Assembly (NCBI GenBank): GCA_019828565.1
Contig: JAHDYR010000012.1
Span: forward strand, 1,233,680-1,297,679
Source: Carpediemonas membranifera BICM
Lineage: Eukaryota > Protista > Fornicata
Length of the DNA: 64,000 bases
Direction of reading: 5' to 3'
Shown here: piece after piece, positions 1 to 64,000 of the stretch
Numbering within the stretch: position 1 is the first letter of the stretch
Layout: every line of letters begins with the position of its first letter
Notes under the pieces: generated by a model
Told to the model about the DNA's origin: nothing
What the model saw: only the letters and a program-made list of their open reading frames with translations
The model's database searches: none
Made by a program: the position numbers and the translations under genes

Positions 1-617
1 ATAAGAGCGCCAGCGAGAACATCCTTTGGTGCACCTACGATGCAACTTCAGATCAGATAGAGCAATCTCCTTTCCACTACGACTCCCAGAGAGGTGCTCT
101 TCCTCGCTATCATTAACTTGCCAAGTTGAGCAAGCACGCGCTGCAGCGTGCGTGATATGCTGCGCACGATTGATAGAGTATGATGAACCACACTGCGATC
201 CTGATGCTGCTTGGATCACTGTGTGTTTTGGACTCAAGTATTCTAATCCTGCGCAGCATATCGATGTGCTATTAAGCGCACGCCAGACACACCCTAAGGG
301 ACAGTTATCGAATGTACCAGGACCGCTGACACCATCTCACTGGAATCCTTGGTGATCAGTGTCAAGATGCTGTTCGACTGGATCATTCCCTTCTAGTCGG
401 GCCTGACAATGCAGGAGGCGCTACCTGAGCCTGCAGTGGTTGGTTCTTTGAGTGTATACAGTGTCTGATCAATCTGCCGAGGCTCTGCTGACTGATGACC
501 GTGTGCGGGTCAGCTCCCGAAATAAATGGGCCTCTTAGACCCTCAATAAACGTGGAAGAAACATCATACCGGGCTCGCAGTGTGTCTCTTGTCTTGTCCA
601 TTCGGCCCTGACCAAGG

Positions 618-2183
618 CCAACCTGACATCATCACCAAGCCTGCTTTACCAATGCTACCCGCGCCCCGCCCCGTCGCCGTCCTCGCTGTCCGTGGCCAGG
701 TCGAGCTCGAGAAGGGCCCCATCTCCTGTGTCGGGCCGGACGAGCCTCAGGCGGTACTCGCCCGCAGGCCCGGGCTCAGCGGGTTGGGCCGCCTGCCGGG
801 GGATGGTGGCTCTCAGCCTCGCGCCCAGCACGAGCAGGGCCTCTTGTAGGCTGTCGCTGCGAAACGCCAGCGCGGTGTTCTCCTTGAAGAGCGCCGTCCA
901 CGGCACGAGCGGCCTCTCATCCGGCTTGGCCGGGGGCGTCTTAGCGAGCTGGACGTCGAGGGGCGCGCTGTCCGGCACGAAGACGCAGGAAAGCGCAATG
1001 TCATCGTCGTGGAAGCGCTTCCCGGCCCCGCTCCCCGGCCTCTTCCGCTTGGCCGCCTCGCCTCGGACCCGTTCGCGCTTCTCGTCCAGCCCGGCCTGGA
1101 TCCCCTGGGCCGCCTGCCACAGCAACCGGTTCTCCTGCGCCAGCGTCCGAACGAACTCCCTGTGGAAGACCTGTCGCTCGCCCGCGGTCATCGCCACGTC
1201 ATTCTCGGGCCGCATCCTCTCGCCGATACCGCGCTCGTCCGGGTCGACCGGGGCCAGCGGCTCCCCGCGGAGGACGGCGTCGAACGCCTCCACCTGGCCC
1301 TGCAGCCGCTGGTTCCTGATGTGCCGCGTGTAGTTAGTCTCCCGCAGCTCGGCCGTCTCGCCCGTGACCGGCACGACCCGGAAGGCCGGCGCTGCGTTGA
1401 CGGGTGCGTCGGCCCGCTGGGGCGCGGGCTCCAAGACCTCGTTGACCGGGGCGCCCAGGGCCTGCCTGACGCGGGCCTCGGCGCGTGCGATGCACCCCTC
1501 GAGACGGCGGGTCTCAACTTGGACGACGCTGATCTCCGCGGCGAGGATCCGCTGCTTCGCATTCTTCCTGGCGTTCTGCATCCTGGTCATCTGCGACCTC
1601 GAGTGCGCCTCTACGGGCACCACGGGGATGGCTGCGAACTCCAGTCGCGTCGGCAGGGTCCTTTCGAAGGCCGTGGGCGCCACGGGGTCTTGCAGCAGAC
1701 CGAACTCGGCGAGGAGCGCCTGGACCTCCAGGAAGCCCTGCAGCCGGCCCTGCAGCCGCGCGCACTCCTTCACGGCGGTGAGCTTCCTCGCGATGAGGAT
1801 CTTGACGCCGGGGAAGCCTCCTGGGGGCGGTCGCGCGTGGTCTGTATCGTCTTGCTCGGTGCTGTTGCCCTCGCTCGAGCTTGCGCTCTCTTCGCGCTCC
1901 GTCCTGTCGCTGTCTGCGGAATCCGCCGCGCTGCTGTTCTCCGAGTCCTCGCGCTGTGCGGCGTCGGATACGATTGCTTCGTTGCCGTTGTTCACGGCGC
2001 TCAAAACGCGAAACATGGGGTGCATTCAACCGGTCAAGACCGTGCACTGGTTCTGAATCTCGGGCGTCACGTTATAGGCGCGGATTAGTCGTCACATTCT
2101 TCGCGATGCTCTGCAAGAATTTAAGGTCCCTCCCCCACCGTAAATCCTGCCCCAACCCCGCCACCTGTGACAACCAGTTTACC
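618..2183 (-). repeat. Copy 1 of 1566-bp duplicated cassette (inverted relative to 19954-21519)
   Basis: Reverse complement matches 19954-21519 from GGTAAACTGG to TCAGGTTGG; only one difference noticed (synonymous GCT/GCC). Confidence 0.95.
655..2025 (-). CDS. Orphan 456-aa protein (acidic N-terminus, repeated coiled-coil-like segments, KRKRP NLS-like motif)
   Basis: ATG-initiated ORF fills the cassette and encodes the same protein in both copies; no recognisable domain. Confidence 0.7.
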   Translation of the reverse strand: MHPMFRVLSAVNNGNEAIVSDAAQREDSENSSAADSADSDRTEREESASSSEGNSTEQDDTDHARPPPGGFPGVKILIARKLTAVKECARLQGRLQGFLEVQALLAEFGLLQDPVAPTAFERTLPTRLEFAAIPVVPVEAHSRSQMTRMQNARKNAKQRILAAEISVVQVETRRLEGCIARAEARVRQALGAPVNEVLEPAPQRADAPVNAAPAFRVVPVTGETAELRETNYTRHIRNQRLQGQVEAFDAVLRGEPLAPVDPDERGIGERMRPENDVAMTAGERQVFHREFVRTLAQENRLLWQAAQGIQAGLDEKRERVRGEAAKRKRPGSGAGKRFHDDDIALSCVFVPDSAPLDVQLAKTPPAKPDERPLVPWTALFKENTALAFRSDSLQEALLVLGARLRATIPRQAAQPAEPGPAGEYRLRLVRPDTGDGALLELDLATDSEDGDGAGRG

Positions 2184-2191
2184 AACACAAT

Positions 2192-3796
2192 TTACCCGAG
2201 GCCCATGCCCTTGGCCATCTTCATCATGGCGCCCATGTCCATGCCCCCCATGCCGGGCATCCCACCCATGCCCCCCATCTGGGACATCATCCGCTCCATG
2301 TTGGCCATACCCGCAGGCCCACCCATCTGCCGCATCATCTGCTGCATCTGCGCGCCCATCGCGCCGCCCCCCCGGCCGAGGCCGCCCATCATGGAGCTCA
2401 TCATCTTCTCCATGTCGCGGGGGTTCATGTTGCCGAGCTTGCCGGGGTTGAGGCCGCCCTTGCCCAGCCCCTTGCCCATCATCGAGAACAGGTTCGCCAT
2501 CTTCTTCAGCTGGGCGAAGAGCAGCTTGATCTCCTCAAGGGGTACGCCGCTTCCCATCGCGATGCGGCGCAGGCGGGACTCGTCGTTGATCTTGGCCGAG
2601 TCCAGCTCGCCGGGAGTCATCGAGTCGAACACGTACTGAACCTTGCGGAGCCGCCCCATGCCGTCCTGCCCGTCGAGGTCGAGCTGGCCGAGTCCCCCCA
2701 TCCCCGGGAGGTGCTTGAGGAAATCGGTAATGCTGCCGCCGTCGAGCATGGAATCCATCATTCGGAGCTGCTCCTGGATATCCCTGAATGACGTCTCGCC
2801 CTTGAGCATGTGCGTCACCACCTCGACAGACTTCTCGGAGTCGAGACCGGCGTTCTTCATCTTGTTAATAAGCCCGCCGATGTCGCCCATGCCGAGCATG
2901 CGGGAGACGAAGCTCTCGGGGTTGAACTCCTGCATGTCGTTCATCGTCTCACCGACACCGATGAAGGCGATGGGCGCCCCAGTGGACACAACGGACGTGA
3001 GCGCACCGCCGCCCTTCGTGTCGTCCGAGTCGAGCTTCGTGATCACGTGCGACCCGACGCCGACGATGGAGTGGAACTGCTCGGACTGGAGCGCGATGAT
3101 CTTACCGCTGTTTGTACCGTCCATAATAAACATGATATGGTCGGGGTTGGCCGCTTCCTTCACCGCTGCCATCTCAGCCATGAGCGCCTCATCCTGCTGG
3201 GTGCGGCCGGACGTATCGACGATGACCACCTCGTACCCGGCCTCCCGGAACCGGGCTACACCCTCCCGGGCAACCTGGGCAGGGTCATCGACGTCACTGG
3301 TGAAGCATGGCGCGGGTACTGTACTCGCGAGCTGGGCAAGCTGGTCCCTGGCGCCAGCACGGAATGTGTCAGCGCCGATGAGGGCGACGCGGAAGCCCTT
3401 CTTCTTGTAGTGGCGGGCAATCTTACCGCACGTGGTGGTCTTACCAGAACCCTGCAGACCAACCATCATGATGACGTTGAACTTGTTGCGCTTCGGCTTA
3501 AATGTGGGGACCTTCTCGCCGTCGACAGTGGGAGTCATCATCGCGACGAGCTCCTCAAACACCGCCTGCTGGATCATTACGCGGACGTCAACAGAGGGGG
3601 CAATTTCTTTGAGGTTCACACGTTTCCTAACGCGGTCACGGAACTTGTTGACAACGGCAATTGGGACATCGGCGATGATGAGAGCCTTCGAAAGGTCCTT
3701 GATCACTTCATCCAGAACTTCAGCTGTCACTGAGTTTGAATCTACAATCTTCTTCAAAGCAGCACCAACCTGCTGGCCAAGAGCTGCTAAAACCAT
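2192..3796 (-). CDS. SRP54: Signal recognition particle 54 kDa protein
   Basis: MVLAALG start, GLQGSGKTTT P-loop, DTFRAGA, DTSGR, TKLD, KGGGAL, RRIAMGSG and Met/Gly-rich M domain. Confidence 0.97.
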   Translation of the reverse strand: MVLAALGQQVGAALKKIVDSNSVTAEVLDEVIKDLSKALIIADVPIAVVNKFRDRVRKRVNLKEIAPSVDVRVMIQQAVFEELVAMMTPTVDGEKVPTFKPKRNKFNVIMMVGLQGSGKTTTCGKIARHYKKKGFRVALIGADTFRAGARDQLAQLASTVPAPCFTSDVDDPAQVAREGVARFREAGYEVVIVDTSGRTQQDEALMAEMAAVKEAANPDHIMFIMDGTNSGKIIALQSEQFHSIVGVGSHVITKLDSDDTKGGGALTSVVSTGAPIAFIGVGETMNDMQEFNPESFVSRMLGMGDIGGLINKMKNAGLDSEKSVEVVTHMLKGETSFRDIQEQLRMMDSMLDGGSITDFLKHLPGMGGLGQLDLDGQDGMGRLRKVQYVFDSMTPGELDSAKINDESRLRRIAMGSGVPLEEIKLLFAQLKKMANLFSMMGKGLGKGGLNPGKLGNMNPRDMEKMMSSMMGGLGRGGGAMGAQMQQMMRQMGGPAGMANMERMMSQMGGMGGMPGMGGMDMGAMMKMAKGMGLG

Positions 3797-3992
3797 GGTG
3801 AATGCCCTGTCTTGTGATTTCAGTGCCTAAAATGCACAGGATAAACACAGACGTATGATTGGAGTGAAGGCATGGCTGACTCCAATAGTACTTCTTAGAG
3901 TCCAAACATCCTAGTATCGCCCCAAAAGAGACGTGTGCATTTTAGCCACCATCATGATAGACGAGCCAGGACAAAAGGCCGCCAAACAGAAT

Positions 3993-5850
3993 ATGCCCAA
4001 GAACTACTTCGCCCGTCAAGTGCAGACGGTGCCCATTGAACTATTCAATGCTAAACGGAGCGATAAGTCCAACCAATCCATCCCTACCATCAATGCGTGG
4101 AAAATTCACCCCGTGACTGCCAAGCGGACACTGAAACCGACGTGGGACTCCAGCTTGACACGTTCAGTGCTTTCGTTGCGTGGCACGACATACATCCAGC
4201 TCCCAGACAAGGATCCCGATCGCCGTTTGTCAATCCCCACAAACTAACCCAGTTGGTCTCACCCAGGGCTTCCTATGCCTCCAGATGTTCTCCCCGGTCG
4301 GCACTAAGTTCAGCCTGCAGCTAAATATCACCGACAACACGAACACTCCACGCCGGCTCCACCTGTCAACCGCGATCCAGCACATCCCGTCAGACATCTC
4401 GCTCAACGGCCAGGCACCCCTCAACATAGGGCAGGGTGCATGGCTCAACTTCGTAGTGGATATCCCATCATTCTGCCAGGGTGTGTTCCGAACGGGGTTC
4501 AGCTCCCTTGACCGCATCCAGGTCCACGCCAACTGCGACCTGGCTAGGGCCCTCACACTCCCGAGGCCCCCGGTCCACAACCTCCCTGTGGATGCCTACT
4601 CCTCGGCCGTGGCGTATGAGATGGCCGACGAGACGGCGATCCCGCGGACGATGCAGCTTCCCCCGTCAGTCGGCAGGTTCACTCAGATATACACCTTCGA
4701 TGATGCGGCCGGCCTGGTATCCGCCCTGGAGGACCAACGGCATGGCGCGGAGATGCCTCCGCCCCGCCCCGAGCCCCGTCGCCGCGGCTACGACGCCCTA
4801 CCTGAAGTCCCCTCGGAGTCCCCATCTCCCGAGACGTCGCGGATCTCAGCATCCCCTTCGCCGTCCCCCGTGGTGCCGAGGACGACCCAGCAGGGGACGC
4901 GCCCCCATCCCCACAGCGCGGGGTCTGGCCCACCCCGGTCACAGATCCCGCGGCCCTCAGCCATCCCACGGCCACGGTCGACTCGGCCCATGGGCGGGAC
5001 TAAGCCCGCTCTGTCCAGGGAACTGATGCAGCCCAAGCCCAAGCCGCGGCCGGCGCCAGGGATCGCGGCGCGGTCGGCCAAGCCCCCGTCGCAGAGCCCC
5101 GGCAGGGCGGTTGATCCGGTGGGGCTCGGGTGGGAGTCGACTCCGCAGCCTAGGGTCAGCCGGCCCGTCAGTGGGCGGCCTCGTGCCACGGCGGAGGAGA
5201 CTGAGGTCAGTATGGTCGACATCAGCGCGGAAAACGGGATGATTGAGCGCGACCTCACGTACGGTGATGACCGCGATGACACGTTTGAGAGCCATATCGA
5301 GATGGATGAGGCAGATGACGAACCCGAGCCCCGTGGAACCCGGGACGAGCTCCTTGAGTCGTCGGGCCTCGACCTCGACGAGCAGCGGCTGATCGTTGCT
5401 CAGCTGGAGCGGGAACTCGCAGCCTTCGCGACACCCGACTCCCGCGGGACCGAGCAGGCAACGAGGCCGGCAGACCCGGACGGGTTTGACGACAGTCTGG
5501 GCATTGAAAGGGACAGCGGCCTTGTCGACGACGATGATACTGGCCTGGCGGATGACCTTTCCGGCATCGCGCTGGAAGAGGTCGATGACGTGGTCGACCC
5601 AAGGGCCAAGCCGACCGCCCAAGTCTCACTGGGGTTCGATAGCGACCCTGCCGACCTGCCCGCCCCCATCCGGTCTGACAGCCCCGCCCGGGATCACGAC
5701 GACGAGGAAGAGGATGCACCGCTGCAGTCACGGCTGGCGGGGTTGCCTGCGAGGTCTGAGATGGTGAGTCGGGACGACGACCTGGTGTACCTCTCGGACC
5801 AGGAGGCGTGGTACAACCCGGAGACGGGCGAGTTCTTCGATGCCCGGTGA
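3993..5850 (+). CDS. CFAP20-domain protein (CFAP20DC/C3orf67-like), two exons 3993-4224 and 4253-5850
   Basis: Splicing gives IQLPDKDPDRLGLTQGFLCLQ...RRLHLST...SLDRIQVHANC; C-terminal WYNPETGEFF resembles the C3orf67 C-terminus. Confidence 0.8.
4225..4252 (+). other. 28-nt spliceosomal intron
   Basis: GTTTGT...ACTAACCCAG; removal joins the 3933-frame and 4180-frame ORFs in frame. Confidence 0.85.
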
Positions 5851-5930
5851 ACTTGTTATATGCACTAAATTATCGGCACAACTGGCGAGATCCGACATTA
5901 CGAATAAATGGAGTAGCGACGATACATGTG

Positions 5931-6092
5931 CTCAACGGAGACCCAACAACCGCTGTCAATACCATATTCCATGCGCAGCGCGCGCGAGAGCTGCCATCCA
6001 GGCAATCATGGGCCCCATTCGCAATTCTTGAACACTGCCCGATGACTGCCCTGCGCAGCTTACTCTCAGCCTGCACAACACGCAACACAAGC
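5931..6092 (+). repeat. ~160-bp inverted repeat arm A (partner 12249-12413)
   Basis: Near-identical to the reverse complement of 12249-12413, with a few substitutions and small indels. Confidence 0.93.
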
Positions 6093-6409
6093 TGAAGCGG
6101 AACTTCCTCCGACGGCCCACAGCCCGGTGCGCCACAGCCACTCGATGTAAAGAGAATATCTGTCAGCCAAGAGCGGACCAAATTCCCAGAGCTGTGTGTG
6201 GGCTGGTCCAGGGCGTCGAGCAGACCCAATTGAGCGCCAATGTTAACTATGATGCAGGATTCGATTCGATATGATCAGATCCGCGTAAGACTCATGAAGA
6301 AATCTCGGGCAGTTTCCGTCGTCCTTACGCGAACTTTCTCGAAAGTTGTTTTAACACGCTATACAAAGCCTTATTCAGCAATGTTTGACTTCACTGGACA
6401 GGTTGTTGC

Positions 6410-6498
6410 TGTAATACGGCCTCTGTTGTTGGGAACGTTTATCCTTAAAATCTCCACTAAACTCTTGCGAGTCAAACCTGACAAAACCCTCAGCTACA
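6410..6498 (-). repeat. 3' LTR (89 bp)
   Basis: TGTAATACGG...CAGCTACA on + strand, identical to 10739-10827. Confidence 0.95.
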
Positions 6499-9400
6499 TC
6501 CCGCTCTCCATGGCATGACTCGCTAAGTAGTCATCGAGCGCCTTGAGCTTCGCAACAACCACATAGGGCTGCCAGTCCTCGCTGCCATCGGCCCATTCGA
6601 CTAGGAACTCCTGCTCACCATTGTCTGTCACGTGCGTGTCCTTAATGCGCGACACCAGGATCTCCATCATGTCTCGTCCGTTCATCGTCATCAGTTTCTC
6701 GCGCGTCCAACCGGTAGCGTCAAATTTGCGCACACGGTCGAAGTGGACGCGCGTCGTTATGTCCTCATCCGGTCTACGTGCCGTGACTCCATAGTCATGC
6801 ACCTGTACGACCTCATACGGTCCTTCCCATGTTGGCAGCAGCTTAGCTGCCCGTACACCTGGCAAGACCAGCACCCAGTCCCCGATCTCGACGCGTGGGC
6901 TGGTCCTGTCCGCCTGGCGTGCGCCCCTTCTCCTCAGGGTCTCGCGTTGCACCAGAACCGCGTCGTCGCGTGCTCGTCTCAAGTACTCCTCCTGCTCATC
7001 GCCTAGGTCCTGATCCTGGACCTCGATCGCCGTGGTCGGCTCTCGGCGTGGGAGTCCCGCGTGTGGCTCCGGCCCCATCAGGCCGTACACCAGCCGTGCC
7101 GCCGTCGTCCCCGTCGCCTCGGAGTACTCCGTGTTGAGCTGCCGCTGAACGAGGGGGATGAACTTGTCCCACTGCTCAGCCTCGCCCCACTCCAGGACCA
7201 TCGCCCGAAGTCTCTGCAGTATCCGTCTGTTCGCTCGCTCGCACCCACCGTTCGACGGTGGATGGTAGGGGAACGTCTTCGACTGTCCCGTCCCGAACCT
7301 CGCGACCAGAGCTGCGATCGTCTCGTTGATGAACTCACGCCCGTTGTCAGAGTGCAGGGTCGTCATCGGCCCATGGTTTCCGATCCAGCGCGTTATGGCG
7401 TCGGCCGCGGACGCGGCTGACTTGTCCACCGAGGGGTAGATCTCGACGTATCTCGTGAATACGTCAATTACCGTGACTACATACTGAGCGCCGCTTTCGG
7501 CCTCTGGGGTGATCTTCAGCGTATCGATCGCGACTTTCTGGAACGGAGTCTCCACCATGTGAGTCCCCATCCTCAGTTGCAGTTGATCCACCGATGCGAG
7601 CTTCTGGCATGAGCAGTGGTCCACGAACGACTTCACGTCCTCCCACATGCCGCGCCACACGTAGCCCTTCTCCTTCAGCGCCCTATACGTGCTGTACCGT
7701 CCCAGATGCTGTGCCATGCCCTTGTGCGCCCTGGTCACCGCCTCGCTCTTGCGCTCCTCGGTCATCTCGCCTGTAGCGAGCTGCCTCTCCCGGTCTCGCG
7801 CCTCCGCGGCGTCCTGCGTGAAGTCGGCCCTCTCCTCGGGGTCGTCGGCCTCGTCCGGGTCATCGTCCTCTTCCTCCGCGCTGGTGTCCTCCTCGCTATC
7901 CGCAATCTGCACGAAGTCGTCGTCTCCAAGCCTGTTGGGTCTGCGCGTGTGCCTCCTCGGCCTCGTCGCTGCCGCCTTCGCCTCTGGGAGGTTCCTTGAC
8001 AGCGTGTCTGCGACCACGTTCGACTGACCCGGGAGGTGAATCACGTGGAAGTCGAACTCCTGCAATGCCAGTCTCCAGCGCAGCACTTTGGCCGACGCTG
8101 TCTTCTGCTCCATGTACGTGAGATTCTTATGGTCCGTCTCGATGGTGAACGTGTATCCCTGCAGATACATACGCCACTTCCGGATACACTCGACGATGGC
8201 GAATGCCTCCTTCTCACCGGTGGTCCACCTCTTCTCCGCCCCGTGGAACGCACGACTGTACACCGCGACGACGGCCTCTTGACCGTCCTGAGTCCGGTTG
8301 CATAGCATACCCCCGAGCCCGACGTCCGATGCGTCAGTCCGGAGGATCAGGTCCTCGTTATAGTCGATGTGGTTGAGCTTGATGTGGGCTTTGACCCCGC
8401 GCTGCACGTTCACGAACGCTTCCTCAAGCTCGGGCGACCATGTCACCTTCGCCTGCGTCAGTGTGTCATTCAGCGGTGCCAGATGCTCCCCCAGCTTCGG
8501 ACAGAACCGTCGGAACCATCCCACCATCCCGATGAAGCGGCGCATCTCCTTCCTAGTCGTCGGGCGCGGCATGTCCATGATGGCCTGCACCCTGTCATCA
8601 CCGAGTCTGATGCCGTCCTTGTCCACGATGTGGCCGAGAAACTCGACTGAGTCCCGGGCGAAGTCGCACTTCGCCGCGTTCAGCCTGAGGTTGTACTCTG
8701 CACACCGCTTCAGCACTGCCTCTAGCCGTGCCATCAACTCCTCGCGTGACCTTCCCATGACCAGAACGTCGTCCATATATATGATGACTCCTGATATTCC
8801 TTCAAAGACAGACTCCATGGCCTGCTGGAAAAATGAAGGCGCGTTCTTGAGCCCAAAGGGCAGTCTGTTGAACTCGTACAGACCCCCTGGCGTGACGAAC
8901 GCCGTCTTGTGCCGGTCCTCTTCCACGACCAGCACCTGGTTGTAACCTGACCTGAGGTCGAGCGATGCGAAGCAGGTCGCCCCGCCCAGCTCCATTAGCA
9001 CTCTCTGTACGTCGCGCACCGGCGCTGCAAGTGTCCGCGTGACTTCGTTAAGCCTACGGTAATCCACGCACAGCCTCCACGACCGGTCTTTCTTGCGTAC
9101 CAGCACGATCGGCGACGCGAAGCTTGACTTTGACCGACGTATCACACCGGCCCTCAGCCACTCCTCGACCTGTTTGTTGGCCACCTCCTCGAGCGCAGGT
9201 GCCAGCTGGCGCACCGGCTGCCTCACTGCCTTCTCATCGATGAGGGTGACGGGGTATGCCGGCAGCCTCGCCGGCGTCTCGTCTAGCGGGGCAAATACCC
9301 CGGTGAACCGATCTAAGAGTGCGGCGACGTCCGGTGCCGATCGTTCTCTCAGGTCGCTCCACGCCGTGGCCTCCTCGGCCCGTATGAGGTCGTCGACCTC

Positions 9401-10729
9401 CTGGGCCGCCAGGTCATCCTGGGCCTCTCCTTCCTCCTCCTGATCGGTCGGGCTCAGGCCCAGCGCGCGTATTGTCCCAAATGGGATCAACACGTTCTTC
9501 ATCCCGGGGACTGCGTATATCTTGACCGGCACCGTCACGGACAGGCCCACTCCTGATCTCTTCCGCGTCCGCACCCAGCCCTCTGCTGCAGCTACGGCCT
9601 CTACTTGACCGCCCACCCCGTGTATCGGGCCGATGTCTACCTCGGCCTCCGTCCATCCGGCGTGTACGCGCTCTGCGAGCCACGCGGGGCTGGCTAGAGC
9701 GACGTTGGCTCTCGTGTCGAGTCCGACTCTGAAACGGACGCCCGTCTTGGTCGGCTTTGCCACAAACTCGAGCGTTCCGCCCCATAAATCCTGTTTAGAG
9801 CCCTCCGCCTCCTTGGCCTCCTTGAGGTGACGCGGATGACCCTGCGGGGGGTTGCCTCGTCTGAGGCGTCCATACTTGCCGGTCTTGGTGTCATACTCTC
9901 GGTACCAGCCTGCTTTCAGGTCTTGGTCCTTCGTCACGCAACCGTGCGTCTTGTGGCCCTTCTGACCACACGCGAAGCAGCGGACCGTCACCTCCTTGGC
10001 TCCTTCCTCGACTGCCGGCTGCGGGCGGCTGCTGGAGTCGCCTCGACCCGTGTCCGACTTCTGACGAGTTGCGACGCGTTGCACGAGCCCGGTCCGCAGG
10101 GCCCTTGCGACCGCTGCATCCGCCTCATGGGCCCACTTTGCGGCCTCTGTGACGGCCTCGTCCAGCGTAGAGAGGTCCATCCTGCGCATATCGTCTTGCA
10201 GAGCGTCGCATGCCATGAGCTTGCGAAATGTCTTGATAAGGTCCTTCTCGCGCGGTCGGACCTCGTCCTGGACCACCGAGAGTATCTCCCTCATCCTGGA
10301 GCTGACTGCGGCCACGTGATCCTCGAGGTGATCTCCGCGCTTCGCTGAGATCCCGCTCAGTTCAGCCAAAACGGCTGCTGCGTCCTCATGTGCCACTAGC
10401 TTGAGGAGCGCCTTGCGCACCTCCTCGTCCTTGTCACCGTCCATTGCGACGAACCTGCTGGTTAGCTCCTGGCGCACTGCGTACACCAGGGGAGCCAGGC
10501 CTCGCTGGCCTCCAGCCGCCTGGTAGGCCTTAAACTTGGTTAGGAACGTAGTTACGCTCTTCCTCTTCAAGTCCTTCAACAGTGGGGCCTCCTGGAGGCT
10601 CGTCTCTACCGTCGTTGGTCCCTTTGCCGCCTCGTTGGCGAGCAGGAGCTTCGCTATGGCTTCTTGTTGGTTCTGAATAACAGCCAGTAGGTCCTTGACC
10701 GTCGGTTGTTCTTGTTCGTCCCTTTCCAT
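6494..10729 (-). CDS. Gag-Pol polyprotein: Zn knuckle, protease, RT, RNase H, integrase, chromodomain
   Basis: CFACGQKGHKTHGC, LDTRA, LCVDYRRLN, YMDD, TDASDVG, SDNGREF, WEGPY, EFLVEWADG..DWQP; first ATG at 10729 (frame open to 10813). Confidence 0.95.
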   Translation of the reverse strand: MERDEQEQPTVKDLLAVIQNQQEAIAKLLLANEAAKGPTTVETSLQEAPLLKDLKRKSVTTFLTKFKAYQAAGGQRGLAPLVYAVRQELTSRFVAMDGDKDEEVRKALLKLVAHEDAAAVLAELSGISAKRGDHLEDHVAAVSSRMREILSVVQDEVRPREKDLIKTFRKLMACDALQDDMRRMDLSTLDEAVTEAAKWAHEADAAVARALRTGLVQRVATRQKSDTGRGDSSSRPQPAVEEGAKEVTVRCFACGQKGHKTHGCVTKDQDLKAGWYREYDTKTGKYGRLRRGNPPQGHPRHLKEAKEAEGSKQDLWGGTLEFVAKPTKTGVRFRVGLDTRANVALASPAWLAERVHAGWTEAEVDIGPIHGVGGQVEAVAAAEGWVRTRKRSGVGLSVTVPVKIYAVPGMKNVLIPFGTIRALGLSPTDQEEEGEAQDDLAAQEVDDLIRAEEATAWSDLRERSAPDVAALLDRFTGVFAPLDETPARLPAYPVTLIDEKAVRQPVRQLAPALEEVANKQVEEWLRAGVIRRSKSSFASPIVLVRKKDRSWRLCVDYRRLNEVTRTLAAPVRDVQRVLMELGGATCFASLDLRSGYNQVLVVEEDRHKTAFVTPGGLYEFNRLPFGLKNAPSFFQQAMESVFEGISGVIIYMDDVLVMGRSREELMARLEAVLKRCAEYNLRLNAAKCDFARDSVEFLGHIVDKDGIRLGDDRVQAIMDMPRPTTRKEMRRFIGMVGWFRRFCPKLGEHLAPLNDTLTQAKVTWSPELEEAFVNVQRGVKAHIKLNHIDYNEDLILRTDASDVGLGGMLCNRTQDGQEAVVAVYSRAFHGAEKRWTTGEKEAFAIVECIRKWRMYLQGYTFTIETDHKNLTYMEQKTASAKVLRWRLALQEFDFHVIHLPGQSNVVADTLSRNLPEAKAAATRPRRHTRRPNRLGDDDFVQIADSEEDTSAEEEDDDPDEADDPEERADFTQDAAEARDRERQLATGEMTEERKSEAVTRAHKGMAQHLGRYSTYRALKEKGYVWRGMWEDVKSFVDHCSCQKLASVDQLQLRMGTHMVETPFQKVAIDTLKITPEAESGAQYVVTVIDVFTRYVEIYPSVDKSAASAADAITRWIGNHGPMTTLHSDNGREFINETIAALVARFGTGQSKTFPYHPPSNGGCERANRRILQRLRAMVLEWGEAEQWDKFIPLVQRQLNTEYSEATGTTAARLVYGLMGPEPHAGLPRREPTTAIEVQDQDLGDEQEEYLRRARDDAVLVQRETLRRRGARQADRTSPRVEIGDWVLVLPGVRAAKLLPTWEGPYEVVQVHDYGVTARRPDEDITTRVHFDRVRKFDATGWTREKLMTMNGRDMMEILVSRIKDTHVTDNGEQEFLVEWADGSEDWQPYVVVAKLKALDDYLASHAMESGM

Positions 10730-10738
10730 TGAATTCAA

Positions 10739-10827
10739 TGTAATACGGCCTCTGTTGTTGGGAACGTTTATCCTTAAAATCTCCACTAAACTCTTGCGAG
10801 TCAAACCTGACAAAACCCTCAGCTACA
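10739..10827 (-). repeat. 5' LTR (89 bp)
   Basis: Identical to 6410-6498. Confidence 0.95.
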
Positions 10828-11133
10828 TTGCTGTAACTGGTTGCTCTTCTGGCCTTGGCTGCCAAATGGTCAAGGGCTTCGCCAAGCAGGGTGCCTCTCG
10901 TATCGTTCTCCTCGCTCGTCGCGTTGAGAAGCTCGAGGAGCTTGCCAAGTACCTCAAAGAGTATGGCACCGAGACCATGTGCATCAAGTGCGACGGTACC
11001 AGCTCAGAGTCCGTCAGCGCCGCCGCCAAGGCCGTTGAGGAAAAGTGGACCAAGGTCGACGTTCTCGTCAACAACGCGGGCAACGCCCACAACGCCGGTG
11101 TCCTCGACATGACGGACGAGCAGTGGGACTTCA

Positions 11134-11268
11134 TGTAGTGTGAGCTCAGTTTGCATAAAGGTTTACCGATAACTAGTTGTCTCTCACCTGGAGTCGCGCA
11201 GGGTGACTCCACGACTCTCGCACTTTAAGGCCATCTTGAGTCGGGCTGCTCCGGCTACACCTACGACA
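11134..11268. mobile_element. 135-bp solo LTR of a second family
   Basis: TGT...ACA ends; 5-bp TSD CTTCA (11129-11133, 11269-11273); removal restores the SDR frame. Confidence 0.85.
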
Positions 11269-11649
11269 CTTCACCATCGACGTCGACCTCAAGTTCGTCT
11301 TCCTCGTGACCCGCGCCTTCGGCAACATCATGAAGAAGCACAACTACGGCCGCATCATCAACATCGCCTCCATGTACGGCATGGTGGGCAACACTGCCAT
11401 CGACACTGTCGCCTACCACGCCTCCAAGGGTGGTGTCATTAACTTCACCCGCGCCGCCGCCGCCGAGCTCGCCAAGTACAACATCACGTGCAACGCCATC
11501 TGCCCCGGCTACTTCGCCACCGAGCTGACCCAGTCAACCCTCGACACCGAGGCTTTCCAGACCTACATGAAGGGTACTGTGCCCCTCAGCCGCTACGGCG
11601 CTGAGGGCGAGCTCAACCCTGACGCTGCTATTCGAAGAATTCGAGTAAT

Positions 11650-12240
11650 TTACTTGGCATAAGTGAGGATCTCCTTGCGGGCCTTCTCCATAGCCGCGTC
11701 GGCTGTGGCCTTGTCGATGTTAAGACCCTCGACGAGGACGAAGTCGGCGGGGATGCCGATGAGGCCCAGCGCGTTCTTGACGACGGGAACGACGGTGTCG
11801 GTGCCATTGGCCGCGTGGAAACCGCCGCGAGTGGAGATGCAGAGGGCGCGGGTGTTCTTGATGAGGCCCTCGGGGCCCTCCGCGCTGTAACGGAAGGTTA
11901 CACCAGCACGCTGGATGAAATCGATGTAGTTCTTGAGCTGTGTGGGGATGTTGAAGTTGTACCTGCGTTAGTTGCTGGGGATGACCACTCACATGGGGGC
12001 GGCGACGACGACGAGATCGACATCCTGGAGCTCGGCGATGAACTCGTTGGAAAGCTTCTGAATGTCACTGTCGGGTGTGTTGAGGGCACCAAGAGCGGCG
12101 ATATCAAGCACGGGGACAGGGTCGGCGGCAAGGTCGCGGATCTTGACCTCGGCGTTGGTGTTCTCGACGAAATAGTCGATTAGTTTGGAAGAAAAGGAGT
12201 TGTCTCCAACAATAGAGCTCTTAAGGGCGAGGACCTTCAT
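11650..12240 (-). CDS. azoR: FMN-dependent NADH:quinone oxidoreductase/azoreductase, two exons
   Basis: MKVLALKSS..S.S, RDLA, spliced AAPMYNFNIPTQLKNYID..RAGVTFRYSAEGPEGL, STRGG. Confidence 0.9.
11963..11992 (-). other. 30-nt spliceosomal intron
   Basis: GTGAGT...ACTAACGCAG; contains an in-frame TGA and splicing restores PMYNF. Confidence 0.9.
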
Positions 12241-12248
12241 TGGTTTGT

Positions 12249-12413
12249 GCTTGTGTTGCGTGTGTGCAGGCTGAGCGTAAGCTGCGCAGGGCAGTCATCG
12301 GGCAGTGTTCAAGAATTGCGAATGGGGCCCATGATTGCCTGGATGGCAGCTCTCGCGCGCGCTGCGCATGGAATATGGTATTGACAGCGGTTTTTGGGTC
12401 TCCCATCGTTGAG
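12249..12413 (-). repeat. ~160-bp inverted repeat arm B; immediate upstream region of azoR
   Basis: Matches 5931-6092 and ends 8 nt before the azoR ATG. Confidence 0.93.
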
Positions 12414-12813
12414 GTTTTGTGCGAAAACAGGCGGGGGAGCCTTTATGAGCCGAAGAGACGAAGAGCGACTTTACTTGACTTGACTCTAAAATCACATCGT
12501 CGTCATAAGAAACCGTTGCGGCCAAGGAGGGCGGGCAGCAGGACGCCAGGTGCATGAGCAGCGACTGTCTGGACCGGCCGGCCATCCAGCCTCCAAGGTC
12601 GCCCGACTCCCCATCAGGTGTGCCTGAAGAGGGGTCATTCTCATGTCGGGTCGCGAAAGCCAGCAGCTCGACTCTTCTGCCGCACTGACACGTCGAAGCT
12701 TCTCGCGGGCACTGTGTGAATCTGTCAGTGGGATATGGCGACGGCATAACTTGCACCTCAGGGCCTCAGCAAACAGACGCCCGCACGACTCATAATGAAC
12801 CGGCACATTTACA

Positions 12814-15012
12814 CTAGATGGCAGCGCTAAACTGCACGAGCCTGGCCTTGACCTCCTTTGCCGCCTCGGCCCCCTGCCCGATGGCGAGCAACAGGTGCGC
12901 CACCCGACGCTGGAGCTGCGTCTGCCCGTCTGCCCCGGAGTGGCTCCAGAGCGCATCGATACAGTCCGTTACGGCAGCCACCATCACGGGCACAGACTCC
13001 TGCACAGCGGGGTGCAGCTTAGCCATCGTCTGGCCGAACGACGCAGGGGCGGGGCCGGCGCCGGTTGGGAGGATCGCGAGGTCATCGAGGACGGCGAGCG
13101 CGGCCATGCACTCGCTCCGGGTGATCTTCGTCAGGGCGTCGAGGATGGCGAGCATCGTCAGCGTCCCGGCCCGGGCCTGCGCCTCGGCGGCGGTCAGTTG
13201 GGTACTCCGCGCCCGTTCGACGCATGTAGTCGCCAGGCGCTTGGCCTCGACCCGCTCAGGGCCGTCGATTGCGAGCACGCCGAAGATGATACGGCTTAAC
13301 AGATCGAAGGCGCCGACCCAGTGGCCGGCCGCCTCGAAGGCCCGAACAGCGTCAGCAGGGCGGCTGTCGGTCATGCGCTCACCGGCACCAACGAGGACGC
13401 GGCGGCAGACGTCGCGAGGTAGGGCCTTGGCGGTGGTGGTGAAGGCCTTGCGGTCGGCCTGCGGGGCTGACCACGCGGCGATGAACAACTCGGGCTTGGG
13501 TGATTGGGCGATCAGGGTGGCGCCGTACCGCGCCTTGTCGTCCATGGCCTCCAGGAACCGGAAGTACTCGACAGCCGCCTCGGCGTTGAGCGGCGCCAGC
13601 TGGGACCCGAGACGGGCGAGGAGCTCGGCAAGGTCGACCCCAGCCCCATCAGCACACGCGACACGACCAGCGCCCTGCCCCGTCTTTAGCAGGTTCCAGT
13701 GGGCCAGCACGACGGCGATGTGGGCGGCGTCGGGGACGGTGGCGGGGTTCTCCGCGAGTGAGATGACCGCCCGCTCGAACTGGAGGGTGCACAGCAGGAT
13801 GTGGTGCCAGAGTCTGGCCGACTTCGACCCAGCCGTGAAGTATGACTCGCCGTACCGGTCGAAGTACGCCCGCAGCTTCTCCAGCTCGGACACGATGTCG
13901 GTGCGGTCGAGTGCGGCGAGGCGAACCCAGATGTGGTCCGAGAGCGTGGGGGCGACCGACGTCTGGCTGAACTTGGGGTCGATGCGGCCCAGGATGGCGT
14001 AGACGGCCTTCTTGTACGGGTCCTGGCACCCCGCCCCGAAGGTCGACCACTCGGTGACGAGGGCCTCGTTGAGCTCAGCCCACCCGCCACTGCGGCAGAC
14101 GGACTCGGCGGCCTCGACGAGAGTGGTGGACACGCGGGACTTCTGGGAGCGGAGGAACGCGACACACTCCTTGGTCGCGCCGCAGCGGAGGAGGAGGTAG
14201 GCATGGACCCACGTGGCCTCGCCGCCGCTGACCTCGACGCCTTGGGGCAGCTTCAAGGTCGAGATGTACTCTGAGACGATCTCGTCGACGCCCGTGCTGC
14301 CTGACCCTACCAGGCCTCTGACAGCCGACCGCATGTGGAGCATGAAGTGGTGCTCCAGGGACCCACGGACGGCGCGGGTCAGCTCGGCCATGGAGTGGGC
14401 GTTCAGGCCGGGGGTGGACCTGCGCTCGGTATTCTCACAGACGGCCCGGACGACGGACCACAGTTGGGCGACGTCGGCCCCGCCAGCAGCCCGGAGGAGG
14501 GCGGGGAGGTCGTCGGGGTTAGCCGTCTTGCGGATGGTGTCGGAGTAGCGGACAAGGCGGTCGCGTGAGGGCTTGTCCGCGGTGATGGCGGAGGCGGAGG
14601 AGGTAGGGACTCGTCTGCTCGTGTTGGCCGAGATGAAGCGGCCGATGATGGAGAGGCACTTGTCCTCGGAGTCAGCCCATGCAACATCGGAAACTTCGTT
14701 CGCCCGCTCCATGAACATGTCGCGACAGACGCTAAATGTGTCGTTGATGACGTCCTCGAATATGAGGGATTGGTTGGCCACGAGGCTCTGGTCCAGGGAT
14801 GTGATCCGCTCAGAGGGAACACCGATAGTGGAAGAAACAAGCTTATGCATGGCCTCTTCGCGTGTACGATCCATCTCGTCGAGATGAATGCCCTTGGATG
14901 CAAGGAACATCTTCCCGTCCTCTACGGAACCATCTGCAGCTGCCTCCATTGCAATACTACGAGAGAGAGACAGAATGTCATTAAGAGACCTCTTGATATT
15001 GAACGGGTCCAT
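12814..15012 (-). CDS. NUP93: Nucleoporin Nup93/Nic96
   Basis: WVHAYLLLRCG, DPYKKAVYAILGR, DHIWVRL, QFERAV, DAAHIA motifs in the expected order. Confidence 0.88.
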   Translation of the reverse strand: MDPFNIKRSLNDILSLSRSIAMEAAADGSVEDGKMFLASKGIHLDEMDRTREEAMHKLVSSTIGVPSERITSLDQSLVANQSLIFEDVINDTFSVCRDMFMERANEVSDVAWADSEDKCLSIIGRFISANTSRRVPTSSASAITADKPSRDRLVRYSDTIRKTANPDDLPALLRAAGGADVAQLWSVVRAVCENTERRSTPGLNAHSMAELTRAVRGSLEHHFMLHMRSAVRGLVGSGSTGVDEIVSEYISTLKLPQGVEVSGGEATWVHAYLLLRCGATKECVAFLRSQKSRVSTTLVEAAESVCRSGGWAELNEALVTEWSTFGAGCQDPYKKAVYAILGRIDPKFSQTSVAPTLSDHIWVRLAALDRTDIVSELEKLRAYFDRYGESYFTAGSKSARLWHHILLCTLQFERAVISLAENPATVPDAAHIAVVLAHWNLLKTGQGAGRVACADGAGVDLAELLARLGSQLAPLNAEAAVEYFRFLEAMDDKARYGATLIAQSPKPELFIAAWSAPQADRKAFTTTAKALPRDVCRRVLVGAGERMTDSRPADAVRAFEAAGHWVGAFDLLSRIIFGVLAIDGPERVEAKRLATTCVERARSTQLTAAEAQARAGTLTMLAILDALTKITRSECMAALAVLDDLAILPTGAGPAPASFGQTMAKLHPAVQESVPVMVAAVTDCIDALWSHSGADGQTQLQRRVAHLLLAIGQGAEAAKEVKARLVQFSAAI

Positions 15013-15160
15013 ATTTCTCGGCCTTGTACTTTTCGAAGCCTAAAACTGCGCGCAAGCCATGCCTGCCGTCAGAAAGCTTCTCGAACTCAGCTCGGCCGTC
15101 CGGCATCAACACCGCCTGACCAGATCCAGACCGATTTCAAAACCGATCATCCAGGCGACG

Positions 15161-15823
15161 ATGCCAGTGGACTACAGCACGGCATCGTACTGGGATATGC
15201 GGTACCTCAACGATCAGGCGGATAAGCAAGAGTGGCTCATCACGCCCGAGGCGCTCGACGAGCACCTGGTTCCACTACTTTCACAAGAAAGTGAAATTCT
15301 GGTCATTGGATGCGGGAACTCGGAGCTTTCAGCGTACCTGTACAACCAAGGGTACATGAACATCACCAATGTTGACTTTTCAGCCGTCGTGATAGCCGAG
15401 ATGCGGGAGCGCTATGTGAACCTCCCCTCGATGGCCCACCACGTCATGAACATCGCCCGCCTGGACTTCTCCGACGAGGAGTTCGACGTGGTCATCGACA
15501 AGGGGACCACTGACAGCATCTTCTGTGGCGGTGACTCGTTTATCCGGGCGAACGCCGTGTTCCAGGAGGTCCACCGCGTCCTCAAGCCCGATGGGCTCTA
15601 CTACATGGTCTCACACGCGGGACCAGACCGCCGCAGAGAGCATCTGGGCCGCGGGATACCGTGGAAGAGCCGTCTGCACCGTGTGATCGAGCACAGGTCC
15701 CAAGCAGTTCACCTGTACGCCTCGAGGAAGGGGCTGCCGCTCACCGAGCGGCAGCCCAGGGTGGAGGACGCCGATGTGTTCAGCGACTCGGTCGCCAGGG
15801 GACACAGGAGGGTGCCGCCATGA
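15161..15823 (+). CDS. Class I SAM-dependent methyltransferase (EEF1AKMT4/METTL13-N-like)
   Basis: YWDMRY, EW, ILVIGCGNS, NVDFS, FDVVIDKGTTD, EVHRVLKPDG; start inferred at MPVDY. Confidence 0.88.
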   Translation: MPVDYSTASYWDMRYLNDQADKQEWLITPEALDEHLVPLLSQESEILVIGCGNSELSAYLYNQGYMNITNVDFSAVVIAEMRERYVNLPSMAHHVMNIARLDFSDEEFDVVIDKGTTDSIFCGGDSFIRANAVFQEVHRVLKPDGLYYMVSHAGPDRRREHLGRGIPWKSRLHRVIEHRSQAVHLYASRKGLPLTERQPRVEDADVFSDSVARGHRRVPP

Positions 15824-16009
15824 GTGTGGCCGACCCTTCATGAGCGGACAAGCTGCCGTGCGAGTCCCCAGTTATATTGGCTGTTTTCTCCACATGTTTC
15901 CACCAAGGTCACGGCCTAGTACCCGCGTATACCGGCCATTGTGCGATAAATAGCGACACACGGGCGAGGAGGGGATCCTGTGAGTGTACACAGATTATAC
16001 GAAGTCCAG

Positions 16010-16558
16010 ATGCCAAGCATCAAACTGGAGAAAGCGAGCGCCTTGAAGCATTTGAATCAAGCGCGCAATGAGTACGGCCAGGCAGACGAGCGGCTATATG
16101 CCAATCCATCCGCATGGCCCACTGTATCGAGCATTCGGACCAATTCGAGCCCAGCAGTCAGTCTGAGAGCGACTCTCAGTACCCCTAAGGTGGAATCACG
16201 TAGTAGCACCCCTGTATTTGCCACTCCGCAGCCACGGAGTGCTCTGAGGCCGGCAATGTTCACTCCAGCGACCGGGCGAAAGAAGGAGGTCAAGGACATG
16301 GACGAGGTCCTTTCCATGCTCCGGAGCACGAATATCGGCCCCTCTACAGCCACTGCAAAGCGCTCACCGCAGCGTATCCCGGCCTCGACCCGCGCCCTGA
16401 CCGATATCCTTGAGGGGAGCCAGCTGCTCCTCAAGAGCATCAACGAGGGCAGACGGGCAGATGCGGCGCCATACAGGCCTATGTATAAGCCGGCTCATGC
16501 CAGTGGGAACTACGGCGAGTCTTTGGCGAGATGCGCAGAATTGCTCGGAATGGAGTGA
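16010..16558 (+). CDS. Hypothetical protein
   Basis: ATG ORF that fills intergenic space; no domain recognised. Confidence 0.55.
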   Translation: MPSIKLEKASALKHLNQARNEYGQADERLYANPSAWPTVSSIRTNSSPAVSLRATLSTPKVESRSSTPVFATPQPRSALRPAMFTPATGRKKEVKDMDEVLSMLRSTNIGPSTATAKRSPQRIPASTRALTDILEGSQLLLKSINEGRRADAAPYRPMYKPAHASGNYGESLARCAELLGME

Positions 16559-16679
16559 TGATGCGGCGGAAACTATGTCATAAAAAGATCCAGCTTCCCG
16601 CTTTTACAGGCGCTATGACTTAGAGTTAGGCTTTGCAGCAGGGAATAATCTTGACCGCTGCCGGATAATCGTTTGGCGC

Positions 16680-17079
16680 GTGTTGCGCAGTATAAACACA
16701 TTGTTCGAACCTCCAGACAGGGCCTGAAAGGAACGATCAAAGTGCCAAACTGCACAACATCATCCGTCCGTAGACGAATGTTGGCGGTTAGCCAATTGAT
16801 GATACTGGAATGATGTTGGAAGGCGTGGCGACCGAACTCCCGAGCCAACTGTTGGCCGCAGCGGGCGAAGTGCTTCTGGCGAACTATACAAGTGTAGAAG
16901 TGAATTTAATGTGGAATAGAAGACAATGAGACGACGTGTGCGATTGTGATGTTTGCAGCTGTGCTGACGTCCACGAAGAAGACGCTTTGTGGAAGCCCTG
17001 GAGAAGACGATCTCCCTACCGACTTAAGACGTGAGTAGGAGGGAGACAGGGCAGTGTTGCGCAGTATAAACACATTGTT
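16680..17079 (+). repeat. 26-bp direct repeat pair (16680-16705, 17054-17079)
   Basis: GTGTTGCGCAGTATAAACACATTGTT occurs twice. Confidence 0.9.
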
Positions 17080-17146
17080 GGACCCTTCAATAGCACAGCG
17101 CGAAAATCTTTAAAGTGCACGCCGTCTTCACCGCGCTCGTTCTCCC

Positions 17147-19879
17147 ATGAGTCGTGGTGAAATCCTCAATACCTTTCAGCAGTTCTACTCACCAAATGAA
17201 TCTATTCGAAACGCTGCTCAGGAGGCGATAGAACACTTTTCTCTTAACGAATCTTTCCCCATCAGTCTCATCGAGGTTCTTCTCGATCAGGGATGCGACC
17301 TAGCCCTCAGACAGTTTGCAGGAGTACTTTTGAAGCGGTATATTGAGCTGCACTGGTGCAAACTGGATCGTTGCTTCGTTGAACCCGAGACTTCTCCTGC
17401 GACGAAGCAGCTCGTGCGCCAGTCCATACTGACCGCCATAGTCGACCCAGTCAGCCGTATACAGACTGCAGCGAGTGTGGCTGTGGCCGGCATAGCCCGC
17501 TGGGACTGGCCCGACGAGTGGCCCGACCTCATCTCCACGCTGGCCGCCATGCTGCAGAACGGCGACAGTGCGCACGTCACAGGCGTCATCAGGTGTCTGG
17601 ACGTGATCATGGCGGACATCAGCGACATCCAGGTGCGCCACGTGCTCAACAGTTTCCACGACCCCCTCCGGGAGATCTTCATGGCGCCGGGCACGCCGTC
17701 CGACGTCAAGGCGCGCATCATACGAATCATGGGGAACCTGCTCGAGGTCATGGCCGCCTTCCTCGCCGTCTACGACGACATGGAGCGTGTTATCTCCACG
17801 GTCTTGTCTGCCTGGACCCCCCTAATCTGCGGGATCTTGTGCCAGCCTGACCTCGCAGACACCGCACCTGGCGCCAGTGCTGCCCGCGCCAGTCTCATGA
17901 TCGCGGCGCTGGAATCTGAGTGCCCCGATGTCGTCATCCAGCCCCTTGCCGACATCTTCCGGGCCTGCGTGGCCGGGCTCGAGGCCGTCACCCGCCCCTA
18001 CACGGGCCTTGTTGACGACGGTATGACCCAGCTGTACGACAACGAAGGCGTGTCCGTGGGCCCGTCCGCCGTTGTCGGCGAGACGCTCGCCCTCATCCTC
18101 GACTGCTTCGCCCGACCCTCGATCGGGCCGGCCGTGTACCCCGAGCTGGGCCGTGTGCTGCAGGCGATCCCGTGGTTTATCCAGTACTCCGACGAGGATG
18201 AGGACGAGGGCATCGTCGGGCTGGTCACTCCCAGTGCCTCTGTTCGCGGATTAGCTCTCGATCTTCTACTCGATCTTGTAGATATGGAGGATAATCTCCC
18301 GATCGCCAAGCTCGTGGATGACGTTGTGACCACTGCCAACCAGCTCAACAACTGGCGCCTGGCCGAGGCCGGGCTGCAGGTCGCCGCCGTCACCGAGACC
18401 CCCGTTCCCATGGCCACCCTCGAAGCCCTCATGGCCGAGTCGAACCCGCCCGTGCTCAGAGGCACCGCGCTGCAGGCCCTGTCGGTTGTCGACAGCGACT
18501 CCACTGTTGCAGTGGCGCTCAGCTGGCTGTCGTCGGCCAACCAGGTCCTGGCCGCCAACGGCCTCATCGTGCTGTCGTCCGTCGCTGACGGCCTGCCCTC
18601 CCGGACGATACAGGCCATCGCCCCGACCGCCATCCCGGCGCTGCTGCAGTCGCCCGTCTCAGTGCTGTTCCCGACGGGTATGTTCGCCGTCCTCAAGGCC
18701 ATCGGACGGGCATCGCCCCGGGACATGTTCGAGAACGCCTCCACCATCGTCCCCATGCTCCTCGACGCCGTGGTGGCCGATGGCGACCCGGCCCTTCTCG
18801 AGGGGCTCGTCGGCCTGGCGAACTTGGCGGCCCACTCTCCCGGGGGCATCGGCGTGCTGACTTCTGTGGTCCCCGTGCTCGTGCCCGCCATCGCCCGGGA
18901 GTACGGCGAGGAGCAACAGTCCGCACCGGCCCTGGTGGTCGCCGAGGCCTTCCTCTCCGCCGAGGGCGAGTTGCCCCGCCAGGTCCTCGACGCCGTGCTG
19001 CCCGCGGTCCTCGTCCAGCTCGGCCGGCTCCGTCACGATATCCCGGCCATTGACGCAGCTGTGGCCGTCCTCATCCGGCTAGTGACCCGGTCGACCACGG
19101 CGTCCCTCCAGCCGCACTTCCCCTCCCTCGCGGCCGCCATACAGGCCATGATGGAGGCCGAGGGGAAAATCTCGGCCGCCGTGTGCCCGCTCGTGAACGC
19201 CCTGCTGGGCCACCACTTCGAGCTCACCAGGGATGTCTTCGTCCAGGCGCTGCTGCCGACCCTTGTCCGCTGCCTGGTGACACGGTCCGTCGGGACCCAG
19301 CGCCACGTCATGGTCGTCGCCCTCATCATCGTGCGGCACGGTGTCCAGGCGGCACTGGGCCTCCTCGGGAACGCCCTCGATCCTGTCTTGACCGCCTGGC
19401 TTAAAGGCCACGCCGACTTCAACGGCGACCTCGACCTCAAGATCTCCGCCACTGCTCTGTGCGCGTTGATCCAGGCGATGCCGTCAACCCCCGCTCTCCA
19501 GGTTGACCTGCCGACTCGTCTGAAGCCCACCACCGGCCGCATCATCACCAGGTCCCTCGCCCGACGCGGTGTCGCCCTCGAGACGTGGGAGCCCATGCCG
19601 TTCGTGGCGAAGGCCGTGCAGCTGCTGCTCGACGTCTACAGGGAGGAGCTCGAGCAGCTCGGCGGGGAGCTGGGCGAGCTCGACCAGGAGGACGGGGTGG
19701 CGGTCATCAGCCCCGAGGCCCGGGACCCGCTCGTTACCGACATGCCCCTCGCCAGGAAGAGCACCGGTGACGTCGTCAGGGAGGGTCTCGCTGTTGTCAT
19801 GGGGCCGGAGGTGCGGCACGCCTGCATGGGCGAGCTCACCGGCCAGGACCTTAAGCTGCTCGACACCGTCTGCGGATGA
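17147..19879 (+). CDS. IPO9: Importin-9-like karyopherin beta
   Basis: IBN_N-like LRQFAGVLLKRYIELHW, IARWDWPDEWPDL, C-terminal IITRS...W.PMPF.AKA.QLL. Confidence 0.85.
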   Translation: MSRGEILNTFQQFYSPNESIRNAAQEAIEHFSLNESFPISLIEVLLDQGCDLALRQFAGVLLKRYIELHWCKLDRCFVEPETSPATKQLVRQSILTAIVDPVSRIQTAASVAVAGIARWDWPDEWPDLISTLAAMLQNGDSAHVTGVIRCLDVIMADISDIQVRHVLNSFHDPLREIFMAPGTPSDVKARIIRIMGNLLEVMAAFLAVYDDMERVISTVLSAWTPLICGILCQPDLADTAPGASAARASLMIAALESECPDVVIQPLADIFRACVAGLEAVTRPYTGLVDDGMTQLYDNEGVSVGPSAVVGETLALILDCFARPSIGPAVYPELGRVLQAIPWFIQYSDEDEDEGIVGLVTPSASVRGLALDLLLDLVDMEDNLPIAKLVDDVVTTANQLNNWRLAEAGLQVAAVTETPVPMATLEALMAESNPPVLRGTALQALSVVDSDSTVAVALSWLSSANQVLAANGLIVLSSVADGLPSRTIQAIAPTAIPALLQSPVSVLFPTGMFAVLKAIGRASPRDMFENASTIVPMLLDAVVADGDPALLEGLVGLANLAAHSPGGIGVLTSVVPVLVPAIAREYGEEQQSAPALVVAEAFLSAEGELPRQVLDAVLPAVLVQLGRLRHDIPAIDAAVAVLIRLVTRSTTASLQPHFPSLAAAIQAMMEAEGKISAAVCPLVNALLGHHFELTRDVFVQALLPTLVRCLVTRSVGTQRHVMVVALIIVRHGVQAALGLLGNALDPVLTAWLKGHADFNGDLDLKISATALCALIQAMPSTPALQVDLPTRLKPTTGRIITRSLARRGVALETWEPMPFVAKAVQLLLDVYREELEQLGGELGELDQEDGVAVISPEARDPLVTDMPLARKSTGDVVREGLAVVMGPEVRHACMGELTGQDLKLLDTVCG

Positions 19880-19953
19880 CCAAGACGGGGGTGCTGTGTC
19901 GGTGGCCGGCTGGGCCTTGCTCGGCTGGTGTTGTAAATGTGCTTGTGTCCCCG

Positions 19954-21519
19954 GGTAAACTGGTTGTCACAGGTGGCGGGGTTGGGGCAGGATTTACGGT
20001 GGGGGAGGGACCTTAAATTCTTGCAGAGCATCGCGAAGAATGTGACGACTAATCCGCGCCTATAACGTGACGCCCGAGATTCAGAACCAGTGCACGGTCT
20101 TGACCGGTTGAATGCACCCCATGTTTCGCGTTTTGAGCGCCGTGAACAACGGCAACGAAGCAATCGTATCCGACGCCGCACAGCGCGAGGACTCGGAGAA
20201 CAGCAGCGCGGCGGATTCCGCAGACAGCGACAGGACGGAGCGCGAAGAGAGCGCAAGCTCGAGCGAGGGCAACAGCACCGAGCAAGACGATACAGACCAC
20301 GCGCGACCGCCCCCAGGAGGCTTCCCCGGCGTCAAGATCCTCATCGCGAGGAAGCTCACCGCCGTGAAGGAGTGCGCGCGGCTGCAGGGCCGGCTGCAGG
20401 GCTTCCTGGAGGTCCAGGCGCTCCTCGCCGAGTTCGGTCTGCTGCAAGACCCCGTGGCGCCCACGGCCTTCGAAAGGACCCTGCCGACGCGACTGGAGTT
20501 CGCAGCCATCCCCGTGGTGCCCGTAGAGGCGCACTCGAGGTCGCAGATGACCAGGATGCAGAACGCCAGGAAGAATGCGAAGCAGCGGATCCTCGCCGCG
20601 GAGATCAGCGTCGTCCAAGTTGAGACCCGCCGTCTCGAGGGGTGCATCGCACGCGCCGAGGCCCGCGTCAGGCAGGCCCTGGGCGCCCCGGTCAACGAGG
20701 TCTTGGAGCCCGCGCCCCAGCGGGCCGACGCACCCGTCAACGCAGCGCCGGCCTTCCGGGTCGTGCCGGTCACGGGCGAGACGGCCGAGCTGCGGGAGAC
20801 TAACTACACGCGGCACATCAGGAACCAGCGGCTGCAGGGCCAGGTGGAGGCGTTCGACGCCGTCCTCCGCGGGGAGCCGCTGGCCCCGGTCGACCCGGAC
20901 GAGCGCGGTATCGGCGAGAGGATGCGGCCCGAGAATGACGTGGCGATGACCGCGGGCGAGCGACAGGTCTTCCACAGGGAGTTCGTTCGGACGCTGGCGC
21001 AGGAGAACCGGTTGCTGTGGCAGGCGGCCCAGGGGATCCAGGCCGGGCTGGACGAGAAGCGCGAACGGGTCCGAGGCGAGGCGGCCAAGCGGAAGAGGCC
21101 GGGGAGCGGGGCCGGGAAGCGCTTCCACGACGATGACATTGCGCTTTCCTGCGTCTTCGTGCCGGACAGCGCGCCCCTCGACGTCCAGCTCGCCAAGACG
21201 CCCCCGGCCAAGCCGGATGAGAGGCCGCTCGTGCCGTGGACGGCGCTCTTCAAGGAGAACACCGCGCTGGCGTTTCGCAGCGACAGCCTACAAGAGGCCC
21301 TGCTCGTGCTGGGCGCGAGGCTGAGAGCCACCATCCCCCGGCAGGCGGCCCAACCCGCTGAGCCCGGGCCTGCGGGCGAGTACCGCCTGAGGCTCGTCCG
21401 GCCCGACACAGGAGATGGGGCCCTTCTCGAGCTCGACCTGGCCACGGACAGCGAGGACGGCGACGGGGCGGGGCGCGGGTAGCATTGGTAAAGCAGGCTT
21501 GGTGATGATGTCAGGTTGG
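19954..21519 (+). repeat. Copy 2 of 1566-bp duplicated cassette
   Basis: Inverted match to 618-2183. Confidence 0.95.
20112..21482 (+). CDS. Orphan 456-aa protein, identical to 655-2025
   Basis: Same translation as the copy 1 ORF. Confidence 0.7.
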   Translation: MHPMFRVLSAVNNGNEAIVSDAAQREDSENSSAADSADSDRTEREESASSSEGNSTEQDDTDHARPPPGGFPGVKILIARKLTAVKECARLQGRLQGFLEVQALLAEFGLLQDPVAPTAFERTLPTRLEFAAIPVVPVEAHSRSQMTRMQNARKNAKQRILAAEISVVQVETRRLEGCIARAEARVRQALGAPVNEVLEPAPQRADAPVNAAPAFRVVPVTGETAELRETNYTRHIRNQRLQGQVEAFDAVLRGEPLAPVDPDERGIGERMRPENDVAMTAGERQVFHREFVRTLAQENRLLWQAAQGIQAGLDEKRERVRGEAAKRKRPGSGAGKRFHDDDIALSCVFVPDSAPLDVQLAKTPPAKPDERPLVPWTALFKENTALAFRSDSLQEALLVLGARLRATIPRQAAQPAEPGPAGEYRLRLVRPDTGDGALLELDLATDSEDGDGAGRG

Positions 21520-21579
21520 GTCAGGCATTAAGACGCACAATTTATCCGGCAAAACTGCAAAAACATAAAATAAAATCGA

Positions 21580-24522
21580 CTAAATCATCTTGTGCTCGAG
21601 TGCGTCTATGGCCATGCCCGACAGCTCGACGACATCCGCCCTGCCCAGGTCTATGTCGATGGGCATGTCTGGGTCAAAGACGCTGATAGAGTCAGCAAAA
21701 GAAACCCGCTTCACCCTCACGGCCGAGGGCACTAGATCAGCCTTTTCCTCGGGCACACTGGCGTTGCTGTCCTTGACGGTATTCTTTCTGCGATCGGCCA
21801 GCTGCCGGAGCGTGGACACATCGATGTCGCATGCAATGACGCCGACGGCCATACCGACGACGATCATGCCCATGAGGGCGGTGAAGGTGAAGAGCTCCTC
21901 GTAGTCGGAGTCGCGGTCCCAGTAGTGGTACATCAGCCGCAGCGCCGTGTGGAACGACGTGAACATCACGAACGGCACGAACAGCGTCACGAACCCGGTG
22001 TGTCGCAGGGTGGCGAGGACGGCGTCGACGTGGGTCGGCTCGAGGGTGTCGGGGGTAACCGTCGTTGGGCCGTCGAGCTTCGTGCGGAGGAGGGACGTCG
22101 GGAAGCGGGTCTGGGCGCCCGTGAACATGAGCACGGTCGTCACGATGAGGATGCCGAACTTGTGCAGCACCATGAGGGCCACGGAGAGCGTCGGCAGGGC
22201 GTTGTCGGTGCGGAGTCCGATGCGACCCGACGGTGGGTAGAAGGAGAGCGACAGCTTCTCGCCGACGGGGACGTTGACGAGTGTCACGGCGAAGTCAAAG
22301 AACGCCAGCAGCAGCGCCCACGCCACGAGAAGCACGAACGGGGTGGTGAAAGCGGTGTGGGAGGCGCTGAGCTGCTTCGTGTCGCGGAGAACCTCAGGGA
22401 CTACGAGCTGCCATCTGACGAGGACGAGGAGCAGCAGGACGTGCTTGGCGGGGGAGTGGATCGAGAGCAGGAAGACGAGCAGGGCCGCGGGGACGACCAG
22501 GTCGTGGGGGCGGGGACGGAGGGCGCAGGAGACGGCGACGAGGGCGACGACGGCGAGGTAGGCCCCGAGGGCTATGACGCTGACGCCCCACGTGCCGACG
22601 TACTGGGCGTCTATCTCCCTGGTGGCGGCGTACACGGAGGAGATGAGCGCCCCGGCCGCGGTGACAGCGATCTGGACCATGACGGCGACGGGCATGTCGA
22701 CGAGGAGGCCGAGGCCGGGGATGTAGTTGTACCGGCCCAGTGGAGTGTGGGCGAGGGGTGCGGCCAGCAGGGCGCGGGCCACGGGGTTGGATGGGCGCAT
22801 GGCGCCGCCGTCCTTCACGACGAAGAAGGTGTGGATGAAGGTGACAGACGCCCAGCAGAGGAAGGCCACCGACACGAGCAGGCGGGCCGGGAACAGGTCG
22901 AGCATGGCGTCGAGGGCGTCGTTCCCGCCGTTGTTGATGCCGAGGGACGGCACGAGCAGGTTAAGGACGAACGTCAGCATGACAGAGAGGACGAGAAGCC
23001 GGATGACCCGGACGGGCTTGTCCGCGGGGACGTCACTGGGCCGTGCGACGAGGAGGAAGACGGCGCACAGGGCGACGAGGGGCTCGACCGAGAGGACAAC
23101 AGGGAGAGAGTCGCCTGACACGACCTGGGCGGCGGGCAGCATGGGCACGAGGATGACCATGACGAGGGCGGCGACGGGGACCAGGGCCCACAGCCCGAGG
23201 TGGGCGGGGCGGTTGGCGAAGATGAAGAAGCCGTACGCGGCCAGGACGACGCACAGCCAGACGATGTCGGCGTAGGGGAAGGGCGACACGGCCGACAGCG
23301 CCGACCTGGCCCCGACGAGGCCGTTGTAGACGGCGTCCATGTCGACCGGGAGGGCGTCGGCGTCCACCACGACATCAGGGATGGAGGCATCGATGATGGC
23401 CTGCAGAGGCGTGCGGACGGACTTGCCGAGCCTGACCCCGCGGACCTTGGCGTGGTCCATCATCTGCCGGGCCGCCAGACGGTAGGTCTTAAACTGCGCC
23501 ATGATACCCTCGGGGGTCTTGCCGAAGTTCTGGCCGGGGACGCCGATGGATGCTTCTGGGATGCTGGTGTTGGCCATGAAGGATGCGACCGTGGCAGCGA
23601 CGTCGGACACGTCAAACCAGGCCTCCTGGACGGTGGGCAGGCGGGGGTTGTAGAAGATGAAGTAGCCGCTGTTGCCGTCCTTTGTGATGCCGTGGATGAT
23701 GGTCCCGCCGGGTCCCTCGTCGACGCCGTGGTCCGAGGAGATGACGAGGAGGTACTCGGGGTGCTCGTCGACCCAGGCCTTCAGCAGGTTGTGGTCGTCC
23801 ATCGAGAGCTTGCCCATGTGGACGGTGCGGCGGTCCCAGCGGGGGTAGGTGTGCATCTCGTGGTCGAACACGGCGCTGTGGGCGATCAGAGACTGGTTGT
23901 GGCCGTTGACGTCATCCAGGTAGGCGTACAGCAGCTTCTTGCGCTGCTCCACTGTGTTGTCAGTGATCCCGAAGATGCCCGGGTACGGCCGGGTGTAGGG
24001 CACCGTGTGGATCTCGGGGTAGAAGTCCGTCTGCTCGAACAGCGCGCCATAGTTCTCCCGGCCATTCAGCAGGGCGAAGGACCACTCAGGGCCGTGATAG
24101 CGTACCTTGTGGCCGCCGCGGGCCAGGGCGGCAGTGATGGTGTCCATCGAGACAGTTTCGGCTCCGATGTTGTAGGGGTAACGGCCGACGAGCCAGCCGC
24201 TGTAGACGGTGTGGGAGTACTTCAAGCCCGGGATGTAGGTGCAGAGCCGGTTGGAGTGGGTGTTGTATACCTCGTCGAACGATTCGTTGGCGAAGTTGCG
24301 GGGGTGTCCGTCAGTGATGAACCAGAGGATCTTGTCGAAGCGGAAATCATGGTTGCATTCGGCATAGTTCGCTGTATCAGAGCAGAACTCGTTGATCTTT
24401 CCCTCAACGTCGGGCGAGCCGCTTGTGAAGGTGCTGATGTCCCGGGTGAGAAACAGGAGCGCTATCAGTGCAAACAGCACGCCTAAAACTATACGTATGA
24501 TCTTGGAGGCCAGGAGCGTCAT
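21580..24522 (-). CDS. Alkaline-phosphatase-superfamily membrane protein, GPI ethanolamine-phosphate transferase-like
   Basis: N-terminal TM, FITDG, DHEMH, SSDHG..HG metal motifs, then many TM helices. Confidence 0.7.
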   Translation of the reverse strand: MTLLASKIIRIVLGVLFALIALLFLTRDISTFTSGSPDVEGKINEFCSDTANYAECNHDFRFDKILWFITDGHPRNFANESFDEVYNTHSNRLCTYIPGLKYSHTVYSGWLVGRYPYNIGAETVSMDTITAALARGGHKVRYHGPEWSFALLNGRENYGALFEQTDFYPEIHTVPYTRPYPGIFGITDNTVEQRKKLLYAYLDDVNGHNQSLIAHSAVFDHEMHTYPRWDRRTVHMGKLSMDDHNLLKAWVDEHPEYLLVISSDHGVDEGPGGTIIHGITKDGNSGYFIFYNPRLPTVQEAWFDVSDVAATVASFMANTSIPEASIGVPGQNFGKTPEGIMAQFKTYRLAARQMMDHAKVRGVRLGKSVRTPLQAIIDASIPDVVVDADALPVDMDAVYNGLVGARSALSAVSPFPYADIVWLCVVLAAYGFFIFANRPAHLGLWALVPVAALVMVILVPMLPAAQVVSGDSLPVVLSVEPLVALCAVFLLVARPSDVPADKPVRVIRLLVLSVMLTFVLNLLVPSLGINNGGNDALDAMLDLFPARLLVSVAFLCWASVTFIHTFFVVKDGGAMRPSNPVARALLAAPLAHTPLGRYNYIPGLGLLVDMPVAVMVQIAVTAAGALISSVYAATREIDAQYVGTWGVSVIALGAYLAVVALVAVSCALRPRPHDLVVPAALLVFLLSIHSPAKHVLLLLVLVRWQLVVPEVLRDTKQLSASHTAFTTPFVLLVAWALLLAFFDFAVTLVNVPVGEKLSLSFYPPSGRIGLRTDNALPTLSVALMVLHKFGILIVTTVLMFTGAQTRFPTSLLRTKLDGPTTVTPDTLEPTHVDAVLATLRHTGFVTLFVPFVMFTSFHTALRLMYHYWDRDSDYEELFTFTALMGMIVVGMAVGVIACDIDVSTLRQLADRRKNTVKDSNASVPEEKADLVPSAVRVKRVSFADSISVFDPDMPIDIDLGRADVVELSGMAIDALEHKMI

Positions 24523-24779
24523 TCAACTGTCCAGCTCCTCCGACACTCTCGTGGAACCAACTCGGCGATGTCACCAAATCTGCCCGACTGGGCGATCGAC
24601 AGTAATGACAGCTGTAGATGTGTCATTCACCTCCCCCCAAGTCCGCGGAGGTACTCGGATCGGGCCTATCAATTGCTCTTGAGTCAGTGCAGTTTAAGGT
24701 TTCTGAAATCTGTTTCTGTGAATCATTTCACGGCGATTACACAACGACTGCCCTCGCCATGAACCCAGTTCTTTACCCG

Positions 24780-26297
24780 TTAATCAAGATAAGAGTGTGA
24801 GTTGAGCCAGAAGGAGATGCCCTCCTCCCGGAACCCGGCCTGGGCAGGGCAGGAGCCAGCTGTGTACAGATGGTCGTTCCCATTGTAGCAGCGTCTGATG
24901 GGGATCATGGACCCGGCCTGCTGACTGGGCCAGACCCAGCCGACCCCGCCGGGCCCGCCCTCCTGTTCATAGCCGTTGCGGCACGCCAGCTGGAGCTCAG
25001 GATAAGAGGTGGTGAAGAAGTGGTCGCCGTTGTGGGGCCGGAAGGCGCGGTACAGAGGCACGGTGCCCAGGACGTTGGTCTGGGGGGAGTAGCCCAGCAC
25101 GCCCTCGAGAGTGTAGTCAGGCTTGTTGTGGGTGCAGCCCAGCTCACTCGTGCTGAACAGAACCATGTGGTCGAGGTAGCCCCGCGTGTGGGCGTACCGG
25201 TACACGGGCGACAGCGTACGCATGTGCAGATTAGCCGCCTCCCGCTGCAGCGCGGCGTAGTTGCGGCCCATGTAGTCGTCTATGGCCGCCTTGAGCCCGG
25301 CCCGGACTGTGGGATTGCCGACCTGGGTCCAGATGGGAATGACCGTGGCATCTGTCACCACAGGGTCGGATTCGAACGAGGCTGAGCGGCGGGGCCAGTC
25401 GGGGAACTCGGGGTTGCCGCCCTTCAAGTCCACGACGCCCAGGGACCGATGTTCGATGTACTCGGTGTGGGTTGGCGGGTTGCCCCTCGAGCCGGGGACG
25501 AGAGTGTTAAGGAGCTCGGCCTCGCTGTTCTGGGTCATGTCGTAGTCGGTGAAGCCAGCGCAGAAGGCGATATTCTGCACAATGGCGTCCTGTTCGGCTA
25601 TACCGCCGTAAATGGCCGAGATAACGGCGTGAGTACCGAAATAACTGATAAAAGCGTCAAAGTTGGCTCTGGTAGGCGCAGTAGCCAGATAATCGAATGC
25701 CGCAGACAGATAGGGGCTCAATGGGGCATCGTTGGGCAGGCTGACCTGGAACGACTGGACAGCAACACGAGAGTGGGAGAACTTAGTCAGGTCCTTGAAA
25801 GTGGAGGCATAGAAGTTCAGCATGTTGGGGCGGGTGGCATACAGGCCGCCCCGAACCCCGCCGAGTGCCGGAGAGTTTGAGTTAGCGGGGAATGAGAGGG
25901 AGCGCAGGAAGGGGCCGAGGCTGTCGAACGAGTTCGACTCGGGGACGACGCGGTTACCCAGGAAAGAAACCGCCTGGTTGTCGGGGAACATCCAGCCGTT
26001 GACGACGTGGCCGCTGTCGTAGGTGATGGAGAAGAGGGGCATGGTAGAGCTGCCCGTCACAATATCCCAGCCGACACCAGCCACGGCGGGGCTGGGAATG
26101 GCGTTGGTAGCATCGTTGGGCAGTTCAAAGCCGTTTCCACACTTGAAGGATGTGAAACTGTTGTAACGACCGCCAGTCTTCGCACAAGCGTCGGAACGCA
26201 GCTGATTGGCATAGCCCTGAAGGCCTCCGCCCAGAACTGAGCCTGGGAAGGTAGTTAGCACAGCAATAATCAGTGAGAAGAGCAGAATGACGCGCAT
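24780..26297 (-). CDS. Secreted MACPF/perforin-like protein with C-terminal PLYR..DH..T repeats
   Basis: Signal peptide; MACPF signature YFGTHAVISAIYGG; GxGWD near the N-terminus; three xYR...DH repeats. Confidence 0.85.
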   Translation of the reverse strand: MRVILLFSLIIAVLTTFPGSVLGGGLQGYANQLRSDACAKTGGRYNSFTSFKCGNGFELPNDATNAIPSPAVAGVGWDIVTGSSTMPLFSITYDSGHVVNGWMFPDNQAVSFLGNRVVPESNSFDSLGPFLRSLSFPANSNSPALGGVRGGLYATRPNMLNFYASTFKDLTKFSHSRVAVQSFQVSLPNDAPLSPYLSAAFDYLATAPTRANFDAFISYFGTHAVISAIYGGIAEQDAIVQNIAFCAGFTDYDMTQNSEAELLNTLVPGSRGNPPTHTEYIEHRSLGVVDLKGGNPEFPDWPRRSASFESDPVVTDATVIPIWTQVGNPTVRAGLKAAIDDYMGRNYAALQREAANLHMRTLSPVYRYAHTRGYLDHMVLFSTSELGCTHNKPDYTLEGVLGYSPQTNVLGTVPLYRAFRPHNGDHFFTTSYPELQLACRNGYEQEGGPGGVGWVWPSQQAGSMIPIRRCYNGNDHLYTAGSCPAQAGFREEGISFWLNSHSYLD

Positions 26298-26549
26298 AAG
26301 GCCCTCCTTGTCGACTTATCGATGACGGAAAATTGTGGCCACGAGTTGAAGCCGTCATTCTTGGTCGGTCTTGCCACACTGGAGGCTGTCCTGGATTATT
26401 GATCATCCTCTGCCTGGCTGCCATCGTCAGTGCATGTGCAACATAAAATGAAACCAAGCCCGACTCCGCAGGACCCCTGCCTGTGCAATCGGCTACACGC
26501 CCTCACGCTCCCTTGAGTAATTTAATCGCGTCTATGTTCATCATGACAA

Positions 26550-29223
26550 CTAATTCTTGACAAACGGGATGTTGTCCAAGGTCGGCGGGGCAATTTTCCC
26601 CAGCGGCGGCAAGGTGGGTCGACCTGGGATGGCAGGCAGCCGCGGACCGAGCCCAACTGGGGTGTTCAGCGCGCTGACAGTGTCGCCGAGGACGCTGCTG
26701 GGCGGCGTGTCCTTGGGCAAGCTGACTCCGACGTTGACCGGGGGCAGGAGCGGGGGCTTCACAGTCTCCGGCAGCTGTGCCGGCGTGGTGGTCTCGAGGC
26801 GCTTGTCCCTGGCCTTGGTTCTCCTGTCCCTTTTGCCCTTCTTGCTCTTCCGTGTGCGGAATAGGGTGATGCCGATGGGGGCACCAACCAGGACAACGGC
26901 GCAGTCGACTATGACCACCAATGTTATCAGCCCTACGACGGCCAGGACAACAACGCCAACCGCCACCGCCGCTACAATGGTCCCTATGGACGAGCTCGAG
27001 CTGGTCTGGTCAGGGGTGGACGTGGCGATGACGGTGGCCCCGAATGTCGCCTCGATCGTGGAGGAGGACATGACGTCGTCGAACGGCATAGCTGTGTCGC
27101 CGCAGACGAGTCCTGTCACCAGGGCGAGCGTGAGCGGCGTCCCGTCGACGCTTATCGTCACCAGACTCGTGCTAGAGAAGGCCACGTCGGCCAGGCCGAG
27201 GCAGACGATTCCATCTGTTTCATCACTGGATGCGGCAGCGACGGTGGTAAAGTAGGGGGCGAGATTCGTGATGTTCTCGGAGCTGAGCGCAGCACTGGCA
27301 GTGCAGGTGACTGTGCCCGAGTTGGCGTCGAGTCCCAGCAGCGTAACGGAAGTGTGTGATGACCAGCCAACGGTGTCGACCTCGAATGCATCTGGGCAGA
27401 CGGTGCCCAACTGTGTGGCAGTCAGGGTCAGACCGTCCAGGGTGACCGTCGGGTCGACCGCAATGTCGTCTGGTACAATGACGGTGGCGGTCTCGACAAG
27501 CGCGCCGAACGTCATGGCCACGGTGTACTCTCCCTTGGCGATCTCGCCATCCGAAGGGACGATGATCGGGACCACATAGGTCAGCCCATTGTCGTGGAGC
27601 ACGGCGCAGTTCACGCCGTCGATTGTCGCTGAGTCAAGCGGTGTCGTCATCACCGTCGCATTGACCGTCATAACGTCCCCAGTGTCCATAACGTAGCCGG
27701 TGCAGGCCGTGTGCGGCTCCCCGTCGGCCGGCGTGCTCGTCAGAGGTTCACATGCCGTGCACCCAGCCTGCCCCGGGTCCGATGAGTACCACCCGTCGTC
27801 GCAGGGCCGCTGCTTGGTGTGGTCGGAGGGGTCGACGAACCACCCCGCCGTCGCCGCACTCGGTGCTGCCGGTGACGTTCGTGTACGCCCCGTCATCCGT
27901 GCAGGCGACCTCGGTCCTGTAGTCGTCGCTGTAGGACCCGACTGCCGCGGGACTGCACGCCGTCTGGTTCCAAGCGGCGTACTCCCCGAGGGTGGAGCAG
28001 TCGACGCAAGCCCCGGCCGCGTTGTACGTCCCGGGCGGACAGTAGCCCCACTGGTTGTCGAAAAAGTAGACCATGTCGGTCCCAGTGGCCGCTGCGAGCA
28101 CGGTGTCGCCGTCGAGGGCCAGCTGGTACCCCAGATACTCGCTCACCGCGGCGTCCGACGACAGCAGGACCTCAGCCTCGGCCCACTCGCCCTGGGAGCG
28201 TCTGAACACTTGCACGATGCCGTTGGCTGCCCCGTTCCGAGGGGCGCCGTACGCACCGACGGCAATGACGTCCTCATGCACGGCCACGGATGCCCCGAAG
28301 AGGGACCCACCGACCGGGCCGTAGAAGACGCTGCTGCGGTCCCAGGCCACGTCGTCCCAGGCGTACACATAGGCGGCTCCGACCTGGTCGCCCGTGACGA
28401 ATGTACCGTCTGCCCCGACCACAATCGTATCTCCAGATATATCGACCGGCCAACCGAAGTAGGTGCCCGACGTCCTCTCCTTTGGGCCGAGGACCGCGTT
28501 GAACACCCAACCCGACCCGGTGTGCCGGTAAACAAAGGCCTGGCCGACCAGGGTGACACCGCTGACAGTCGCTCGGTCTGCCCCGACGACGAGGAAGTCA
28601 CCGTCGATGGCCACAGACCGGCCGAACCCGGCGCCCGACCCAAGGGCGTATGGGCTCAATACCTGTCTTTGGTCCCAACCCGATCCGGTGTTCTCGAAGA
28701 TGTAGACAGCGCCAGAAGCACTGTACTCTGGGCTGCCGATGACGATCGTGTCACCGCTAATGGCTACAGAATATCCAAACTGGTCGCCTGCTGCTGGTGT
28801 GTCGGCGATGAGCTTCGCTGTTGTCGACCACAGTGAGCCTACCTCCTCCATGATGAACACGGCGCCCGACCCAGCGACGGATGAATCCACGCCAAACGCC
28901 CCGATCACGATGGTCTCACCGTTAGTGGCGATCGAATGCGCGAAGCCGTGCATGAGGTCGGCTGTTGGCAGCAAAATCTCTTCCTGAAATGACCAGAGCG
29001 GATCTGAAGTCCTCTCGTAGCGATACAATGTACCAATGTCTGATACGTCTTCTGTAGACTGGCCAAAGAGGGCCATGTCGCCGTGTACGACCATACCAAC
29101 GCCAAACTTACTCCCTGCCACAGGAGAGTTTGATACGAAGCGCTGGGTCTCCGTGATATCGATTACACTTGCGGAAACTGCTCCTATCAGGAGCAAAATT
29201 GCCCACGCAGCCCCAGACTGCAT
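26550..29223 (-). pseudogene. Type I surface protein with FG-GAP propeller and Cys-rich repeats, frameshifted near 27855
   Basis: Repeated FGxSVAIxGDxIVxGA...GAVYIF; Cys repeats continue in another frame to a TM helix and basic stop-transfer; no splice signals at the shift. Confidence 0.75.
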
Positions 29224-29467
29224 ATTCTGACAAAACTCGCAGTTTACGATTTTTCTCGATTGTGCGTCGACAAGGTATACGGGTTCCAAGAGGCCCTGCA
29301 CCGAGGCGGCTGACCCCTTGCCTGTCCCACAATACGATTTTGTGGTTTTAATTCTACACTGCCCGATATCCGAACAATGGGCATGGTAGTCAGCGCTCAG
29401 TTGCTCCTGATATACATTTATAACACATGTGGTTTATATGTTACATGAGAGAGTAATAATCGTACAA

Positions 29468-30979
29468 TCACCAGTACCGCCTGGAATTGCCCACCGGCGG
29501 CAGGGTAGGGGACTGGAACACCCGCCCGTTCGACGCCCGGAGCGACGTGGGCGTGTCGAGCGGCGGTATGTTGAGCATCGAGGGCGTCGCCATGTTATCG
29601 CCACCCCGCGGCGTGGCGGGTGCCCTCGGTCCGGTGTAGACGTCCCGGGCGGTGGGGGTGAAGGGCGACGCGACGCCGCCTGTGCCGAAATCAGACGAGG
29701 CGCTCATCGCCGGTGTCAACTCGTCACCGCTGCCTGTGCGAAGGTGCCTCGGCCGCGCCCTGTTGCGGCGGGACTGGGACCGCACGGTGGCCTCCGACGA
29801 CGGCGGGGCGGGTGAGAGGGGCTTGGCCCTGGGCGACTGCTGCGGCGTCTTGAGTCTGCGGACCATTTCCATGCCGTCCTCCTCCTCGGGCTCCATTACA
29901 ATGGGCGTCACCGCCCGCTCGAGTTGCATCGACGCCGTCCGGTCCCGTCCGAGGTCGACGGCCTCCACCTGCTCGACCACAGGCCCCTCCAGCAGCATCG
30001 GGTGGCGGGGGTAGGCCGGGCTGACGTCCTCGAGCTCCATGCCCATGTCCATGACCGGGGCCGGGGCCGGGTCGGCGGGCTGGGGGCCTGGGTGCTGGGC
30101 CTCCAGGTCTTCAGCCTGTCTATGTCTGCTCACCCGCTCCTGCTGCTCCGCCAGCCTCCGCATCTTCTTCGGGTGGACCGGCTCGCCCGTGTCCGGGTGT
30201 CGAGGCCATGTCGACTCCCGCTCCCTCCGACGTCGCCTGGCGCGGCGAACAAGGAACCGAGGCAGGAAATACGGCCAGCATATGATCTTGAAAGCGTACT
30301 GTGCCCCGAAGAGGAGGGCGACGTCGATGTGGGCAATGAAGGCGCACATGGAAATAACACCCCAGAGGCCGGTCTTGCCGAGGAACAGGGCGGCCAGACC
30401 GACTTTCTCGGCCCCCCAGCCGAGTATGGTGAGAATGTACACGTGCCAGGAGACGAGGATGTCGAGGGTTTTCCAGATGACTACGAACGTGAGCTTGCCG
30501 AACAGCACCGTGGCCATGCAGACACACAGACAGAAGCACGTCATCAGTAGGAGCAGCAGGACGGACGTCGCGAGGATGGCTCCCCGATAAATGATGTCTT
30601 CGACCTCCTCGGAGACTGACGGGATGTCTGGGAGCCCGAGCGCCGCGGGAACGGCACCTATCCAGCCATCTAGCGTGTAACTGAAGACAGTGGATGTGTT
30701 TGTGCAGTGTATATGAGCCACGCCGTCGGCATTCTCCATCGTTTCAACCGAGGGGAGAATCGCGGTTTCAACCAGCCGCCAATCACTGCCATTGCGGGAA
30801 AATACCTCTATATGTGTCGTATTCGAGTCTATAGGACACGCTAAAACAGTCTGATTCTCTGAAAGCGAAACAGCAAGCGCGTTCAACGAAGAATCAAGCG
30901 AAGTGCACACCGGGGTGTCCGTCGGCGCACAAAACGCAAGCGATCCAAGTAACGCCAGTAATGCCGCGTACAACAGCAT
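29468..30979 (-). CDS. Hypothetical membrane protein
   Basis: Signal peptide MLLYAALLALL, hydrophobic segments, Arg-rich stretch and disordered tail. Confidence 0.65.
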   Translation of the reverse strand: MLLYAALLALLGSLAFCAPTDTPVCTSLDSSLNALAVSLSENQTVLACPIDSNTTHIEVFSRNGSDWRLVETAILPSVETMENADGVAHIHCTNTSTVFSYTLDGWIGAVPAALGLPDIPSVSEEVEDIIYRGAILATSVLLLLLMTCFCLCVCMATVLFGKLTFVVIWKTLDILVSWHVYILTILGWGAEKVGLAALFLGKTGLWGVISMCAFIAHIDVALLFGAQYAFKIICWPYFLPRFLVRRARRRRRERESTWPRHPDTGEPVHPKKMRRLAEQQERVSRHRQAEDLEAQHPGPQPADPAPAPVMDMGMELEDVSPAYPRHPMLLEGPVVEQVEAVDLGRDRTASMQLERAVTPIVMEPEEEDGMEMVRRLKTPQQSPRAKPLSPAPPSSEATVRSQSRRNRARPRHLRTGSGDELTPAMSASSDFGTGGVASPFTPTARDVYTGPRAPATPRGGDNMATPSMLNIPPLDTPTSLRASNGRVFQSPTLPPVGNSRRYW

Positions 30980-31243
30980 TCGGGGTCCCAATACCCGAAC
31001 CTTCTGCTGCATCAAATGTTGCCACTGGATTTTCGTGAGCAAAAAAGTTCGATATTCGAAGCGGTATCTGCATGCGTCGTTCGAGCAGCAGTGCTGGGCG
31101 ACTGGATTGACTCGCTGAGCATCCGAGTTGGGGCAAAGCACGGTCTGCCCAACCTTATTGAGTATTCTGCACACGCCGGCTTTATGTTAACCATGCCATC
31201 AGCTATATCCTGATAAAATGTGTCATATACACGATAGATACAC

Positions 31244-34200
31244 TCATCGCCCCCTGATCCTCCTCACAATCGCCCTGAAGTCGACATCACTGTCGCTGTC
31301 GCTCTCGGTCCCGCCCAGCGACTCGGTCCGGCACGGCCGGGGGCTGGCGTACTCGTCATTCCACTCCAGTGTGGGCGGGTTGAACGGCGGGGATGCGAAC
31401 CCATCCAGCCTGTCGTCCAAGTCCTCCTCGTCATCCTCGTCGTTGTAGATGCCGGCCGCGTCGAAGTCCTCGAAGTCTGCATCGTCCCCGGCCACCTCCT
31501 CGTCGTCGTCGCCCTCTTCGAACTCTTCCCTGAGCTGCTCCAGAATGAGTCGATTCCTCGCATCCCGCTCATCTGCCGTCCTGCGACGCATTGATATGTA
31601 GTTGTCAGTCAGGCTAACCTGCGTCTTGGCTGGGGAGAGCACGGGCGTCAGGTTGCTAGTCCTTGGAGCTGACCCTGGCCGTCTCGGGATCACCTGCGGC
31701 CCGGGCTGGGGCCGGCCTGCGATGTCACGGAGCAGCAGGCTGTTGGACTCGGGAAGCTCCTTGCCCCCGACGTCGTCGATCTCGTCCAGGTCGTCGTCTG
31801 AGTCGTCGCTGTCGCTGTCATCCGGGATGTCCGAGTTGAACCCGTCCGCCATGTCCAACTCGTCTGCGAGTAGGGGCGCGTCGTCGTCGCCCTCGACGTC
31901 TGTGGCCACACGGTCTGCCCGCTCGGTCCGGCCTCGGAAGAGCGCCTCCTCGATGATCGGGCCCTCGCGCCACCTCAGATCGGGGTCAATGACGGTCAAG
32001 ATCGACTGCATCGCCAGGATCTGCGGTGGACCTGTAGACTGTCTGGATTTGGCAAAGGCCGGCGTGACCGCTCGAATGGATGAGAAGTGTGACAACCTGA
32101 TGCCGGATAACAGGGCCTGGGCTGTCTCGACCAACTTGTGGTTGTCACGGTCCTCCAGGGCCGTGACAAAGGGCGTTCCTGCCAGGATACGGCACTTCTC
32201 CGCAGCGGTCAAGAGATTCTGGTAATCGGATTCGGTGATCTCCTCCTCGCTCAGGGCTGCCGACGCAATGGCCTTGGCTGCCGTCGTTGCAGACAGCTTG
32301 ACGTCAGCCTTGTCCAGCGCCCTCAGCACCAGCGTCACAGGGATCTTCTTGAGCACCTCGACGCAGGCCGCGTGGAGCACGCCCCAGGTCGACGTCTCGA
32401 GCAGACGGACCGCGTGCTGGGCCGCGAGTTCCCAGTGCCCCGAGTCGATCGGGCGGGCTACCACCACGCCGTCGTCGTCGGGCTGGGTGAAGGCCCTGAA
32501 GACGACATCCGGCACGGGGTCATCCTCGAGCACGACGTCGAGCATGCCCTGCCCCATCAGGACGTCGACAGCAGCCGCCCGGACGGACTGGGAGTCATGC
32601 TTCAGGGCCCATGGGAAGAACGACCACAGACCCTCGGGCCACTCGTCGTCCGGCTGGGAGTCGAGCAGTTTAAGGATGGCAAGGGTGCGTGTGGGCGATC
32701 CCTCCATGCAGGTGGCCGCCAGCCATGCCAGCACGGCGCTGCGGTCGGGAAGTTCGTCTCTGGCGCACGCGATTGTCAGCTCCCACACGGAGGAGCGCAT
32801 AGTCGCGGGGTCGACGAGGGTCTCGAGCAGGGCCTCGACGTCCTCAGGGGCGACCCTGGTCATGAGCATCCGCAGGATATGGAAGGGCTCGTCGAGCGTC
32901 GAGTTCGGCAACCACTTGCAGCAGACCCGGACGAGCATGTCCCAGAGCCCCACGGCCTCATCCTCGGTCGTCCCAGGACTGGTCCGGGCACCCAGGTCGA
33001 GGAGGGTCAGGGCGCCGAGCAGGTGTTGGAACTGCAGCGGCGTCGGTGACGAGGAGGCTGCGGCCGCGGCGTGGATGGATGGTGCTGTGATGGCCAGGGC
33101 GTGCAGCATGGCGCCATCCCTGACATCGTCCGGCAGCCCCGATCGCCCCTCGGCCCTCTCCCTCAGGCTGGATAGCGCCTGGTACGCCGTGGTGAACAGC
33201 GTGTTGGCGTGGAGCATCAGCTCGCCCATGGCCGCCGCCCCAGTGACCGACAGCCCCCCGACCATGCCCAGCTGGGCCGCGAGATTCTCGTCTGCCGGCT
33301 CAAGCCGTCTGGCCGAGCTGGTCGACCCGGCAGCGGCTGGGCTGACAGGCCCGTAAACGGAGGGTGCCACAGGGACCTGAGATGCGCCGAGGATGCTACC
33401 GCTGGACGCTGGGACGAGCTGCAGTCGGGCGGAGACGTCGGCCAACACTGCGAGGACGTCGGCGGGGGGGATGCTGGGGCCGACCAGGGCAGGGCCGAGG
33501 ATCCGCAGGATAAGGTCCTTTGACTTCAGATTCGGGGCATGATCCAGGAGATCTGGCAATAGATCCTTGGTGAAGTCCGATACGGTGTGCGGTGAGAACT
33601 TGGCGACCGCCTCAATGGCCGCAGCGACCGCCCTGTACAGCCGATCCTTGTCCCCAGCGTCGTTGCACGTCGCGGTGGCCCTGACCAATGCTGCCCTGAG
33701 AGGTCCGGCCATGTGGTCCTCGGCCAGTGCCTCGGCGACGTCTACAGCTGTGAGCGAGTGGAGAGCCGAGGCGGTGAGGGCGAAGAGGGGCGTGTGGACC
33801 GCGACCGAGAGCAGGGTGCCGAGCACGGCGGGGCTGAGCAGCGGGATGACGTGCATGTCGAGGGTCGCCGAGGCCCGGTCGGGCAGGGCCCTCAGGGCGG
33901 GATCGGGGCTACTCTTCAGCTGGCCCAGCAGCTGGATGCACGCCAGCAGCAGCGGGCCCGCCGTACCCGGGTAGGACTCGGCCTCGCGCTCCATGAGCCG
34001 GACGAGGGCTTGGCACCCTGCGGTGTGGAACGCCTTGGGCCATGGCAACCCGGACACCAGCACCGCCATGGCGTCGGCCAGGGTGCTGTTGGGACCGCCC
34101 GCTGCGTCCACAAGATCTGCCAGTGCGGCCTGGTACAGCGCGGTGTCAGATGATGTGGCCACAACGTCGGCCATGATGAGTCGAGTCACAAGGCCGACCT

Positions 34201-34855
34201 GACCCCGGGCATACAGGGCTGGGGGGTCCGACTCGAGGGCGACGTAGCACTGCCGCAGCACCTCTATGGCCTGCTGATACTTCCTCTGGGCCAGCAAGGC
34301 GAGCCCGGCCAGATGCCGCACCATGGTGTGCTCGTGGGCAACGGAGGGGTCGCCCTCGAGCCTGCTGGCGATGGTCAGCAGCTTCAGCACCGTCGAGGCG
34401 GGGGGCATGGCGGGCCCGTCATTGAGCCTGTGGCCGAGCAGCTTGACCATCGTGGGGCGGGCATCCACTGGCGCCATGCTGCCGGTCACACCCTCAATCG
34501 TGAAGATGGCGTGGGTTACGTCCGCCGTGTAGAACACTGTGAAGCAGGACGCGTGTGTGGACGCCAACTGGCCGAAGACGGAGGAGGGGGGTGGGCCCGG
34601 GGCCATCCAGGGCGTGGTTGTCGTCGTATCGAAGGCCTGGAGAATGTCAGCCTCGTCAGTTGCCTTTCCTATGCGCATATTCGTTACTTTCAGCTGTCTA
34701 AAGTCGATAATATTGCTCCTGCTCTCGAGATCGGTGCATATGCCGTATACAAGCGTGTCTCGGGGAAGCTCAACGCGGACTAGGAGGCTATTGTTCTGTG
34801 TTTCTTGATTAGTTATGTGTAGAAAGTCTATTAGGCGGCCATCGAATGGGTTCAT
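31244..34855 (-). CDS. Large hypothetical helical protein with acidic C-terminus
   Basis: ORF of ~1200 aa with host-like codon usage; start inferred at MNPFDG. Confidence 0.75.
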   Translation of the reverse strand: MNPFDGRLIDFLHITNQETQNNSLLVRVELPRDTLVYGICTDLESRSNIIDFRQLKVTNMRIGKATDEADILQAFDTTTTTPWMAPGPPPSSVFGQLASTHASCFTVFYTADVTHAIFTIEGVTGSMAPVDARPTMVKLLGHRLNDGPAMPPASTVLKLLTIASRLEGDPSVAHEHTMVRHLAGLALLAQRKYQQAIEVLRQCYVALESDPPALYARGQVGLVTRLIMADVVATSSDTALYQAALADLVDAAGGPNSTLADAMAVLVSGLPWPKAFHTAGCQALVRLMEREAESYPGTAGPLLLACIQLLGQLKSSPDPALRALPDRASATLDMHVIPLLSPAVLGTLLSVAVHTPLFALTASALHSLTAVDVAEALAEDHMAGPLRAALVRATATCNDAGDKDRLYRAVAAAIEAVAKFSPHTVSDFTKDLLPDLLDHAPNLKSKDLILRILGPALVGPSIPPADVLAVLADVSARLQLVPASSGSILGASQVPVAPSVYGPVSPAAAGSTSSARRLEPADENLAAQLGMVGGLSVTGAAAMGELMLHANTLFTTAYQALSSLRERAEGRSGLPDDVRDGAMLHALAITAPSIHAAAAASSSPTPLQFQHLLGALTLLDLGARTSPGTTEDEAVGLWDMLVRVCCKWLPNSTLDEPFHILRMLMTRVAPEDVEALLETLVDPATMRSSVWELTIACARDELPDRSAVLAWLAATCMEGSPTRTLAILKLLDSQPDDEWPEGLWSFFPWALKHDSQSVRAAAVDVLMGQGMLDVVLEDDPVPDVVFRAFTQPDDDGVVVARPIDSGHWELAAQHAVRLLETSTWGVLHAACVEVLKKIPVTLVLRALDKADVKLSATTAAKAIASAALSEEEITESDYQNLLTAAEKCRILAGTPFVTALEDRDNHKLVETAQALLSGIRLSHFSSIRAVTPAFAKSRQSTGPPQILAMQSILTVIDPDLRWREGPIIEEALFRGRTERADRVATDVEGDDDAPLLADELDMADGFNSDIPDDSDSDDSDDDLDEIDDVGGKELPESNSLLLRDIAGRPQPGPQVIPRRPGSAPRTSNLTPVLSPAKTQVSLTDNYISMRRRTADERDARNRLILEQLREEFEEGDDDEEVAGDDADFEDFDAAGIYNDEDDEEDLDDRLDGFASPPFNPPTLEWNDEYASPRPCRTESLGGTESDSDSDVDFRAIVRRIRGR

Positions 34856-34972
34856 CGAACAACGCCGCTGGCAAAAATCTTCTGATGAGTGAACCCGCTC
34901 GGGCCTGCCCTGCCGCACCTAGCTCACGTGAACCCTGCACTAGCACACCAGCACTCCGGCGTCGCTTTATGT

Positions 34973-35905
34973 TCAATCGTTGCCCGATAGCCTCACTCCC
35001 CGATGCCCCTCCGCCTCGACCACCAGGCACGTCTGGCATACCCGGCCAGAGGACATGCCGCCGCACCTCTCGCACACGCCAGGCTTGGAGTCCTCGTGCA
35101 GTGCCCTGCTGAGCACATCCCCGACCCTCTGGATGTTGAGGGGGACGCCGCTCAAGACGCCCCCAGCTGCCCCTAGTATGGCTCTTGGCACGTTCCTGAG
35201 TCCTCTGGGCGCGTACGTGCACTCGGTGGCGAAGTAGTCCAGCCGCATAAGATGAGCGTACATGACGATGTCCCGCTGGGTACAGCGGTGCATCGGCTTC
35301 ACCCGGGGGATATCTGCCCCGTCAGTCACGGTGTTCGCGCCCCTCCCGAGCCGCGCTATGTCTGCCCGCATGAGGTTGAGGACGATTGACTCGGCCGCGT
35401 CGTCTGCATTGTGTCCCAGCGCCATCACATCAGCACCAGCTTCCCTGGAGCCCGTGAGGAGTGCGTATCGCCGCAAGACACCGCACTCTGAGCAGAGCGG
35501 CGTGGGGGCAGCACGGCGGTCGTCAATGTCGTCGAGGGACGCCCCGAAGAGGCCCTTGAATGACTTCACCACGAGCGGGAGGGAGTAGCGCTCCTGCATG
35601 CGGTACACACATGCCAGCGAGTCGTCCCTGTATCCCCGTATGCCTTCGTCGATGGCCACCATGTGGAGGTCCAGGCCAAGAGAGTGCCGCTCGTTGAGAA
35701 CGAACAGCACATGTGTTAGGACAGAGGAGTCTTTGCCCCCAGAGACACCGATAGCTACTCTCTGGCCTGGTGTGAACAGGCTATCGGCCTCGATGGTGTG
35801 AAGGACGGCATCCTCAAAGCTCTGAAAGAAGCAGGGCTTACAAAGCAGCCTTCCATCGGCAGTATACTTGATAGCCGCCATACCGCCACATATTGCGCAC
35901 CCCAT
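34973..35905 (-). CDS. CTU1: Cytoplasmic tRNA 2-thiolation protein 1 (Ncs6/Ctu1)
   Basis: SGGKDS PP-loop, DEGIRGYRDDSL, CSECGVLRR, GHNADD, YFATECTYAP, terminal CxxC pairs. Confidence 0.93.
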   Translation of the reverse strand: MGCAICGGMAAIKYTADGRLLCKPCFFQSFEDAVLHTIEADSLFTPGQRVAIGVSGGKDSSVLTHVLFVLNERHSLGLDLHMVAIDEGIRGYRDDSLACVYRMQERYSLPLVVKSFKGLFGASLDDIDDRRAAPTPLCSECGVLRRYALLTGSREAGADVMALGHNADDAAESIVLNLMRADIARLGRGANTVTDGADIPRVKPMHRCTQRDIVMYAHLMRLDYFATECTYAPRGLRNVPRAILGAAGGVLSGVPLNIQRVGDVLSRALHEDSKPGVCERCGGMSSGRVCQTCLVVEAEGHRGVRLSGND

Positions 35906-36260
35906 TGCTCTCCTCTTCAAAGGCCCATGGGAACTGCAGCCGAGTCGTGCCGGAGACTCTCGCGAGTGCCGGAGTGGTGCGATCGTTTACCGGAATAGGG
36001 CCTGCCCTCGGGAATACGATGGACGCACTGCTCGACGAGGGCCTTCGGTGGTCGGTGGTCGGTGGTCAGGCGCGTCGGGCGACAGCGCCGCTGACACACT
36101 GTCACAGGTACGGCCTCACAGTGTCCTGGGCGAGCTGTTCCCACGTGCACTAGCCCAGCCATGCTCTCCGTCAGTCGCATCCAGCCGAGCCATGCGCATG
36201 TGGGGTTTGGGTCTTCGATGCACATCCGTCATTATTCCGAGAGCGTTCACTACTTGCTAC

Positions 36261-36542
36261 TTACACCTGTCTAAGCTTGGCGACAACGGTTTGAGTAGCA
36301 AGGCCGACAGCGATTGCAATCACCGCTGCCGTCCAGATCTCCGGGACGAACAGACTCACAGCAAGCCAGGCCACGCTGGACACCACGCCCAGTGCAATAG
36401 TGATGGCCACAGATGCTGCATTTAGCGTCTCTGTGGCTGCCCTACTCACTATTTGCAGAGTAACATTTGAGACAGCAGCAAGAATAAAACCCAGCGGGCC
36501 GACGGAGCTGAGCCAGGCTAGCACTAGGCCGCATAGTTCCAT
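36261..36542 (-). CDS. Possible small membrane protein
   Basis: 93-aa ATG ORF that is almost entirely hydrophobic. Confidence 0.35.
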   Translation of the reverse strand: MELCGLVLAWLSSVGPLGFILAAVSNVTLQIVSRAATETLNAASVAITIALGVVSSVAWLAVSLFVPEIWTAAVIAIAVGLATQTVVAKLRQV

Positions 36543-37282
36543 CAGGACCCTCCCACCAACCTTAACCACGACCTTGGGCTGTGCAAGTCTCCGGGAACCG
36601 CCCCGGGTCGGCCGGCCCCGGACATGTGGGTGACATTGGGCGACAGTCATCATGGCAATGGCAACGCGCTGAGCAATATAAAGAGGCACCGCGGTGCGCC
36701 GCGCGTAGTTGGTGATAGTCCCGTCGCCGTTGAAGTGAGAGCGCCATACTTTGAAGAGGTCACGGGTGGGGCCATTTGTCGTGAGGCGTTGGTGTGAGTG
36801 AAGCTGCGGCCGAGTCTTTTCGTAAAAGAGGCACATACAGCCTTGCTGGCCATAAGGCATGGCGAGCAACAAGATTTCGAAGACGACGGGCCAACAAGTA
36901 CTCTCCTGCTGATCTCGTTTGCGATTGAGGGAACCACTGCCATCACGCGGCATAATAGCGCTTTTCTTTAGTCTGTCTGATGCAGAATCCGCTTGTGAAA
37001 GTAGGGTTTTCCTCGCCGATGATGAAATACGGCCGACTCGTCAAGATGGATTTGTATAATCCGCGTACATGTGTCCTCTGTCAGCATTGCAGTACGTACG
37101 TATTTTGTGGTCCTGATCTAACATCCATCGGCGGTACATCTTCCATTCATCGCCAATATCGGGCCTAATAAAGCCCCATGGTTGCCAGGTCACCTCAGCA
37201 GCCACCCCGGCCAATGGAGCAAGTCACATGAGAATGCTCCGGCTGGCATGCAGTACTGACATTAACTAAACCTATCCACGGT

Positions 37283-38100
37283 TTACATAGTCTCGACGGT
37301 GAGGTTCGCGATAATGTAGAGTTGGCCAGTGGCGTTCTTCCCAGTGAGGGGCAGGGCCACGCGCTGCTCGGACTTGTCAGCCAGCGCGATGAGCTCGAAC
37401 TTGGCCTCGCCGATCTTGTCATCAGAGGTGAACCGGTCGTGGTCATACACTGTGAACTCGACGACGTCGGACTTGAAGACGCCCTTCTTGATGTCCTGCA
37501 GATCGTGGCTGCCGAAGGCGAACTTGGCGTTCCACGTGGGGTTGTTTGTGTTGTTGACGTGCTCGGTCTTGTGCTTGGTGCCGTCGTACTTGACGACGAC
37601 GTAGGGGTCGGGGGTCTCGCCGGGGCACGTCACGCCGGTGGCGTTCACGACGGTGATGTCGACAGAGCCCTGGGGAACGAACTCAAGGTCGAAACGGGCG
37701 GTGCCCTGGGACTTGCCGTCGTGGCGGAGGTCGACAACGACGTTGTTGGCGAAGCGAGAGCGGCCGAGGGCACGCTGGAGATCGATGAAGCCGTCGCAGA
37801 GCTTGTCATCGCTGGTGAAGGTCTGTGTAAGCTTGGGGCGTGGCGTGGGATACACACGTCTTTGTCCATGACGACGATAGACATAGTCGTGAGCGGAACG
37901 TTCTTGAAGAAGAAAGTCTCGTTCCACACGGGAGTATAGGTGTCGGACTTGTTCTTGGTGCGGTTCTCAACGGACTTGCCCTGGCGGTTGGACATGGTCA
38001 TCTTCACGTAGGGATCAGGGGTGTCGAGGTTGATCAGAGCGTTGCTCTTCTCAATGCGGGCATCAAGGGCAGTAATTTTCAAGGTACCAACAAAGGCCAT
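37283..38100 (-). CDS. Tandem C2-domain protein, two exons
   Basis: Two DPYV...KT...P.WN..F.F...D.D.FTSDD units after splicing. Confidence 0.9.
37823..37857 (-). other. 35-nt spliceosomal intron
   Basis: GTGTGT...GCTTACACAG; splicing gives DKDTFTSDD, matching the second C2 repeat. Confidence 0.88.
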
Positions 38101-38281
38101 CTTGTATGGTTAGAATTTCCAAGGGGATGTGTCGTGATAGAATTTTTTCAAGCAATCTCAGCGTTTTTCTTGCAGATCACCGAATCGGGAGATACATTCA
38201 TGCCAGGTCACAAGAAGCCATCGACGAGAAACGCCTTTAAAACTGATGTACACGGGGCATCCGGCTCTCCTACCCGGTCCC

Positions 38282-39370
38282 TCACAGACTGCTAAGCCCC
38301 CAGCCCCCGCCCGGTGAGATGCTCCGGGGCACATCCAGATCCATTGTCCAATCGACCAGGCCGTCGACGTCCACGCCCTCACCCATCCCGCCGCCCGGGG
38401 TCCGGGGGAGGGTCTGGGAGGTCGGGGTTGGCAGCAGCTTGCCGCCACCGGGCTTGGTGTTGCCGGTATTTGCCGGTGTGCCGGTGTTGTCAAGCAACTC
38501 ATCCATGGGCTCGAATGACATGGGAATGCCCTCCCCCACGGACGGCAGGGTCCCGGTCGCCGTCCAGGGCGACTGGCCCGGCGTGAAGTCGGACTCGAGC
38601 CCGTCTACCCACGCCACGATGCCCTCCTCCTGCTGCCCTCCGATGTCGGCGGGGAACTCGGCTGCGGGGAGGTCGGCGGAGTTCAGGGTGTCGGCCGCGG
38701 TGAAGGTCGCCCTCAACCCGTCCAGCTCGCTCCTGATCCGGGCCTGGCGCCTCTCCAGCATCCTCTCCTGCTTCTCCCGCTGTGTCTGTGCGAGCGTACG
38801 CGTGGAATCAATGGCCTGCCTCTCGCGGCGGGCAATCCTCTTCAGAATCGCGGCCCCATGTCTGCTATCGGGCGCCATGCCGTTCTCCAGCAGCCTGTCT
38901 ATGGCGAGCATGTGCTCTGGGAACACTGGCCGCCACCGCCCCCCGGGAGACGTCGGGCCCACGGGCACGGGCGAAGACACGGGCGATCGGATGGGCAGAA
39001 TCAGTCGAGGCGGGGCTTCAGGCGTCGGTAATACTGCCCTGGCACCCTTGGTGTAGGCGAGGCGGTACACCGGCTGCGGGGGCCACAGAGGCGCGCCACG
39101 GACCCCGGTGAGCCTGATGGTGATGGTCACGTCGAAGATTGCGGGGTCGTGGATCTCCAGAAAGTGGGGATCAAGGTGCTTGATCAGATTCTGCTTCGAT
39201 TTCGTCCCCTCAAGCGTGTGTACTATGGCTGCGATCTGTCGAAAGATGAGACGGTCAAACTGGCACCTGACGAAGCGTTGAATAACAAGCGCTGCGTTAA
39301 TTTCTGCTTTTGAGTCTGGTGGTCGACGTTCTTGCCCTTTTTGTGGCTCTCGAAGCCACCCATTTCGCAT
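38282..39370 (-). CDS. C11orf65/MFI-like IQ-motif protein
   Basis: AALVIQRFVR, IRLTG...WPPQPVYRL, LVDWTMDLD resemble this family; start uncertain. Confidence 0.6.
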   Translation of the reverse strand: MRNGWLREPQKGQERRPPDSKAEINAALVIQRFVRCQFDRLIFRQIAAIVHTLEGTKSKQNLIKHLDPHFLEIHDPAIFDVTITIRLTGVRGAPLWPPQPVYRLAYTKGARAVLPTPEAPPRLILPIRSPVSSPVPVGPTSPGGRWRPVFPEHMLAIDRLLENGMAPDSRHGAAILKRIARRERQAIDSTRTLAQTQREKQERMLERRQARIRSELDGLRATFTAADTLNSADLPAAEFPADIGGQQEEGIVAWVDGLESDFTPGQSPWTATGTLPSVGEGIPMSFEPMDELLDNTGTPANTGNTKPGGGKLLPTPTSQTLPRTPGGGMGEGVDVDGLVDWTMDLDVPRSISPGGGWGLSSL

Positions 39371-39655
39371 TGAACGACGTTCGACGCTATCCTGCCCACT
39401 CGAACAAATGGGCTCCTGCATGTCTGCGGTATGTACAGTGGTTTGGCTGCCTTGCATGCTTTTCGGATTCATCCCAGGCCGGTGGAATTTTGCATCGGCC
39501 GGCTGGAAAGACCCAATCCCGCCAACACACTCCAATGTGGCAATGCCCAGTCCTGCCGCCCCTAGCTGCCCGTGTCCCTGGTGTCTCGTTGTTGCGAACG
39601 TTTTTTAAAACGACAAAGTTCGCTGTGTTTTGGAATGCAGCTCCCCCTTGCAGAC

Positions 39656-40750
39656 ATGGAAGCGTATGGCTTTGGAACAGCGGCACAATTATTCTATCTG
39701 TTCTTCTATTTCGTCGTTTTCCTCGTCATGACGGCTCTCGCCATTGAGGGCATCGTGATCTTGGGCACGACCATTGCTCTGCGCCTGACAGCCATCACAA
39801 AGAGCGACGGGCTCTATTCTACGATGGCAGCAAGGCTCATCTGGCTTGCTATCTTCTTCATGATCAAGTTCATCCTCGTGATCATCGAAACCTGGGTGAC
39901 GTACCTCCAACTCGCCGTCTCGGTCGCCTCAACCTCCTGGCTCTTCTCCGCCATCGATCTCTTCCTCGCAGGTGTTGCGGGTATCATCAATGCAGGCAGC
40001 GCTGGCATGAGCGGCGTCCTGCTGGCCACGGGCATCTCCTCGACCTCCACCGTCCGGAACATCTTCGTCCACAGCCACATGGGGTCGCCTCTCGTCATCA
40101 CGGATAAGGCCACGCTGCTCAACTGCCACAGTCTCTTCGAGTGGGCCGTGATTGGCCTATCCGGGGCCGGGTTCTTCGCCGTCAACATCCTGCAGCTTGC
40201 CCTGGTCAACGTACCCATCGTCGGGACCCTCATTTACTTCATTCTCTCCCAGGTTTACGTTGCATATGTAATTATCGCCGCCCTGGTCCTTCATCTCGCG
40301 CTGACAGCCGTCCGGCGATCCGGAGTCATGAACCGCCTGTCCGGCGAGGATGTCACCAACGTCTGTCTCTTCCTCAGTGTCATCGACGCGGGCTCAGCGG
40401 CGTTCCTCGTGTATATGGTGCTCACTGTCCTCGTGGCCCTCGGCTCAGTCGTATTCTCTGCCATCGGCTTCATCCAGCACCTCCTGCCGGTGATATACGT
40501 CATCGCCGCCAATGTAGTCGCCGGATACATGATCAAGTTCATGCCTTGCCGTATTGGAGAGATGCCCGTTGACCCCGGCACCGAGTTCGACACGAACATC
40601 GGGGACGACGTCATGGACCACTCGGGCGTGCCCATGATATACCCGGCCGCCTACGACTCCACGACACAGCGGTCTGCAGTCAGCACCGAGGACGTCGACT
40701 TCATCGTCGGGGGCGATGAGTCGGATGAGTCCGAGCCGCCCCTTCAGTAA
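39656..40750 (+). CDS. Multi-pass (about 7 TM) membrane protein
   Basis: Alternating hydrophobic segments and acidic tail. Confidence 0.7.
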   Translation: MEAYGFGTAAQLFYLFFYFVVFLVMTALAIEGIVILGTTIALRLTAITKSDGLYSTMAARLIWLAIFFMIKFILVIIETWVTYLQLAVSVASTSWLFSAIDLFLAGVAGIINAGSAGMSGVLLATGISSTSTVRNIFVHSHMGSPLVITDKATLLNCHSLFEWAVIGLSGAGFFAVNILQLALVNVPIVGTLIYFILSQVYVAYVIIAALVLHLALTAVRRSGVMNRLSGEDVTNVCLFLSVIDAGSAAFLVYMVLTVLVALGSVVFSAIGFIQHLLPVIYVIAANVVAGYMIKFMPCRIGEMPVDPGTEFDTNIGDDVMDHSGVPMIYPAAYDSTTQRSAVSTEDVDFIVGGDESDESEPPLQ

Positions 40751-40848
40751 ATTATTGTATAGTGCGCTGTGACGGACAGGCAGGTGCCGTGGCGTCGTGT
40801 GGTGTCGGTCGATCTCGGGGATGAAGTCGCCGCAGTCGTGGGCTTGGG

Positions 40849-42330
40849 ATGATCGATAATGCCAGGCAAGGGTGGAACAATAGCCAAGCTAGACAGCGTC
40901 GGAGAGGTTCTTTACAGAAACTACGGAAGATGAAACGCGATAGTGCTTTTTTGGCGCAGATGGAAGCTAATACTCTCTGCACGGATGCAACGGAGGAGCT
41001 TGAGACGCTTGAAGCGTCGGAAGAAGCTATTCTTGATCTCAAGTGCCACTTGAATGCGTCTGACGCCGCCGCCCGGTCCCGTGCCCTCCGTCGCCTGCAC
41101 CGCATGCTCTCGGCCCGACCTGCATCAGATACGGGGCCTCTCGGGTGGGTCGCCAAGCTCGGTGTGGTCCCATTACTAGCGGATGTGCTCTCCCAAGCAG
41201 ACCCTGCCGCTCTGTGCGTCCTGGGGTCCTTGGCGGCCTCGACCCACGCCCACGCCGTCGCAGTGATCCCTGCAGTCCCAGCCCTCATAGCTCAGCTGCA
41301 CGGGCCAGACTCCAGGACCGTGGGTCATGTGCTGTGTACATTAGCCAACGTCTCCCTCGAGGATGCAGCTGCTAAGGCCACCATCGTCACGCATGGGGCG
41401 GCCCATAAGGCTCTGCAGCTGATAGAGGCCGCCGAGAGCCTGGAGACGCGCAGTGGATGTGCCTGGGCACTGTCTTGCTTCTGCAAGGCCCCGCTGTCAT
41501 CCGAGGCTCTTGCCCTTAGTTCATCCATCGCCCAGGCCGTCACAGGACTGGTCGCCGAGCTCGCTCTAGACACGACCGCATCGGTGGCCCGCACGGTGGA
41601 GGGCATGCTGGTCGAGGTCTTGGGCGCGTTGACCACGATCGTCGAGACGGACGGCCGGGCCCTCACCGGAGCCGAGGGCCTCGCGCCCCGCCTCCTCGCA
41701 GCAGCTGCTACTCGGCCCGCGCTCACCGCCGCCTGCTTCCGACTGTTTGGAACAATCATCGCCGACGGGCCCCCCGCCGTTGTCGCCGAGCTGGGGCGGG
41801 GCGGGCTGCTGGACCTCGCCCAGACCGTCCTAGCTGCCAAGCCGACCGACACTGTGGCGTGTGAGGTGTGCTGGACGGTGTCCTCCCTGATGCTGGGCCC
41901 GCCGGACCAGGTGATGGCCGTGCTCGGGCATTCGCTGTTTGAATTCATCATTAGCTGGGCCCCGCGTGCATCCCACGCCGTTCAGTACGAGATCTGCTAT
42001 ATCCTATTGAACCTGATCAACAACGGCCGGTCGAGTGACGCCCTGCAGATGGCTGTTTACGACATGGCCGTCATTGACACCGTCGCGGAGATCCTGACTC
42101 AGGTGGTCGAGTCAGACCGTCTTAGCCTGCTCGCTATGAAGACGCTGGACAAGCTACTGGCCCACCAACCCCCGACGGGCGACTGGGCGGCGATGGCCGA
42201 GGCAGCAGGGGTCCGGGACGTGCTTGGTCGACTGACGTTCAGCTCTAACCTGCGGGTGTACGAGCAGGCGATCATGCTGCTGGACGAGTACTTCCCAGCC
42301 GACAGCGACCTGACGTCGGACGGGTGGTAG
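40849..42330 (+). CDS. Importin-alpha-like ARM-repeat protein
   Basis: IBB-like RRR...LRKMKR, W.L/VS ARM motifs, N.RVYEQAIMLLDEYF end. Confidence 0.75.
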   Translation: MIDNARQGWNNSQARQRRRGSLQKLRKMKRDSAFLAQMEANTLCTDATEELETLEASEEAILDLKCHLNASDAAARSRALRRLHRMLSARPASDTGPLGWVAKLGVVPLLADVLSQADPAALCVLGSLAASTHAHAVAVIPAVPALIAQLHGPDSRTVGHVLCTLANVSLEDAAAKATIVTHGAAHKALQLIEAAESLETRSGCAWALSCFCKAPLSSEALALSSSIAQAVTGLVAELALDTTASVARTVEGMLVEVLGALTTIVETDGRALTGAEGLAPRLLAAAATRPALTAACFRLFGTIIADGPPAVVAELGRGGLLDLAQTVLAAKPTDTVACEVCWTVSSLMLGPPDQVMAVLGHSLFEFIISWAPRASHAVQYEICYILLNLINNGRSSDALQMAVYDMAVIDTVAEILTQVVESDRLSLLAMKTLDKLLAHQPPTGDWAAMAEAAGVRDVLGRLTFSSNLRVYEQAIMLLDEYFPADSDLTSDGW

Positions 42331-42873
42331 GGGCGGGTGTCGACTCGATGCTTGGTTGTACGGTTACCTGTATCTCTTCACTAAACTTGCTGTCGGAATA
42401 TGCAGAGTCAACCGGGAGGCGGACAACGGTCGCCGACCATATTATTGCAAAGATTCGAAAACTTGTTCATCGTGGAGGTGAGTATATCATCTGGAATGGG
42501 AGTGCGGTCCTGGTGACCTCAGAAGTAACCGTACAACCAGATCACATTTTAGTGTCTGGTGGCATTGTAAAGCTAAGAGCTGACTGAGAGGGCGCCCTCT
42601 GATATCTCAGAAGCGAGATACAGGTGTCAAATGCCCCGCCCAATGGCCAAATTCAATGATGCTACCATGTTAGGGTATGAATACGTTTATTACAGCTCAT
42701 TAAGATTGATTTATTCCGTTTAGGCGTCTGTCTGCCGTGCTACGTAGGTCTGCGGCTCCGCGGTGATGGGCACCGCACGCCAGGAACGGCCTGGCCTATG
42801 ATGGGAACGGGCGGAGGGCACTGCAGTCCCGCCCAATCAATTGATGAATTGATTTGGCACATGCTGGAGAGAA

Positions 42874-43600
42874 ATGGCCGACAAGACGGCGGCCACCGCT
42901 GCCGAAGTTCAAAAACTCAAGGAAGAACTCGAAGAGGCCAAGAGGAGCCTGCAGCTCCTGAAGCAAAGCAGACGCAGAAGAAATGGGAGAAACCCAAAGG
43001 AGCCGCTCTCGAGGAAGAAGCCGACTTCCTGCAGGAGATCTACGAAGATATTCAGGAGGGAGAGGTTTCAGCGGAGGCCATCATGAACAGAATCTTCGTC
43101 CGACACAAGGTCCTCTACCTGAAGTCGAAGTTCGGATACGAAGCGGCCAGCGCCGTCACGAGGAAGCTCGACGCCATGCTACTGAAGACCCCGGAGATGG
43201 AGGAGGACGAGATCGAACAGGCCATAGCAGACAAGCTGGCAAGGATGCTGAACCTACAGATCAAGGAGGCCTTCAAGAGTGCCAAGGGTGTAAAGAGGCC
43301 GGGATATCCTCCGACTTGTACGACTCCATCTGGCCCCCTATGCCCAGACCGAACCCACATCACGTGCGACACCGTCACAGGGAGCACACTGCCCACCACA
43401 ACACCGCCAACGTTCCCCACCACACAGAAGAAGTGGAAGACCTGGGAGAGATTCGGAGCACCCCAGCAGATCGTATCCTGGATACGAGACGGCGTCCCGA
43501 TCCAGTACTCACCCCCTGTAAGACCCCCACCGATCCGCGACAACCCAGCGCTGGTGCCGCACATCGAGGAGCAGTCCACCAATGATTTCAGCAAAGTGGA
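42874..43600 (+). mobile_element. Probable DIRS-like retroelement relic (frameshifted gag plus start of RT)
   Basis: Coiled-coil gag-like ORF followed by WERFGAPQQIVSWIRDGVPIQYSPP, like the pre-RT segment of DIRS elements; the RT core is missing. Confidence 0.45.
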
Positions 43601-44242
43601 AACACTTCGATCATGGAAGGACAAGGACCAACAGGCCTGGCCTATATATAGGGCAGTGCCCCATGGAGCTCAGAAGGAGCGGCCTTGGCCTCCTGTCTGG
43701 ACATTCAAGGTGTGGTCTCTAGGACGAAGAAGGTTTTAATGAACAAGGCTAACTTCCACTGAGACTGCTGAGGACTATCTTCCTCTGCATCTTCCGCTGT
43801 CAATAAAATAGATACAAGAAATATATGGTCAGTGACCACACCGCCCCTCCATGCCGTCTCGGCATCAGAACCAGTAACTGGGATTATCTATTGGGGCAAA
43901 CACCCAACCTCAGCGAGGAATTACGAGTATTAGTATATCACAGGAGGGAACCAGCAACCACAGCGTGGGATTACTGCCAGCCGCATATGCGCGCGAACCC
44001 GTGAGGGAATTACGGCGTCCGGTAGGGTGACTGTAAGAAGTTATCTCGTTGCGCAGCGCTGCTATGTAAGTGGAGCTCCTAAGTAAATATCAGGTCTTAC
44101 CAAGGCCTAAAGTGGCTGTCAGACACCTACCAAACCTGTCTAATGTGAAAGGTAGCGTGGTGCAGGTTATGCCAACAAACTAGCGCGAAGATTGAATATT
44201 GCGCCTTATCCCTGTAATCGTTCTCTTCTTCCTATATCGAGC

Positions 44243-45580
44243 TCAATCTGAGCGTCTCTTCAGTCCTCTTGCATCCAAGAAGTCTTGGAACAAGTTATTC
44301 CCATCTAAGTTCACGAATGGCTCCCATGTTGCCTCTTCCTGTTCGTAACCGAGCCATTCAACCAGATAAGTCATGTCTTCAACATCACCGTCACCTGAAC
44401 ATTCCACAATCCGTTCAGGGATGTAATCTGCAGCAATCACCGTCAACCTCGCGATCGCTTCATCAGTCAAATTCCCGGCCTCAAACGGCAGAACTCGTGA
44501 CGCGTCCACACGGGACCGTACACCCGTCACCATGTCTTCCACCGTATAGGCCACCAGGCGGCTGTGCTGATGGTGATTCTCGACACGTCTCATCGGGCCC
44601 CGGAGGCCTGCTGCCAGCTTATCCGGGGGGCGCTCGGGATAGGCCACCAATACGAGAGGGGATGTGACCTCAGGCCGCGGGTCTGGTCCAGATTGCGAGA
44701 AAAGGACTGATGCCTTAATCCTCTCGGCCGCGATGTGTCGGCATGCTGCGGCGTCGGCCAGCCAGGTTTCCTGACCCTCGCTAATAACATCAGTCGCGCT
44801 CGGTATGAACACAACCTCCTCTGGACAACGAACAGACGAGAACCCGTAGACAATTTCAGCCGGCGTCAACCGAGTTGGTACTCTCGCGGTATTATTGAGC
44901 AACCACTGGGCGATCGGGATGCTATCGATCCATTCATTTGACGCGATGTGATAGCGACGGGCACGCAAGATCCGCTCGACCAAACTGTTGGCACGCTCGA
45001 CTATACCATTGGACTGAGGGTGATATGGGGTGGTATAGTGAGTCACAAATCCGATCCGATCTGCGAGATCCGAAAAGATTGAGTTGCGGAACTGTGTCCC
45101 ACCGTCAGACTGCAGGGTATTTGGAACCCCAAAGCGTAACACCCACGTGTTGACAAAAGCCCTTGCCGCCTCAGCTGCCGAGAGAGTCATCAAGGGGGCA
45201 AGCTCTACCCACCGACTGGACATGTCCACCATCACTAGTAGATACCGGTAGACACCCGTCTTCGTTCTCTCGGGGAACAGCTTCACCGTGTCGACGGCGA
45301 CCCGTTGGAAAGGGCGCTCCACTGCAGTATGCAACCCGGCATCCGACGTCCTCGGGGGTGCTTGCAGCACCTGGCATATCGGGCACCTCCCGATAACGCG
45401 TTGTACCATCGCCCGGTCTGCCGTGACCCCACGCTGCCTGAGCAGTTCCAATGTCGCGTGGGCTGAGAGGTGCGCCCCGGCGAAAGTGTGAGCGCTCTCG
45501 GTCGACTCCACGGTGGCGACGTCCTGGGCAATGGAGTTGACGTCTAGACGCGACAGGCCATCAGCGGCGCCGTGTGCCAT
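44243..45580 (-). pseudogene. 5'-truncated Ty3/gypsy integrase plus chromodomain
   Basis: ADGLSR, H..H/CPIC, VAVD, SDGGTQF, YHPQSNGIVER, YLVEWLGY..EEATWEP; purine tract after the stop. Confidence 0.9.
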
Positions 45581-45657
45581 TGTTGGCTTGCGCAGGTAGA
45601 TCTGTTTACATAAACTGCACTGGCTCTCACTTCCCTCCTCAAGGCGAAGCTAGCCAG

Positions 45658-46197
45658 CTAACGGCGGCCATTGCCCCGGAACTTCCGCTTGTAGCGTGCG
45701 AAGAGGGGCGTGAGACCTGGGTTGAGGCGTAGGTAGTCATCCAGGGCGGCGAGGCGGTCGTAATATGCGTTATACGGAATGTACGAGTCCTCGGAGTCTT
45801 CTAGGCCTTCCCAGTGGACGAGGAGCTCGAGGCGTCGGTTGCGCTCGCGGTGGCCGACGATGGCGGAGACTTGTTGTTCGTCTTGTTCGTATGCGGCGAT
45901 GCGCTCGAGTGTCTTGAGGTCTGCTGTGCCTGGGTCGAAGCGAATGAGGCGGTCCTGGTGGACGAGCAGCTCGGACTTGGTGACGAGGTCACGGAGGACG
46001 AATGTGTTGGGGCTCTTCCCTTCCCTGAGGAGTTGTAGCGGGTCGCGGACTGGAGGCAGAATCTTGGATGGGGCCTTGTGAGGATATCTCAGGAGCACTA
46101 GGCGTTCGAGTTTCCAGTCGAAGTTGTCCGCCGGTTGGGTTTGTGAGGCCTTGTGACGCTCGTATGCGGCGATCTTCGCGCGGGCTGCGTCGTGCAT
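45658..46197 (-). pseudogene. Integrase C-terminus plus chromodomain of another gypsy element
   Basis: SKILPPVRDP, VHQDRL, IVGHR...LVHWEGL..SEDSY; PPT GAGGAGGGAAG (45630-45640) followed by TG. Confidence 0.8.
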
Positions 46198-46627
46198 GGC
46201 CTGTACCCTTAGTTCCCGGCCTAGGGCATACCATTCCCTTTCACAGTCGGGGCCTCACGATGCTTGTCGGCATTGCTGCCGGTCTCCGCTTAGCTTCCTT
46301 CCTCGCCGCATGGCAGGACCATTACCTAACGAGCTTAGGTGGGAGCGACAGTGGTTGTTGCCCCTCCCAAGGCTGGAGTTACAGCCTGCCGGACAGGCAG
46401 GGCTCTTTTTACCTTTTGGTAACCCTGCCCCCGGCCCCTGTGGGGCACAGGGGTTTGTTGAAAAAGAATGTGTTGCATTTTTGCTCCCGCCGGAATGGTT
46501 CGCCGGTGTCCATTTGGACTTTAAGGCCCTACTAGTCACAGCCTGGCCATACATGCTGGTTCATATATACACTTTTAGCTCAGACTTATATCACACTACC
46601 CTCTGCACCTCTTACTTATGATTGTTT

Positions 46628-48034
46628 CTACTCTCCTTCCTTCTCCTCGCCTCTCTTCCTTCTCAGGTCAGACCTGAAGTTATCCATCTTGGCTGCTAGG
46701 GTGAAGCTGAGGGCTTCGTTGGTTGCCGAGAGTCGGGCCGCGCGGCTGAGTAAGTCCTCGTTCTCTTCGGTTAGAGACGAGCACTTCTCCGTTGTCTCCC
46801 TGAGGTCCTTCCGCATCTCGTCCAACGCAGCTTGGGCTGCTCTCCGGGCTTCCCGTTCTTCCTCCAGCTCCTGGCTTTTGGCCTTGAGCTCGTTGATGGT
46901 TCTGGCTGCAGCTTCTTCCAGCTGTTGTCTGACCTCTGCTTCTCGCCGGGCCATGGCTTGGTCCAGCAGGGCCGCTATGCCTCTGCCCAGGTCGGTGTCC
47001 TCCTGTCGTGCTCTTTTTGGGCTGCAGGTCCTCTTGGTCCACCTGTCTGACCTGGCGGGTCTTGGCTGATGGGTTGGGGGGTATGGGGGGGCACAGCTCT
47101 TAGTTGGAGGGGGCCCGGGCTCTGTTCGCTCTGTCCTGCTACTTTGCGGTTGTTCAGTGACAATTTGCCCGCGTGGAGGGCCATATAGGCCCCCTATGCC
47201 GCCATTCGGCAGGTAGACCTCCGTCCTCCTGTGGAGCATCTTGGCGAGTTCAGTAGCCCTTCGTCTCACCTTTGTTCGAAGCGCCTGCTTCCTCTCGGTC
47301 CTCAGTCTGTTCTTGGCGTTAGTGCTGGCGCCTTCCGGGAAAACACAGTTCAGCGTGTCCCATGGCTTCCCCCCTTTTGGGTGTTCCACGCCTGAGCCCG
47401 CCAGGGCGAGTTTGCCTATCCAGGAGGCGCTCCTCAAGGTGCCCACTCGCCTCTTCCCTCTTTCTGCTGGTTCATCCGTGATACCCCAGTCCCGGGGGAG
47501 GAACGAGGGGAGGAAGTTGATGGAGCCTGTCTCCGGGTCGACACACATGTTGGCCAGGAGTTCTCGATCGTCGGCTGGGACCTCCGTGAAGTAGTTGAAG
47601 ATCTTCTTCCTGGCTTCTCTGCCCATGTGGCCTCCAGCTATGTCGAATTTGTGGACGGGCATCAAAGACGCCGCTTGGGATAGGGTCATCGTTTTGGTGT
47701 CGCTGACGTCTAGAGTAAGCATCTTTTCCGCGTCTATTTCCGTGGGCTCCCCCCTCAGGTTCGCCCAAGGGAAACCGTCTTGGACAGCGCGGCGGCGCCC
47801 GTTCCACTCCGAGTGGATTTCCAGGAGGATGGGTCGCGCTGGTTCGCCTACTCTCGCGAGCGATTCTGGGTTTCCGATGATCACGGCTGTTCCTTCCAGG
47901 GCTCTGGTGATACCCTTTCCGGAGCTGAAATCGTTTTCCTCCCAGTTGGTCATGATAATCTGGCCCCGTTTGGGGTTCTTGGTGCCAAAGAGGTTGACTT
48001 GTTGGGACAATGGGGTTAGGCGACCGGCCGCCAC
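46628..48034 (-). CDS. Hypothetical protein, possibly a degenerate SF1-helicase C-terminal domain plus coiled coil
   Basis: ITRA...VIIGN and an upstream in-frame SPY; no ATG at the 5' end, so possibly a frameshifted continuation of 48087-48947. Confidence 0.45.
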   Translation of the reverse strand: MAAGRLTPLSQQVNLFGTKNPKRGQIIMTNWEENDFSSGKGITRALEGTAVIIGNPESLARVGEPARPILLEIHSEWNGRRRAVQDGFPWANLRGEPTEIDAEKMLTLDVSDTKTMTLSQAASLMPVHKFDIAGGHMGREARKKIFNYFTEVPADDRELLANMCVDPETGSINFLPSFLPRDWGITDEPAERGKRRVGTLRSASWIGKLALAGSGVEHPKGGKPWDTLNCVFPEGASTNAKNRLRTERKQALRTKVRRRATELAKMLHRRTEVYLPNGGIGGLYGPPRGQIVTEQPQSSRTERTEPGPPPTKSCAPPYPPTHQPRPARSDRWTKRTCSPKRARQEDTDLGRGIAALLDQAMARREAEVRQQLEEAAARTINELKAKSQELEEEREARRAAQAALDEMRKDLRETTEKCSSLTEENEDLLSRAARLSATNEALSFTLAAKMDNFRSDLRRKRGEEKEGE

Positions 48035-48086
48035 GGTGCCGAGGCCGTGTCTGGCGTTGACTTTGGTCGCCAGGTCCTTGTATTCA

Positions 48087-48947
48087 TCATGGTACGGCGA
48101 CTCCCCTGCCCATGAGCATGCTTCCTAGGGCTGTGAGGTGGGCTTCTACCTGCCCCCAGTCCCAGCCTGGGTTGTCTCTCATCCAGAACGCTGTTGCTAG
48201 TCTGGCGTAGAATATGGAGACATCTGCTAGGGCGCAGTGGCAGTGGTGGGGTGCGTGCTTGTGATAGGGGCACACCAATTTTGCCTCCGGGCGCTGTTGG
48301 TACCTTCTGGTCCAGGTCCGGCCCAGTTCGGACTGGGGTCGGGAGGGGAGGCCGGTGAGGCTCTTCTCCCCACTATTGGGGTAGAACCAGGTCAGCGTGT
48401 CGAGGATGTTGGGGAAGATCGTGTTGAGGTCAGTTTCATCCATGAGGCGTAAGCTTAGCCAGGTGCGGAGGTTCCCGTCTGGGACGAACTTCTCACTGGT
48501 CAGGATGCTTCTCTCAGCCTCGACTCCCTTAGCCACGATGTGGACGTGGGTCTTCTGTGGCCCCGAGTCGTCTTCCAGTCTCTTCAGCTCTGTAGCCATC
48601 TCGGTGCACCATCGCTTGGCGTGGGGGAAGTCTGCTTCGTATCCCTTGGGGGCTTTGCCCGTGGTGACGACGACAAACGTAGCTGGTGGGCAGCCATGGA
48701 TGTAGTGCGTGGCCCACAGACATTGGTCCAGGGCATCCACTGTGATGTCTTCCCCAAGCATCCCGTGCATGTAGTAGAGGATTTGCTCGTTAGCTGGGTC
48801 GAAAATCAGTGCCGCCCCTTCGCAAATGATGGCCTCGTCTCCTTGGTTGGATCTGGCTCTTCCTTCCTCAAAGTCCACCATAGCGATCAACTGCCTGGTG
48901 GTGTTGGCTCGTTGGGTGATATTGGAACGAGGCGGGCTAGCTCCCAT
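48087..48947 (-). CDS. DEDDh exonuclease of Maelstrom/arenavirus-NP-like type
   Basis: VDFE, ICE, YIHG, AKGVEAE, CPYH and HCALAD in the expected order. Confidence 0.6.
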   Translation of the reverse strand: MGASPPRSNITQRANTTRQLIAMVDFEEGRARSNQGDEAIICEGAALIFDPANEQILYYMHGMLGEDITVDALDQCLWATHYIHGCPPATFVVVTTGKAPKGYEADFPHAKRWCTEMATELKRLEDDSGPQKTHVHIVAKGVEAERSILTSEKFVPDGNLRTWLSLRLMDETDLNTIFPNILDTLTWFYPNSGEKSLTGLPSRPQSELGRTWTRRYQQRPEAKLVCPYHKHAPHHCHCALADVSIFYARLATAFWMRDNPGWDWGQVEAHLTALGSMLMGRGVAVP

Positions 48948-48990
48948 GCTGCATACTGTCCAGGGTTCAGGAATTTCCCTTATTGGGTAG

Positions 48991-49026
48991 GGGAATTTCC
49001 TCGGGGGAAAGCCCGAGGAAATTCCC
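48991..49026. repeat. Perfect 15-bp stem hairpin
   Basis: GGGAATTTCCTCGGG-GGAAAG-CCCGAGGAAATTCCC. Confidence 0.9.
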
Positions 49027-49391
49027 TAGCATTTCGACTCGGTAAGAAAAAAAATAAATCAACAACGAGCTGTATTCATAATCTATAAATGAGGTTGAAT
49101 ACATGCCTACACATGAGGACTACTCATGCGTAGTTTTGAGCTTTAAATCCTGCTAGAAAAAAGTAACATAGGGACAATTATTCCTTGGGAGTTCAGACTC
49201 AAAAATCGGGCTGGGGGGAGGAAATGGTCCATAAGTACGCCTTATGGGTCGCTTCCTCCTCTCTGCCCTTTTTTAATCGCAAAATCGATTTGCCAGATTT
49301 GACACATGTTCGAGGTGAGTCTTAGATTACTCAAAATGGCCTCCTGATTCAGCAGATAGACTCAAAATTTCACAATTCGTACTCAAAACCA

Positions 49392-49468
49392 ATTTCAACA
49401 GACGTCTGTTGCAAAATCTGCCAAAAACGCACTTTAAAGTCATTTTTGCAACAGACGTCTGTGGAAAT
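49392..49468. repeat. 25-bp inverted repeat (1 mismatch) with palindromic arms
   Basis: ATTTCAACAGACGTCTGTTGCAAAA / TTTTGCAACAGACGTCTGTGGAAAT. Confidence 0.9.
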
Positions 49469-50720
49469 GGTCTTTAAGCTCTCCGCTGCCGATTTGACGC
49501 AACTACACAAGACTAACTACAGTAATACGTACATTGCCGACATTAGCGGGGTCAAAACTGTCGTCAAGGTCGATAACTGTATGACACTTCGCCTGACACA
49601 CGAAAAGACGATACTTCAGGCAATGAAAAGCCCATTTATTGTTACAATCGTCGATGTGGGCTTTGTTGACAGCGATCAAGCGTTTGCCACTCGCTTTGTT
49701 GACCATATGTCGTGGCGAGACGTTCTGGCACTACCAGTACCGGATCAATGTCGCTACTTGCGGCACTTACTGTTAGCTCTCAGCCATGTGCATGAGAATG
49801 GATTCATCCACGGCGACATCAAGCCCGACAACTACCTTTTCAACCGAGAAGACGGTGGATTACTCATTGACTTCGGCTCTGCCATCAAAATAGAGGCTCC
49901 TACTGGGATTAACAGGTATATGGGACAAGACATGAGAGGGACACCTGGTTTTATCCCCCCCGAGCTTCGTGCCGACGAACTCAGTCGGAAATCGAAGCAT
50001 TGTACAGTAGCTATGCGGGAACCACAGAATTTGAACCCCTTCCAGGCTTCCAGGAACACCACAACCAGAAACACCAACATGCACACAGTTGATGCGGCAT
50101 ACGACATCTTTTCCTGCGGCGTTATCGTCCTCATGATGGCATTGCGACTGGATAAGTCTCCATTTCGATCTGTGAGAGTGGATGGTGGCAAGCCAAGTAA
50201 CCCAGACGAGCATATTGGCGCTCTATATAACATGGCGTACTTCTACGGCCGCGAAATCACGATACACAGCAAGAAGAAGAATGCAGCCCGTGGTTTGATG
50301 ATCAATCCGACTCTCTGCACGAGAGGAAGCCCTCCGACACAGTATAGGAGCCTTTATGACCTTGCAATGGGGATGCTCAGCTATAATCCGGAGGATAGAC
50401 CAACAGCTTTGATGTGCGCTGAACATCTCAACGATATCGCCGCCCTAGCAGCAACGTTCGCATCAACACCACTGATGATCAACGACCAGGTGACAATCTC
50501 TCAGGAAACGCTCGCTGCCGCCAAACTCACCGTTGAAGCACTTCGAGAAACCCGATTTGCTGGCCGATGCATTGCATGTGGCATGCCGGTTCACGATAAT
50601 CGAACAATAACTTGCAAGACACACCACCAAGATTACAGAAGCATCATGAACCCCCACACAAAGAGAAGAGGACGAGTTTGGAGGGTTCATCGTGATCTAT
50701 CATTGATTATTGATATGTAA
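49467..50720 (+). CDS. Cdc7-like Ser/Thr protein kinase with C-terminal Cys/His finger
   Basis: VVK, YLRHLLLALSHVH, HGDIKPDNYLF, DFG, RGTPGFIPPE, DIFSCG, RPTA; CIAC...CKTHH tail. Confidence 0.85.
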   Translation: MVFKLSAADLTQLHKTNYSNTYIADISGVKTVVKVDNCMTLRLTHEKTILQAMKSPFIVTIVDVGFVDSDQAFATRFVDHMSWRDVLALPVPDQCRYLRHLLLALSHVHENGFIHGDIKPDNYLFNREDGGLLIDFGSAIKIEAPTGINRYMGQDMRGTPGFIPPELRADELSRKSKHCTVAMREPQNLNPFQASRNTTTRNTNMHTVDAAYDIFSCGVIVLMMALRLDKSPFRSVRVDGGKPSNPDEHIGALYNMAYFYGREITIHSKKKNAARGLMINPTLCTRGSPPTQYRSLYDLAMGMLSYNPEDRPTALMCAEHLNDIAALAATFASTPLMINDQVTISQETLAAAKLTVEALRETRFAGRCIACGMPVHDNRTITCKTHHQDYRSIMNPHTKRRGRVWRVHRDLSLIIDM

Positions 50721-50834
50721 CCGCCCAGTATCGAATCACCTCACTACCATGGGATGATCGCATTCACCTTCAAAGAAAGAGATGAGGCCGCATACTCGAC
50801 CAGATATAAAGGAGATATGCTGCAGCCTTGAAAA

Positions 50835-50854
50835 GAAAGAAAGAAAGAAAGAAA
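50835..50854 (+). repeat. (GAAA)5 microsatellite
   Basis: Read directly from the sequence. Confidence 0.85.
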
Positions 50855-51167
50855 TTTATGGTGCTTGGATTCTGACCCCGGACTGAGCTTGTTTCCCGTG
50901 CTGCAGCCTTGCGCTGGCTTTATAGACAATACCCAGTTGTTTACACTAAAACCGAAAAATCAGTCCAGTAGACGCTCGAATCGAACTGGAGTGGGGTGGC
51001 TGTGATACAGTGTTCGTTCCTGTAGTACCCAGGCAGAAGACCCGACCGGACGATATGGCCTGGAACTCTACCGGCAAAAAGCAGCTGGCGGCCGCTGAGG
51101 AATATGTGGAAGGCGCTTCCAGAATGATCTTTACACTACTTTCTTTGCTTCTATCTTGTACTTACTG

Positions 51168-51845
51168 TTAATCACTCTCATCATCTTTTTGTCTACTTGT
51201 GGATGACGGAGCGCCTTCCTGTATTTGCGCTTTTCTTTTGATACCCTCTGGGAGACTGACAAGTTCCGCATGGTCGTCCTGGAGCAGAATAAAGTGGGTA
51301 ATGCCATGTCTGGAACAGAACACCTGGAAATTCTCACAACGATCAGCAGCTGAGTCGCCAGAAGGGTACAAACCCCAAAACTGGTGACCATGTGTGAACA
51401 ATATCACTGTAGAATTATTACCGTTGTTGCACACCATGATGACATTACGCATGTAGATCATGGAAAACTCTCGCACAGCATCATCGGTAAGCCAGCCCAT
51501 CTTGGAAAACAGTTCTGCCTTAGCGGAATCCTCCGTCAGAGCCGTCCGCTTCACCCGGCTTTCCACCAGCTCGGCACGCAAAGCCATGGCTGCCTCAAGA
51601 TCTGTTCTGTGGGTCAGGGTGGTCATATCCCGGAAATGGCCGTCCCTAATCATGCAACAGCAGTGCGCAACACAGCTGCCATCACGGTGTGTCGAGTATT
51701 TCCTCCATGACTTCAACCCATTCACAATTTCCTCAACGAAGGACTGTGGCTGACCGCTGGTGCCGATTGGAATCTCTTTCTTCTCAATCATATTGTTGAT
51801 GTGAGACTCAATGGCCACAGATGACTCGTGTTCAGACTTGATCAA
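51168..51845 (-). CDS. Hypothetical protein, possibly the C-terminal continuation of the upstream protease-like gene
   Basis: 225-codon frame that stays open into the end of the upstream ORF. Confidence 0.45.
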   Translation of the reverse strand: MIKSEHESSVAIESHINNMIEKKEIPIGTSGQPQSFVEEIVNGLKSWRKYSTHRDGSCVAHCCCMIRDGHFRDMTTLTHRTDLEAAMALRAELVESRVKRTALTEDSAKAELFSKMGWLTDDAVREFSMIYMRNVIMVCNNGNNSTVILFTHGHQFWGLYPSGDSAADRCENFQVFCSRHGITHFILLQDDHAELVSLPEGIKRKAQIQEGAPSSTSRQKDDESD

Positions 51846-52847
51846 GAGCAGAGAGCGAAAGTCGACGATCTTAGCAGTGGAATCGAAGTTCGGGTACGCA
51901 GGCCGGTAACCTTGTTAAGCAAAGGATAACAACGCGGCGGGAGTCTTGCGTCTTCCTCCGATACGATCTTCGCTTTTGCACAACCGTCAGGTCTTGCGAT
52001 AATGACTCTTCGCTTCATGTACGAGAGCTTGGACATCCAGAACCAGAATTGCGCGATCTCATGGAGGTGATCTGGCTGAGTCATGATTCTGATGAGCCAC
52101 GTGGCGTCATGGGCGGCAAGTTCGACGGCGGGTAGCTCATCTGGTGTCAAAAGCACCACACACCGTTGCATTGTGAACTTGAACTTGCCAGAATACAACT
52201 GAAAGATCGGCCGTGGGTCACGGGCGGAAGACTGGCAGGCGGCAACATACACACCCATGATTCGGGCGAACTTGCAGACATGACTCTCATAATTCTTCAG
52301 AATTGCCTCGATGAAGTCGAAGGCAGTTGTCCAGATGGCTGGTATCGTGCGGGCATCGACCACAAACCGACCATCAGAGTCCGAGTGACCAGTGATAATG
52401 AAAAAAAGTCTCATAGTCACCATACAGCTTGCCGAATTCCTTGATTTTCGCCTCAAAATCGTCCTCGTTCTCGAACTGGGCCGTCTCGATAACCGTATAC
52501 TCGCTATGCATTGCCGCAAAGATCTGACGAATGCGTTCTGCGTGCCCTCCAATGGAGACAGATTCATCAATCGAAAACTGCCTGCTATCTCCAGCAACGA
52601 ACCCATAGGTTGGCTCGAACACGATGAGGACACGTGTATTCTTCAGCGCCAGTGCAGTACGCGTGCACTTGTGACGTCGGGATGGCGAGGGAAAACCGAC
52701 GTTGCGTGTTTCGCTACTGATGTCCCCACAGACACATTCAAACAGCTTTGATCCATCCAGATATCGATTTCTCCACCCCATTGCATTGAAAAATGTCTGA
52801 TCGTCGTTCATGACGCCAATGCCAAATTGAGGGTGAGAAAATGGCAT
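51842..52847 (-). CDS. Caspase/CHAT-fold cysteine protease-like protein, split by a 1-nt homopolymer indel at 52401-52407
   Basis: Joined product reads YETFFIITGHS...VYVAACQS, a His/Cys dyad after hydrophobic strands. Confidence 0.45.
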
Positions 52848-52908
52848 CGCACTTTAAAGCAGCTTTATGTGAGAAATGTATTGCATATAATTCTGCATTC
52901 AGAAGACG

Positions 52909-53766
52909 ATGGCTAGAACAAAGCAAACGGCTCGCCGGCCTACGCAAGGTGGAAAGGCGCCTCGCAAGCAGTTAGCAGCGATAGCTGCGCGGAGAGCGAA
53001 TACTTCGTCGTACCGCACCTACAAGCCGTTGTCTCAGGCCGCGTTGGAGAATTGCACGGCAGTCCTGCAAAAGGCTGATGCTGATATCCAAGAAACTATT
53101 CTGTCGTGCATCAAGAAGACGGAGGCGCACAACTTCAAGCAGATGGTCAAGAATTCAACACGAGCTGGTTTCCGACTTGCATTCAACACTGAGTCCGAGT
53201 CTGTCCACATGAACCCATCGAGGAAGGACGAGGTGGCAGCGCGGGCAGAAGCTGCTTACCAATCAGCGCTGCATGCCTTCCGCAGCGTTGACCCTGAGAC
53301 TGCTGCGACAGAAGATATGAAGACACTGCTTGACACCTTAGCGGTTGCTCTTGACGCAACGCCAGATGTGCCACATGCTCGCCTGGATCCTGAAGAACAG
53401 CGTCGGTTCCTGAAGCTGAAGGATACGAAGAAATTCTCCAAGTACTGCCTTCCTCGCAGTGACGAGAAGTTTTTCTCGACCAATCTTCGCGCTGCCTTGC
53501 GCGAACACCTGGCGAAGGTGTTTCCAAACCTCCCTTGGAACAAGATTGTCTCCTGCTTCTCCCCTGAAGCGATCAATGCTGATTTCTTTATCCTGTCCAC
53601 GAGCAATGCCACCTACGACGAAGCTTGCCTGACAATGCCGTCTGATGAGAGAAAGAAGCTTCGCAACCATCTTTCCATGACTGAAGAACGGCAGATTGCT
53701 CGTCAAGAGATGGAGGTTGAGATTTACCAGTTTTTAAGAGAGCTCGGTATGTTCTCTACAGTGTAA
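52909..53766 (+). CDS. Histone H3 N-terminal tail fused to an unknown non-histone domain
   Basis: [29 protein letters not shown] start; no H3 histone-fold motifs follow; intact 285-aa ORF. Confidence 0.85.
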   Translation: [285 protein letters not shown]

Positions 53767-53971
53767 AAGATGCAATTGTTGACCATTGACTCGATCAGCG
53801 CGCCTCTAAACCCCACTATTCGAAGGCGTCTCTGCGGGCTGAAGAGACATAAAGGTTAAAAACAGTTTAAGGAACTCGTCCAACGTCTTCGCATTGTGCG
53901 TCATGGCCACCTTGTCCTTCTTCGTCAACCTCGATTTGGTACCCTTTCTCTTCACAGTCGTCTTCTTCTTC

Positions 53972-54703
53972 TTAGAAGGCTCCCAGCTCCCATTGGCGCA
54001 TGCTTTTTCTTAGCTTCTTCTGCTCTAATCTGTACTTCTCCTCCTCCGTCATGTCTGCTTCCTTTTTCTTTGCCTTCGCCTTCTTCTTCGACTTCATTAC
54101 ATCTAACTTCTTCGCCTTCTCTGCATCCTCCTGGACCACGCGAGAAATTGAGTGCTTCACGTCCTTCGGTACATCACGATTCCTCGCATGCTTAACCACG
54201 ACAAAGACATTATCGTCAGTGCCGCCACCTTCAAGGATGACCTTGTCCTTTGGGATCTTGCTGGTGGCAACCAAGAAGCAGATCGGCTTCTTATCCACCT
54301 TGAATAGGGCAAACCTGCAGTTGCCAGCAGCCGAATGATGGCAAAGCTTGTTGACGCATGCTTCATCAGGAGTCATGAGGTGCAGCTGTGACGATAGCTG
54401 AATCCGAGAAGGCTGATCGCTAAGAACACCCTTGGCAATCCCGAGCACTTCTCCCTCATCAACATCGCCAGCCGTGACCAAACCATACATCATGTCATCG
54501 CCCTTTGACACCATGCATGTGCTGCACTTCAGAGAAATGAGCGATTGGCCGTCAAGCTCGACAATTTGGTCATCATCGAAAGGCAAGGCGTCTATCTTCA
54601 TCGCGGCTTCGCCCATGTCCGCCCAATTTGCATAGACACGACGCGCAAGCTCTTCCGGAAAGCAATCGCAGCAAAAGTTGACAGTTCCACTTTCTTGCTG
54701 CAT
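53972..54703 (-). CDS. Divergent SET-domain protein with Lys-rich tail
   Basis: YGLVTAGDVDEGEVLGIAKG, KLCHHSAAGNC (cf. RFINHSCxPN), FLVATSKI; ELxxDY is absent; may extend to ~53806 across a homopolymer indel. Confidence 0.6.
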   Translation of the reverse strand: MQQESGTVNFCCDCFPEELARRVYANWADMGEAAMKIDALPFDDDQIVELDGQSLISLKCSTCMVSKGDDMMYGLVTAGDVDEGEVLGIAKGVLSDQPSRIQLSSQLHLMTPDEACVNKLCHHSAAGNCRFALFKVDKKPICFLVATSKIPKDKVILEGGGTDDNVFVVVKHARNRDVPKDVKHSISRVVQEDAEKAKKLDVMKSKKKAKAKKKEADMTEEEKYRLEQKKLRKSMRQWELGAF

Positions 54704-54899
54704 TCTACGCAGTTTATACCAGCAGTTTATACGCAGCAATGACACAGCACCAAGAGCGTGGCACACAACCCTTCAATGACCCATGTAAGGTTGGGTGGGT
54801 CTTATGTCAGGCTGTTTCTTTTCAATCATTTCAATCATATCCTGCACAGACTTCGTTGATGAAGAAGTTCTGCTATGACGAAGCCGGCTTGTCGCGACG

Positions 54900-55720
54900 A
54901 GAACTGGGCCATAGAACTGAAATCGGCATCCGAATATCGCGGCACGCATGGGTATTTACCCCCAGAAATGTTCAAAGTGTGTTCGTGTTCGGTCATTCCG
55001 CCGTCAACGAGCGCCATACGAGACCTCCAAGCATACGCGCATGACTGCATCGGCTCTTCCCGCCTGTTCTTCATGTCGTCACACCTGCCTCCGACATTTA
55101 CTCGTGCGGTGTAGTCATTGCTCTTTTACGGTCTCCCCAAGTCCCCCTTTGCCGCGAAGGTGACTGACATGGCGCAGATCGACAACAAGAAGAAGAATAA
55201 GATGCTGAAGCTTGGTAGCTTGCTGAACTGGTGCCACTTCTATGGTGGGCAGTTGCAGTTGTCACGTAAGACACTCGAACCGCTCAGAGATTGTCTCAAC
55301 TTCGTGAACGTGAACTCTGCACTACCGATTCGCGGCACAACGCCACCCACTTGCCTCGGAATGTACGACCTGGCAATGCAGATGCTCCACTTCGACCCAA
55401 CGAAGCGTCCCACTGCTGCCGAATGTCTTGACAAGCTCAAGGTCATCATGCGCGTGCATGAATGCGTCGCCAAGCCGAGTCCGCTTCTGTTAGATGACAC
55501 TGAACAGGTCTTACTCTCTGTAGATCAGCGAAAGAGAATGGTCGACTGCTGCCAACTGGGGTCCTGGAGGAAAAAGTTTAGAGATGCGATTCGAAAGGGT
55601 CGTAGCATTGAACTCGAAACCATGAGTCCTAAGAACACCGGCGCATGCCCAACACTCACCCCCGGTGGGGCCTGGCCGTGGTTTGAACATATACCGACAC
55701 ATAACTGGGTAAATACGTAA
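54900..55720 (+). pseudogene. Truncated, frameshifted paralog of the 49467 kinase
   Basis: RGTHGYLPPE, SDIYSCGV (different frame), KSPF, FYG, YDLAMQML.FDP.KRPTA. Confidence 0.8.
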
Positions 55721-56953
55721 ATGTTGTGCGAAAATTGCGTCTTGTTCTGCACAGAGCGATGACGAAACTAAAAACGGAACAAGAAGAGGCCTGAAGATTT
55801 AACTGCCCGGCGGTGCAGGTTCGTCAAGTGGCCGGAGATGCCGCTTCCAGTAAGGTGTATGCCGTACAGCTCGCCGTATCCATCTCCGTGCCCGTCTCCA
55901 TCCCCCCACTCCGCCTTCAACGCCAGCCCCCGCCACGCCTGTTGTAAGTCCGCCTCCATCTCCTGTCCGCAGTTCACCACCGAGTCTCGAAATCGAATCA
56001 CCTCACTACCATGATTCCCCGCAATACCATGATGTATGTGATGACCATTAAACGATCTCCTTCTATACAATGACTTCTGAAGCCGTCCGACCAACGGCAC
56101 AGAACGGTTTATAGCATGCATATGATCCATTCTGGTGCCTTTATCCTCTATAACCAACATCAGTCCATCAAAATGAATCTTGCAACAGAATACTCATCCA
56201 CACGCATCGAGAACGAAAAAGAAGCATATAACCAACATCAACAACCTAATAGAAGGCTGCATGCAAGCGTAGAGCTCTCCTAGTCGATTCTTCAATTTAT
56301 CAAGCATCAATCTCCACGTCAGGATGAAACTGTGCGCCCAAAAGCTCAGAGATGCCGTTATAGATGATATAACGACGTCTCTGAGCTTTTCAGCGATGTC
56401 AGTTTCTGGCCACGTCCAAGTTCGGCTCTGCGAAAATAACAGTGCATTGCACTATAAGTCATACATTTGGAATACAGCAATGCACTGTTATTTTCGCCAA
56501 AACCACGCTGACCTACCATTGTCCATGGGCTTGACGGGGGTGATCTTCTCGGCTTGGATTTGGCTGAAACTTGGTATATGTGTAGTATTTGATATGTTAG
56601 GACGGATCCAAGATTTTTTTACATATCGTTCGAGTCTATTTACCGAGATATACGTAAAGCAAAATTAGGGTTGAGTCTATTCTGGCTGAAAAGCGGTATG
56701 GTGGGTTCTCTGACTGTCTGAACACGGCTCCAGAAGTTTTACGTGATGAATTGGCATATTTATATTGCTTTGCGTAAACAGAAAATTTTGACAGTACCTA
56801 CAATCAACTACCTGCATATACATGCTATAAACATGCTTAAAAATGCCTTCAGTCGTACGTGCTATATACTAAAGCTCTTCCTGCATCTTATTTCGAAAGA
56901 ACAAAATATTCACTCTGAAAATAACACTGCATTGCTGTGAAATTTTGGAAAAG

Positions 56954-58571
56954 ATGCTAGATATCACTATTCTACGCAGCTGGATTCGTGAGCATCATGA
57001 GAAGACCGTTAGGATTGCTTCTGCTGCACCTGGTCAAGAGCGTAAGGCTATTCGAGCAGATAAGAGTATGTTCGAGAGATGGTTCGCACTCCGGACGAAT
57101 AAGAGCCGCTTGGAGCACCTCAAGGAGCACAAAGTGATAACGAAGACAGCCCTGAGATGCGCGCTGGTCGATAACATCGTCATTGACGAGATTCGTGATG
57201 TGTTTGGTCTCGCTGGCCGAGTTTCACTAATGGATCTCATCAACAAGGCTTCCCTTCCCGAGCTCATGGCCATTAGTGACGACCTTGCCCGGCCCGAGCT
57301 GTCTAAGGTTCCTGCAGGCTTGTTTATGGAGGATGATCAGGTTGAAATCGTGCGGAAGCAGTTTTTTTGACCACTACACCGGATCAGCGATCACCTTTGA
57401 GGATAACCGCGAGGCTGTCATGCCGTCACATCGTGGCTCTATTCATCTAGAAGGAACAGGCCGTCTCTTTCTTCCAGATCAAGTCAACCTGATCCTTCGC
57501 GCTCTCTTCGTCGCCCCTGAGGGCACTGTCGAGGCCCGCCGCGTGCATTCCCCCTACGAGGACATTCTTTCTGGTTGCAAGAATGATCCGGGAAGCGATG
57601 TGACATCAGCCCAGCTTGAGCGGTTGCGTCGAGATGTTGCCAAGGCAGCCGCCGAAGCTATTCAGGCAAGGAATGACCGCGAGGAAGCCAAACACTCGCT
57701 TGAACTCGTTACTGCATCCTATGCGCAAGATACAGGGCATGCATATGTGACACCACCCGCCAGCGACGCCGTGGAATTTTCCGACACTGACGAGGACGAG
57801 TCCGATGGCCACGCTGAACCGGCCGCCATGCAGGGTGACGGCGTTCCTTTGCCCCAGACTGATCAAGACGTCGAAGTAGAGTCCGATGTGGACGACACAG
57901 ACACCGTTGGTCTCCAGACGGTTTACGATGTTGATGCAGAGGCCGATCATGACGTCCGCGAGCCAGTGTCCCTGCTTAATCACAGCTTAGCACAGCTAGA
58001 CGACACCATTGCAGGCCTTGATGATGTACCCGAGTCTGTGCGCTTGTTGGAGCAGTACGAGCCCTTGATGAAACGGCTTGCTGAGGAGAGGGAGGCGAGG
58101 GAGGCGCTTGAACAGGCTAACAGAGATTCTGAGGAGTCCCAGAAGAGACTAGAAGCTGAGTTAGGTCAGCAGAAGGGCGAGGATCAGGCGATCCATCAGT
58201 TTACTCAAGCAGAGTTGGCACGCGCGAGTGAGGCTGGGCTTGAAGCACTCGCCGATGAACTCGAAGACAACTGGGCGGAGCTTATCAGGCGCGCCGAGGA
58301 GGCAACAATCGAGCTTGACCGCTACGTTGCTCTCGCTGCCTTGATGGAACTGTTCCAGAGGAACAATGTGGCTGGAGCTTTGTGGACTCGGATCAATAGC
58401 ACCATGATGAGGTACGGGGGCCAGAAGTTCATAACGGTCCCACCCCTAGACCTCGGTCTTACGCCTGAGATGAAGGCTATCATCGCACAGCACTCTCGAG
58501 AGAAGAAGACAAAAGCTCGTGTAACACAGGGAGAGAAGCTGGAGTTTCCCCTGGAAGGGCGTTCATGCTAG
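56954..58571 (+). CDS. Hypothetical acidic/coiled-coil protein split at T7 (57362-57368)
   Basis: Removing one T fuses the 141-aa and 431-aa ORFs. Confidence 0.6.
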
Positions 58572-58639
58572 TGGAGCAGTTGAAGTAAATGGGCACGGCG
58601 ACAGGGCGGAACAAGCAACCGCGAAATAGAGATATCAGG

Positions 58640-59005
58640 TCATCCCTGACATTGTATGGCGAGAACTGTTCTCAGTCTCCGCTTTGGGAGCTCTAAGATC
58701 AGTCTGAGATGAGTTACAGATGTCCACACGGTATTCGTCAAACTGAGCACTTCTCCAAATGAAATGTACTCGTGCTGCTTTAATGAGTCTTTGTTGTAGT
58801 CATAAACATAAGCAGCACCAATTGCCTTCATTTTGCCTGTTTCTGCCATTATTGATCTGCATATTGATTCCAAGCGACTATCTAAACAAAAGCGGCTTTG
58901 AATTTCTTCAACAATGCCAATTCCGCGCATAATGTCCGATGAAATGCTGACCACTTGTGATGCAGCTCCCTCAGGCGTTTCTAGATGTGGTTTCATTGGT
59001 TTCAT
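58640..59005 (-). CDS. Hypothetical protein
   Basis: Short ATG ORF divergent from the PHD gene. Confidence 0.35.
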   Translation of the reverse strand: MKPMKPHLETPEGAASQVVSISSDIMRGIGIVEEIQSRFCLDSRLESICRSIMAETGKMKAIGAAYVYDYNKDSLKQHEYISFGEVLSLTNTVWTSVTHLRLILELPKRRLRTVLAIQCQG

Positions 59006-59059
59006 TCTCAGTGACACCCTTTACATAATTCATTTTACGTTATAAACATATCGAACGAA

Positions 59060-60295
59060 ATGAAGCAAGTGCCGAAAAAGAAGTCTCCTGGAACCTATCG
59101 CGCGTTCACTGGTCATGATCTTACTACAAATCTTTCAAAGATCACTTTTTCGGGCCATGTTGACATGCTTCTTTGTCATTGTCGATGATATCGACGTAGA
59201 CAGTGGCCTCTCACTGGGAATGCCCAAAGACTCCGTGTTATCGGCCTATAACACTGTCGTGTCGAACTTGCTTGTCCCTGTGTACGGTGGTTTTGTTGCT
59301 TTGAAGAAGAAGAACTTCAACGAGAAGGGGTTGCTAGACTGGGCGAGAGATTTGGGTTATAAGCTCGGTTACACCAAGACTAAGCCGATCATCTACCACC
59401 AGTTGACGCCGAAAGAGAAGCCTAGCGCCAAGGATCTGTCAGTTTTTCATGAAGGAGATGGCGAATGTCCTCAGACTAGCCAACGCCCCTGATATGGACA
59501 TCGAGAACCTGAAGAAGATGAAGTTCATCTTCCCGACAGGTCTACTTCTTGATGCCAGGCAAAGATATCACAAGCAAAGCGTGCAGACCAAAAGGCTGAG
59601 GGGAGATGAACCCAGCTTTCCTGCGTCTCCAATCAAATCTGAGTCACTGCTCAACGATAACAGCCTTCTTGGATCCATTAAGACTGAAAGAGATGCGAAG
59701 ACTCCCGCTCGTGACTCTTCTCTGACAAATCCTTCGGTCCAACACCAAATGATCCAGGATCTTCACCAATACGTTGTTGGTGAACGAAAGTTCGATATGG
59801 CACATCAGCAAGAGCTGAAGCGTCCTACTGCTGATGACAGTGATGACAGTGATGTCAGCATTGCTGAGAAGACAGGTCCGCTGATTTCTTTCGATATGTT
59901 TATGCGTCAACTAGCATTTTTTGCTGCGGGCATTGCACTTCCCCGGATTGGTTGGGCAATCCGGAGAACGAAAACTGACTTCGCCCAGTGCGGATCATGC
60001 AACCGCTACTACCATGGGAGGTGCGTGAGGTGGCTCAGCAATGGGAAGAAGGCCATTACCAATTTCACGTGTCCGGATTGTGCTGCTGCTTCTGAATGCA
60101 CCCGCTGCAAGGCTAAGATCAAATCGTCAAAGGGAAGGGACTCTTTCTTCTGCAACATGTGCAAATCTTGGTATTGCAAGCCATGCGGTGTGGCCATGTG
60201 GGAGACCTCGATTGATGGAACCGTTGCCAGGTTCTTATTTTTGCCAGGTCTGCAAGGAAAGCCTCCTGGCACTGAATCCGAGTCTGGCATTGTGA
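59060..60295 (+). CDS. Tandem PHD-like zinc-finger protein, split by several homopolymer indels
   Basis: CGHC...QCGSCNRYYHGRC...FTCPDC then CTRC...CNMCKSWYCKPC...FCQVC, assembled across frames. Confidence 0.65.
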
Positions 60296-60643
60296 GAGTA
60301 AAGGAAGGAAGAAGCGATCCAGCCTTTATGTAATTTAATCACTTGCGGCTTATCTACATACAGCGGCCGGCCGGGGTTAGCCACTCACTGGGGTCAACAT
60401 CATCCCACGGCAGCAAATTCGCTGCAGTAGATTGACTGTCGTCCCCGCTGGGGAAGGTGGGGAAGGTGTGGAGACGTTTCTATTACGCGTTTATTGGGCA
60501 ATGTGGGTCAAACAACAATTTCTGCTGGTATTGGTTTCTCATACAACGGCATCCATGGAAGAGTTGGTGTCCACCGCAGAATATTGTTGTACGCGTACCA
60601 CCGTTTGTTGAGTGGGTTGAACAGCCAGTAAGTGCTGGGGGAC

Positions 60644-62002
60644 TTATCCATCAGTGTCACTGCATATTTTTGATGCCTCAAAGCGCGCAATAGCAGGAAA
60701 CCCATGCGATTGTCTCGAAACCACAGTTTGTCTGCTCCCGCCGTCTACTCGCACATAGATAAGGACGTTGTTGGGCAATAGCACAAACTTGGAAAGTGGG
60801 TACAACCTATACACCTCATGTTCGCTGCAAGGAATCGGGTTTGGGTCCAAAAATAGAGATCGGACAATGTTGGGGATGAGTCGGGATCTACCGATGAGAT
60901 AGCAATCATTGCCAGATCTAACGATCATAAACCTAGACTGTGCAACAAAGATGATTGCGTCGATCCAGACAGGTGTCCTCCTGAACCCCGGATGGGCGAC
61001 ATCCGTCATGTCATCAGCGGGAATATGACCAGTGGTATTACCGGTGAAGAACTGGGCTGGGACTATATTCTTTTGTCTTGGATGCCCGGACCGTTCCGGA
61101 CAAGATAACAAGTCCAGGCACGGCCCTGATCCCTCCAAGATTGACGGGAAGTTTCACCTTAGCAAACGAAGAGAATCGGTGAGTGAGGGCCACATCGTGT
61201 CCAAAACCAAGCCATCATATTAACGCCATACTCCTGAGAAGGCGCTGTAACGAGCACCCCGTGCATTGTGTGCAACATGATGTAAGTGTTGCAGTGGCAG
61301 TCAAGAACAAATCGATGCCTGCACCACAGATGCATCTTGGCAAGCTTCTCAGCTATGGCTGCGGGGAAAAACCGCCTGATGGACAGATGTAACACGAGCG
61401 AACCACAAGTTGCCAATGTAGAACGCCTTGCTGGTTGAGAAGAAGAAACACTTGCCATCAGACCAGAACCGCATGATCCGGTGACGGAATGAACGATGAT
61501 TGTCGTGGAAGACAAACCCACAATAATGCACGAGCTCTGATGCATCATAGCTCTTGATGACAGTCCGATCTCTCTTAGCAACACTATGTGAAAACATGAA
61601 CTTCCTGCACATGAACCAGAGAGCGCTCGAGTCACCATCGGTCACCGTCCTCAGTATGGCCCACAACGTCCCTTGTATAAGCGTGTGAAGACGGTCGGGC
61701 AGCGATTCGCCTTCGCGAAGCTGAACATCCATGCTTAGCTGTGGATGGCTTCGCAGTTTGATGACGCGAGAGAGAATCCGGGCAACCTGCGATGCCTGAT
61801 CCGAATTCTCAAGCTCTTGCGCGTGAAGACAAGCAAGCTGAAGCATGTCATCAAACGTCTCCAGGTCTTGAAAGATGTGATAGAAATGCGAACGCGCAGG
61901 GAACATAAAGAAGACCCTTGTGGCTTGTTCTAAATAGCCCGGCAGGTTGTTGGGCAAAGTTTTTGCACAGGACACAAGAGTTCCAGTAAAGGTCACAAAC
62001 AC
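60644..62002 (-). pseudogene. Hypothetical gene broken into successive +1-shifted ORFs
   Basis: ORFs 61349-62002, 61159-61638 and 60644-61138 can be joined at short homopolymers. Confidence 0.4.
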
Positions 62003-62163
62003 TGAGCGACAATTGTCTGTGATTAGAATCAGTCATGTTCCCCCTATAGCTGTTCTTAAACTGCACTGCCAAAATGAGGTGGAGAAAATGGCATCGACAT
62101 TTTTTTACGTAGGACCAATATAAACAGCGAAAAAAACGTAAAGGAAACAAAAACTGGGAGGAC

Positions 62164-62704
62164 ATGCATATCTCCACACAAGCTACTTTGGTCATCTGGA
62201 GAATGACACCTTACGGTAACATTCTAGCACCATCAAGCGTTTCCGCCGTCAATGTCATTCTAGCAAACGTTTACACCTCGATCCAAGGACACCACGCTAA
62301 TGGCATGGATCGACGGTTCCGTCAATGCGATAAGGATTCGCGTTCGTTGTTCAAGGCTGTCTTGCTATCTCTAACTGATGGTGATATTGACAAGAGCATT
62401 CTTGATCCTGTCTTTGTTTCCTTGCTTGATGGTAATACGGATCGTTTTTCGACGTAACATATGTGCTACTGTCAGAGAGTACACACCAACATGGTCCCAT
62501 GCCTTCTCACCTGCGTCGGACGAGAGAGATAGCTTGTGCGAGGACAACCACCTGCTACTCGAGAAGATTGAGAACACCGAGCATGCATTTCAGTTCGCAA
62601 TGGCGCTCAAGCGGATCACTGAAGGTGTCAATGTCGTTGATGATGAGGTTACTGTCTTTAACGCGATCGCCAAAAAGGCTGGGTATCCAGACCATGAAGT
62701 TTGA
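62164..62704 (+). CDS. Hypothetical protein split at T5 (62445-62449)
   Basis: Removing one T joins the 97-aa and 108-aa ORFs. Confidence 0.4.
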
Positions 62705-63544
62705 TGTCTCACATTATGCTCTCAAAGACCTTGGGTGTGATATTAGGAACGTGTTCGGAGTGAAAGAAGCCATGAAAGATCACGAGGCAGATTTTTTTCG
62801 AGAGTCTTGTACCAGACGAGATACACTGTTCGCACAACACGTTTCGTTATGATCAAAACAACCAGAAGTTCCCTCTCGAACATACGACACGTTTCCCAAT
62901 TGCAGCTGACGCAATAGGCTCCTTGCCGGTTCCGGTCAACAACTACTTACATGATGGAACGCACATTACTATCTTCTTCAACAGCGAAGATGAACGAGAT
63001 CAATGTGTCTCCATGCTTTTCCCACCTCAACCCCACCAAGTTGAAAAAGCGATCGGTGGGCCTTTGTCAAGTCGGTTAAGTATAACATTTCCAGCCGTAT
63101 TGCACGAGGCATTCAGTCACCACAGTATCTCGAGACAGCCAGAGATATTTGGTATGATACAACGACACATGTTAGCAGAGAAGCGCGTGTTGAAGCTAGC
63201 TACATTCCAGTTGACATTCTCATCTGGTTTGGAGTGCATGGCGAGGGACTACGACCGCTGTCAAATTCAGGCTGATTGACATGACAGGAGAGGTCTTTCC
63301 GCAGAGAGTGACATCACCATTCAGACTGCTTGAGTACCAGGGAAAGGAGGATCTTTTGCCAACATACTTTGAGTATATTCAGTCTAACGTGGAAGAGGCA
63401 ATCCAGAAGTCATTCCAAGTGCGAGAAACTGGAAGGTGGGCAAGAATCAACAGAGTATTGCTGATTGGTGACCACCCTGCCATGTCGACAGTTGTGGGCT
63501 CGCTGCAAGGGAGGGCATTATCCATCGCCTTTCCAATCGAATAG
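62694..63544 (+). mobile_element. Possible DDE transposase relic (CACTA/Mirage/Plavaka-like)
   Basis: YFEYIQSNVEEAIQKSFQV...VLLIGDHPAMSTVVG resembles the D-x-P-A catalytic segment; multiple frameshifts. Confidence 0.35.
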
Positions 63545-64000
63545 TAAGCGAAACATGGGTTGGATGCCGTTTGGCGCCACGTTCCGGACCACACTTCAGC
63601 ACGTCCTCCAAGCCAAAAGAAGGTAGTATTGCTGAATCTACATCGGGTATTCCAGATCCTGCCGCGCACTGGGGCAGCTTTCTCCTGGCGACTGACCGAA
63701 GGCGTTCGTTGGAATACAGAAGAAGAAGGTTACGTCAAACTCTCTTTGAGGGATCGTCGATTGCTCCTGACAGTGTGTTTCTTATCCCCCAATCATGCAC
63801 TGTTGCCATCATTTCATGGGTCAGGTGGCCCTAATGGCGGGAATGTTCAAACCGCGGAATGACGGCTCACGAGAAGAGAACGCTCAGTGGGGACGTTATC
63901 TGCAATCTATCCAAGATTTTCAAACCGCCAGATCATTACGCTGGGTGTAATGAGCATATGTTAAGGCCACAGATTCCGGTAAGCCAACCGTAGCGAAGCG

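Follow-up and report, generated by a model that had tools for sequence, protein, structure and literature searches.

What is the low-GC block that closes a stretch of host genes in Carpediemonas membranifera, a free-living anaerobic protist, and do its genes belong together? The window analysed here (the whole stretch of 64,000 nucleotides) changes in character at about 49 kb, and the original prediction took the 49-64 kb block to be a giant transposon or an endogenous virus. We estimate at about 0.6 the probability that the block is the left part of one, or of two abutting, cut-and-paste transposons of a new family, with a transposase predicted to have a RAG1/Transib-type fold and with chromatin-handling genes as cargo.

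Composition and gene content of the block

The AT-richer sequence noticed after about 49 kb was borne out by both base composition and codon usage. Mean GC is 0.610 over 1-49 kb (1-kb intervals, n = 49, minimum 0.535) and 0.491 over 49-64 kb (n = 15, maximum 0.546; Mann-Whitney p = 8e-9), with the best change point at ~48.74 kb, and third-codon GC (GC3) spans 0.71-0.89 across 12 ORFs of the host and 0.51-0.63 across 13 ORFs of the island. Mobile DNA is already abundant in the flank at 42.6-49 kb, outside the low-GC block. The features of the block are as follows.

49134-49478, no strand: left-edge repeat cluster, CTCAAAA five times in both orientations and a 35-nt inverted repeat
49467-50720, plus: kinase 1, 417 aa (Pfam Pkinase, 1.4e-22), Cys/His-rich C-terminus
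51168-51791, minus: ORF of 207 aa with OTU-like motifs, DGSC and a C-terminal DHA
51842-52847, minus: putative caspase/CHAT-fold protease gene in two frames, motifs TGHS and AACQS
52909-53766, plus: H3-tail fusion, 285 aa, an H3-like tail and a 250-aa orphan C-terminal part
53972-54703, minus: protein of 243 aa with a SET fold, its gene convergent with that of the H3-tail fusion
54740-55720, plus: kinase 2, paralogous to part of kinase 1 (the C-lobe) and divided between frames
56335-56938, no strand: second hairpin cluster, two inverted repeats and AATAACA[CG]TGCA three times, in an AT-rich gap
56954-58571, plus: orphan gene, ~540 aa, two frames, acidic and coiled-coil-like
58640-59005, minus: orphan ORF, 121 aa, no matches
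59115-60333, plus: PHD-finger gene, its PHD finger similar to that of BPTF and, after it, a second finger rich in Cys
60644-62094, minus: orphan gene or genes, broken and oriented divergently to the transposase
62164-64000, plus: DDE transposase of a new ~850-aa family, split by single-base slips and running off the window

Frame slips are few in the left part of the block and many in the right, a difference that could mean different copy numbers. The ~540-aa orphan gene has a slip at a run of seven T near 57363-57369, and its one match, to IRF, is weak (E = 0.004).

The least credible explanation is that chance has gathered normal, rapidly evolving genes of the host, with roles in chromatin and replication control, next to a transposon. 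Divergent stand-ins are conceivable, since neither SET8 nor Dbf4 is listed in the C. membranifera gene table, in the available part of the supplement to PMC8516963. However, GC3 in the island is far below that of the host, its ORFs are unannotated (0/3 and 0/9 covered in the two sets checked), the host has its own annotated Cdc7, and the block contains a broken kinase duplicate and clusters of repeats.

A transposase family with young copies and a RAG1-like predicted fold

A transposase remnant had been proposed near 63 kb; the transposase stands, but calling it a remnant is probably wrong. The family to which the gene belongs has 13 representatives at E<=0.001, and the ten members that were looked up are five C. 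membranifera genes and five proteins on contigs of 3.6-16 kb. One relative, P0006, matches the window copy at 398/398 residues and is located on a contig of 727,793 bp, the host genes of the window being on one of 1,872,840 bp; a sister family has five copies on four contigs, with 98.4-99.7% identity. The seven frame slips of the window copy come with no substitutions, and six of them fall at runs of at least four bases, against a background of 7%. Because the slips lie mostly in homopolymers and the match to P0006 is complete, they are likely long-read errors, and the gene, as far as its sequence tells, is probably not decayed. P0006 also contains a slip, where it terminates prematurely, and may be a gene model drawn across errors. 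The gene at 62-64 kb very probably encodes a young transposase, and these identities indicate that the family of ~850-aa proteins has young copies in C. membranifera. The further copies that the original prediction had proposed to look for were thus found for the transposase, the one gene for which near-identical dispersed copies are established.

These copies also bear on the idea that the block arose as a chimera in assembly, or comes from another eukaryote in the culture, and was joined to a host contig. The change in composition is indeed sharp and the sequence poorly polished, but the window transposase and three sister families are present on several other large contigs annotated as C. 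membranifera, as would be the case for resident transposons, and we regard such a join as very improbable. Nearly as improbable is a transposon-containing element that is itself a large endogenous DNA virus or Polinton-like, and for which the H3 mimic, the SET protein and the kinases serve as viral chromatin effectors. Its genes would be dense and show no evident introns, as here; the low GC, the orphan ORFs and the way the block runs off the window would fit, and SET proteins, kinases, OTU proteases and mimics of histones are all known from viruses. Yet searches of the 15 kb with Pfam, PHROGs and NCBIfam found no capsid, polB or packaging ATPase, all four IMG/VR scans lacked a credible relative (a single locus, L081, failed the family profile), and the transposase family matched no viral structure at E<=0.001. 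Of the two possibilities first raised, the transposon has gained support from a multi-copy DDE transposase, while for the virus the window yielded no hallmark gene.

The transposase family has no Pfam match. D364 and D443 do not vary across the 14 alignment rows, and all 13 rows that extend far enough have an EExxER motif; a slip falls at the first Asp codon of the window copy (intact in P0006), and the Glu lies beyond the window. A fold was predicted for a relative, P0009, and not for the window copy (pLDDT 77.7). Among the Foldseek matches listed, down to rank 46, all are RAG1, BbRAGL or HzTransib (best E 1e-8) and the P element is absent. The VIA search placed RAG1 (Z 13.4, rmsd 6.3, 444 aligned) in a tie with the P element (Z 12.5, rmsd 5.3, 350 aligned), with BbRAGL at Z 12.1 and HzTransib at Z 9.9. 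With its DDE triad and modelled RNase H-like fold the family is a predicted transposase, and its predicted fold is closest to those of RAG1, BbRAGL, Transib and the P element.

Three known groups invite comparison. The first is the CMCT clade, which, in the available text of PMC12730594, comprises EnSpm/CACTA, Mirage, Chapaev, Transib, Plavaka, ESTA as well as Lanisha, and includes elements with accessory genes against host silencing (TET/JBP). The family described here shares with it a DDE triad with an insertion domain and a structural match to RAG1, as HHpred gave for ESTA in the same text. It differs in the zinc motifs, in that the C(2)C motif expected to follow the second Asp is lacking, two Cys being found in 0/14 rows (the window copy reads YPSP), and in that the H(3-4)H position is mostly H(2)H (10/14 rows, with H(3)H in two and a single His in two; the window copy has HCCHH, within sequence prone to errors). 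It also has a ferredoxin/RRM-like domain (residues ~218-305 in the P0009 model), no Pfam match and a metamonad host, and is known here without termini. The second is the P element, hAT, MuDR, Kolobok and Dada group, whose signature is C/DxxH according to the available text of PMC9587614. The tied VIA score and a conserved His between the second Asp and the Glu are shared with this group, but three residues before the invariant His all 14 rows have Pro (PxxH), not C or D.

The third comparison is with RAG1 and its transposon relatives (RAGL), which are known from one protist, Aureococcus, in the available parts of PMC10629977 and PMC9435367. In addition to the predicted RAG1-like fold, the RAG1/RAG2 arrangement has a possible counterpart here in the neighbouring gene for a PHD finger of putative H3K4-methyl-reading type. 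On the other hand, identity to RAG1/RAGL is only 9-14%, a heptamer-type inverted pair was not found in the window, and the cargo is much larger. The PHD finger resembles that of BPTF rather than RAG2, and no kelch or RAG2-like gene was matched among the island ORFs and frames scanned, in an element that runs past the window.

Element ends and the unity of the block

The inverted and short direct repeats described at the left edge were recovered. The five CTCAAAA copies within 430 bp were equalled in 1/1000 shuffles, the hairpin has z = -7.5 for a stretch hand-picked after inspection, and the cluster coincides with the GC drop; it is likely the subterminal region of an element end. No convincing inverted pair was found within the window, and a terminal inverted repeat (TIR) pair or target-site duplication cannot be seen there, because the right end lies beyond it. 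The second hairpin cluster at 56.3-56.9 kb (z = -8.5 and -7.3), absent from the original prediction, gave no significant alignment with the left edge and is possibly an internal or separate element end.

This raises the possibility that a transposon starting at ~56.3 kb, with only the PHD gene and the orphans, lies beside an unrelated insert of foreign DNA at 49-56 kb, for instance a piece of some virus or other element, carrying the kinase, protease, H3-tail and SET genes. The unlike hairpin clusters would fit, as would the difference in slip density and the lack of an annotated second copy of the left genes: neither kinase 1 nor the H3-tail fusion has one among the annotated proteins, from which the window copies are themselves missing. 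However, GC and GC3 are equal on both sides, and the two sides have a 33-nt gene start in common, with 88% identity between the first 33 nt of the 60644-62094 gene and the beginning of the caspase-like one. This start occupies the same place in two divergent gene pairs and links the left and right blocks. Within the left part, an identical 22-nt sequence follows kinase 1 (50730-50751) and recurs downstream of kinase 2 (55992-56013). We consider two unrelated inserts unlikely, and think it probable that the transposase and the 49-56 kb block come from one family.

The putative cargo genes and their possible roles

A decoy-reader-writer-kinase set had been predicted; the decoy and one reader hold by sequence, but the writer lacks the motif with the catalytic Tyr and one kinase is broken. 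Residues 1-40 of the H3-tail fusion match H3 (E 3e-6). K4, K14 and K18 are kept, and the changes, measured against the H3 of other species and not the host's own, are K9R, S10P, a one-residue insertion, K23I, K27R and S28A; Arg at both 9 and 27 occurs in one of 63 full H3s (L071). The protein is not a full histone, since residues 36-285 score -0.2 bits against a profile of these 63 sequences and there is no histone fold, in agreement with its description as a fusion.

The convergent gene was rightly called SET-like: its best named Atlas matches (0.95) are SET in ten of ten cases, although Pfam SET is weak (E = 0.041). The catalytic motifs of SET methyltransferases are NHS and ELxxDY. In alignments with SETD8 (E ~0.2), NHS and EELLY of the latter fall on HHS and KVILEGGG, and a DY motif is absent from the other two frames. 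The SET fold is thus present without the catalytic-Tyr motif, and with ELxxDY replaced and NHS changed to HHS the protein is likely a weak or inactive methyltransferase. Of the proposed tandem PHD, the first finger holds (Pfam PHD E = 2.9e-6, above the cut-off; nearest BPTF, with Tyr in place of Trp; the H3K4-methyl reader type is a C4HC3 finger with an aromatic cage), whereas the second is Cys-rich, has IBR_1 as its best match (E = 1.6e-4, below the cut-off) and alone gives no PHD match. The first and last CxxC pairs of the gene are in neighbouring frames, across T runs.

The two kinases are related, as proposed (E = 8e-14 over 129 aa), but their Cdc7-like nature is marginal: among solved structures kinase 1 matches Cdc7 at 3.8e-9 and ROCK1 at 8.2e-9, a margin of about two-fold, and no match at 1e-10 was found among 7,999 candidates scored. 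It has the Lys, HGDIKPDN, DFG and GTPGFxxPE motifs and no Gly-rich loop. Kinase 2, with neither an N-lobe nor an intact catalytic loop, is a broken partial copy. The caspase-fold-like gene, interrupted by a slip at a 7-base homopolymer near 52401-52408, does have His-Ser and Ala-Cys-Gln motifs, but its Atlas scores to DUF6642/CHAT clusters reach only 0.82-0.85 (below 0.9) and no Pfam or PDB match was obtained, so that a caspase/CHAT-fold identity is a lead only. The neighbouring 207-aa ORF was absent from the original prediction. Its DGSC and DHA motifs presumably resemble those of OTU proteases; it has no Pfam, PDB or NCBIfam match, and its AlphaFold model (pLDDT 35) is unusable.

How might such cargo serve a transposon? 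The transposase would bind the repeat-studded ends and cut and paste the element. The PHD protein would read methylated H3K4 and guide the transposase, or the element itself, into open chromatin; in function this would parallel the PHD of RAG2, by way of an unrelated, BPTF-type finger. With K4, K14 and K18 kept and Arg at the silencing sites K9 and K27, the H3 tail would act as a decoy, bound by the host's K9 and K27 writers while itself staying unmethylated; alternatively, it would bring acetylases and readers of K4 to the element. Given the absent catalytic Tyr motif, the SET protein would more likely bind tails or compete than write marks. A decoy or anti-silencing role of the cargo remains a tentative proposal.

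There are precedents for SET and kinase cargo in DNA transposons in the available text of PMC12730594, which cites the SET-encoding HarbingerS and MuDR elements of Phytophthora, anti-silencing by VANDAL/VANC and an alpha-kinase in IS3EU. These are likewise DNA transposons with chromatin modifiers, kinases or anti-silencing genes. They belong to other transposase superfamilies, however, the SET protein here looks catalytically degenerate, and no H3-tail decoy is described for them in that text.

A fuller version of the transposon reading, which we hold to be doubtful, is a giant, recently active metamonad transposon in which a RAG1-like transposase of a new zinc-free lineage is joined by a toolkit of K4-reading PHD, H3-tail decoy with K9 and K27 lost, and pseudo-SET protein. 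The PHD would target the element as RAG2 does for RAG1, having evolved separately, and two kinds of protease and a Cdc7-like kinase would be added, in a host without ORC, Cdc6 and Dbf4.

Transposons with single anti-silencing genes are already known. An H3-tail decoy with K9 and K27 changed to Arg, together with a K4-type reader and a SET-fold protein, would provide a test of how mobile DNA evades histone-based silencing. As the block is unannotated, mobile kinases and SET proteins may be absent from the gene lists drawn up for this often-cited 'no ORC' protist. Finally, the transposase family would, on its predicted fold, extend RAG1/Transib-fold enzymes to metamonads, with changed zinc motifs, and in this way would bear on the deep ancestry of RAG.

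Composition of the island and elements in the host flank

The first 42 kb of the window contain ordinary genes, including those for SRP54, Nup93 and importins, and the segment from 42.6 to 49 kb holds two orphan ORFs together with integrase and chromodomain fragments. One host gene, at 24780-26315, combines a DUF5648 with a MACPF-like domain. The mobile elements and orphan ORFs of this flank are the following.

Mobile elements and orphan ORFs in the host flank
618-2183 and 19954-21519: young element, two inverted copies of 1566 bp, 99.9% identical, each with a 456-aa ORF
6410-10828: intact LTR retrotransposon with a 1442-aa gag-pol ORF (RT, RNase H, integrase) and identical 90-bp LTRs
42681-46254: nested retroelement fragments, with an integrase-chromodomain ORF, a second chromodomain ORF and an orphan ORF
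46628-49025, minus strand: two orphan ORFs of 498 and 312 aa stop to stop, GC3 about 0.70

The 1566-bp element is an unclassified young mobile element, whose 456-aa ORF found no match in Pfam, PHROGs or NCBIfam; both of its ends carry similar short sequences in direct orientation. The ORF pair at 46628-49025 is probably another element abutting the island, and a G+C hairpin lies at its upstream end (~48991-49027).

The AT-richer composition after ~49 kb in the original prediction was confirmed by the comparison of GC content and codon usage with host genes. Over one-kb windows, mean GC drops from 0.610 (49 windows, up to 49 kb) to 0.491 (the 15 windows beyond; p=8e-9), with a change point at ~48.74 kb, and GC3 ranges from 0.51 to 0.63 in 13 island ORFs versus 0.71 to 0.89 in 12 host ORFs. 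CpG is just slightly lower in the island (0.90 vs 1.00), and the low GC is therefore not due to methylation decay of host DNA, which we rejected as an explanation. None of 12 island ORFs was present in the protein collection by exact-sequence look-up. Two host ORFs are represented there, on a 1,872,840-bp contig, and one of them falls in a 90% cluster with a C. membranifera protein. The 49-64 kb block is a real foreign island.

A probably young transposase with a predicted RAG1 fold

Reading 62051-64000 in one frame, with stops as X, retrieved 13 representatives of a transposase family. One of them, the C. membranifera gene product P0006, is encoded on a contig of 727,793 bp and is identical to 62164-63370 at 398 of 398 residues, with seven single-base slips. 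We rejected a decayed relic because there are zero substitutions against seven slips, and the transposase "remnant" of the original prediction is probably wrong. Six of the seven slips fall at runs of at least four bases (background, 7%), and the accessible part of the PMC8516963 supplement describes the published assembly as built from early Nanopore reads with short-read polishing, homopolymer fixes being the largest correction class. For these reasons, the slips are likely errors in a near-identical repeat and not decay, although the P0006 gene model may itself step over errors. Introns were also rejected as an explanation of the slips, because P0006 aligns nearly without missing stretches. 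In a sister family, five copies spread over four contigs show 98.4-99.7% identity, and the relatives P0008 and P0009 are 98.8% identical across 574 aa.

Two Asp residues and one Glu motif are conserved in the family alignment. In the predicted model of P0009 (pLDDT 77.7, pTM 0.72), every Foldseek match listed, to rank 46, was RAG1, BbRAGL or HzTransib, and the VIA structure search gave RAG1 (Z 13.4, rmsd 6.3, 444 aligned), the tied P element (Z 12.5), BbRAGL (12.1) and HzTransib (9.9). The N-terminal half contains a small RRM/ACT-like domain at residues ~218-305 (VIA, Z up to 9.1). As regards class, the accessible parts of PMC12730594 and PMC9587614 define the CMCT zinc motifs and the C/DxxH signature. 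Unlike the CMCT clade (PMC12730594), the family lacks C(2)C in 14 of 14 aligned members, and H(2)H mostly replaces H(3-4)H; in contrast to the C/DxxH group (PMC9587614), it reads PxxH. The structural model predicts a RAG1/Transib-type way of working, yet the family is filed as a member of neither group.

Searches further afield gave no relatives: none of 13 members had a significant Pfam match, the family profile matched no solved-structure sequence and prokaryote genomes scanned with the proteins P0011 and P0025 gave no match. Viral contigs yielded no credible match in four of four scans. The window transposase is very probably young, undescribed and, by prediction, RAG1-fold.

Probable cargo genes

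The island carries an unusual chromatin-gene set beside the transposase. The proposed H3-tail fusion proved correct: likeness to H3 is confined to residues 1-40, where K4, K14 and K18 are kept, while K9 and K27 are changed to Arg, S10 to Pro, K23 to Ile and S28 to Ala, relative to the H3s of other species. A metagenome scan with the fusion gave 80 loci, with H3-tail matches only, and these loci served as H3 controls; position 9 is Lys in 62 of 63 full-length H3s, the exception being L071, in which positions 9 and 27 are both Arg. Two metagenome ORFs join a canonical H3 tail to non-H3 sequence, one of 296 aa (L040, 13-900), whose end we take to be a VWA-like motif, and one of 108 aa (L062, 232-555), with a presumably H2B-like body.

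The other predicted cargo genes held up in part. The convergent SET-like gene has the fold, backed by the fold-cluster search Atlas, but not the catalytic motifs, since HHS stands in place of NHS and the motif that bears the catalytic Tyr is replaced. Of the proposed tandem PHD, one zinc finger, the first, can be called a PHD; its closest relatives are BPTF, PHF8 and Alfin-like proteins, and it is incomplete as read in frame. The second finger gave no PHD match of its own. The two kinases proposed as Cdc7-like are indeed related, kinase 2 being a broken duplicate of the C-lobe of kinase 1; the latter retains the core catalytic motifs, and its best match is Cdc7 by a thin margin. Kinase 2 contains one GT..AG-like stretch (~54787-54850) that may be an intron. 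The caspase-like gene is a lead, suggested by motifs and a sub-threshold Atlas match, and the OTU-like ORF is a candidate named from its motifs (single-sequence model, pLDDT 35; best structural match, Z 5.5).

A possible single element, and how it might work

We give a probability of about 0.6 to the left block (49-56 kb) belonging to the same family as the transposase, because composition is uniform across the island and a 33-nt gene start recurs in two genes that each belong to a divergent pair, one being the caspase-like gene and the other lying upstream of the transposase. The same two observations speak against the rival view that two separate things, the 49-56 kb block and the transposase part, adjoin here. 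This we consider unlikely, even though a second hairpin cluster lies at 56335-56938, slip density is uneven across the island and left-block genes had no second copy among annotated proteins; this last point counts little, because the word-indexed search regained only 2 known members when run with the family alignment.

At the left edge, CTCAAAA occurs five times within 49134-49478 (matched by 1 of 1000 shuffles), beside a hairpin of z=-7.5 in a stretch picked after being seen. Two further hairpins (z=-8.5 and -7.3) lie in the cluster at 56335-56938. Their sequence differs from that of the left edge, alignment of the two clusters being no better than shuffles. There is no terminal inverted pair within the window, where the best CAC-starting inverted pair reached at most 17/24 matches.

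Every functional step of the proposed mechanism is inferred. In the reading we favour, the transposase would mobilise the element by way of the repeats at its ends, with the PHD protein steering it toward K4-methylated chromatin; the H3-tail fusion may act as a decoy that is not methylatable at silencing sites, and the SET-fold protein would be a binder more than a writer. The PHD protein is a proposed parallel to RAG2, with no sign of homology between the two proteins. The parallel is worth pursuing because, according to the accessible part of PMC10629977, the RAG2 PHD binds H3K4me3 and guides RAG1.

The literature searched, which lies outside Repbase Reports and subscription journals, gave no account of the element or gene set; the comparison drew on accessible parts of PMC8516963, PMC12730594, PMC9587614, 10.1101/2021.09.26.461848, PMC9435367 and PMC10629977, and 'transpos' is absent from the main text of the first. 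Cargo-carrying DNA transposons are a known type, of which the island would be a new form, with this gene set and a transposase of predicted RAG1 fold.

Follow-up and report, generated by a model that had tools for sequence, protein, structure and literature searches.

An H3-like N-terminal tail on an apparently non-histone protein encoded in a duplicated, mobile-element-like block of Carpediemonas membranifera

Introduction

Histone mimics described so far are mostly short viral motifs, and the anti-silencing factors of transposons have so far been DNA-binding or enzymatic proteins. The viral examples include influenza NS1 with its ARSK motif, adenovirus protein VII, and bracovirus CpBV-H4, and the same account describes the ARKT host mimics of G9a and GLP, in which an H3-like sequence in a non-histone protein serves complex assembly (PMC6028506). 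In plants, H3.15 and H3.10 are true nucleosomal histones linked to de-repression, with a tail that cannot be methylated at K27 (reported as shown for H3.15; PMC10426802). Among mobile elements, the VANC proteins of VANDAL transposons are reported as element-encoded chromatin factors thought to evade silencing (PMC5735166, PMC10398659), and transposon fusions with PHD, SET, and chromo domains are also reported (10.1101/2021.11.30.470311). In the metamonad Trichomonas, H3K9me3 and H3K27me3 are reported to mark transposon genes (PMC11875748); E(z) is reportedly missing in every metamonad studied (10.1101/2021.07.16.452543), and across eukaryotes marks and their writers are described as correlating poorly (10.1101/2021.11.30.470311).

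Here we describe a gene of the protist Carpediemonas membranifera, referred to as the tail gene, lying in a window of 64,000 nucleotides (the whole stretch of DNA that was analysed). As in the viral mimics, so far as the cited account describes them, a parasite-encoded H3- or H4-like tail would be carried on, or exist as, a non-nucleosomal protein for which an engagement of host chromatin is proposed. Unlike them, the tail gene has a whole 28-residue N-terminal tail rather than a motif of 4–5 residues, has both K9 and K27 changed, and lies in a duplicated chromosomal block of a protist rather than in a known virus. G9a and GLP are reported to mimic K9 and to recruit HP1, whereas the tail gene lacks K9 and keeps K4. 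A tail without a methylatable K27 is shared with the plant variants, whereas the nucleosomal character of these contrasts with a protein that has no detectable histone fold. The likeness to VANC and to the transposon fusions is one of description, no homology to the tail gene having been seen, and the reported fusions involve reader or writer domains rather than a mimic of the tail substrate. The part of the literature that was covered gave no account of the tail gene, the block, or a transposon-borne H3 tail.

Results

The tail gene opens with a copy of the H3 tail

The first 30 residues encoded by the open reading frame (ORF) of the tail gene (Table 1) contain a copy of the histone H3 tail, which is real. 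A stop codon sits 6 codons 5′ of the ATG; the tail is at the true N terminus, and this N terminus scored 45.8 bits against a profile made from 186 H3 N termini, far beyond chance. Solved H3 chains matched the gene with E values of 3e-6 to 7e-5, residues ~1–40 being aligned. The copy is identical to canonical H3 at 22 of 28 positions, the six changes being K9R, S10P, T22A, K23I, K27R, and S28A, with R2, T3, K4, T6, R8, T11, K14, and K18 all kept. Alignment to the solved chains places the inserted Gln after T11, and K14 and K18 are consequently one residue further from the N terminus. Beyond residue 28 the likeness to H3 is not significant; in an ungapped register K36 of H3 is replaced by Tyr and K37-P38 is retained. 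The reading frame runs uninterrupted through 285 codons, and its codon bias is of the coding type.

Table 1. Positions of the block, its genes, and the parts of the tail gene within the window
Feature	Position	Strand	Description
Compositionally foreign block	49400..64000	.	GC 0.47–0.52; ORF GC3 0.53–0.62 (9 measured)
Inverted repeat with internal palindromes	49382..49478	.	Near left edge of block; possible terminal or promoter structure
Ser/Thr kinase 1	49467..50720	+	Best PDB match Cdc7, narrowly ahead of others
33-nt motif	52817..52849	+	60 nt upstream of tail gene; possible shared promoter
Tail gene	52909..53766	+	285-aa ORF; H3-like tail and helical domain of unlabelled family; GC3 0.58
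H3 tail copy	52912..52998	+	H3 positions 1–28 plus one inserted Gln
K27-equivalent codon	52993..52996	+	AGA (52993–52995); second copy one base shorter, reads Lys
Region after tail	53029..53763	+	245 aa, predicted all-helical; only homologue is second copy; no histone fold detected
SET-like neighbour	53972..54703	-	Convergent to tail gene; weak, degenerate
Second kinase	54926..55720	+	Broken; paralog of kinase 1
PHD-finger gene	59449..60333	+	Best-matching PHDs: BPTF, ALFIN-like, PHF8
Long coding gene	62164..64000	+	Candidate DDE transposase; single-base indel breaks, runs off window; second copy P0135

The remainder of the protein has no recognizable histone fold

A structure model of the tail-gene protein was all-helical after the tail, at low confidence (pLDDT 47.5). 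Residues 41–285 matched no Pfam family, Histone included. A profile of 140 H3 cores, which is of low diversity, gave 0.2 bits, a score reached by 52% of 500 shuffles, and HHalign against the H3 core gave a probability of 0.1% with the low-diversity profile. A resemblance of residues 41–150 to the H3 core, seen by eye, was rejected as no better than shuffles. Fold searches with the low-confidence model returned generic helical bundles, with no histone among the best structural matches.

The only homologue of the C-terminal region among 5,277 candidates of 156–499 aa was a second copy of the gene. Proteins longer than 499 aa were covered by a search of 1.84 billion representatives alone, whose 11 matches were the second copy, nine tail-only H3 matches, and P0013. 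Neither the ESM Atlas (best 0.78) nor the PDB sequence search yielded a homologue of the C-terminal region, and in the 80 loci kept of 385 metagenome loci, together with 41 viral loci, the likeness to the tail-gene protein was confined to the tail. P0013 was considered as an independent K9Q/S10P tail fusion and dropped when a cluster mate proved to have a histone fold; P0137, of the same cluster, is an H3 of 275 aa whose K9Q/S10P tail is duplicated and whose histone fold follows a long insert.

Since the histone-fold test failed, the tail-gene protein is, on sequence grounds, not an H3 variant. By its predicted anatomy, a histone-like motif on a non-histone protein, it would be a histone mimic, and the public record of the second copy, named 'histone H3/CENP-A', is a frameshifted part of the non-histone tail gene. 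A preliminary description of the locus had placed an H3-like tail at the true N terminus and no histone fold after it, and both points are borne out by the upstream stop, the profile scores, Pfam, and HHalign. Its reading of the letters was right for R2, T3, K4, T6, T11, K14, and K18 as kept residues and for K9R, S10P, K23I, and S28A as substitutions; it missed the inserted Gln, and its K27R falls on an indel site where the other copy has Lys.

The block is present twice in the genome

The second copy of the tail gene (P0004; KAG9389682.1, C. membranifera) is the sole relative of the non-tail part among the 1.84 billion representatives, and P0135 (KAG9389687.1), the second copy of the gene at 62 kb, is the sole relative found for a fragment at 63 kb. 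Both lie, five accession numbers apart, on one other contig of 727,793 nt, the window's SRP54 being on a contig of 1,872,840 nt. The block is therefore present twice in C. membranifera over at least 9 kb; dispersal amounts to two genes 9 kb apart that recur on one other contig, and only these two copies are known.

Where the copies were compared, exact blocks cover 126 of 127 and 399 of 400 residues with no amino-acid substitution, which suggests a recent duplication. They differ by 10 indels of 1–2 bases, mostly in homopolymer runs. The published C. membranifera assembly is reported to have used nanopore long reads (PMC8516963), and the indels are probably unpolished long-read errors in a young repeat, in which case the block may be intact. 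Under a codon model the 62-kb gene follows the frame path of the other copy, suggesting that the copy in the window carries most of these breaks. Both copies share K9R, S10P, and the Gln insertion; as the second copy is identical in its substitutions, it cannot show whether K9R is conserved.

At the K27-equivalent codon the two copies part, and past it the second copy runs in the other frame for 25 codons. The codon model favours the window frame at this site by 5.8 bits raw, a value at the 40th percentile of 74 true-frame segments and attained by 2.7% of the 73 off-frame segments, and a hand calibration of codon use gives ~7:1 for the window frame over residues 29–54. The frame of the other copy is slightly more H3-like, its top score being matched or exceeded by 1.25% of the 400 null segments and by 5% of 300 shuffles, with a mean score that is not significant. 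A compensating indel pair is hidden in the PHD gene of the window. K27R is probably real and not an assembly error.

Comparison with other H3 tails

Four of the six substitutions fall on K9, S10, K27, and S28 (hypergeometric 7e-4 over 28 positions and 3e-3 over positions 9–28, with the four sites picked post hoc). Changes at all four together occurred in none of the 26 viral and none of the 12 metagenomic distinct H3 tails, which were fetched with a pattern fixing positions 1–7, so that their invariance at K4 was forced. Among the 26 divergent viral tails, K27 was changed in 8, S28 in 19, and K9 in 4, with K9 and K27 both changed in one. K9R was the commonest K9 change among the tails compared, and a test restricted to lysines, three of six being lost including K9 and K27, gave p = 0.2. 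Since K27 and S28 are often changed and the lysine test is weak, the selective signal rests mainly on the K9R-S10P pair.

Most of the 120 matches listed of 177 were K9R H3s with a normal fold, a proportion biased by the query, and none of those listed combined R9-P10 with the insertion; no fold-bearing H3 with the same tail was present among the matches listed. Because the proteins of the species are in the searched collection, this is indirect evidence that the host H3s differ from the tail of the tail gene. Five H3 genes and CenpA are listed for the species under locus numbers outside the range of the block (PMC8516963, supplements 6 and 8), and C. membranifera is also reported to have divergent H3 variants.

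H3 tails on non-histone ORFs were found in 3 of 124 ORFs from 121 loci, and tail capture is therefore not unique to this gene. In L040:13–900 (+), a canonical H3 tail is in frame with a VWA domain, a fusion that an intron could explain. On a giant-virus MAG contig, L093:4525–4959 (+) carries a canonical tail to position 25 on an acidic and basic ORF of 145 aa that has no Pfam family. The third, L119:4450–4956 (+), on a 130-kb IMG/VR contig, joins an H3-like tail with K9 changed to Pro to ankyrin repeats, and a true H3 gene follows ~550 nt downstream. Many viral H3 genes (L081–L121) have position 27 changed, to Met in L103, L111, and L112, and insertions after position 27 occur in L095, L097, L099, L100, L102, and L104.

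Composition and genes of the block

The left two thirds of the window holds ordinary eukaryotic genes, with GC3 values of 0.73–0.89 for the seven host genes measured, and the block runs from ~49.4 kb through the end of the window. Repeat-like ORFs at 42798–48947, between host genes and block, are intermediate (GC3 0.63–0.71, three measured), and immediately to the left of the block come retrotransposon integrases with chromodomains. Two chromodomain-bearing integrase remnants of Ty3 type and a complete Ty3-type element occupy 44243–46197 and 6410–10828; the complete element has identical 90-nt terminal repeats, and 141-nt inverted arms at 5937 and 12263 flank it. Elsewhere in the window, identical inverted copies of 1,566 nt (618–2183 and 19954–21519) each contain a 456-aa ORF without a named family, and a 505-aa ORF at 24780–26297 (-) with a signal-peptide-like start resembles, by eye, a MACPF-type protein.

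Two neighbours of the tail gene are of chromatin type, in line with the preliminary description, which had referred to PHD and SET proteins nearby. The PHD finger best matched BPTF (E = 1.6e-5), followed by ALFIN-like, PHF8, and EBS/SHL, whose PHD fingers are K4me3 readers. Its first Cys pair is in another frame, between two homopolymer runs, and Tyr stands at the position of the cage Trp. The SET-like protein gave weak matches to Pfam SET (E = 0.098) and, as best chains, to SETD8 (E = 0.18); HH replaces its NH motif, the aligned C-terminal motif has no tyrosine, and judged by these motifs it looks catalytically incomplete. Both kinases precede the same 22-nt motif (50730 and 55992), and the Cdc7 match of the first is of note as the species is reported to be without parts of the replication machinery. 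The 33-nt motif ahead of the tail gene recurs (88%; blastn E = 5e-4) at 62064–62096, upstream of the candidate transposase. Hairpins and inverted repeats cluster at 56335–56497 and 56917–56938, within a central AT-rich gap of the block. Several further ORFs of the block have no family name, and many of its genes are broken in the window.

The gene at 62–64 kb has two Asp-centred stretches that we take to recall the DDE core of RAG1, Transib, and Chapaev(-CACTA-like) transposons, and a 92-aa piece of it is predicted to fold as strand-strand-helix-strand (pLDDT 65.7). Searches of this gene as a transposase against Pfam, PDB sequences, the Atlas, Foldseek, and VIA gave no named family and did not confirm the likeness; a candidate relative, L122, was set aside as a chance match. 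Neither kinase 1 nor the 63-kb fragment yielded a viral relative, and the scanned ORFs of the block, which is cut by the window end, include no capsid, packaging ATPase, or PolB of the kind that would mark an endogenous giant virus or a Polinton. The block is likely to be a large cut-and-paste transposon whose cargo includes chromatin genes; foreign DNA duplicated simply as a segment, or an endogenous virus, is also possible.

Discussion

The reading that we put at somewhat under an even chance is that the tail gene encodes an element-borne mimic of an H3K4-type tail, which would recruit activating readers and offer silencing enzymes no site at K9 or K27. Removal of Met would expose a free Ala1 for PHD fingers, as in established H3 chemistry, and host enzymes would then modify K4, K14, and K18 of the tail. 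Either the BPTF-type PHD of the block itself or PHD and acetyl readers of the host may bind the modified tail, the changes at K9/S10 and K27/S28 would leave silencing marks no site, and the helical part may tether the protein to the DNA or proteins of the element. As a result the element would stay transcribed in a host that silences repeats. Such a mimic is favoured because R2-T3-K4 together with K14 and K18 is kept at an intact N terminus, because PHD and SET-like genes accompany it in a block that looks foreign and is duplicated, and because the tail gene shares its 33-nt upstream motif with the candidate transposase. The concentration of substitutions on K9, S10, K27, and S28, the marking of transposon genes by H3K9me3 and H3K27me3 reported in Trichomonas, the chromodomain retrotransposons beside the block, and the listing of the host H3 and CenpA genes at other loci also speak for it.

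It is weakened because K27R may be an assembly error and K36 is lost too, because K27, S28, and K9 also vary in viral H3 tails, and because the SET-like protein looks incomplete and the cage Trp of the PHD is Tyr. The unsilenceable, activating tail of the preliminary description accordingly stands in part. The tail itself, the missing fold, the K4-reader-type PHD, and a mobile-element-like setting that could supply a motive agree with it, but K27R falls on an indel site, K27 and S28 are variable elsewhere, the lysine-only test gave no significance, an active-mark site has been lost with K36, and E(z)/PRC2 is reported absent in Metamonada. For its alternative, an inhibitor of K9/K27 methyltransferases, no support was found.

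A less probable but still serious explanation is that capture of the tail supplied a ready-made basic peptide for nuclear import or for sticking to chromatin, the changes at K9 and K27 being drift without any reading of marks. H3 tails carry an import signal, and K27 and S28, at the margin of the captured segment, vary frequently. The prevalence of K9R among K9 changes, the lysine-only result, and the loss of K36 would also fit drift, as would the occurrence of H3 tails with an intact K9 on unrelated ORFs (the VWA fusion L040, and L093). Against this, S10P beside K9R together with a change of all four ARKS sites was seen in 0 of 38 distinct tails, and the block also codes for PHD and SET-like proteins.

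The tail could instead act as a soluble decoy that jams host writers or readers of H3, either as a dead-end substrate of K9/K27 methyltransferases or by occupying K4 readers, with a genome-wide loosening of silencing as the result. In each AR-K-S motif the AR is retained and the K and S are gone, and viral mimics are reported to compete with H3 for partners (PMC6028506), but the dominant inhibitors reported are K-to-M rather than K-to-R (PMC5030085). Pro at position 10 and the insertion would probably disturb recognition by the enzymes, and the catalytic subunit of PRC2 is reported absent in the lineage (10.1101/2021.07.16.452543); we consider a decoy improbable.

Quite improbable, too, is that the tail gene rides along in the repeat, silent or dead, as a chimera without present function. 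The window copy of the block has many broken genes, other mobile genes of the species are reported as unexpressed (PMC8516963), and the exact tail-gene protein is absent from the searched protein collection. The 285 open codons and their coding-type bias speak against it, and the breaks differ between otherwise identical copies and fall mostly in homopolymers, as long-read errors do. Moreover, the tail retains 22 of 28 H3 residues even though its third codon positions resemble the block and not the host, a pattern that may reflect purifying selection.

That the gene is a highly degenerate, CenH3-like variant of unrecognizable fold that enters nucleosomes would agree with the helical prediction after the tail, the 'histone H3/CENP-A' name of the second copy, the long-tailed true H3 to which the similar-looking P0013 fragment belonged, and the divergent H3 variants reported in the species, but it is very unlikely given chance-level H3-core and HHalign scores, no Pfam Histone match, no histone among the best structural matches of the low-confidence model, and published CenpA and H3 lists that name other loci (PMC8516963).

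The element-borne mimic can be extended to a bolder picture, which we regard as doubtful: a giant transposon with its own chromatin kit, comprising an edited H3-tail mimic, a K4-reader PHD, a pseudo-SET protein, and kinases, in which the mimic would mark the element with a signal of active chromatin that cannot be silenced, a form of counter-silencing by histone mimicry. If the substitutions are drift, the gene is a curiosity of domain capture. If the mimic reading is true, a complete H3 tail on a non-histone protein carried by a transposon, beside a matching PHD, would represent a new route of counter-silencing, and its altered sites would provide a natural read-out of the marks that silence repeats in a lineage reported to be without the catalytic subunit of PRC2.
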